A stretch of DNA of 32,000 nucleotides from an uncultured Chloroflexia bacterium (GTDB taxonomy: Bacteria > Chloroflexota > Anaerolineae > Anaerolineales > Anaerolineaceae), in assembly GCA_963704755.1 (NCBI GenBank), contig OY969938.1, forward strand, positions 3,360,001 to 3,392,000. The letters run 5' to 3'. The notes below the pieces were generated by a model. That model was given only the letters and a program-made list of their open reading frames with translations, had not been told where the DNA came from and did no database searches. Positions 1-32,000 of this stretch are shown piece by piece; position 1 is the first letter of the stretch; each line of letters begins with the position of its first letter. The position numbers and the translations under genes are program-made.

Positions 1-388
1 ATAAGATCGAAAACTCCTGGGCAACTGCGGCCGCGTGAAGCGGAAAGATCTCGTCGATCATCTGTTGACCCGCGACCGTCAGCACAATCCGGCTGACCCG
101 GCGGTCATTTGGATCCGCCTGGCGCTGGACCAGCCCACGTTTTTCCAGGTTATCGATCACCATGGTAATGTTCCCATTGCTTTTCAGCAATTTACCCGCC
201 ATCTCACACTGAGACATCGACCCCAGGTGCCGCAGCACTTCCAAAACACCAAATTGGGTTTCGGTCAGGTCGCCCATTGTGCCGCGTTGGTTCAAACGAC
301 TGGATACAGAATTTGCCGCTCGGGTCAATTTGATCCAGGCGTTCAACGCGTCTACTTCTGCTGGCGTGCCCTCGTAATGAGTTGGCAT
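1..388 (-). CDS. MarR-family winged-helix transcriptional regulator (N-terminus complete, C-terminus runs off the window)
   Basis: Absent from the ORF track because it has no stop in the window. My translation of the reverse strand from ATG 388-386 gives MPTHYEGTPAEVDALNAWIKLTRAANSVSSRLNQRGTMGDLTETQFGVLEVLRHLGSMSQCEMAGKLLKSNGNITMVIDNLEKRGLVQRQADPNDRRVSRIVLTVAGQQMIDEIFPLHAAAVAQEFSIL. 'TxxQFxVLxxL' and 'LExRGLVxRxxDPxDRRxxxIxLT' form the classic MarR HTH-plus-wing signature. Confidence 0.85.
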   Translation of the reverse strand, partial: MPTHYEGTPAEVDALNAWIKLTRAANSVSSRLNQRGTMGDLTETQFGVLEVLRHLGSMSQCEMAGKLLKSNGNITMVIDNLEKRGLVQRQADPNDRRVSRIVLTVAGQQMIDEIFPLHAAAVAQEFSIL

Positions 389-425
389 TTTTTTTTGCTT
401 TCAATATCAAATAATTCTATGTCAA

Positions 426-454
426 ATATTATCAACTTTGTCTGGATTTGTCAA
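426..454 (-). promoter_or_regulatory. Candidate sigma70-type promoter of the marR-like gene
   Basis: The reverse strand reads TTGACA (454-449), a 17-nt spacer, then TAATAT (431-426). This lies about 38 nt upstream of the ATG at 388. Confidence 0.45.
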
Positions 455-486
455 GCGGTTCTGGGTAATTCTAACACAACTCAGAT

Positions 487-508
487 AAACGGAATCCGGA
501 TTCCGTTT
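487..508. promoter_or_regulatory. Perfect 22-bp palindrome, candidate operator in the divergent control region
   Basis: AAACGGAATCC|GGATTCCGTTT has no spacer and no mismatch. It sits about 100 nt upstream of the marR-like start. Confidence 0.3.
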
Positions 509-536
509 GGGTCTCTGGGATCTCCAGTAGAAGAGG

Positions 537-589
537 GTATATGTGGGGGTTATTCGTGCGATTCGCGCACGAATAACCCCCACATATAC
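537..589. repeat. Long perfect hairpin (24-bp stem, 5-nt loop), member of the GT-rich-arm palindrome family
   Basis: GTATATGTGGGGGTTATTCGTGCG / attcg / CGCACGAATAACCCCCACATATAC, checked base by base. Confidence 0.9.
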
Positions 590-675
590 AACCTATTCCG
601 GCGATTCCCACAGAGCCTCCTTTTTTCAATTAACCCAGGTTGGCGCCTGCTTACCCCCCCCAGAAAGAGAAAATG

Positions 676-712
676 GCGTGTTTTTGAGGCACTCTGTGCC
701 TCAAAAACACGC
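676..712. repeat. Perfect hairpin (17-bp stem, 3-nt loop), same family
   Basis: GCGTGTTTTTGAGGCAC / tct / GTGCCTCAAAAACACGC. It contains the family motif TTTGAGG. Confidence 0.9.
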
Positions 713-828
713 TAAATCTTCCAAGAAGATGGATCTATTTGCAAGATCGCAACTTGAGTTAAGTAGAGGTTACTCTCTTTTTTAAAATTATTGTCTGGTC
801 AACCCGATATTTTTAAGGTTGATTCTCT

Positions 829-856
829 TTGATAATCGCGCTGTATGGCTTATAAT
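829..856 (+). promoter_or_regulatory. Candidate sigma70-type promoter for the methyltransferase operon (about 220-nt leader)
   Basis: TTGATA (829-834), a 16-nt spacer, then TATAAT (851-856). No credible ORF lies between it and 1084. Confidence 0.35.
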
Positions 857-1083
857 AGCTGCGTCCCCCAGACCAAAACCAGTACTTGCGAAAATTTACG
901 TCTGGCCGGCCGTTAGAGCCTGGCGTCAGACCTGTCTGCCTGAACGTCGCATTTGTCCATATTCTAGCGGTAAGCTGACAAAAATATATCCAGAAGGTTC
1001 CCGGAATAAACAAGCGGAAACCTATCCGGCTTTTATTGTTTATTGTTTTGCTTCGCGGTAATTGATCAGCAGAGAACAAACAC

Positions 1084-3069
1084 TTGAATTCTACACGCCT
1101 ATCCCCACAATCTGAGTCCTCTGACGCCTCTGAGTATAAAGTTGTTTTTCAACCTTCCGGGCGCAGCGGCAAGATTCCGGACGGGATGACGCTGCGCGAA
1201 GCGGCGCAACGGCTGGGGGTTGGCATCGAGTCAACCTGCGGCGGCCAGGAAATTTGCGCCAAATGCCAGGTCATCATCGAAGAAGGCGAGTTCCCCAAGC
1301 ATGGCTTGATTTCCAGCCAAGATCACGTTACACCGCCTAACGAGCAAGAAAAACGCCTGGCGCGAATTAAGCACTTGCGCCCGGGCGTACGCCTGGCCTG
1401 TATTGCCCGGGTAACCGGTGACTTGCTGGTCAGCATTCCCGAGTACGCCCAGGCCCAAAAACAAATCGTGGTCAAATCTGCCGGCGAGCGAGTGATCCCA
1501 ATCGATCCGATCATCCGGACGCTGTTCGTCAAGTTACCGCCAGCCAGGATCGATGACCGGTCCGATCAGGAGCGCATCCTGGCCCTGGTGACCGAACGTT
1601 ATGGCCTGGAAGGGCTGGTTTTCGATTATCCGGCGCTGCAAGCCTTGCCGATAGCGGTCCGGGCCGGCAAGGGCGACCTGACCCTGACCGTCTGGGACGA
1701 ACGTTTCATTCTACGGGTACAACCCGGCCTGCACGACCGGCCGATCGGGTTGGCGGTCGATATTGGCTCGACCACTCTGGCCGCATACCTGTGCGACTTG
1801 CACAGCGGCGAGCTGCTGGCGACCACCTCGGCGATGAACCCACAGGTCTCCTTTGGCGATGACATCATGTCGCGTATTTCCTACGCCAACGAGGCCGAAA
1901 ATGGCCGCGACCAGCTCCAGCTTTCGGTCGTCCAGGCGATCAATGCGCTGGGTGAGCAGGCCGCATTCGAGGCCGGGGTGGAACCGGAGGATATCGTGGA
2001 TTGTACCCTGGTGGGCAACACAGTCATGCACCACCTGGTTTTGAACCTGGATCCCTCTTCGCTGGGTACTTTACCTTTTACCCCGGTGGCCAGCGGCCCG
2101 CTGGACCTGCGCGCGGCTTTCCTGGGGCTGCACTTCAACCCGGCGGCGCGGGTACACGTTTTACCGTTGGAAGCCGGGTATGTCGGCGCCGATAATGTCG
2201 CCGTGATCCTGGCCGAAGAGCCGCATCACCAGGACGAGATTACCCTGATCGTGGACGTAGGCACCAACGGCGAGATCGTATTGGGCAACCGGGAGCGGCT
2301 GCTGTGTACCTCCAGCCCGACCGGCCCGGCCTTCGAAGGGGCCCAGATTACGCATGGAATGCGCGCAGCGGAAGGGGCTATCGAACGGGTGCGGATCGAC
2401 TCGCTGACCCGCGAGGTGCGCTTTAAGGTCATTGGCAGCCAGAACTGGAGCGACGAGCCCTCCGACCGGGTGGCCCTGGCACGCGGTATTTGTGGGTCCG
2501 GCATCCTGGAAGCCGTGGCCGAGCTGTTCACAGCCGGGGTTCTGCGGCCGAATGGCCGCTTCGATCCCAAATGTAACTCAAACCGACTGGTCCGGCTGGA
2601 AAACGGCCAGCAGGCGTTTGTTCTGGCGCTGGCAGGCCAATCGGTTACCGGCCAGCCCATTCTGCTGACCCAATCGGACGTACGCGCCGTACAACTGGCC
2701 AAAGGGGCCCTGTACACCGGCGCGAAAATGCTCATGAATGAACTGGGTGTGGACCACGTTGAACAGATCATCCTGGCCGGGGCTTTTGGCAGCCTGATCG
2801 ACAAGCGGCGCGCCATGGTCATTGGCATGATCCCGGACTGCGACCTGAAGCGTGTCCACGCCGTGGGGAACGCCGCCGGTGACGGGGCCCGGATCGCCTT
2901 GCTCAACAAGGCGAAAAGAAAAGAGGCGGCCCAGGTGGCGTTGTGGACACAGCACATTACCACCCCGCTGGAGGGCGAATTCCAAAAGCTGTTTGTGGAA
3001 TCCCTGGCCTTTCCCCACGCTAAAGACCGCTTTCCTCACCTCGAGAACCCACCTGAACCTAATTCCTAA
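1084..3069 (+). CDS. Corrinoid reductive activator (RACo/AcsV/RamA-like, COG3894): N-terminal [2Fe-2S] ferredoxin domain plus ASKHA ATPase domain
   Basis: 661-aa ORF. The N-terminal cysteine cluster is 'STCGGQEICAKCQV...LACIARV'. ASKHA phosphate motifs 'VDIGSTTLAAYL' and 'VDVGTNGEIVLG' are present. The only in-frame start is TTG at 1084 with a weak RBS, so the start is uncertain. Confidence 0.85.
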   Translation: MNSTRLSPQSESSDASEYKVVFQPSGRSGKIPDGMTLREAAQRLGVGIESTCGGQEICAKCQVIIEEGEFPKHGLISSQDHVTPPNEQEKRLARIKHLRPGVRLACIARVTGDLLVSIPEYAQAQKQIVVKSAGERVIPIDPIIRTLFVKLPPARIDDRSDQERILALVTERYGLEGLVFDYPALQALPIAVRAGKGDLTLTVWDERFILRVQPGLHDRPIGLAVDIGSTTLAAYLCDLHSGELLATTSAMNPQVSFGDDIMSRISYANEAENGRDQLQLSVVQAINALGEQAAFEAGVEPEDIVDCTLVGNTVMHHLVLNLDPSSLGTLPFTPVASGPLDLRAAFLGLHFNPAARVHVLPLEAGYVGADNVAVILAEEPHHQDEITLIVDVGTNGEIVLGNRERLLCTSSPTGPAFEGAQITHGMRAAEGAIERVRIDSLTREVRFKVIGSQNWSDEPSDRVALARGICGSGILEAVAELFTAGVLRPNGRFDPKCNSNRLVRLENGQQAFVLALAGQSVTGQPILLTQSDVRAVQLAKGALYTGAKMLMNELGVDHVEQIILAGAFGSLIDKRRAMVIGMIPDCDLKRVHAVGNAAGDGARIALLNKAKRKEAAQVALWTQHITTPLEGEFQKLFVESLAFPHAKDRFPHLENPPEPNS

Positions 3070-3103
3070 ATATGGTAACTACTCAAGCCCTTATGATGAA
3101 ATT

Positions 3104-3158
3104 CCCTGAATTGAGATGTTTGCAGTGGCGAAGCCGCTGCAAACATCTCAATTCAGGG
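3104..3158. repeat. Hairpin (26-bp stem, one G-T pair, 3-nt loop), same family
   Basis: CCCTGAATTGAGATGTTTGCAGTGGC / gaa / GCCGCTGCAAACATCTCAATTCAGGG. Confidence 0.9.
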
Positions 3159-3221
3159 GTTCATACTCATTGGGTTGAGCAGCTACAAATGATGCAACTA
3201 TTCAGCCAAAGCAGAAGAAAA

Positions 3222-3274
3222 GATGGTTTTATTGTTTTTTGCGTGCATAGCACGCAAAAAACAATAAAACCATC
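3222..3274. repeat. Perfect hairpin (25-bp stem, 3-nt loop), same family
   Basis: GATGGTTTTATTGTTTTTTGCGTGC / ata / GCACGCAAAAAACAATAAAACCATC. Confidence 0.9.
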
Positions 3275-3379
3275 TCCCCCTTCTGGATCTGCCAAAGCAG
3301 TTACAAGATAATTGCGACGCCGGTCTTGGGGGGCGGCCGGTGCAATCTCGAAAATAATTCACCTAAGGAGAAAGCAAGC

Positions 3380-4768
3380 ATGCGAACGAACTGGCTAGTC
3401 GAGATCACCAAAAGAGCACAGACCGGCCCCTACATGAAAGAAGGCGATTTTGACTTGATGCTCACCAAGAAAATCCGTGAGCTGGTCAAGTCCTATGGCA
3501 TCAAGTGGGATGCGAATAACCTGGTTCCCGCCGATGACGACCTGGTCGACCGGGTCTTTCAGGCCGGCTTACAGCTTTTCTGCGAAGTGGGCGTGTATTG
3601 CCAGTCCACCGAGCGCCTGATCCGCTTCTCCCGCGAAGAGGTGCTGGACATCCTGGCCATGGCTCCGGCTGAAGTGAAGCTGGGCACGGGCAAAGACCAG
3701 GTAATCATGCACCACCGCAACGTGGAAGACCCACGCCGGCCGATCGTCCATTCCGGCCCGACCGGAACGCCAGCCAGCGAAAAATACCATCCGCTGATCC
3801 TGCTTTCCTGCGCGCAGGAGCCGCTGGTGGACTGCCTGGGCGCCGGGTCGGTTTCGACCTACCTGGGCGAGCAGATTATCCCCGGCTCTCCGCTGGAAAT
3901 CCTGGGTGCCCGCCGGGATGCCTCGGTAGCTCGTGAAGTCGTGCGCATGGCCGGCCGGCCGGGTATGCACATCAATGACGTGGCCGTCCCGTTGACCTGC
4001 GCCGGCAAGATGGCGGCCTACGACCCCGATTCTGGGCTGCGCCCTAGCGACGGCATCCTGGTCTCGCAGATGGTGGAGATGAAGACCGACTTCGACCAGC
4101 TTTCACGGGTCGCCTGGCTGAATAACGTCGGCGGGGTGCGGGTGGATTTGATGACGCCGCTCATCGGTGGGCTCGGCGGGCGCGCCGAAGGCACTGCGGT
4201 CGTCTCGGTCGCCGATCACCTGTTGGGTGTGGTGCTCTACGACGCCGACTATCACATGTTCTCGCTGACCCACATCAATTACGTCAATAACACTGAGCCG
4301 ATGGGCATCTGGATCCAGGCCGTAGTCGGCCAGGCCCTGGCGCGCAACACCCACATCGTCTGCCTGAACGATATCTACGTCCTCTCCGGCCCGGGTACCA
4401 AAGAGCTGCTCTACGAAGTGGCTGCCGGCGCGATCGTCGGCACGGTCTCCGGGTTCAATATGCAGGGCGCCGGTACCACCGGCGGCTTCAAGACCGACCA
4501 TACCACCGGCCTGGAAGCCCGCCTGATCGGCGAAGTCTCCCGCCAGACCCTGGGCTGGACCCGCCAGCAGGCCAGCGAAGTGATCCCCGAGATCCAGAAA
4601 CACTTCCTGGATACGCTCAAAGAGCCCAACCGCGGCCGCCCGTTCTACGAAGTGTACGACGTGGATCGCGTCGAGCCGACCGCCGAGTGGCTGGACCTGT
4701 ATTACCAGGTCAAGGAAGACCTGACCGGCCTGGGATTGAAATTCGACCTATCCAATAAAGGCAAGTAA
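3380..4768 (+). CDS. MtmB-family (monomethylamine methyltransferase-like) corrinoid-dependent methyltransferase, pyrrolysine-free
   Basis: 462 aa from the ATG at 3380, with RBS AAGGAG 8 nt upstream. Its length and several blocks match my recollection of Methanosarcina MtmB (about 458 aa): 'GPTGTP', 'MAGRPGM', 'TTGLEARLIGEVSR' and 'FYEVYDVDRVEPTAEW...LGL'. The frame is uninterrupted with no in-frame TAG. Confidence 0.8.
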   Translation: MRTNWLVEITKRAQTGPYMKEGDFDLMLTKKIRELVKSYGIKWDANNLVPADDDLVDRVFQAGLQLFCEVGVYCQSTERLIRFSREEVLDILAMAPAEVKLGTGKDQVIMHHRNVEDPRRPIVHSGPTGTPASEKYHPLILLSCAQEPLVDCLGAGSVSTYLGEQIIPGSPLEILGARRDASVAREVVRMAGRPGMHINDVAVPLTCAGKMAAYDPDSGLRPSDGILVSQMVEMKTDFDQLSRVAWLNNVGGVRVDLMTPLIGGLGGRAEGTAVVSVADHLLGVVLYDADYHMFSLTHINYVNNTEPMGIWIQAVVGQALARNTHIVCLNDIYVLSGPGTKELLYEVAAGAIVGTVSGFNMQGAGTTGGFKTDHTTGLEARLIGEVSRQTLGWTRQQASEVIPEIQKHFLDTLKEPNRGRPFYEVYDVDRVEPTAEWLDLYYQVKEDLTGLGLKFDLSNKGK

Positions 4769-4775
4769 GAAACTA

Positions 4776-4915
4776 TTAACCACGGCATGGAAGAGAGAAA
4801 AGAGAATAGAGAATAGAGAATAGTAAATTCGGATGGCAAGATCGCTTGTTGATAAGCTACTCTTTTCCAATCTCTAATCTCTAATCTCTCTTCATCTCCG
4901 TGTCTCCGTGGTTAG
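4776..4915. repeat. Long imperfect inverted repeat (about 45-bp arms) built on GAGAATAGAGA / TCTCTAATCTC units
   Basis: The left arm is TTAACCACGG..GAGAATAGAGAATAGAGAATAG. The right arm is CCAATCTCTAATCTCTAATCTCTC..CCGTGGTTAG. The outer AACCACGG/CCGTGGTT pairing is perfect, and the inner repeats pair apart from regular A-A mismatches. Confidence 0.7.
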
Positions 4916-4938
4916 AATTTTTTCTAAGGAGATTACCG

Positions 4939-5589
4939 ATGGCAGTACCCGAATCCATCCGCGAAAGATTGAGCACAGCCCTGAAGGAAGGCGAGGCCGA
5001 AGAAGCCGAGGCCATCGTCCTGGAAGCGCTGGAAACAAACGTAGGACCTCTGGAAATTATCCACGAAGTCATGATCCCGACCCTGGAAGTGGTGGGTGAA
5101 GAGTTCCAGCGCGGGGACATTTTCGTTCCCGAACTGCTGCTGACCGGTGAAGCGGCCGAAAAAGTATCCAAGCACCTGGAAAAAGCGATCGAAACCCAGG
5201 GCATCGCTTCGGTTTCGCCCGGCATGGTCGTGATCGGCACGGTCAAAGGCGACATTCACGATATCGGTAAGAATATCGTCGCCACCATGCTGCGCGCTAA
5301 CGGCTTCAAGGTCGTTGACCTGGGCCGCGACGTCACCCCGAGCGCTTTTGTCGAGGCTGCCCGGAATGACAAAGCCGACATTATCGGCATGGCTTCCTTA
5401 ATGACCACTACCCGCCCGGCGATTTTGAGCACCATCAATCTGTTCAAAGAACTCGGTTTGCGGGATCAATATAAGATCGTTGTGGGGGGTGGCTCGGTTA
5501 CCCGCGATTGGGCCGAGGCTTCAGGCGCCGACGGTTACGCTGAGGATGCAACATCCGCAGTGGAACTGTGCAAGAAACTGGCCGCCTGA
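4939..5589 (+). CDS. Corrinoid (cobalamin-binding) methyl-carrier protein, MtmC/MtbC/MttC/MtaC type
   Basis: 216 aa from the ATG at 4939, with AAGGAG 8 nt upstream. It has a helical B12 cap followed by a Rossmann B12 domain. The motifs are DxHxxG ('GDIHDIGKNIV'), 'MASLMTTT' and 'VVGGGS'. Confidence 0.9.
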   Translation: MAVPESIRERLSTALKEGEAEEAEAIVLEALETNVGPLEIIHEVMIPTLEVVGEEFQRGDIFVPELLLTGEAAEKVSKHLEKAIETQGIASVSPGMVVIGTVKGDIHDIGKNIVATMLRANGFKVVDLGRDVTPSAFVEAARNDKADIIGMASLMTTTRPAILSTINLFKELGLRDQYKIVVGGGSVTRDWAEASGADGYAEDATSAVELCKKLAA

Positions 5590-5617
5590 AGGGTAAATCG
5601 CACGCCAAAGGTGGAGA

Positions 5618-5647
5618 TGCCCGGGCGGGACAAATGCCACCCGGGCA
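5618..5647 (+). terminator. Weak candidate terminator hairpin after the corrinoid protein gene
   Basis: TGCCCGGG / 14-nt loop / CCCGGGCA. The T-rich tract (ATTATTTTTTCTCTT) starts only about 12 nt later, so this is not a textbook terminator. Confidence 0.3.
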
Positions 5648-5825
5648 GAACCCAAAAATTATTTTTTCTCTTCGGTAAGCGCAAGAAAACTATCCGGCAA
5701 GGGAACAAAATTCTCTCAACGGCCGGGATAGTTATGAACAAAGGAGGCTCATACCAAAATTTCTGTAGTGTTTTTTTTCGGTTTTCCACTCGTTAATAAC
5801 CAAAACCTCATGGAGGAGTAAGTTC

Positions 5826-6839
5826 ATGAAAGCCCGTAAGTTTGTTATATTATTTTCCGTTTTGATGGTCGTATCTATCTTGATGGCTGCCTGCGGCAGC
5901 GCTCAGGCGGTGCCTACTGCCACTTCTGCGCCGAAAGAAAGTATCGCGGTGGTCATGATTGGCCCCATGGATGACAATTCCTGGAACGAAGTCGCCTACA
6001 ACGCGCTCAATTCGCTCAAGAGCGAGGGCGTGGACGTGGCTTATGCAGAAAACATCTCTACCGATGACGCTGCGCGTGTGCTGCGGGAATATGCCGGACA
6101 GGGATATAACGTGGTAGTAGCCCATACGTTCAGTTTCCAGGACGCCGTTTTCCAGGTGGCCAAGGAATACCCAAACCTGGACTTTGCCTGGCCGGGGGGC
6201 ATGGACAAGACCGATACCAACGTGGCCGATTACGACCAGCCTTTCTACCAGGCGGCTTACCCCATTGGTGTGCTGGCTGCTTACATGAGCAAGAGCGGCA
6301 AGCTGGGCGCGCTGTACGGGTTCGATATCCCCGTGTGCCATTCGATGGGTGAGGCTTTCCTGGCAGGCGCCAAGACCGTCAACCCGGACGCACAACTGGT
6401 TGTGACCGAGGTAGGCGATTGGGACGATGTCGCCAAGGCCAAGGAAGCTGCACTGGCTCAGGCGGACGCCGGTGTGGATTTCTGGTTGAACTGCGGTGAA
6501 GGGCCGGCCCTGGGCTCGATCGAAGCAGCCAAAGAACGCGGCGGTTACGTCACCGGGTACGTCGGCGATATGAGCGAGAACGGCCCCGATGTTGTCCTGG
6601 TCAACCTGATGTGGCAGCTCGAGCCGCTCTTCCGCCAGATGCTTGCCGACGCCAAGTCCGGCGACTTCGCCAATAAATATTATCAGTACGGTATCGCTGA
6701 CGACGGCGTGGGTATCAAATACAATGATGCGCTCAAAGCCCAAATCCCGGCCGATGCATTGGCCGCGGTGGACCAGTCCATTGCCGATATCAAATCCGGC
6801 AAGGTAACTGTGCCGTTTGTGCCGTCTGCGGATCAGTAA
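5826..6839 (+). CDS. BMP-family (PnrA/Med/TmpC-like) ABC transporter substrate-binding lipoprotein
   Basis: Lipobox 'LMAAC'. 'IAVVMIGPMDDNSWNEVAYNAL' matches the BMP-family N-terminal block. The RBS is GGAGGAG. Confidence 0.9.
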   Translation: MKARKFVILFSVLMVVSILMAACGSAQAVPTATSAPKESIAVVMIGPMDDNSWNEVAYNALNSLKSEGVDVAYAENISTDDAARVLREYAGQGYNVVVAHTFSFQDAVFQVAKEYPNLDFAWPGGMDKTDTNVADYDQPFYQAAYPIGVLAAYMSKSGKLGALYGFDIPVCHSMGEAFLAGAKTVNPDAQLVVTEVGDWDDVAKAKEAALAQADAGVDFWLNCGEGPALGSIEAAKERGGYVTGYVGDMSENGPDVVLVNLMWQLEPLFRQMLADAKSGDFANKYYQYGIADDGVGIKYNDALKAQIPADALAAVDQSIADIKSGKVTVPFVPSADQ

Positions 6840-6877
6840 TGTTCTCTGTAAGAAACAAGTTTATTTTCATCAATAAT

Positions 6878-6903
6878 TCTCCCGCCCCTTATCGGGCGGG
6901 AGA
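6878..6903 (+). terminator. GC hairpin after the SBP gene (10-bp stem) with no U-tract
   Basis: TCTCCCGCCC / cttatc / GGGCGGGAGA, followed by an A-run rather than a T-run. Confidence 0.3.
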
Positions 6904-6909
6904 AAAAAA

Positions 6910-6960
6910 GGTTTTTGAGTGTTTGTGCGACACTTTGTGTCGCACAAACACTCAAAAACC
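6910..6960. repeat. Perfect hairpin (23-bp stem, 5-nt loop), same family
   Basis: GGTTTTTGAGTGTTTGTGCGACA / ctttg / TGTCGCACAAACACTCAAAAACC. Confidence 0.9.
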
Positions 6961-6965
6961 TGAAT

Positions 6966-7008
6966 CTCCCCTCTCCCCTTGTGGGAGAGGGGCCGGGGGA
7001 GAGGGGCT
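6966..7008. repeat. GC-rich 'GEG' palindromic element
   Basis: CCCCTCTCCC cttgt GGGAGAGGGG CCGGGGGAGAGGGG. Related copies lie at 10619-10711 and 30337-30491. Confidence 0.75.
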
Positions 7009-7011
7009 GGC

Positions 7012-8550
7012 ATGAACCCTAGCGATTCCCTCATCGTGCAGATGAAAGGCATCGTCAAGCGCTTCCCGGGGGTACTGGCCAACGCGGGCATCGATTTCGA
7101 CCTGCGCCGGGGTGAAATCCACGCCCTGTTGGGCGAGAACGGGGCCGGCAAGACCACCTTGATGAACATTCTCTACGGCTTATACCGGCCGGACGCCGGC
7201 GAGGTGCAGATCAACGGCCAGAAAGTGGACTTCCATTCGCCGTTGGATGCGATTGCCGCCGGATTGGGGATGGTCCACCAGCATTTTATGCTGGTGCACA
7301 CATTTACGGTGGCCGAAAACATTATTTTGGGCCAGAAGTCGCCCCGCGAGCCGATTTTGGAAGATTCGAAGGCCGTCCGCCGGCGTTTGATCGACCTTTC
7401 CAAACATTACGGGCTGGAGATCGACCCGGACGCGCCGGTCTGGGCCCTTTCGGTCGGCCAGCAGCAGCGTGTCGAAATTTTGAAGGCGCTCTACCGCGGC
7501 GCCCAGGTGCTGATCCTGGATGAGCCCACCGCGGTGCTCACTCCGCAGGAAGTGGGCGAATTATTATCCATCCTGCGGCGGCTGGTGAGCGAGGGCATGT
7601 CGGTGGTGTTCATCACCCACAAGCTGGACGAGATTCTGGCGGTGGGCGACCGGATCACCGTGCTGCGGGATGGCAAGGTGGTCGATACCGTCACCCCGGC
7701 CGAGGTGGACAAAGCTTCGCTGGCCTATCGCATGGTCGGGCGCGAGGTGCTGCTGCGGGTAAAGCGCACCCCATCTCAGGCAGGGGAAGTGCTGCTGCAA
7801 ATGCGAGGCCTGGAAGCCAACAACGAACGCGGCCTGCCGGCCCTACGTGGGCTGGACCTGGACGTCCGCGCCGGCGAGATATTGGGGATTGCCGGGGTGG
7901 ACGGCAACGGCCAGATGGAGCTGGAAGAGGTGATCGCCGGGCTGCGCAAGGCCACCCACGGCAGAGTGACCATCGCCGGCCAGGACGCGACTAACCAAAG
8001 CCCGCATTTCATCGGCGCCTGCGGGCTGGCCCACGTGCCCTCGGACCGCTACTCGATGGGCTTGCTGGCCGATTTCAGCGTGGCCGAGAATATGGTCTTG
8101 CAGCGTGTTAGTCAGGAGCCCTTTACCCGCCACGGCTGGTTGGATTGGAAAACGATCCGCACGGAGGCCGCCCGGCTGGTGCAGCGTTTCGACGTGCGCA
8201 CCCCCTCGGTGGAGACGCCGGCGGGCACGCTTTCGGGCGGCAACGCCCAAAAACTGGTCCTGGCGCGCGAACTGGCGCGTAACCCGCGCGTGCTGCTGGC
8301 TGCCCAACCCACCCGTGGGCTGGACGTCAGCGCCATCGAATACGTCCACCGCATGCTGATCGAGCAGCGCGATATGGGCATGGCCATCCTGTTGATTTCG
8401 ACCGAGCTGGAGGAGATTCTTGCCTTGAGCGATCGCATCGCCGTGATCTATGCCGGGAAAATTGTGGGGATCATCCCGGCCGGCCAGGCCGACCTGACCC
8501 GCCTGGGGCTGATGATGGCCGGAGCCGGGCTGGAGGAGGCCGCCGTATGA
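7012..8550 (+). CDS. ABC transporter ATP-binding protein with duplicated ATPase domains (BMP/sugar-type)
   Basis: Two Walker A/signature sets are present: 'GENGAGKTT...LSVGQQQRVEI...LILDEPT' and 'GVDGNGQ...LSGGNAQKLVLAR'. I chose the ATG at 7012 because the upstream GTG at 6979 lies inside the repeat element. Confidence 0.9.
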   Translation: MNPSDSLIVQMKGIVKRFPGVLANAGIDFDLRRGEIHALLGENGAGKTTLMNILYGLYRPDAGEVQINGQKVDFHSPLDAIAAGLGMVHQHFMLVHTFTVAENIILGQKSPREPILEDSKAVRRRLIDLSKHYGLEIDPDAPVWALSVGQQQRVEILKALYRGAQVLILDEPTAVLTPQEVGELLSILRRLVSEGMSVVFITHKLDEILAVGDRITVLRDGKVVDTVTPAEVDKASLAYRMVGREVLLRVKRTPSQAGEVLLQMRGLEANNERGLPALRGLDLDVRAGEILGIAGVDGNGQMELEEVIAGLRKATHGRVTIAGQDATNQSPHFIGACGLAHVPSDRYSMGLLADFSVAENMVLQRVSQEPFTRHGWLDWKTIRTEAARLVQRFDVRTPSVETPAGTLSGGNAQKLVLARELARNPRVLLAAQPTRGLDVSAIEYVHRMLIEQRDMGMAILLISTELEEILALSDRIAVIYAGKIVGIIPAGQADLTRLGLMMAGAGLEEAAV

Positions 8551-9614
8551 GCCAGGCTTCCGTATCGATCCCCAATGAATCCGCATCGCAGCGCCTGCCC
8601 GGCTGGCTGATCGGCCTGGCTGCCCCGGTAGCCGGGGCGCTGGTGGGCCTGTTGATTGGGGCCGTATTGATCGTGATCGCCGGGGCCGACCCGCTGCAAA
8701 CCTATGAGGTCATGCTGCGCGGCGCGTTCGGCGGCAAGCAGCAGCTCACCGAGACCATCCTCAAGACGGGGCCCTTATTGATGGTAGGGCTGGGTCTCAC
8801 CGCGGCTTTCCGTGCGCGGGTGTGGAACATCGGCGGCGAAGGCCAGTTCTACATGGGCGCGCTCTTCGGGGGCGTCATTGCCCTGGCTTTTCCGGATATG
8901 CCTTCCATTATCCTCCTGCCGCTCATGCTGCTGGCGGGTGCCCTGGGCGGCATGCTGTGGGCGCTGATCGCCGGTCTGCTCAAGGTACGCCGGGGGATGA
9001 ACGAGATCATCTCGACCCTGATGCTGAACTACATTGCGGTGCTGTTGATGCAGTACCTGGTGCGCGGGCCGCTGAACGACCCGAATGGCTATCTGCCGGT
9101 CTCGGCCCAATTCAGCGATAACGCCCGCCTGCCGACCCTGTTTTCATCGCGGATCCACGTCGGGATCATCCTGGTGATCCTGCTGGTGCCGGCGGTGTAC
9201 TTTTTGCTGTGGAAAACCCCACTGGGGTTCAAGCTGCGCGCGGTCGGGTCGAAAGCCAGCGTGGCCCGCTACGCCGGTATCCAGGTCGAGCGGGTAGTGC
9301 TGTTTGCGCTTTCGTTCAGCGGCGCGCTGGCCGGCCTGGCTGGGATCATCGAGGTCAGCACCCTGCACACCCGCCTGAAGAGCGATATCTCGGGTAATTA
9401 CGGCTTCAGCGGTATCCTGGTGGCCCTCTTGGGACGCATGCACCCGCTGGGGGTGACCTTTGCCTCGATCTTTTTTGCCGCGCTGACCATTGGGGCGCAG
9501 AGCATGCAAATCGTCTCGCATTTACAGCCCTCGCTGGCTGACGCGATCCAGGCTGTTATCGTCCTCTCCGTGCTGGGGGTGGATGCCCTGGCGCGTATGA
9601 AACTGGTGGATTGA
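8547..9614 (+). CDS. ABC transporter permease (BMP-type)
   Basis: 355-aa polytopic protein. Its ATG overlaps the upstream stop (ATGA), which indicates translational coupling. Confidence 0.9.
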   Translation: MSQASVSIPNESASQRLPGWLIGLAAPVAGALVGLLIGAVLIVIAGADPLQTYEVMLRGAFGGKQQLTETILKTGPLLMVGLGLTAAFRARVWNIGGEGQFYMGALFGGVIALAFPDMPSIILLPLMLLAGALGGMLWALIAGLLKVRRGMNEIISTLMLNYIAVLLMQYLVRGPLNDPNGYLPVSAQFSDNARLPTLFSSRIHVGIILVILLVPAVYFLLWKTPLGFKLRAVGSKASVARYAGIQVERVVLFALSFSGALAGLAGIIEVSTLHTRLKSDISGNYGFSGILVALLGRMHPLGVTFASIFFAALTIGAQSMQIVSHLQPSLADAIQAVIVLSVLGVDALARMKLVD

Positions 9615-9616
9615 AT

Positions 9617-10609
9617 ATGGATTGGAGTATTTTTCTCCAGTGGAGTTTCTTGATCGCGCTGGTCACAGCCGGTATCCGCCTGGCCATCCCGGTGCTGCTG
9701 GCCACCCTGGGTGAGATCATCACCGAGCGCTCAGGGGTGCTCAACCTGGGCATCGATGGAATTATGGCGGTGGGCGGGCTGTTCGGCTTTTGGGCGGCCT
9801 ACGCCCTGGAAAACGGACCGCTGGCCGGGGTGGGCGGTGAGTGGAGCGCCTGGATTGGCCTGCTGGCCGGCATGGTGGCCGGGGCGCTGATGGGGGTGTT
9901 GTTCGCGGCGCTTAGCATTACGCTCAAAGCCGACCAGGTGATTTGTGGGGTGACCCTGGTGGTGTTTGGCCAGGGCCTGTCTTCCTATTTATACCGGCAA
10001 TCCTTCAGCGCCATGACGGCGCGGGTCAACGGCATGCAGTCCCTGCCGATTCCCGGGTTGAGCCAGATCCCGGTGCTGGGCGAGATCCTGTTCGATCACG
10101 ACCCGACTGTCTACTTGACCGTAGGGCTGGTGCTTCTGGTCTGGTACCTGCTTTTCCGCACCACCTGGGGGCTGCGCATCCGCTCGGTGGGTGAAAACCC
10201 GGCCGCGGCCGAGACCTCGGGGATCAATGTGCAGCATACCCGCTGGGCGGCCACCTTGCTGGGCGCGGCCCTGGCCGGCCTGGGTGGGGCAGTGTTGACC
10301 GTGGTTCAATTGAAATTGTTCCGCGAGGGCATCACCGGTGGGCGCGGCTGGATCGCGGTGGCGCTGGTGATCTTCGCCCGCTGGCGGCCGGGCATGGCCC
10401 TGGGCGGAGCCATGCTGTTCGGCCTGGCCGACTCGCTCCAGTACCGCATCCAGGCCCTCAGCCAGAGTGACAGCGCTATTGGCGCGATCCCATACGAATT
10501 TCTGCTGATGCTGCCTTATCTGTTGACCCTGGTGGCCTTATTGATGCGCGGCAAACGCAACGACTCCCCGGCGGCCCTGGGGACGCCGTATAACAAAGGC
10601 GCGCGCTGA
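9617..10609 (+). CDS. ABC transporter permease (BMP-type), second subunit
   Basis: About 330-aa polytopic protein. The ATG at 9617 lies 2 nt after the upstream stop, and an in-frame TTG at 9611 is an alternative start. Confidence 0.9.
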   Translation: MDWSIFLQWSFLIALVTAGIRLAIPVLLATLGEIITERSGVLNLGIDGIMAVGGLFGFWAAYALENGPLAGVGGEWSAWIGLLAGMVAGALMGVLFAALSITLKADQVICGVTLVVFGQGLSSYLYRQSFSAMTARVNGMQSLPIPGLSQIPVLGEILFDHDPTVYLTVGLVLLVWYLLFRTTWGLRIRSVGENPAAAETSGINVQHTRWAATLLGAALAGLGGAVLTVVQLKLFREGITGGRGWIAVALVIFARWRPGMALGGAMLFGLADSLQYRIQALSQSDSAIGAIPYEFLLMLPYLLTLVALLMRGKRNDSPAALGTPYNKGAR

Positions 10610-10618
10610 AGAGGAAGA

Positions 10619-10711
10619 GCCCTCATCCCCCGGCCCCTTCCCCCGCTCTGGGGGAAGGGGAGCGTTCGAAAAGCCCCTCTCCCGCTTCTGGGAGAGGGGT
10701 TGGGGTGAGGG
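10619..10711. repeat. Compound GC-rich 'GEG' palindromic element (two hairpins inside an outer stem)
   Basis: CCCCTTCCCCC gctct GGGGGAAGGGG and CCCCTCTCCC gcttct GGGAGAGGGG, enclosed by GCCCTCATCCCC...GGGGTGAGGGC. Confidence 0.8.
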
Positions 10712-10792
10712 CCTGAGCACGTTGGCGAAATCAACCATGCGTTTCCAAAGTCCTGTGGGATAATAGAAATCGAGGGACTGAAACCCGCCACG

Positions 10793-11262
10793 TGACCTGA
10801 CACCCGACACCGATCCCCTGGCATATACGAAGATGTTGGGTCAGGGCATTGCCCTGACTGGCCGATGCCCAGACCTATGCCAGTGTTTTGATCGAGCCCC
10901 GACCCAACCTACGCCTGACACCTGACACTCGACACTTCTCCCCCTACACAAACGAAGATGTTGGGTCAGGGCAGCGCCCGGATTGGCCAGTGCCAAGACT
11001 CACACCAATGTTTCAAACGAGCCCCGACCCAACCTACGCCTGACACCTGACACTCGACACTTCTCCCCCGACACAAACGAAGATGTTGGGTCAGGGCAGT
11101 GTCATGACTGGCCAATACCCCGACCCAGGCCAATGTTTCGATCGAGCCCCGACCCAACCTACACCTGACACTTGACACCTGACACTAATCCCCTACCCAA
11201 CCTACACCTGACACTTGACACCTGACACTAATCCCCTACCCAACCAACGACTACTCACTAAT
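10793..11262 (+). repeat. Tandem array of 125-bp units x about 3, then 43-bp units x about 2.3, all rich in TGACACY heptads
   Basis: Unit starts (CGAAGATGTTGGGTCAGGGCA) lie at 10828, 10953 and 11078, giving an exact 125-bp period. ACCCAACCTACACCTGACACTTGACACCTGACACTAATCCCCT starts at 11152, 11195 and 11238, giving a 43-bp period. Confidence 0.9.
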
Positions 11263-11302
11263 CTCTATTCTCTAATCTCTTTCCCCCCCGAAAGGCTCTC
11301 CC

Positions 11303-12187
11303 ATGACCTCTTCCTTCCTTGATCTTCTCGCCGAAAAAAAGACCCTGGTTGCCGACGGCGCGACCGGAACAAATTTGCAGCAGCGCGGATTGCCGGTGGG
11401 CAAATCCGGTGAGTATTTTGTGCTGGAAAACCCGGATGCGATCGTTGGCCTGGTGAGCGACTTTGTCCTGGCCGGCGCTGACCTGGTGCTGACCTGCACG
11501 TTCGGCGCCAGCCGGGTCCACCTGACCGCGATGGAGATGGGCGACCGTACCGAAGAGATCAACCGCACGGCCGTGGCCCTGGCGCGCAAAGCCGTGGCCG
11601 GCAGCGCGACCCTGGTGGCCGGTTCGATTGGGCCGACCGGCGAAATGCTCCAGCCGTTTGGGCCGCTCTCGATCGAGGATGCCCAGGCCACCTTTGCCGA
11701 GCAGGCCGGCCTGCTGGCCGAGGCCGGCGTGGACCTGTTGGTGGCCGAGACTATGTTCGACCTGAACGAGGCGGTCGCCGCGGTTAAAGGCGTACGTTCG
11801 GTTTGTGACCTGCCGCTGGTGTGCTCGTTCAGTTACGACCGGGGCACCAAGACGATGATGGGGGTCAGCCCGACCAAGGCCGCCAAAGCCCTGGAGGGGC
11901 TGGACGTGAACCTGATCGGGATCAACTGCGGGCGCAGCCTGGAGGATAACCTGGCTGCATTAAAGGAACTGCGCCAGGTCACTGACCTGCCGATCTGGTT
12001 CAAGCCCAACGCCGGGCTGCCGGCTACCGATAAGATGGGCGAGTTGTATTATGAATTGACCCCGGATGGCATGGCCGCCCCGGTGCCGGAATGGATCGAG
12101 TCCGGCGCGCGCGTGATCGGCGGGTGCTGCGGTACCAGTCCCGCGCATTTGAAAGCCGTCGCCCAGGCGGTGAGGAAGTGTTCTTAG
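11303..12187 (+). CDS. Homocysteine S-methyltransferase-domain protein (stand-alone homolog of the MetH Hcy-binding module, Pfam S-methyl_trans type)
   Basis: 294 aa. 'LVADGATGTNLQQRGL' and 'AGADLVLTCTFGAS' are present. The Zn-ligand cysteines lie in 'GINCG' and 'GGCCGTSPAHL'. Confidence 0.85.
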   Translation: MTSSFLDLLAEKKTLVADGATGTNLQQRGLPVGKSGEYFVLENPDAIVGLVSDFVLAGADLVLTCTFGASRVHLTAMEMGDRTEEINRTAVALARKAVAGSATLVAGSIGPTGEMLQPFGPLSIEDAQATFAEQAGLLAEAGVDLLVAETMFDLNEAVAAVKGVRSVCDLPLVCSFSYDRGTKTMMGVSPTKAAKALEGLDVNLIGINCGRSLEDNLAALKELRQVTDLPIWFKPNAGLPATDKMGELYYELTPDGMAAPVPEWIESGARVIGGCCGTSPAHLKAVAQAVRKCS

Positions 12188-12213
12188 TTATTCGGTGATT
12201 CCGTGAACGGGTT

Positions 12214-12242
12214 GTGACAGGTGTCAGGTGTCGAGTGTCAAG
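12214..12242 (-). repeat. Inverted copy of the TGACACY heptad cluster
   Basis: GTGACAGGTGTCAGGTGTCGAGTGTCAAG is the reverse complement of CTTGACACTCGACACCTGACACCTGTCAC. It lies 27 nt after the Hcy-MT stop, and another direct copy sits at 13517-13544. Confidence 0.8.
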
Positions 12243-12310
12243 CGACGCGTGACGTGAGTTATTGTGATTGTGTGGGGTACGGTGGCAACGCACCCTTCGT
12301 GCCGGGCTGA

Positions 12311-12700
12311 TGTTTGGGTAGGGTAGCTCGGGTTTCCAACCCGAGGGAACGCCGGCCGGGCGCATTCCCGGCTTTGAAAGCCGGGCTACGCTACCCATTC
12401 ATCCGATCCGGCCAGGTGTTTGGGAATGGTAGCTCGGGTTTCCAACCCGAGGGAACGCCGGCCAAACACATTCCCGGCTTTGAAAGCCGGGCTACGCTAC
12501 CGGAGCGCTCGATACTGCAAGACCCTTGGGAAGGGTAGCTCGGGTTTCCAACCCGAGGGAACGCCGGCCAAACACATTCCCGGCTTTCAAAGCCGGGCTA
12601 CGCTACCGGAGCGCTTGATACTGCAAGGCCCTTGGAAATGGTAACTAGGGTTTCCAACCCGAGGGAACACCGGCCGGGTAGAATCCTGGCGATGGAATCA
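12311..12700 (+). repeat. Tandem array of 106-bp units x about 3.6, each carrying two 7-nt-loop hairpins
   Basis: GGTAGCTCGGG starts at 12322, 12428, 12534 and 12640 (degenerate), giving an exact 106-bp period. The core is GGTAGC-CTCGGGtttccaaCCCGAG-GGAACGCCGGCC..CATT-CCCGGCtttgaaaGCCGGG-CTACGCTACC. Confidence 0.9.
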
Positions 12701-12715
12701 ATCCTTGCCAAAGAG

Positions 12716-12796
12716 GAGCCCCACGCAGGTGGGGCTTCGTGTATTTGTAGATGCAGCTTTAGCTGCCGTTTTACGCCAAAACCTGGATTTCAACCT
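12716..12796 (+). repeat. Dispersed about 80-bp element (copy A)
   Basis: GAGCCCCACGCAGGTGGGGCTTCGTGTATTTGTAG...CCTGGATTTCAACCT resembles 30218-30302, which reads GAGACCCACGCAGGTGGGTCTTTGTGTATTTGTGC...CCTGGGTTTGAAACCT. Confidence 0.7.
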
Positions 12797-12963
12797 AAAC
12801 GTTCCTTAAACAAAACACTATTTTTTTTGGAGACGATGGGAAATTGTGTCATCGGGATTATCGCAGTTATGACCTAATATTTCTGTCAGTCCGTCTTGCT
12901 TATTCGTTCCTAGTAATCATGTATAATTTATCGTGAGGTCGGGATAAAAGAAAAGCGAGGTAA

Positions 12964-13020
12964 TTTGAGTATGTTTTTATTCGCGGCGGCACAGCCGCCA
13001 CGAATAAAAACATACTCAAA
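12964..13020. repeat. Hairpin (27-bp stem, one C-A mismatch, 3-nt loop), same family
   Basis: TTTGAGTATGTTTTTATTCGCGGCGGC / aca / GCCGCCACGAATAAAAACATACTCAAA. Confidence 0.9.
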
Positions 13021-13080
13021 TACTCTTCTCCCGAACTGACATTAATTTAATTCCATCAGTTTCCCCCTTGAGGAGATTAT

Positions 13081-13425
13081 ATGTATGATCAGCGCAAGTA
13101 CCCACGGCGCCATCTCATGTATTATCTGGAAGTCATGGACCTGCAGACCGGCGAAGTCATCGGTCGTCTGGTCGACATAACTTTGGTTGGCATGATGATC
13201 GTCAGCGCTAAAGAGTTGCCTGAACACAGACCCGTCACGCTTAGAATTACATTACCAGAAGAGTTCGAAGAAGCCGATCACATTGACTTGCAATGTGAGA
13301 GCATCTGGTGCCATAAAGATGTCAACCCAGGTTTTTACGCGACCGGCTTTTGTTTTGAAACTGCTGATCTTGAAACGATCAATTTGATCAATCGCATCAT
13401 CAAGCAATTTGGTTTTAGAGATTAA
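13081..13425 (+). CDS. Stand-alone PilZ-domain protein (putative c-di-GMP receptor)
   Basis: 114 aa. It has the RxxxR motif ('RKYPRR') near the N-terminus and a D-x-S/T-x-x-G motif ('DITLVG'). GC content is visibly lower than in neighbouring genes. Confidence 0.7.
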   Translation: MYDQRKYPRRHLMYYLEVMDLQTGEVIGRLVDITLVGMMIVSAKELPEHRPVTLRITLPEEFEEADHIDLQCESIWCHKDVNPGFYATGFCFETADLETINLINRIIKQFGFRD

Positions 13426-13549
13426 CCCGCGTGGAAATGGTAAATTTCGATTGCGTTTTTTATTTGGGCGGCTTCACCGCTGCGATCAAAAGCATACTTA
13501 CCTAAACGTCATGGTCCACTTGACACCTGCCACTCGACACTTCTATAGT

Positions 13550-14359
13550 ATGAGCATGAAAACAATAATGTTCATCCTCTGCGCCGGCCTGCTGTTGATT
13601 TCAGGCTGCGCGCCGATTGCCCATTACCAGGCCACACGGACGGCCCAGGCCGAAACCGCCACGGCTACCCAGTGGACGGCGACGCCCACCAAGACGCCGA
13701 CGGCGACCGATACGGCCACACCCACCGTCACGCCAACCTTCACCGCCACAGCGACTGCAACGATCACGCCTACCGCGACCATCACCGACACACCCACCAT
13801 CACCCAAACGCCGACCTTTACCTTCCCGGCAGCGGTGGTCAACAAACAGGCGCACTGCCGTTATGGCCCTTCGACTGCTTACCTGCACGCGGCCGACTTG
13901 TACGCGGGCGATACCGGCACGGTGCGCGGCCGCTCGCCTTATAGCACCTGGCTGTACGTCAAATTCGATAAACTCAGCTACTGGTGTTGGGTGGCTCCCT
14001 CCGTCGTGGACGTAACCGGCGATATCTCGAACCTCAAATACACCATTCCCGATTTGCAGAGCATTGGCTCCAACCAGTACGGCCCGCCTCATTACGTCCA
14101 GGCGGTCCGCAACGGCGACCAGGTCACCATTACCTGGGAACGGATGATCATGACTCAGGATAAAGACCGGGGCTATTTCATCGAGGCCTGGGTCTGCCAG
14201 AACGGGGCCTACCTGTGGTGGACGGTCTCCTTCCCGGATCAGTACACCACCAGCTACACCGTCAAGGACGAATCGGGTTGCAGTTCGCCTTCGCATGGAG
14301 ATATCTATACCGTAGAAAAACACGGCTATTCCGAACCGGCCACCATCCCCTGGCCGTAG
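13550..14359 (+). CDS. Secreted lipoprotein with a long Thr/Pro/Ala-rich linker and a C-terminal beta-rich (SH3b/FN3-like) region, function unknown
   Basis: From the internal ATG at 13550 the sequence is MSMKTIMFILCAGLLLISGC, a signal peptide plus lipobox. An about 60-aa linker follows (TATATQWTATPTKTPTATDTATPTVTPTF...). The 5' extension in the ORF track (13409) overlaps the PilZ gene and repeat DNA. Confidence 0.7.
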   Translation: MSMKTIMFILCAGLLLISGCAPIAHYQATRTAQAETATATQWTATPTKTPTATDTATPTVTPTFTATATATITPTATITDTPTITQTPTFTFPAAVVNKQAHCRYGPSTAYLHAADLYAGDTGTVRGRSPYSTWLYVKFDKLSYWCWVAPSVVDVTGDISNLKYTIPDLQSIGSNQYGPPHYVQAVRNGDQVTITWERMIMTQDKDRGYFIEAWVCQNGAYLWWTVSFPDQYTTSYTVKDESGCSSPSHGDIYTVEKHGYSEPATIPWP

Positions 14360-14520
14360 AGCCGGTGCGTTTTCCGCCAAAGGGTTTCGAACTCGGGCTG
14401 GTATAATTGGGTTGCCGGTCATAGAGGGTGTTCTTTTGCCTGCTCGAATTGCTATGGCTCCGGTTGCCGATGAAATGATCCCGTTTAATCCCAATTTGAG
14501 GACGTTTTAACGAAACACGG

Positions 14521-16242
14521 ATGGCCACCACCCTCGTCTTTGCATTGATTTTCTTCCCAATCTGCTGGCTGTATGGCTGGTTGGCCGTCAAGTTAATCGA
14601 AAAAATCTTCGGAATTGAAAGTCAAGAAATCGACCCGCTATTGTATATGTTAGCGGGCCTGATTTTATTAACCAGCCTGGGCGCTTTTTTCACCCTCTTT
14701 TTGGCGCTCAACTGGCAGGCGATCGGCCTGATTATCCTGGGCGCGGTCGCCATTTTGATGGTCGGCTCGCGCCGGCGCATTCTGGTCTATCCCTGGCAGC
14801 TCATCGATACCCGCAGCCTGGCCTGGCCGGTGTGGGTTTTACTGGGGGTGGTGTTTGTTTCCATCCTGGTCAACGCGGTCAAGCTGCCGGCCAACCCGGA
14901 TACGGCCCTCTACCATGCCCAAACCATCCACTGGATCGAGGCTTACCGGGTGGTACCCGGCCTGGGCAACCTGCAATCCCGCTTCGCATATAACTCCGAC
15001 TGGCTGGTGCTCAACGCGCTGTTCAGCTTCGCCTTTATCGGGCTGGGTTCGCTGCACCTGGTAGCAGCTATGCTGTATTTTGTGGTGTGCGCCGACTTTC
15101 TGCGCGGGGTGGCCAACTGGTTTCGCGGCAATTTCTCGCTGGCCAACTGTTTCCGGGTGATCTGCCTGCCGCTCACCTTTTACCTGGTCGGCGCCCAGGT
15201 TTCCTCGCCGGGGACGGATGTGCCGGTGATTCTGATTGCCTGGTGCCTGGCAGCCGCCTGGCTGGAACGCCCGCACACACATCGGGCCAGCCTGACAACC
15301 CCTGACCTGGTCATTGTGGCCAGTTCGGTTTTCCTGGTGACGCTCAAACTCTCGGCGGCGCCGCTGATTCTGCTGTCCGTGCTGGTGCTGTGGGGTAAGA
15401 AGATCAACTGGGGCGACCTGTTCATCCTGGCCGCCATGGCCGGGTTCATTCTGCTGCCCTGGATGATGCGCAGCCTGATCCTTTCCGGCTACCTGGTCTT
15501 TCCGGTCAGCTTTCCCAATATTTTTACCTTCGACTGGAAGATTCCCCCGGCGGACGTTGCGGAGGCCAGCAAGATTATCCGCGCCTGGGCGCGCATCGAT
15601 GGCGGCAACGTGGACGTGGTAGCGGCGCTGCCGGTGCAGGGTTGGGCCAAATACTGGTTCTTCGACCATTCGGCCAACCAGCAGGTTGTGCTGGCCCTGG
15701 CGGGGGTTTCGCCGTTGGGGGTGGCCATTACCTGGCTGTGGAAGCGCATCCGGCGCATAAGCCTGAGCGGGGAAGAGAAGCGGCTGTTGGGAATGTATTC
15801 GGTCGCGCTGGCCGGGGCGATTTTCTGGCTTTTCAGCGCCCCCGACCTGCGTTTCGGCTATACCTACGTCATTTTGCTGATCGGCCTGCCGGCCGCGTAC
15901 CTGCTCTCGTGGTTGGCAAAGCTGCCCGGCGGCTGGCTGGCGTTCCTGCGCTACGGCCTGGTGGCCCTGCTGGTGATTTACCAGGTCTTCTTCCTGGTGC
16001 GCTCGTTGGACCTTTCCGACCTGGCCGGCACCCTGGTGCTGCCCACCGACTACCGCGAGCTGCCCAGTGAGCCCTGCAGCCTGGAAAACGGCACCATTCT
16101 GTGTGCGGCCGAGATCAGCTATACCGACTGCTGGTACAACCCCTTCCCCTGCATCCCCAAGCCGGTCAGCGGGGTGTATCTGCGCGGCGATAACTGGCAG
16201 GACGGCTTCACGGTCAACCCGCCGGATAAGGCCGGCCCGTAG
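14521..16242 (+). CDS. Large polytopic membrane protein (more than 12 predicted TM segments), possibly a GT-C/O-antigen-polymerase-like glycosyl-transfer protein, with a Cys-containing extracytoplasmic tail
   Basis: 573 aa and hydrophobic throughout. The C-terminal soluble segment has 4 Cys ('EPCSLENGTILCAAEISYTDCWYNPFPCIP'). I recognise no catalytic motif, so the function is inferred from architecture only. Confidence 0.65.
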   Translation: MATTLVFALIFFPICWLYGWLAVKLIEKIFGIESQEIDPLLYMLAGLILLTSLGAFFTLFLALNWQAIGLIILGAVAILMVGSRRRILVYPWQLIDTRSLAWPVWVLLGVVFVSILVNAVKLPANPDTALYHAQTIHWIEAYRVVPGLGNLQSRFAYNSDWLVLNALFSFAFIGLGSLHLVAAMLYFVVCADFLRGVANWFRGNFSLANCFRVICLPLTFYLVGAQVSSPGTDVPVILIAWCLAAAWLERPHTHRASLTTPDLVIVASSVFLVTLKLSAAPLILLSVLVLWGKKINWGDLFILAAMAGFILLPWMMRSLILSGYLVFPVSFPNIFTFDWKIPPADVAEASKIIRAWARIDGGNVDVVAALPVQGWAKYWFFDHSANQQVVLALAGVSPLGVAITWLWKRIRRISLSGEEKRLLGMYSVALAGAIFWLFSAPDLRFGYTYVILLIGLPAAYLLSWLAKLPGGWLAFLRYGLVALLVIYQVFFLVRSLDLSDLAGTLVLPTDYRELPSEPCSLENGTILCAAEISYTDCWYNPFPCIPKPVSGVYLRGDNWQDGFTVNPPDKAGP

Positions 16243-16366
16243 CAGGTTTTATCGGCCGTTTGGCTGCCGTTGGGCACGATGAACTCGTCATCGCGGGCGA
16301 CCAGCGCCATCAGCAAGCGCTTTCCTGGAAATTGGGTAACCGTGCGGCAGCTCTTCGCGATAGTCG

Positions 16367-18400
16367 TCAGCCGTTGACCGGCAGAGGTGCGGATCCGCTG
16401 CCCTCTGGACTGGCGCCAGCCTCGTCGGGGGTGTCCGGAACGAAATCGGGCAGCTCGGTCTCGACGTTGCGGATGCGCGGATGGAGATAGACCAATCCGT
16501 TGACGGCCAGCAGGACCAGGGCGGCGATTACAAAGATCAACCCGATCCCGCGGCCCGGCCCGGTGCCCAAAAAGTGGCCCAGAAAGGTGTTGCTCAGCAG
16601 GCCGCCCGGCTGCATGGCCGGTTCGAAAAATTTATCGGCCAGCGGGCCGGCCAGCAGGTAGGCCAGGGGCATCATCGCGCGCGAGATAACGGTGCGGATG
16701 GCAAAGACCCTGCCCTGGATTTCAGGGGCGATTTTTGCCTGGCTGATGGCCATGCTGGCGCCGGAAGCCACCGGGATCGGCATTACCAGAATGGCCATAC
16801 CCACACCCAGGGCGATCCAACTCTGGCTCATTCCGGCGAATGCCAGCCCCAGGGCAGCCAGCGAAAGCGACAGGACAATCCCGCGGATTTTCTTTTTCGG
16901 CCCGCCCCAGGCGCTCAAGACCAGGCTGCCACCCAGAAAGCCGACCCCCATAATCGCCTGGATGCTGCCCAGGATTGAGGCGGAGGCAAAACTGAGCACC
17001 AGCGGACCGACCAGCACGGTGGCAAAATTCAACAGAAAGTTCACGCCGCTGGAATAAAGGGTCAATCCCAGCAGGCCACTGCGGGCGCGCAGGTAATTCC
17101 AGCCGAAAACCAGGTCGTTCCAGACCTGGCCCTTCCTGGGCTGGCGGTCCTCGCTGGAAAGCAGCGGTTGGGGAATTTTGATGACCAGTAACGCGCCGAC
17201 GGCGAAAAAGAAGGTGACGAAATCGATGGTCATGACGCCGTTCAGGCCGATCAGCACGAACAGCACCCCGGCCAGGGCAGGTGAGATCAGCGTCTGGATC
17301 GCCTGGCTGAGCTGGCTCAGGCCGCTTGCGCGGGCCAGGTCCTTTTTAGGTACCAGCATGGTCACCGAGGCGGTAAAAGCCGGCTCCTGGAAGGCGGTGA
17401 AAACCCCACCGGCCAGGGCGATCAGATAAATGTTCCAGACCTGCAGATGGCCGAAAGTGACGATCAGCAGGGCGCTCAAGGTGACCAGTGCGCTGCCGGT
17501 ATCGGCCAGGATCATCATCCAGCGCCGGTTCCACCGGTCCGCCAGGGAGCCGGCCAGCGGAGAAAGCAGGATAGGCGGCAGCGCATTGAACAAGACCGTG
17601 ATGGCAAAGGGAGTTGCTTGCTCGGTCTGCTGGAAGATCCACACGGCCAGGGCAAAATCGGTCAGGCCTGAGCCGACCAGGGAAATCAGCTCACCGAACC
17701 AGATAACGGTAAACGAGCGCATGTTCTTGGGTTGGGTAAAAGTTGTTGCCATCTGATCGTACCTATAAAGAGGTTTTTCATCCTTTGAGGGGCTGTAATA
17801 AAAACTAGGGTATAAAAAGGCGGCCAGACTGAAAAGCTGTACGCCCTCGCGGTTATGATCTGGTTGACTTTCTGTTTGCTCGAATTCTTCCAGCAGATCG
17901 AACAGTTTTTGCTCGAACCGGCGGACTTGCTCTTCGGTCAGGTAAGCCTGGACGCGATTAATGAGCATTTTGCGTGGAACCTTTTGCTCGCCGCTTTCCA
18001 GGCTGCTGTAACGCGCGTGTAAGCTGCGGTTGATATCCTCGCGGGTGGTTTCCAGCAAGGCACGGACGACTTCGTCGATGCCTTCGTATTCGCCGTTTTC
18101 GCTGAAACGCAATAGATCGTGGTCGATTTCCAGGTCCCTGGCAATGACGCTGTAGATTTTTTCTACCAGGTTGCCCACCAGCCTGGTCTCGACCACTTTG
18201 ACCAGCCCGTGTTTTTCCAGCAAGTTGAAGTGGTAGTATAGCTTGCTGGAGGCCAGGCCTAATTTCTCCGCCACTGCGTTTACGGTTTGGGGTTCTTGGG
18301 CCAGGATCTCGTATATTTGCGAGCGGGTCGGGTCGGCGAAAACCCGCAGGGTATCCAGGTCGTGGATAATAAAAGAATCTTTCGGTTGGTTATTTTTCAT
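16367..18400 (-). CDS. In-frame fusion of an ArsR-type winged-HTH domain (about 215 aa) with an MFS transporter (about 460 aa)
   Basis: A single 677-aa ORF. The N-terminal part 'LRVFADPTRSQIYEILAQEPQTVNAVAEKLGLASSKLYYHFNLLEKHGLV' is ArsR/SmtB-like. From 'MATTFTQPKNMRSFTVIWFGELISLVGSG...LADRWNRR' onward it is a 12-TM MFS of the EntS/MFS_3 type. There is no stop and no obvious SD at the junction. Confidence 0.8.
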   Translation of the reverse strand: MKNNQPKDSFIIHDLDTLRVFADPTRSQIYEILAQEPQTVNAVAEKLGLASSKLYYHFNLLEKHGLVKVVETRLVGNLVEKIYSVIARDLEIDHDLLRFSENGEYEGIDEVVRALLETTREDINRSLHARYSSLESGEQKVPRKMLINRVQAYLTEEQVRRFEQKLFDLLEEFEQTESQPDHNREGVQLFSLAAFLYPSFYYSPSKDEKPLYRYDQMATTFTQPKNMRSFTVIWFGELISLVGSGLTDFALAVWIFQQTEQATPFAITVLFNALPPILLSPLAGSLADRWNRRWMMILADTGSALVTLSALLIVTFGHLQVWNIYLIALAGGVFTAFQEPAFTASVTMLVPKKDLARASGLSQLSQAIQTLISPALAGVLFVLIGLNGVMTIDFVTFFFAVGALLVIKIPQPLLSSEDRQPRKGQVWNDLVFGWNYLRARSGLLGLTLYSSGVNFLLNFATVLVGPLVLSFASASILGSIQAIMGVGFLGGSLVLSAWGGPKKKIRGIVLSLSLAALGLAFAGMSQSWIALGVGMAILVMPIPVASGASMAISQAKIAPEIQGRVFAIRTVISRAMMPLAYLLAGPLADKFFEPAMQPGGLLSNTFLGHFLGTGPGRGIGLIFVIAALVLLAVNGLVYLHPRIRNVETELPDFVPDTPDEAGASPEGSGSAPLPVNG

Positions 18401-18408
18401 CGCTTTAC

Positions 18409-18446
18409 CTTGTTATAGCGTTTAAATTATTTTTAACGATAACAAG
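18409..18446. promoter_or_regulatory. Inverted repeat immediately upstream of the HTH::MFS start, candidate autoregulatory operator
   Basis: CTTGTTATAGCGTT - 12 nt AT-rich - AACGATAACAAG (imperfect by one base). Confidence 0.3.
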
Positions 18447-18511
18447 ATAATACAATAGCTGTTTCGTAATGTCAAGGGGAGAATTGCGATTGGCTGCCGG
18501 CGCTGCCCTGC

Positions 18512-18540
18512 TTGACATTTCCTCGCCCAGCGCGTATACT
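18512..18540 (+). promoter_or_regulatory. Near-consensus sigma70 promoter driving the TPP riboswitch
   Basis: TTGACA (18512-18517), a 17-nt spacer, then TATACT (18535-18540). Confidence 0.55.
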
Positions 18541-18557
18541 CACAACAGTAGACATAA

Positions 18558-18655
18558 ACCAAACGGGGAGCCTGGTGAGCCAGGCTGAGAGGAGGACCTG
18601 AGTCCTCGACCCGCTGAACCTGATCCGGGTAATGCCGGCGGAGGGAAGACGTGTG
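18558..18655 (+). promoter_or_regulatory. TPP (THI-box) riboswitch
   Basis: ACGGGGAGCCTGGTGAGCCAGGCTGAGAGGAGGACCTGAGTCCTCGACCCGCTGAACCTGATCCGGGTAATGCCGGCGGAGGGAAGACGT contains the conserved CUGAGA, ACCC..UGAACCUGAUC.GG.UAAUGCC.GCG.AGGGA blocks. Downstream, CCCTCCGCC can pair with either GGCGGAGGG or the SD AAGGAGG (18676-18682). Confidence 0.88.
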
Positions 18656-18692
18656 TTGTTGTTAAACCCTCCGCCAAGGAGGTTTTTTTATT

Positions 18693-19361
18693 ATGGCTGC
18701 AAAACGAGCATTTGTTTTCGTCAACGGCGAACTGGCCGATCCACCCGCCTTGCAGGCCCAGATCCAACCGGGCGACACGCTGGTGGCTGCCGATGGGGGA
18801 CTCCGCCACATGCAATCCATAGGGGCCAGGCCGGACCTAGTTATCGGTGATCTCGATTCGGCCGATCCGCAATTATTGGCCGAATTGCAGGCCCAGGGGG
18901 TGCGCATCGAGCGCTACCCGCGTGAAAAAGACGAGACCGACCTGGAGCTGGCCCTGCTGGAGCTTTCCAAACAGGGCTTCGACGAAATCCGGGTTATAGC
19001 GGCCCTGGGCGGCCGCCTGGACCAGACCCTGGCCAACCTGTACCTGCTGGAAATGGACGGGCTGGAAGACGTCGATGTGCGTATAGATGATGGGCACGAA
19101 GAAATCCTCATCATCCATGGCGCGGCCGTGATCGCGGGCCGGCCGGGCGATACGTTGTCCCTGCTGGCGATGGACGGCTGTACCACCGGCATCCTCACCC
19201 AGGGTTTGAAGTATCCGCTCAACGACAGCACCCTGTGTCCCAGCCGTACGCGGGGCATCAGCAACGAGATGTTAACCGAGCGGGCAGAAGTCCATGTTGG
19301 CTCTGGCCGGCTGTTGTGCATCCATACCCGCCAACCCCAGGTTGTAGCTGAAGAAAGCTGA
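18693..19361 (+). CDS. thiN: Thiamine pyrophosphokinase (thiamine diphosphokinase)
   Basis: 222 aa. 'FVFVNGEL...LVAADGG...PDLVIGDLDS...EKDETDLELAL' matches the TPK catalytic domain, and a C-terminal thiamine-binding beta domain follows. The gene lies directly behind the TPP riboswitch. Confidence 0.85.
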   Translation: MAAKRAFVFVNGELADPPALQAQIQPGDTLVAADGGLRHMQSIGARPDLVIGDLDSADPQLLAELQAQGVRIERYPREKDETDLELALLELSKQGFDEIRVIAALGGRLDQTLANLYLLEMDGLEDVDVRIDDGHEEILIIHGAAVIAGRPGDTLSLLAMDGCTTGILTQGLKYPLNDSTLCPSRTRGISNEMLTERAEVHVGSGRLLCIHTRQPQVVAEES

Positions 19362-19450
19362 TCGCTGCCTTCATTCGCGAGTTTGAGTGGCTAAGAGAAG
19401 GTTTGTTTTCCCCTTTGTTCCGAAGGGTAGTTAATCATCAGGAGAAGAGA

Positions 19451-20581
19451 ATGAGAAAGATTGCGAGAATTTTGCCCCTGGTAGCTGTGGCGGCAATGCT
19501 TCTGGGCGCCTGCGCCCAAACGGCCACCCCGGTCACGCCTAGCGACCAGACGTCTTCCGCGACGAACGGGCAGCCTAGCGCTGCCCCGGCCACAGCGCAG
19601 ACGGCTGCCCCCACCGAGCTGAAAGTGATGACCCACGATTTCTTTGCCGTCAGCGACAGCCTGGTCAGCCAGTTCGAAAGCGAGAACAACGCCAAACTGA
19701 CCTTCCTGCCCAGCGGCGACGCCGGCGCGGCCCTCAACCAGGCCATTTTGACCAAGAATTCGCCCATCGCGGATGTGTTCTACGGCGTGGACAATACTTT
19801 CCTATCGCGTGCGTTGGAGGAAGGTATTTACGAGCCGTACGACTCGCCCCTGCTGGCGAAGATCCCCGACCAGTTCAAACTGGACCCCAGTAACAATGCC
19901 CTGCCGGTCGATTACGGCGATGTGTGCATCAATTATGACAAGGCCTACTTCGCCGATCACAACCTGGATGTGCCCCAATCGCTAGACGACCTGACCAAGC
20001 CCGAGTATAAAGGCCTGCTGGTGATGGAGAACCCGGCGACCTCGTCCACCGGGTTGGCCTTCCTGCTGGCCAGCATCGCCCAATATGGCAAGGACGGCTA
20101 CCTGAATTACTGGCAGCAGATGAAAGATAACGGCCTGCAGGTGGTGGACGGCTGGGAGACGGCTTATTACACCAACTTCAGCGGCTCGTCCGGCAAAGGC
20201 CCCCAGCCGATGGTGGTCTCGTACGCCTCCAGCCCACCGGTCGAGGTGATCTATGCCGAGACGCCTATCACCGATGCGCCAACCGCTGCGATCGTCGCCC
20301 CGGGCACCTGCTTCCGCCAGATCGAGTTTGTGGGCATCCTCAAAGGCACCCAGCAGCAGGCTTTGGCGCAGAAATTTGTCGACTTCATGTTGAGCGTGCC
20401 TTTCCAGGAAGACATGCCCCTGCAAATGTTCGTTTACCCGGTCAACCCGGATGCGAAGCTGCCGGCCGAATTCACCCAATACGCCCAGGTACCGGACCAG
20501 CCGGCCACCCTCGACCCGGCTACGATCACGGCCAACCGTGACGCCTGGATCGAGGCCTGGACCAATACGGTTTTGCACTAG
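19451..20581 (+). CDS. thiB: Thiamine/TPP ABC transporter substrate-binding lipoprotein (ThiB/TbpA family)
   Basis: From the ATG at 19451 (RBS AGGAG) the sequence is MRKIARILPLVAVAAMLLGAC, which contains a lipobox. 'LKVMTHDFFAVSDSLVSQFESENNAKLTFLPSGDAGAALN' is ThiB-like. The context is the riboswitch plus ThiP. Confidence 0.8.
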   Translation: MRKIARILPLVAVAAMLLGACAQTATPVTPSDQTSSATNGQPSAAPATAQTAAPTELKVMTHDFFAVSDSLVSQFESENNAKLTFLPSGDAGAALNQAILTKNSPIADVFYGVDNTFLSRALEEGIYEPYDSPLLAKIPDQFKLDPSNNALPVDYGDVCINYDKAYFADHNLDVPQSLDDLTKPEYKGLLVMENPATSSTGLAFLLASIAQYGKDGYLNYWQQMKDNGLQVVDGWETAYYTNFSGSSGKGPQPMVVSYASSPPVEVIYAETPITDAPTAAIVAPGTCFRQIEFVGILKGTQQQALAQKFVDFMLSVPFQEDMPLQMFVYPVNPDAKLPAEFTQYAQVPDQPATLDPATITANRDAWIEAWTNTVLH

Positions 20582-20583
20582 GT

Positions 20584-22299
20584 ATGCAGGCTCCCTGGAT
20601 CAGCAGCAGAGCAGGCCACCCCAACCGGATCCTTTGGTTGTGGGCCCTGCCGCTGCTCTTCCTGGGGGTCTTCTTTTTTCTGCCGCTGGGCGCGATCTTT
20701 CGCCTGGCGGGCGGCGAACTGGCCGGCGGCCTGTTCAACCCAGGCGTGTGGTCACGGGTGGGGCAAACGCTGGGGTTTACGCTCTGGCAGGCCAGTATCT
20801 CCACCCTGGCGACCCTGGCGCTGGGACTGCCGGCGGCGTACGTGTTCGGACAGTTTTCCTTCCCCGGTAAGGGGCTGCTGCGCGTCCTGACCACCTTGCC
20901 GTTTATCCTGCCCACGGTGGTGGTGGCAGCCGCTTTCAATACGTTAATCGGCCCGCACGGATGGATCAACCTGGCACTGATGAGCTGGTTCCATCTGGCC
21001 AATCCACCGGTCAACCTGCTCAATTCGCTGACGGCCATTGTGCTGGCGCACGTATTTTACAATACCACCATCATCATCCGGGTGGTCGGCAGTGCCTGGA
21101 GCCAGCTCGATCCGCGCCTGGGCCAGGCCGCGCGCGTGCTGGGCGCCTCTACCTGGCGCACGCTGACCGAAGTGACCCTGCCGCTGCTGCGTCCGGCTAT
21201 TTTTGCCGCGGCGCTGCTGGTGTTCATTTTCGACTTCACCAGTTTTGGGGTTATATTACTGCTGGGCGGGCCCAAGTTTGCTACCCTGGAAGTGGAAATC
21301 TACACCCAGGCGCTGTACATGCTCAATTTGCCCCTGGCGGGGCTGCTTTCGGCCATCCAGTTGGCCTGCACGCTGGGGCTGACCATCGCCTACAGCCGCA
21401 TGACCGCGCGCATTCACGTACCGCTGGCCCCGCGCCTGCAAGGGGAAGGCACCCACCGGCCGGTTTCGACGCGCCAAAAGTTGTTCGTCCTGGCGCTGGT
21501 CATCATGATCGTGGCCCTGCTGGTCCTGCCGCTGACGGCTTTGGCGGCGCGCTCGCTGGTGCGCCTGGAGGCCGATCGCGGCCAGCGCGGCCAGGTACAG
21601 ACCGGCCTGACCCTGGACTATTACAAAGAATTATTCGTCAACCAGCGCAACTCTTTCTTTTACGTTCCGCCAATCACAGCGGCGCGAAATTCGCTGGCTT
21701 ACGCCGGCACGACCGTGTTGATCTCGGTCAGCCTGGGGTTCCTGGCGGCTTACGCCCTCACCCGCCAGTCGCGTATCAACCGGGCTCTCGATCCGCTGCT
21801 GATGCTGCCCCTGGGCACCTCGGCGGTCACGCTTGGCCTGGGGTTCATTGTGGTATTCAACGGGCCGCCCCTGGACGCCCGCTCCTTCCCGCTGCTGCTG
21901 CCAATTGCCCACAGCCTGGTGGCGCTGCCCTTCGTGGTGCGCACCTTACAGCCGGCGCTGCAGACCATTCCGCAAAACCTGCGCCAGGCGGCGGCGGTGA
22001 TGGGGGCCTCACCGCTGCGGGTCTGGTGGGAAGTGGACCTGCCCATCATCGCCCGGGCGATCCTGGTCTCGGCGGTGTTTGCTTTCACCATCTCGTTGGG
22101 GGAATTTGGCGCGACCAGCTTTTTGTACCGCCCAGAGTACCCAACCCTGCCGGTGGCGATCTATCGTTTCATCGGCCAACCGGGTGGATTGAATTACGGG
22201 CAGGCCCTGGCCATGTCCACGCTACTGATGGTGGTCTGCGCCCTGGGTATCCTGGTCATCGAGCGCCTGCGCCTGCCGGGCATTCGCGAAGAGTGGTAA
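20584..22299 (+). CDS. thiP: Thiamine ABC transporter permease with duplicated permease domains (ThiP-like)
   Basis: 571 aa with two tandem 6-TM binding-protein-dependent permease halves. The start lies 2 nt after the thiB stop. Confidence 0.8.
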   Translation: MQAPWISSRAGHPNRILWLWALPLLFLGVFFFLPLGAIFRLAGGELAGGLFNPGVWSRVGQTLGFTLWQASISTLATLALGLPAAYVFGQFSFPGKGLLRVLTTLPFILPTVVVAAAFNTLIGPHGWINLALMSWFHLANPPVNLLNSLTAIVLAHVFYNTTIIIRVVGSAWSQLDPRLGQAARVLGASTWRTLTEVTLPLLRPAIFAAALLVFIFDFTSFGVILLLGGPKFATLEVEIYTQALYMLNLPLAGLLSAIQLACTLGLTIAYSRMTARIHVPLAPRLQGEGTHRPVSTRQKLFVLALVIMIVALLVLPLTALAARSLVRLEADRGQRGQVQTGLTLDYYKELFVNQRNSFFYVPPITAARNSLAYAGTTVLISVSLGFLAAYALTRQSRINRALDPLLMLPLGTSAVTLGLGFIVVFNGPPLDARSFPLLLPIAHSLVALPFVVRTLQPALQTIPQNLRQAAAVMGASPLRVWWEVDLPIIARAILVSAVFAFTISLGEFGATSFLYRPEYPTLPVAIYRFIGQPGGLNYGQALAMSTLLMVVCALGILVIERLRLPGIREEW

Positions 22300-22304
22300 A
22301 GGAA

Positions 22305-22343
22305 TGAAGTGTTTGCGAGGGTGAAGCCCTCACAAACACTTCA
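22305..22343. repeat. Hairpin (17-bp stem, one C-A mismatch, 5-nt loop) between convergent genes, same family and a likely bidirectional terminator
   Basis: TGAAGTGTTTGCGAGGG / tgaag / CCCTCACAAACACTTCA. Confidence 0.85.
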
Positions 22344-22355
22344 AATTCGAGGACT

Positions 22356-23651
22356 TTACGGAAGATAGACCACCCGGTAGACCCGGTCGCCCTTGTCGTC
22401 CGAGATATACATATCGCCCTTGGGGCCGAAGATAACGTCGGCCGGGCGGCCCCAGGTGGTGGCATCGCCGCACAGGCCCCCGGCGGCGCGCCAGCCGGTG
22501 GCGAAATCCTGGGCGCCGGTTGGCGCGCCGCTGGTGGGGTCGAGGGTCACTCGCTCGATCTTGCAATCGCGGTAATTGGCCGGGTCGCTGGTGTTCCACG
22601 AGCCGTGGAAGGCAAGGTAGAGGCTATCCTGGTAGGCCTGCGGGAAGAGCGGGCCGGCGCCCAGGGTCATACCCAGCGGGGCCGAATGGGCCGGGGCAGT
22701 ATATAACGCCGGGATGGCCTGGTCACAGCTCATTCCGTTGGGGATGGCGATACGGGTGTCGCGCACCTCGTGGGCAGTGTTCAGCCCCAGGGTGGGGGTG
22801 TAGCAGTACGGCCAGCCGTACCATTGATTGCCCTGGATGGGGATGATGATCTCTTCCGGGGGGGTATTATCCCCCAGGCCGTCCACACCGTTGTGATCGG
22901 CCCACAGGGTACCGTCGGGCTTCCACAGGAAGTCCACGCTGTTGCGCAACCCCCAGGCCCACACGGGTTGTTTGCGCGCGTCCGCATCGGTCGCAAAGGG
23001 GTTATCGGATGGGATCGATCCATCTGCGTTGAAGCGCAGGATGGCAGCCCGGCGCGGGTCGGTCTCGGTGCAGTAATTGCAGCTCGAACCGGCGCTGACG
23101 TACATCTTGCCGTCCGGCCCAAAATGGACCGTGCGGGTGACGTGCCCGCCGCCATCGGGAATGTTGGTGGTGATCAATTGTTTGGTTTCGTATGAGCCAT
23201 TCGAGTCCTGGTCGGCCAGGCGCTCGACCCGGTCGCCCTCGGCTACGTACAGCCAGCCGTCGTGGAACTCGAGCCCATGCGGATAATTCAGCCCACTGGC
23301 CACCACCTCGACGCCGTCGGCCAGGCCGTCGTTGTTACGGTCCGGCAGGCGCACCACCTCGCCGGCGCCGGGGATGCTGACGTAAAGCTGGTCATCCGGG
23401 CCGAAAGCCATAAAACGAGGCCCGCCTGACAGTCCGCTGGCGAAAATTCGGATCTGGAAGCCGGCCGGTAAGGTAATACGTGCGCTGGCTGCGTCGGCCG
23501 GGGGCAGCGGCAGCGCAGCAGAGCCATTCATCACCGCGGGTAAATAAAGCGTTGCCCCCGAGTCGGCCTGGTTGCCGCCCGCGTAGGTGCCCCAGGCGGC
23601 CGTGAGAACCCCGGCCAGGATCAACAGATAAATGGTTATCATTTTTGTCAT
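22356..23651 (-). CDS. Secreted PQQ-dependent sugar dehydrogenase (soluble glucose/sorbosone dehydrogenase family, beta-propeller)
   Basis: 431 aa with an N-terminal signal peptide. Typical GSDH-family blocks are present: 'GLNYPHGLEFHDGWLYVAE', 'NGVDGLGDNTPPEE' and 'GWPYCY'. Confidence 0.8.
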   Translation of the reverse strand: MTKMITIYLLILAGVLTAAWGTYAGGNQADSGATLYLPAVMNGSAALPLPPADAASARITLPAGFQIRIFASGLSGGPRFMAFGPDDQLYVSIPGAGEVVRLPDRNNDGLADGVEVVASGLNYPHGLEFHDGWLYVAEGDRVERLADQDSNGSYETKQLITTNIPDGGGHVTRTVHFGPDGKMYVSAGSSCNYCTETDPRRAAILRFNADGSIPSDNPFATDADARKQPVWAWGLRNSVDFLWKPDGTLWADHNGVDGLGDNTPPEEIIIPIQGNQWYGWPYCYTPTLGLNTAHEVRDTRIAIPNGMSCDQAIPALYTAPAHSAPLGMTLGAGPLFPQAYQDSLYLAFHGSWNTSDPANYRDCKIERVTLDPTSGAPTGAQDFATGWRAAGGLCGDATTWGRPADVIFGPKGDMYISDDKGDRVYRVVYLP

Positions 23652-23686
23652 AAATTTATGATACCGGATTGGGATCGGAATGTAAA

Positions 23687-23767
23687 CGGGGTGGTTTTAA
23701 AAAGTGTTTGATGTTTTTCGAGAGCAAAGCTCTCGAAAAACATCAAACACTTTTTAAAACCACCCCG
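23687..23767. repeat. Perfect hairpin with a 39-bp stem and 3-nt loop, the longest family member
   Basis: CGGGGTGGTTTTAAAAAGTGTTTGATGTTTTTCGAGAGC / aaa / GCTCTCGAAAAACATCAAACACTTTTTAAAACCACCCCG, verified base by base. Confidence 0.95.
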
Positions 23768-23937
23768 GAATTTGCTGCAGCGTGTTCACCGGTTCATGCC
23801 TGGGCGGCTGGCACGCTACAGCAAATCCCTTCGTTTGTCGGCTAAATCATCATACAGCGCTATCCAATGGACAAATCTGGAAAAAGCCTGGAAAAAGTCT
23901 GGATATTGGCGGATTCGGCCGGCGATGAAAAATAGAT

Positions 23938-24645
23938 CTAGGGGAAGATTAATGCGGATACAAAAACAGCGCAAATCGCGCCGACGATCGGGCCAAACAC
24001 CGGCACCCAGGAATAGGCCCAGTCGCTGCCGCCTTTTCCGGAGATGGGCAGAAGGGCGTGGGCGATACGCGGACCTAAATCACGGGCGGGGTTCATCGAG
24101 TAGCCGGTCGGCCCACCCAGGGAGATACCTAACGCCCACACGACTGCACCAACCAGGGGGGCAGCGCCGGCGGCGAGGCCGGGGGCTTTACCAACGGCAG
24201 TGGCCAGCAGGCCGAGCATGAAGGTGGCGATTACTTCGGTCAAAAAGTTCATTCCATAATTGCGAATGGCCGGAGCAGTGGAGAAAACGCCTAATTTCAG
24301 TGCCGGGTCCTCGGTTTGGGACCAGTGCGGCAGGTAGGCTAACCAGACGACCACAGCGCCGATGATTGCACCGGCGAATTCGCCCAACAGGTTCATCAAA
24401 GCGGTGTTGAAGTCGCCGCCCTGGACCATTGAGGCAATCTGGAAGGCGGGGTTGACGCTGCCCGGGCCGCCCATCACACTGGAAACAAACACGCCTGCCA
24501 TCACGGCCAGACCCCACCCGGTGGTGACGACGATCCAGCCGGAGTTCTGGCCTTTGGTCTTGGAAAGCAGCACGTTGGCTACGACGCCATCGCCTAAGAT
24601 GACGAGCGTCATGGTACCGAACAGTTCAGCTAAAAACATGGTCAT
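23938..24645 (-). CDS. glpF: MIP-family channel, aquaglyceroporin type
   Basis: 235 aa from the ATG at 24645 (RBS GAGGAGA). It begins MTMFLAELFGTMTLVILGDG and has two NPA boxes, 'SVNPAF' and 'SMNPARDLGPR'. The Asp after the second NPAR favours the glycerol-facilitator class. The longer ORF-track start at 24762 is unlikely. Confidence 0.88.
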   Translation of the reverse strand: MTMFLAELFGTMTLVILGDGVVANVLLSKTKGQNSGWIVVTTGWGLAVMAGVFVSSVMGGPGSVNPAFQIASMVQGGDFNTALMNLLGEFAGAIIGAVVVWLAYLPHWSQTEDPALKLGVFSTAPAIRNYGMNFLTEVIATFMLGLLATAVGKAPGLAAGAAPLVGAVVWALGISLGGPTGYSMNPARDLGPRIAHALLPISGKGGSDWAYSWVPVFGPIVGAICAVFVSALIFP

Positions 24646-25188
24646 TCTCCTCTTCACGAAAGAATTTGAGCCCTGAAAGATCGCCGGCAGGTTTGGCCGG
24701 CCTGGGGGAGTCAAAACACACTTTCCCGGCTGCTCCGAAGCTGCCTGCCTGGTGATTTTCAATGGCCCAGAATTTGATTGGATGCTGAACAGGCCGTATA
24801 ATGAATAAGGATCACCGCCCAGCTCCTGTGGAAAAATGAATTCCCGATTTGTTTTTCCCTGTCAGGCCTATCCGGTAAAAACGAAAAATCTTTATTTCTT
24901 CACCTCCTTTTGAAAATTAAATAAATGCGGCAGTATTTCTGGGGAAGGGCTGCGCCATATCCACCGGTCGATGCTTGTCCCGTGCGAATAAGCCGGTCGC
25001 GAACGGAGGCTGGATCCTGTGACTGCCCCGGTGAACCGGCGCTCGCCGGGCTGATCGGTTCAGGTGAGCGCATCCTGTTGAGTTGCTCTCATCATACTGA
25101 TCCGGCGTTAGTGAAAGTCTGGAAAAAGATTGGAATTAGTCTGGATATAAAGCCGCTCGCTAACCACGCAGGCACGGGTTAAAAAAAT

Positions 25189-25241
25189 CCGAAATTGAGG
25201 TATTTGTGTGGGCTTCGTCCGCGCAAATACCTCAATTTCGG
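25189..25241. repeat. Hairpin (22-bp stem including two G-T pairs, 9-nt loop), close relative of 28514-28565
   Basis: CCGAAATTGAGGTATTTGTGTG / ggcttcgtc / CGCGCAAATACCTCAATTTCGG. It is flanked by ATCC on the 5' side and GGTTCT on the 3' side, like its relative. Confidence 0.9.
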
Positions 25242-25329
25242 GGTTCTCAGCCATGAGACTGAGCAGTGACGCCGCTCTTACGCGAACCAAAATCTGTTGC
25301 AGTTCTTCCTTTTTTACGGAGCTTATTCA

Positions 25330-28300
25330 GTGGACCCATCATTGTTGAACCTGAAAACCGTTCGCCGTGCTCTGCGAGATTGGAGTCTGTTATCGAGTTT
25401 GGGTGAAAGCCCGTTGAGCGGGCTGGGGATCGTCCAGGCCCGGCTCAACCAGGCCGGTTATACGGCCAGCCCGGCCGGGCGTGGATTGGCCTTGAGAGAG
25501 CAAATCCAGGCGGCCATCGATTTGCTCAGGCCGGATGGCGGCTCGCCTGAGCCGTACGAAAAACGCTGGCGGCCTTACCTGATCATTACCGAGCAATACC
25601 TGCAAAACCGTAACCCCGAGTTCGTTCAGTCAGAGCTGCAAATTTCCCGCGGAACCTATTTTGAAGAACAAAACCGGGCTTTGCTCATGCTGGTGGACAT
25701 CCTTAAAAGAATGGAGGAGCAGATCCAGCTCAGCCAGAAAGAAGGGCAGCCGCTTGAATTACAACCCGCGCGGCCGGCCCAGCGCCCGGTTTTTCTGGCC
25801 CCGGCGCACCCGGCGTATGACCTGATTGGCCGGGATGAGCTGGTAGGGGAGCTCAAGCAGCGCCTGCTGGCCCATGAGCGGCCGCCGGTCCTGGCCCTGC
25901 ACGGGCTGCCCGGGGTGGGTAAAACGCGGATTGCAGTCGAACTGGCCAATGACGGCGAGGTTCTGGAGCGCTATTGCGACGGCGTCTTGTGGGCCGGGCT
26001 GGGCCGCCAGCCGGACGTGCTGGCTCAATTGGGCCTTTGGGCTTCAGCGGTCGGGCTGCCCTTCGAGGCCATCACCAACTGCCGTGACTTGCTGGGGCGG
26101 GCCGAGCTGATCCACACGGCTATTGGTATGCGGCGCATGCTGCTGGTGCTGGACGACGCCTGGCAGGCCGACGCTGCCCTGGCTCTCAAAATCGGCGGCC
26201 CCGGGTGTGCCTATCTCTTGACCACGCGCCGGGCCGATATTGCCCTGGATTTTTCCGGCGAAAATGTGTGGGCCGTTCACGAGCTGGAGCTTGAGGACGG
26301 GCTGGATTTGCTCTTCCAGGCCGCGCCGCACCTGGCAGGGGCAGGGCGGGAAGAGACGGTCGAACTGGTGCGCTCAGTTGGGGGTCTGCCGTTGGCGGTC
26401 ATATTGATGGGACGCTACCTGCATAAGCAGAGCTACGGCGCCCAGGCCCGGCGGCTGAACGAAGCCCTGGCCCGCTTAAAGCTGACCGAGGCGCGCCTGA
26501 ACCTGGCCCAGGCCCAATCGCCGCTGGAGGCCGGCCACGACTACCAGCCGGATATCCCTTATTCGCTCAAGAAAGTGATCGGCCTCAGCGACATGGCCCT
26601 GGATGCTGCCGCCCACCAGGCCCTGCTGAGCCTGGTGTTCTTTCCGCCCAAGCCGAACACTTTTTCCGAAACGGCTGCCCTGGCGGTGATCGGGCAACCG
26701 GTGGAGGTGCTCGACCGGCTGGTTGATTGCGGGCTGGTGGAGCCGCAGAAACCGGGCCGCTACAGCCTGCACCAGACCATCACCGATTACGCCTCCCTCC
26801 AGGAAAAAGGCCCGGGTGCGGCGGAGCGGATGCTGGCTTATTTTGTGGAATACACTGCCGGCCATGCCGATCAATTCGATGACCTGGAACTGGAGTTAAA
26901 CAACATCCAGGCCGCGCTGGCCATAGCCAACCAGGCCAACCAGTTTTCTACCTTGATCGCGCTGGTCAGCGCGCTGTACCCGTTTTTGGAGACCCGCGGT
27001 TTGTTTACAATTTGCGAACAACAATTGGCCCTGGTGAGTGAGATTGCGGACAACCTTGGCGATCAAGAGGAACGGGCTTATGTGCTGCACTGGCTGGGCA
27101 GTTTCGTGGTCAAGCGCGGCCATTTTGAAGAAGCCCTGGGCTATTTGCAAAGCAGCATCCTGCTGGCCCAGGCTGCCCGGACGAAGGGGATCGCCCGGCC
27201 GGATCTCTTTAGCCTGTATGGGGTGCGCACCGTCCGCCCGGTTTTGGACGATGAACTGCGAGCAGACCTGCAGCTTCCGCCGACGACCTCGCTGTACGGT
27301 GTTCGCAGCGCCAGCCTGGAAGGCAAAGACCGCCTGCGCGCGCTGGAGGGGCACAACCTGTTCGACCTGGGGATGACGCGTATGTATATGGGCTACTTCA
27401 TCGAGGGCTGTGCCTACATCCAGAATGCCCTGCAGATTTACCAGGAATTGGGGCTCCTGACCGACCAGGGCCAGGCGCTGAACGCGCTCGGCTATGCCTA
27501 TGAGGAAATCTGCGATTACGCCAAGTCCAGGGCGACCCTGGAAGAAGCCCTGCGGGTCTGCCGGCTAAGCCGCAATGGCCGCGGAGAGGGCTGGGCGCAG
27601 CAGAACCTCAGTATGCTGTGCCTGTCCCAGGGCGATTTTTCGGGCGCAGCGGAACACTCCGGAGAGTGCCTGGAGATTTATGCGCGGTTCGGCGATAAAC
27701 GCGGTACCGGCTGGCAGCTCCATCACCAGGCGCGTATCCAGCGCCAGATAGGAAATTATGCGCCGGCGGAAGAGAACTCTCGACAAGCGCTGGCGATCTT
27801 TACCGAAATCGGAGACTGGATGGGACGTGCCTTTACCACCCAGTTGCAGGGGTTGATCCATACTGCCTTTGGCGAGAACGAACAGGCGGCGGACGATTAT
27901 ACCCAGGCACTGCAAATTTTCGAGAAGATCCAGTGCAAGGCTGGGATCGCCCAGTATTACCAGCGCATGGGCGCGCTGCTGCGCGCCAACGATGACGCGC
28001 CCGGAGCTGTGCCATACCTGGAGCGCGGCCTGGAGCTGGCCCGTGAGATCATGTTCTCGCGCGGCGAATCGGCCTGCCTGGCCGAGTTGGGCCTGGCTTA
28101 CCTGCGTTTGGGCGAGAACTCGCGGGCGCAAGAATCCGGGCTGAAGGCGGTGCGTATCGCGGTGAGCATTGGCGCCCGGCCGGCTCAGGCACGGGCTCGC
28201 CTGGCGCTGGGACAGATTTACCTGGAAAACGGCTGCCTGGCCGGAGCCGAAAACGAATTCCGCCAGTCGCTCGACCTGCGCAAGGCATTAGGCCAGGAGC

Positions 28301-28377
28301 ACCTGACTGCTGAACCGGCGGTCGGGTTGGCGAACGCGACCCGCCTGGACACGAATGCCGTTCCGCTGAGGGTGTAA
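25330..28377 (+). CDS. STAND NTPase with an N-terminal HTH-like domain, an NB-ARC ATPase domain and C-terminal TPR repeats
   Basis: NB-ARC motifs are Walker A 'GLPGVGKT', Walker B 'LLVLDDAW', 'LLTTR' and 'GGLPLA'. An about 450-aa TPR-like C-terminus follows. The N-terminal 'ELQISRGTYFEEQNRALLMLVDIL' resembles a sigma-region-4/LuxR-like HTH. I prefer the GTG at 25330 (GGAG 8 nt upstream) over the ORF-track TTG at 25297. Confidence 0.8.
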   Translation: MDPSLLNLKTVRRALRDWSLLSSLGESPLSGLGIVQARLNQAGYTASPAGRGLALREQIQAAIDLLRPDGGSPEPYEKRWRPYLIITEQYLQNRNPEFVQSELQISRGTYFEEQNRALLMLVDILKRMEEQIQLSQKEGQPLELQPARPAQRPVFLAPAHPAYDLIGRDELVGELKQRLLAHERPPVLALHGLPGVGKTRIAVELANDGEVLERYCDGVLWAGLGRQPDVLAQLGLWASAVGLPFEAITNCRDLLGRAELIHTAIGMRRMLLVLDDAWQADAALALKIGGPGCAYLLTTRRADIALDFSGENVWAVHELELEDGLDLLFQAAPHLAGAGREETVELVRSVGGLPLAVILMGRYLHKQSYGAQARRLNEALARLKLTEARLNLAQAQSPLEAGHDYQPDIPYSLKKVIGLSDMALDAAAHQALLSLVFFPPKPNTFSETAALAVIGQPVEVLDRLVDCGLVEPQKPGRYSLHQTITDYASLQEKGPGAAERMLAYFVEYTAGHADQFDDLELELNNIQAALAIANQANQFSTLIALVSALYPFLETRGLFTICEQQLALVSEIADNLGDQEERAYVLHWLGSFVVKRGHFEEALGYLQSSILLAQAARTKGIARPDLFSLYGVRTVRPVLDDELRADLQLPPTTSLYGVRSASLEGKDRLRALEGHNLFDLGMTRMYMGYFIEGCAYIQNALQIYQELGLLTDQGQALNALGYAYEEICDYAKSRATLEEALRVCRLSRNGRGEGWAQQNLSMLCLSQGDFSGAAEHSGECLEIYARFGDKRGTGWQLHHQARIQRQIGNYAPAEENSRQALAIFTEIGDWMGRAFTTQLQGLIHTAFGENEQAADDYTQALQIFEKIQCKAGIAQYYQRMGALLRANDDAPGAVPYLERGLELAREIMFSRGESACLAELGLAYLRLGENSRAQESGLKAVRIAVSIGARPAQARARLALGQIYLENGCLAGAENEFRQSLDLRKALGQEHLTAEPAVGLANATRLDTNAVPLRV

Positions 28378-28513
28378 GTTCCGCCGCAGGCATCCTGGGT
28401 CAGCGCACCTGGCTGAAATACTCAATTTTTGTACACGAAAACCATGGCTTCTATCACTTTGCTTTATAAAAACTGACGTTAAAATGTAACTAATATGCCT
28501 GTGCAAGAAGGAT

Positions 28514-28565
28514 CCGCATTTGAGGTATTTGTGGGGTATAACCCCCACAAATACCTCAAATGCGG
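28514..28565. repeat. Perfect hairpin (23-bp stem, 6-nt loop), close relative of 25189-25241
   Basis: CCGCATTTGAGGTATTTGTGGGG / tataac / CCCCACAAATACCTCAAATGCGG, with the same ATCC...GGTTCT flanks. Confidence 0.9.
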
Positions 28566-28632
28566 GGTTCTAACCCATCGGTCGAGCGGTTATGTCTAAA
28601 CAAAGTGAGCGGAAGTAGCGGGCAGGAAAATT

Positions 28633-29622
28633 ATGCTGCGTATAGCGAATATTTATAAAACATATGAGGGCCAACCTCTTTTACAGGATATCAACTTTAC
28701 TGTTGGAACAGGGGAAACGGTATGTTTATTAGGAGCTTCTGGAAGCGGTAAAAGCACTTTGCTGCGGATCATCGCCGGCCTCGAGCAGCCCGATTCGGGG
28801 CAGATCCTTTGGCAGGATGCCGACCTGGCCGGCGTGCCGGTCCACAAGCGCTATTTTGGGCTGATGTTCCAGGATTATGCACTGTTCCCGCACCGCAATG
28901 TGGCCGAAAATGTAGCCTTTGGCCTGCGCATGCAGGGACTATCCCGGGCGGAGATAGCCGCGCGGGTGGCGGATGCGCTCGAGCAAGTCAACCTGACCGC
29001 GTTCAGTTCCCGGCGGGTGACCGACCTTTCCGGCGGTGAGCAGCAGCGGGTGGCCCTGGCCCGCGCCCTGGCGCCACGCCCGCGGTTGCTCATGCTGGAC
29101 GAGCCGCTCGGTGCGTTGGACCGGGCCTTGCGCGAGCAGCTTGGCGGATTCCTGCGCGAGGTATTGCATGAGACCGGCATCCCGGCCATCTATGTGACCC
29201 ATGACCAGGAAGAAGCCTTTACGATCGCCGACCGGCTGGTGCTGCTCCACGAAGGCCACATCGAGCAGAGCGGGACCCCGGCTGAAGTTTACCAAAATCC
29301 GCTGACCCCCTGGGTGGCGCGCTTTTTGGGCCAAACCAACATTATCCCGGCGACAATTGTCGCCGATCGACCAATTCAACTTGAAACTGCCGCCGGGGCC
29401 TTCAAGTTGTTGTATAATTCAGCCAACCGGAAAGAACGTGGAACACCCGTCCACCTGTTAATCCGCGCACACAAATGGTCTGTCACTGACAATGCGGGGG
29501 GTGAAAACACGCTTCAGGGGTTGGTAGAGGATGTAGTATTTCAGGGCGAAGGATACCGGGTTACGCTGCGTAGCACTGGAGGGGATTCGCGTCCAATTTG
29601 TCTTGGAAAGGCCCATCCCTAA
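28633..29622 (+). CDS. ABC transporter ATP-binding protein (PotA/FbpC/ThiQ class with a TOBE-like C-terminus), 3' end probably frameshifted
   Basis: Motifs are 'GASGSGKSTLL', 'LSGGEQQRVALARAL' and 'LLMLDEPLGALD'. The last about 30 codons of a TOBE-like tail are readable in the +1 frame up to TAA 29675-29677 (see findings). Confidence 0.85.
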   Translation: MLRIANIYKTYEGQPLLQDINFTVGTGETVCLLGASGSGKSTLLRIIAGLEQPDSGQILWQDADLAGVPVHKRYFGLMFQDYALFPHRNVAENVAFGLRMQGLSRAEIAARVADALEQVNLTAFSSRRVTDLSGGEQQRVALARALAPRPRLLMLDEPLGALDRALREQLGGFLREVLHETGIPAIYVTHDQEEAFTIADRLVLLHEGHIEQSGTPAEVYQNPLTPWVARFLGQTNIIPATIVADRPIQLETAAGAFKLLYNSANRKERGTPVHLLIRAHKWSVTDNAGGENTLQGLVEDVVFQGEGYRVTLRSTGGDSRPICLGKAHP

Positions 29623-29681
29623 AGGTCAAAATCTTGCATTTGCTATCGATCCGGAATCTCTGCTTTGCCTGGAGTAAGAAG

Positions 29682-30164
29682 ATGGAAGACCTGACAATCA
29701 TTAAGAAAGACGCCACCGGCCAGGAAGTCTGGCGATATACCGGGAGAACGCTCAAGCGTAAATCTAAAGGCATCCTGCTAGAGGCCTTTTTTAATCGTGA
29801 GAATATTAACGTCGAAGGAATCCGGATGACTGAGGGCGACCGGTTTATTGAAGTGTATTTCACCGACCGCTGGTATAACATCTATGAGATTCACGATCCT
29901 CATTCAGGGGCTTTGCGAGGTTGGTACGCGAATATCTCCCGCCCGGCGCGGATGAACCAGGGCGAAATCGAGTACACCGACCTGGCGCTCGACCTGGTGG
30001 TGCTGCCGGATGGCCAGATGAAAGTGGTCGATGAGGATGAATTTGCCGCGTTGACGCTGCCGGCGGAAGACCAGGCCCGTGCCCTGGCTGCCCTGGAAGA
30101 ATTGAAGGGAATTTTCCTCGAACATCCCTACCTCTCGCTGGAGCGCTATTTCCGCAGCCTGTAG
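29682..30164 (+). CDS. DUF402-family protein (Ntdp/FomD-like putative nucleoside di/triphosphatase)
   Basis: 160 aa from the ATG at 29682. 'WYNIYEIHD...LRGWYANISRP...IEYTDLALDLVVLPDGQMKVVDEDEF' matches the DUF402 core pattern. Confidence 0.7.
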   Translation: MEDLTIIKKDATGQEVWRYTGRTLKRKSKGILLEAFFNRENINVEGIRMTEGDRFIEVYFTDRWYNIYEIHDPHSGALRGWYANISRPARMNQGEIEYTDLALDLVVLPDGQMKVVDEDEFAALTLPAEDQARALAALEELKGIFLEHPYLSLERYFRSL

Positions 30165-30217
30165 ACTTGCGGCAGCCCATTGTAATGATGGTGCGCGAAG
30201 GCGCACCCGGCCAGGCT

Positions 30218-30302
30218 GAGACCCACGCAGGTGGGTCTTTGTGTATTTGTGCCTGTGGCTTTGCAGGACTCCTGGTGAATAGCTCTCCTGGGTTTGAAAC
30301 CT
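30218..30302 (+). repeat. Dispersed about 80-bp element (copy B of 12716-12796)
   Basis: See 12716-12796. The shared features are a CCCACGCAGGTGGG hairpin, GTGTATTTGT and CCTGG.TTT.AAACCT. Confidence 0.7.
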
Positions 30303-30336
30303 ATGACGCCACTTTTATATTGAACGACCGGCATCT

Positions 30337-30491
30337 ACCCTCATCCCCACCTTCTCCCTCCCAGGGAGAGGGCGTTAAGCTTCTGCTCGCCGGCAGGAAA
30401 CGGATGAAGGGTTATGCGTCTGATCTGTTTTGTGTATTAGTTTGGCCAGTGCCCAATCCCTATTCCCGCCGGGGAGAGGCCAGGTGAGGGG
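30337..30491. repeat. GC-rich 'GEG' element, split or expanded copy
   Basis: ACCCTCATCCCCACCTTCTCCCTCCCAGGGAGAGGGCG ... CCGCCGGGGAGAGGCCAGGTGAGGGG. The outer CCCTCATCCCC / GGTGAGGGG arms resemble those at 10619-10711. Confidence 0.6.
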
Positions 30492-30584
30492 CGCGGCCGG
30501 CCGGCCAGGGTTTTGATATAAAGCAAGCGCATTCATTAACTGGCGTTGAAGAACGGCCTCGGTCTGGAGACCGGGCCGAACAAG

Positions 30585-30652
30585 GTGGCGTAGCCCGGCT
30601 TTCTAAGCCGGGAGAACGCCGGGTGGGAAAAACCTCGGATTTGGAAGCTCGT
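30585..30652 (-). repeat. Inverted, degenerate single copy of the 106-bp array core
   Basis: GGTGGCGTAGCCCGGCTTTCTAAGCCGGGA...CCTCGGATTTGGAAGCTCG compares with the reverse complement of the array core, GGTAGCGTAGCCCGGCTTTCAAAGCCGGGA...CCTCGGGTTGGAAACCCGAG. Confidence 0.65.
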
Positions 30653-30700
30653 TGTCTTTCTGATGGCCTTTTTAATCATTCGTGCTATCATTAATTAACA

Positions 30701-32000
30701 ATGGCCCCATCGCAAGACTGTGTCCTGTTAGTCGAAAGTGACCCTGCTGTCCAAGATTTCGTCGGACGGCAGACCTTGCAAGCTGCCGGTTACCAGGTTT
30801 ACCCGCTGCAGGACGCCTCCAGCGGTATCGCTCAGGTGATGCAAATCAACCCGGACGTGATCATCGCTGACCTGGATTTACCCGGGTTGAGTGGAAAAGA
30901 TCTGCTGGTGGCGCTCTCTTCGCAAGGGGTAACCACACCGGTCATTTTGCTGGCCAAGAAGGGCATGGAGAACGAGATTATCCAGGGTTTTCGCCTGGGC
31001 GCCGCCGATTATATCCTCTGGCCGGCGCGGGAAGGCGAGGTGCTGGCGGCCGTCGAGCGCAACATGAAACTGGTGCGCGAACGCCGCGACCGCGACCGCC
31101 TGGCCCGCCAGCTCGAGGCGACCAATCAGGAGCTGCAGCAGCGGGTGCGTGAGCTGACCACGATCTTCACCGTTGGCAAAGCGGTTACTTCGATCACCGA
31201 TCAGGCCACGTTGTTCGAGCGCATTCTAAAAAGCGTGGTCAAATCGACCGGCGCCGATATGGGCTGGTTCCTGCTGCGGGCAGAGAAGAGCAAGGCCTTT
31301 CTGCTGGCCGCCCGGCATGCGCTGCCCTCGGCCCTGCCGGTACGGATCAACCAGCCCTGGGACGACGGGATAAGTTCGCTGGTCGCCATGTCCGGCGAGT
31401 CACTCAGCTTGAGCGGTGAGCCGCTCAAGCGCTTTAAAATCGCCCCGTTGGGTCAGTCTATTTTGATCGTGCCGATCAAAGCGGGCCAGGAAGTCATCGG
31501 TTTGCTGGCGTTGTTGCGGAAAAATGCCCTGGCTTTTGAGGCTGACGAGCAGCGCCTGGTCGAGGCGATTGCCGATTTTGCCTCGATTTCGCTGGCCAAT
31601 GCGCGCCTGTTTCGGGCTATCGAGGAGCGGGCTCATTTTCAGCAGGGCCTGGCCGAGAACGCTCAGACCAGCCAGAAAGTGACCAACGAGATTTTGATGC
31701 GCACCCGCAAAGAGCTGGAAAAAGCCCTTGGCGCCCAAAAGCTGTCCCTGGAAAACCTGGTCGAAGATACCGGGCTGGAGTGGACACCCACCCGCCAGAG
31801 GGAGTTCGGTATTTTGCAGGAGAGCCTCAAATCTCTGGAAGCCATCGCAGCCGCAATTCAGCCGCTGCCGCCGGCCAGGCCGGTTCGCTCGAACCACCAC
31901 CTTAACCTGAATGAGCTTGTCCGCCGGGCCGTGAACCAGTTCGAGCCGTTGGTCGCGGGCAGTGATGTGGCCATCGTCCCCAACCTGCCGGCCAGCGATG
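30701..32000 (+). CDS. Response-regulator receiver + GAF + histidine-kinase-like protein (3' end beyond the window)
   Basis: Absent from the ORF track because it has no stop in the window. My translation begins MAPSQDCVLLVESDPAVQDFVGRQTLQAAGYQVYPLQDASSGIAQVMQINPDVIIADLDLPGLSGKDLL..., which is a receiver domain. A coiled coil follows, then a GAF-like region ('GADMGWFLL...ILIVPIKAGQEVIGLLALL...FASISLANARLF'), then a region leading into a probable HATPase domain. Confidence 0.8.
   Translation, partial: MAPSQDCVLLVESDPAVQDFVGRQTLQAAGYQVYPLQDASSGIAQVMQINPDVIIADLDLPGLSGKDLLVALSSQGVTTPVILLAKKGMENEIIQGFRLGAADYILWPAREGEVLAAVERNMKLVRERRDRDRLARQLEATNQELQQRVRELTTIFTVGKAVTSITDQATLFERILKSVVKSTGADMGWFLLRAEKSKAFLLAARHALPSALPVRINQPWDDGISSLVAMSGESLSLSGEPLKRFKIAPLGQSILIVPIKAGQEVIGLLALLRKNALAFEADEQRLVEAIADFASISLANARLFRAIEERAHFQQGLAENAQTSQKVTNEILMRTRKELEKALGAQKLSLENLVEDTGLEWTPTRQREFGILQESLKSLEAIAAAIQPLPPARPVRSNHHLNLNELVRRAVNQFEPLVAGSDVAIVPNLPASD

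Follow-up and report, generated by a model that had tools for sequence, protein, structure and literature searches.

What does a methyltransferase of the MtmB family do in a bacterium when its gene carries no codon for pyrrolysine (Pyl), and what becomes of the methyl group? The activation of monomethylamine by MtmB requires Pyl, and the window studied here (the whole 32-kb stretch of DNA that was analysed) contains a Pyl-free MtmB homologue in a Chloroflexota-type host. A sequence-only reading had described three consecutive genes on the + strand at 1084-5589, encoding a RACo-type activase, a 462-aa protein and a corrinoid protein with a DxHxxG motif, as a complete cassette. Open reading frames and Pfam matches agreed with all three genes; the cassette is not complete, however, because there is no downstream methyltransferase (MT2) within 1084-5589, and four importer genes and a PF02574 protein (11303-12187) also belong to the unit. 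Judged by conserved synteny, the unit comprises eight genes (1084-12187), with the following features:

829-856, + strand: promoter-like site, TTGATA-16-TATAAT, some 230 nt ahead of the first gene (consensus scan, 11/12 matches); by pattern match alone, a candidate operon promoter
1084-3069, + strand: RACo/AcsV-type reductive activator of corrinoid proteins (activase), 661 aa, in which an N-terminal [2Fe-2S] ferredoxin domain precedes an ASKHA ATPase (Pfam)
3221-3275, no strand: perfect hairpin with a 26-bp stem in the activase-MT1 spacer (sequence)
3380-4768, + strand: MT1, Pyl-free MtmB-family substrate:corrinoid methyltransferase, 462 aa (Pfam, PDB, AlphaFold2/Foldseek)
3974-3976, + strand: AAT codon of Asn199, aligned with Pyl202 of Methanosarcina barkeri MtmB (ungapped phmmer alignment)
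4900-5589, + strand: cognate corrinoid protein, B12-binding cap and Rossmann B12-binding domain (Pfam B12-binding_2, B12-binding)
5826-6839, + strand: BMP/PnrA-family substrate-binding lipoprotein of an ABC importer (Pfam Bmp, E 4.3e-49)
6909-6961, no strand: perfect hairpin with a 25-bp stem between the binding-protein and ATPase genes (sequence), which may have a role in mRNA processing or stabilisation
6979-8550, + strand: importer ATPase with two ABC_tran domains (Pfam; synteny conserved)
8547-9614, + strand: importer permease 1, BPD_transp_2, its start overlapping the ATPase stop (Pfam; synteny)
9611-10609, + strand: importer permease 2, BPD_transp_2, its start overlapping the permease 1 stop (Pfam; synteny)
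10795-11232, no strand: tandem repeats of 125-nt period filling the spacer between importer and MT2 gene (repeat analysis)
11303-12187, + strand: candidate MT2, stand-alone homocysteine-binding methyltransferase module (PF02574), 294 aa, of MetH N-terminal or MtgE type (Pfam S-methyl_trans, E 7.4e-72)

The families of the encoded proteins, the absence of Pyl and the conservation of gene order are established by sequence and fold. MT1 starts at an ATG at 3380 preceded by AAGGAGA, in a frame open from a TTG at 3326. The proposed placement in the MtmB family was borne out by a full-length match to Pfam MtmB (PF05369; E 1.7e-106, 357 bits with the cut-off at 25), covering positions 5-450 of the 450-position profile. 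A phmmer search of the PDB returned M. barkeri MtmB1 (1L2Q, 1NTH, 1TV2; EC 2.1.1.248) at E ~1e-74 and about 32-34% identity, and the AlphaFold2 model (pLDDT 91.4, pTM 0.92) shared the TIM-barrel fold of MtmB, with a Foldseek TM score of 0.94 to 1NTH versus ~0.5 to MttB and MtgB. These matches are not due to chance.

As first read, the MT1 frame has no TAG codon, ending in TAA, and Asn199 had been placed at or next to the Pyl position. It is exactly at Pyl202, because the alignment around the key site is ungapped (MAGRPGMGV-X202-GPETSL in MtmB, MAGRPGMHI-N199-DVAVPL in MT1), and the GRPGM strand bearing the key residue is conserved. At this position the 120 closest homologues of MT1 include 86 with Asn and 27 with Ser, the latter a quarter of the clade, and in the wider MtmB family the column holds mostly hydrophobic residues; a role of Asn199 as fixed catalytic residue was therefore rejected. 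On either side of it, His197 and Asp200 are invariant in a 40-sequence alignment of the clade. Residues Glu229 and Glu259 of MtmB, which we take to be contacts of Pyl, align with Leu227 and Leu257 of MT1, and both leucines are invariant in the clade.

The activase matched the Pfam domains Fer2, RACo_linker, Raco_middle and RACo_C_ter (E down to 1.2e-89), and its residues Cys52/58/61/106 fit the plant-type [2Fe-2S] pattern; its best NCBIfam match, AcsV, scored 388 bits, under the 800-bit cut-off. In the corrinoid protein the DxHxxG motif reads D118-I-H-D-I-G123 (nt 5251-5268), the score against TIGR02370 was 184 bits (cut-off 215), and the true start is probably the ATG at 4939, likewise preceded by the Shine-Dalgarno sequence AAGGAGA. 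The gene for the activase is at the equivalent position in 12 related loci, and that for the corrinoid protein adjoins MT1 in the related loci every time, as the cognate corrinoid protein does in the MtmB system.

Of the 27 distinct loci, almost all of them from Chloroflexota, about 20 have the genes for MT1, the corrinoid protein, the Bmp protein, the ATPase and both permeases together; the seven others are short contigs. The clade itself (best 120 homologues, at least 63% identity) is almost solely from Chloroflexota, and even next to an MT1 homologue with 44% identity a permease gene of the same family is found. The nearest solved relatives of the binding protein, at E ~1e-28, are 7X0R, 3S99 (adenine modelled) and AtzT (6PI5; guanine, Kd 110 nM). 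Its stacking residues Trp53 and Trp199 are tentatively kept and polar contacts changed, with Glu165, Asn218 and Asn220 of AtzT, which contact guanine, apparently replaced by Val170, Cys223 and Glu225 (~28% identity, register uncertain). The ligand would therefore not be plain guanine or adenine.

Genes of purine-type catabolism surround the orthologues. Proteins of the 8-oxoguanine-deaminase family (NF006055) exceeded the cut-off in four loci (L001, L010, L012, L022), xanthine-dehydrogenase-type Mo enzymes are encoded in five (L004, L018, L022, L023, L024), and IMP dehydrogenase or phosphoribosyltransferase genes follow the importer in three (L009, L016, L019). In L033 (58% identity) the gene for an NF005557 deaminase, of the amidohydrolase group of TRZ/ATZ enzymes and deaminases, overlaps MT1 by 4 bp; enzymes of this group are able to release alkylamines. 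Rieske oxygenases near the orthologues had the methylxanthine N-demethylases NdmA/NdmB and SxtT/SxtDIOX as best matches. No choline or betaine genes were found among the neighbours in the related loci. None of these purine-catabolic neighbours is in the window itself; the orthologous loci that supply this evidence are 58-85% identical. Fifteen loci encode a further MtmB paralogue and, with it, a separate corrinoid protein, and NadA/NadC-like neighbours were called by eye from the sequences in five.

Where the methyl group goes is suggested by the last gene. Against the PDB, the PF02574 protein matched the homocysteine domain of Thermotoga maritima MetH best (1Q7M, E 9e-47), far ahead of MmuM (1.5e-23) and BHMT (~1e-16), and its Cys209, Cys275 and Cys276 align with the Zn cysteines of the INC and GGCCG motifs of MetH. 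By analogy with known three-component corrinoid systems and split methionine synthases, and from synteny, this protein is likely to be the MT2 of the operon, with the methyl group flowing towards homocysteine; in Ruegeria and Phaeobacter the stand-alone pfam02574 module MtgE has the corrinoid protein MtgC as its partner (PMC12478193). A rather doubtful alternative is that it is not an MT2, the methyl group passing to tetrahydrofolate by a pterin-binding methyltransferase encoded elsewhere, and the PF02574 protein either methylating homocysteine from SAM or S-methylmethionine or serving, as homocysteine module, a different split methionine synthase that merely has the corrinoid protein in common. 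This would resemble Ruegeria, in which MtgD transfers the methyl group of glycine betaine to tetrahydrofolate and MtgE serves methionine synthesis (PMC12478193), and is in line with the best NCBIfam matches of the PF02574 protein, all under their cut-offs, and with the most frequent type of MT2 in related loci that reveal one, which is Pterin_bind with or without MTHFR and not PF02574. It also accords with the 694 nt of repeats before the gene (61 nt in L008, the closest relative), a distance at which co-transcription with the importer is not assured. Against it stand the MetH-like rather than MmuM-like character of the protein, the lack of any Pterin_bind gene in the 32-kb window (Pfam), and the position of the PF02574 gene at the importer end in three loci, namely the window and its two closest relatives, L007 and L008 (MT1 85% identical), with unrelated outer flanks. 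PF02574 is present in these three loci only, all of one sub-clade, and more distant loci have a pterin-binding MT2 (PRK07535, 282 bits, cut-off 259) and MTHFR in its place, so the downstream acceptor module is interchangeable.

We therefore propose, with a probability of roughly 50%, that the eight-gene operon imports a methylated small molecule, an N-methylated purine-like heterocycle, and passes its methyl group via Co(I) to homocysteine. The BMP/PnrA-type binding protein, ATPase and two permeases would bring the substrate in, and the MtmB-fold enzyme would hold it in the TIM-barrel cleft and offer its N-methyl group to the corrinoid Co(I), giving CH3-Co(III). The MetH-like protein would then transfer the methyl group to homocysteine via its Zn-thiolate site, forming methionine and restoring Co(I), and the RACo-type activase, using ATP and its [2Fe-2S] cluster, would reduce Co(II) again whenever the cobalt had been oxidised by accident. 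That the substrate would not be free monomethylamine had been anticipated and is likely, because MT1 is always linked to a BMP-type importer and its relatives lie beside purine-type catabolic genes; judged by these neighbours and by the proteins related to the binding protein, the most likely class would be an N-methylated purine-like heterocycle, such as methylguanine or methylxanthine. The second MtmB paralogue of 15 loci fits a substrate bearing several methyl groups. In xanthines the N-methyl groups are amide-like and not activated, and there is no Pyl to activate them, which argues against a methylxanthine-type substrate, and the NadA/NadC-like neighbours, along with the Mo enzymes if these are taken as nicotinate-dehydrogenase-like, leave room for a methylated pyridine such as trigonelline.

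A further argument against a purine-like substrate comes, by analogy, from MtqB of Methanococcoides methylutens Q3c, a non-Pyl homologue of the same fold that uses choline and tetramethylammonium to methylate cob(I)alamin (PMC13044021, 2026). This report overtakes the earlier statement that no non-Pyl MtmB member has an assigned substrate, and MtqB with its corrinoid protein MtqC shows that the fold is functional without Pyl beyond monomethylamine. MT1 could likewise be a methyltransferase for choline, tetramethylammonium or similar quaternary amines, the purine-like context of its relatives being coincidental: MtqB is the sole characterised non-Pyl MtmB, a permanently charged nitrogen would not need Pyl-type activation, and Leu227/Leu257 would be in keeping with a pocket of hydrophobic or cation-pi type. 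We consider this improbable, as the conserved importer is of BMP/PnrA type and not a betaine/choline-type binding protein or BCCT carrier, and the genes beside its relatives encode purine deaminases, xanthine-dehydrogenase-type enzymes, Ndm-like oxygenases and IMP dehydrogenase. In addition, MT1 is at most 44% identical to every 50%-identity cluster except its own, and in a neighbour-joining tree built without the MtqB sequence its clade stands apart from the group closest to Pyl-MtmB, in which the MtqB paper puts that enzyme. MtqB is archaeal, acting on aliphatic quaternary amines and feeding coenzyme M via MtbA/MtqA, whereas the MT1 clade is bacterial and is associated with a BMP/PnrA importer, purine-type catabolic genes in relatives and then a homocysteine- or pterin-binding MT2.

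That MT1 is a true, Pyl-independent monomethylamine:corrinoid methyltransferase, or acts on methylamine or another alkylamine freed from N-alkylamino heterocycles by neighbouring amidohydrolases (as the overlap in L033 might suggest), is very improbable despite the database names of its homologues ('monomethylamine:corrinoid methyltransferase', 'methylamine--corrinoid protein Co-methyltransferase') and the small monomethylamine activity of MtqB (PMC13044021), since the names were carried over automatically from the Pfam or KEGG family, Asn or Ser stands at the Pyl position, a BMP-type importer would hardly be required for free methylamine and the window has no amidohydrolase.

The proposed route, from an imported purine-like heterocycle to homocysteine, differs from that of the archaeal MtmB in its bacterial host, in its tie to an ABC importer and in a downstream acceptor that is not coenzyme M via MtbA. 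It resembles MtgBCDE of Ruegeria pomeroyi and Phaeobacter inhibens, a split cobalamin-dependent methionine synthase and glycine betaine methyltransferase (PMC12478193; PMC5764234), in its modular MT1, corrinoid protein, stand-alone pfam02574 protein and RamA-like activase, and in that methionine synthesis would draw on the same corrinoid protein as the methyl groups taken from an imported N-methyl compound. The MT1 of that system is, however, of the MttB family (pfam06253) and not of the MtmB family, the pterin-binding MtgD is essential there and absent from the window, and mtgE is usually not co-located, whereas the homocysteine module closes the operon here.

Another known route, NdmABCDE, strips N-methyl groups off purine alkaloids ahead of xanthine dehydrogenase. 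Genes like those of this Rieske oxygenase system of Pseudomonas putida CBB5 (6ICK, 6ICL) lie within several orthologous cassettes, with none in the window; its demethylation is O2-dependent and oxidative, yielding formaldehyde, in contrast to the methyl-conserving corrinoid transfer proposed here. If that proposal is true, N-methylated purine-like heterocycles would be a substrate class so far not shown for the MtmB family.

The ORFs, Pfam matches, phmmer alignment and AlphaFold2 superposition upheld every sequence-level detail of the sequence-only reading, which had described three consecutive + strand ORFs encoding an activator of the [2Fe-2S] plus ASKHA type, a 462-aa protein of MtmB type with no UAG in its frame and Asn199 at or next to the pyrrolysine (Pyl) position, and a DxHxxG corrinoid protein. 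The 462-aa protein (MT1) is a member of the MtmB family by sequence and by fold. It matched the Pfam profile PF05369 (MtmB) with 357 bits (gathering cut-off 25, E 1.7e-106) over profile positions 5-450 of 450, its best relative of solved structure was M. barkeri MtmB1 (phmmer against the PDB, E ~1e-74), and its AlphaFold2 model (pLDDT 91.4, pTM 0.92) superposed on the MtmB structure 1NTH with a TM-score of 0.94 and an rmsd of 2.0 Å (Foldseek), compared with only ~0.5 for MttB and MtgB. Within the ORF (3326/3380-4768), an AAGGAGA Shine-Dalgarno sequence and the N-termini of homologues agree on ATG 3380 as the start; the reading frame contains zero TAG codons and stops on TAA. Pyl encoded by an in-frame UAG at position 202 is absent, AAT (Asn199) standing there, and ARAGORN found no tRNA-Pyl in the 32-kb window. 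The predicted protein lacks the Pyl feature that defines monomethylamine methyltransferase MtmB (EC 2.1.1.248), and the database name 'monomethylamine:corrinoid methyltransferase', widespread on these Chloroflexota proteins, is probably wrong, which makes methylamine use inferred from metagenomes by that name unsafe.

Asn199 (AAT, 3974-3976) lies opposite Pyl202 in a phmmer alignment with MtmB1 that is free of gaps for tens of residues on both sides. The motif of the clade is GRPGMHI(N/S)D, with Asn in 86/120 and Ser in 27/120 of the closest homologues at the Pyl-equivalent residue, and with His197 and Asp200 invariant in a 40-sequence alignment; across the 50%-identity clusters of the family, the Pyl202 column is variable and mostly hydrophobic. 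Glu229 and Glu259 of MtmB, which are said to touch the Pyl ring in work by Hao and colleagues from 2002 and 2004, correspond here to Leu227 and Leu257, both invariant. As Asn and Ser alternate within the clade, a role of Asn199 as a conserved catalytic replacement for Pyl was ruled out, and this variation, together with the two Leu residues in place of Glu, suggests that Asn199 probably lines the pocket.

MtmB homologues without Pyl are numerous, and MtqB is the sole member of this large family with known function. Searching a library of 50%-identity clusters, we obtained 1,011 with E <=0.001 and 244 with E <=1e-30, their members being mostly full-length (~455-470 aa). The cluster of the query itself holds proteins from Chloroflexota-type, importer-linked loci, and the remaining clusters are <=44% identical to the query; MtqB is known here by its published description. 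One relative examined for gene context (P0271) has no corrinoid protein adjacent. The sequence-only reading confined characterised non-Pyl relatives to the MttB superfamily and knew of no non-Pyl MtmB member with an assigned substrate, which is outdated, since Kashyap et al. (Front Microbiol, March 2026; PMC13044021) described MtqB of Methanococcoides methylutens Q3c as a non-Pyl MtmB homologue that methylates cob(I)alamin from choline and tetramethylammonium, and weakly from monomethylamine. Their family tree comprises 1,061 sequences of mostly unknown function (PMC13044021). MT1 probably works likewise as a Pyl-free MT1, but the MtqB system is that of a methanogen, with MtqC and an MtbA-type CoM methyltransferase, whereas the loci described here are bacterial, with a PF02574 or Pterin_bind protein as MT2, and no gene for an MtbA-type (URO-D family) methyltransferase was present in the window. 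A further non-Pyl protein of the MtmB superfamily, to which no function was assigned, is strongly induced on dichloromethane in 'Ca. Formimonas warabiya' according to proteomics. CdmB (chloromethane) and MecE and MecC (mec cassette) were set aside as characterised relatives, as they belong to the UroD superfamily.

The MT1 gene is part of a longer run of genes, assigned with Pfam:

1084-3069, + strand, reductive activase (RACo), with Fer2, RACo_linker, Raco_middle and RACo_C_ter all four present
3380-4768, + strand, MT1
4900-5589, + strand, corrinoid protein, with a PF02607 (B12-binding_2) cap and a PF02310 (B12-binding) Rossmann domain
5826-6839, + strand, BMP/PnrA-family binding protein
6979-8550, + strand, double-domain ABC ATPase
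8547-9614, + strand, BPD_transp_2 permease 1
9611-10609, + strand, BPD_transp_2 permease 2
11303-12187, + strand, PF02574 protein, 294 aa

The DxHxxG motif of the corrinoid protein reads DIHDIG (residues 118-123), and its start is probably ATG 4939. Stop and start codons overlap at the permease genes, and the 694 nt spacer between the importer and the PF02574 gene is filled by tandem repeats. Of 35 related loci collected (L001-L035), the first 30 were compared for gene order by tblastn and ORF clustering. A block of MT1, corrinoid protein and all four importer genes is present in ~20/27 distinct loci, the exceptions being short contigs, and the activase gene is kept upstream of MT1 in 12 loci. 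The hosts are Chloroflexota MAGs (Anaerolineales, Caldilineaceae), with a bin labelled Chromatiaceae as the single exception. In the two closest loci, L007 and L008 (MT1 85% identical to that of the window), the genes run from RACo through MT1, corrinoid protein, binding protein, ATPase and two permeases to the PF02574 protein, with a Rieske oxygenase gene inserted ahead of the PF02574 gene in L007. Since this order is shared and the flanking genes of the three genomes bear no relation to each other, there is good evidence for 1084-12187 as the predicted functional unit; the three-gene cassette that had been called complete is thus extended to 12187 by the importer genes and a candidate MT2. 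The family assignments, the loss of Pyl and this operon structure can be regarded as highly probable.

Upstream, positions 1-1083 contain no convincing gene, with a 226-aa ORF (35-715) lacking a Pfam match. At the equivalent site, related loci encode a regulator of the TetR or GntR/UTRA type; the window cassette is without an adjacent dedicated regulator. No purine, cobalamin or SAM riboswitch was found upstream at gathering threshold or E <=1. Six perfect hairpins were observed (537-589, 676-712, 3221-3275, 6909-6961, 23687-23767 and 28514-28565; stems 17-39 bp, loops 3-6 nt), all intergenic and two of them inside the operon, in the activase/MT1 and binding-protein/ATPase spacers; the sole Rfam signals at the long hairpins were microRNA-like noise, and the hairpins may be intercistronic stabilisers, terminators or a genome-wide palindromic repeat family. 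Tandem-repeat arrays unlike each other lie on both sides of the PF02574 gene, at 10795-11232 (125-nt period, ~3.5 copies) and 12299-12697 (106-nt period, 4 copies). The importer/PF02574 spacer is only 61 nt in L008, and is enlarged in the window by the 125-nt repeats. Inside the 106-nt array ARAGORN called a tRNA-SeC (12426-12520, - strand), and the neighbouring repeat unit gave a weak Rfam match to tRNA-Sec (12321-12396, - strand; 24.5 bits, gathering score 47). No selenoprotein context was seen near the call, which we set aside as probably spurious or a repeat unit resembling a tRNA.

Further downstream, the following features look like an ordinary operon for thiamine uptake and activation (18554-22299):

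18554-18663, + strand, TPP riboswitch (66.8 bits, above gathering score)
18693-19361, 3′ of the riboswitch, thiamin pyrophosphokinase
19403-20581, 3′ of the riboswitch, binding protein
20584-22299, 3′ of the riboswitch, fused permease

The window also encodes a 677-aa ORF (16367-18400, - strand) with an N-terminal ArsR-type HTH (HTH_20, HTH_5) fused to a full MFS transporter domain, an unusual regulator-transporter fusion, and a 1026-aa STAND-type protein (25297-28377, + strand) that combines an NB-ARC ATPase domain with numerous TPR repeats.

The PF02574 protein is the candidate MT2 for unloading methyl-Co(III). Its best solved match was the homocysteine-binding domain of T. maritima MetH (1Q7M, E 9e-47), with further methionine synthases next, whereas the matches to MmuM (E 1.5e-23) and BHMT (~1e-16) were far weaker. 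Cys209, Cys275 and Cys276 align with the zinc ligands of the INC and GGCCG motifs, and the gene is syntenic in 3 loci. The top NCBIfam models, PRK07534 and PRK08645, both scored under cut-off, with 248 bits (cut-off 338) for PRK07534, which is named betaine-homocysteine S-methyltransferase and which we take to represent the S. meliloti 'Bhmt' type. The methyl group of methyl-Co(III) would be passed to homocysteine via this protein, as synteny and homology suggest, and we consider homocysteine a reasonably probable acceptor. The arrangement resembles the modular wiring of MtgBCDE. In Ruegeria and Phaeobacter, MtgE is the stand-alone pfam02574 homocysteine module of a split corrinoid-dependent methionine synthase, which shares its corrinoid protein with the glycine betaine MT1, and the predicted 'Bhmt' of S. 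meliloti has been reinterpreted as an MtgE homologue (Mausz et al., PNAS 2025; PMC12478193). Common to both systems are a stand-alone pfam02574 module, a pfam02310 corrinoid protein and an activase, and the DxHxxG corrinoid protein and encoded activase of three-component corrinoid methyltransferase systems are both present here. Unlike MtgBCDE, in which MT1 belongs to the MttB family (pfam06253) and a pterin-binding (pfam00809) module takes part, MT1 here is a PF05369 protein, and no Pterin_bind (pfam00809) match was found among ORFs of at least 150 aa in the 32-kb window, nor by tblastn with a Pterin_bind query; such a gene could lie elsewhere in the genome. An MT2 encoded there and directed to THF would be a rather improbable alternative; more distant loci do carry a pterin-binding methyltransferase instead (PRK07535, above cut-off), with or without MTHFR, and the acceptor module appears to be interchangeable between loci. 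An MtmB-family MT1 combined with an importer of BMP type and a homocysteine module at the end of the operon has not been described before.

Clues to the substrate came from the related loci, with the binding protein as the only exception from the window itself. Among solved structures, those closest to this protein include Brucella 3S99, with adenine modelled in its site, and AtzT, which binds guanine (Kd 110 nM). In a phmmer alignment at ~28% identity, Trp53 and Trp199 stand opposite the AtzT stacking aromatics Tyr45 and Trp194, and Val170, Cys223 and Glu225 opposite its polar contacts Glu165, Asn218 and Asn220. Because the aromatics match in position but the polar contacts differ, this tentatively suggests that the ligand may be a flat heterocycle, neither plain guanine nor adenine. 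Among the related loci, cassette-adjacent amidohydrolases exceed the curated cut-off of the 8-oxoguanine deaminase model (NF006055) in L001, L010, L012 and L022, and L033 (MT1 58% identical) has a deaminase gene of the NF005557 family that shares a 4-bp overlap with its MT1 gene. Mo enzymes of the xanthine-dehydrogenase family lie 3′ of the importer in L004, L023, L018, L022 and L024, with pucD as best model (under its cut-off), and IMP dehydrogenase (directly 3′ of the importer in L019, nearby in L016) and a phosphoribosyltransferase (nearby in L009) are also found. Rieske oxygenases occur in or beside the cassette in five loci (L001, L004, L007, L016 and L030); those of L007 and L001 were compared with solved structures, and came closest to the methylxanthine N-demethylases NdmB and NdmA and the saxitoxin hydroxylases SxtT and SxtDIOX. 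In fifteen loci (e.g. L004, 8558-9985) the MT1 orthologue is accompanied by a further, divergent MtmB paralogue (~34% identity with the query, motif RPGLGIGC, Gly at the Pyl column) that is paired with a separate corrinoid protein, an arrangement that would fit a substrate with several methyl groups; the window has MT1 without such a paralogue. A conserved 200-229-aa protein, absent from the window, was noted in related cassettes (L001 9259-9861, L004 19231-19920, L010, L015 and L023); its only match is sub-threshold, to the MetH activation domain (PF02965, E 6e-4), and it may be an accessory factor in corrinoid handling.

Taken together, the binding protein, deaminases, Mo enzymes, Rieske oxygenases, purine salvage genes and paralogues point to an N-methylated purine-like heterocycle as candidate substrate, with a probability of roughly 0.45. 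A methylated pyridine is possible, as five loci have NadA- and NadC-like genes (read by eye from the sequence) and the Mo enzymes could be nicotinate-type. A quaternary amine, by analogy with MtqB and its choline and tetramethylammonium activity, is unlikely given the purine-type neighbours, and monomethylamine or a released alkylamine, as the database name would have it, is similarly unlikely for a protein lacking Pyl. Our literature search found nothing relevant that links MtmB homologues with purines, BMP transporters or Chloroflexota. According to a 2026 preprint (bioRxiv 10.64898/2026.01.06.697959), N-methyl carbon of caffeine is transferred to methane under anaerobic conditions by enzymes not yet named, and an Anaerolineae MAG was enriched; the connection to the cassette is circumstantial only.

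If an N-methylated purine is the substrate, the clade might represent the first cobalamin-dependent, O2-independent N-demethylase of methylated purines (7-methylguanine, methylxanthines), with a Pyl-free MtmB fold acting on a heteroaromatic N-methyl group and, here, passing the methyl directly to homocysteine; we put this forward as a tentative and still doubtful proposal. Corrinoid methyl transfer would then cover nucleobase-type N-methyl groups in addition to aliphatic amines, methylpurines or caffeine-type compounds could be demethylated by microbes without O2, and the clade would provide a candidate enzyme for anaerobic caffeine N-demethylation in sediments (bioRxiv 10.64898/2026.01.06.697959). 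Methionine synthesis would draw methyl groups from salvaged methylpurine independently of folate, which would add to MtgBCDE a second, independent example of methyl salvage feeding this pathway directly. As a self-contained operon with neighbours suggesting N-methylated purine-like heterocycles, the cassette makes the function of a non-Pyl MtmB protein directly testable.
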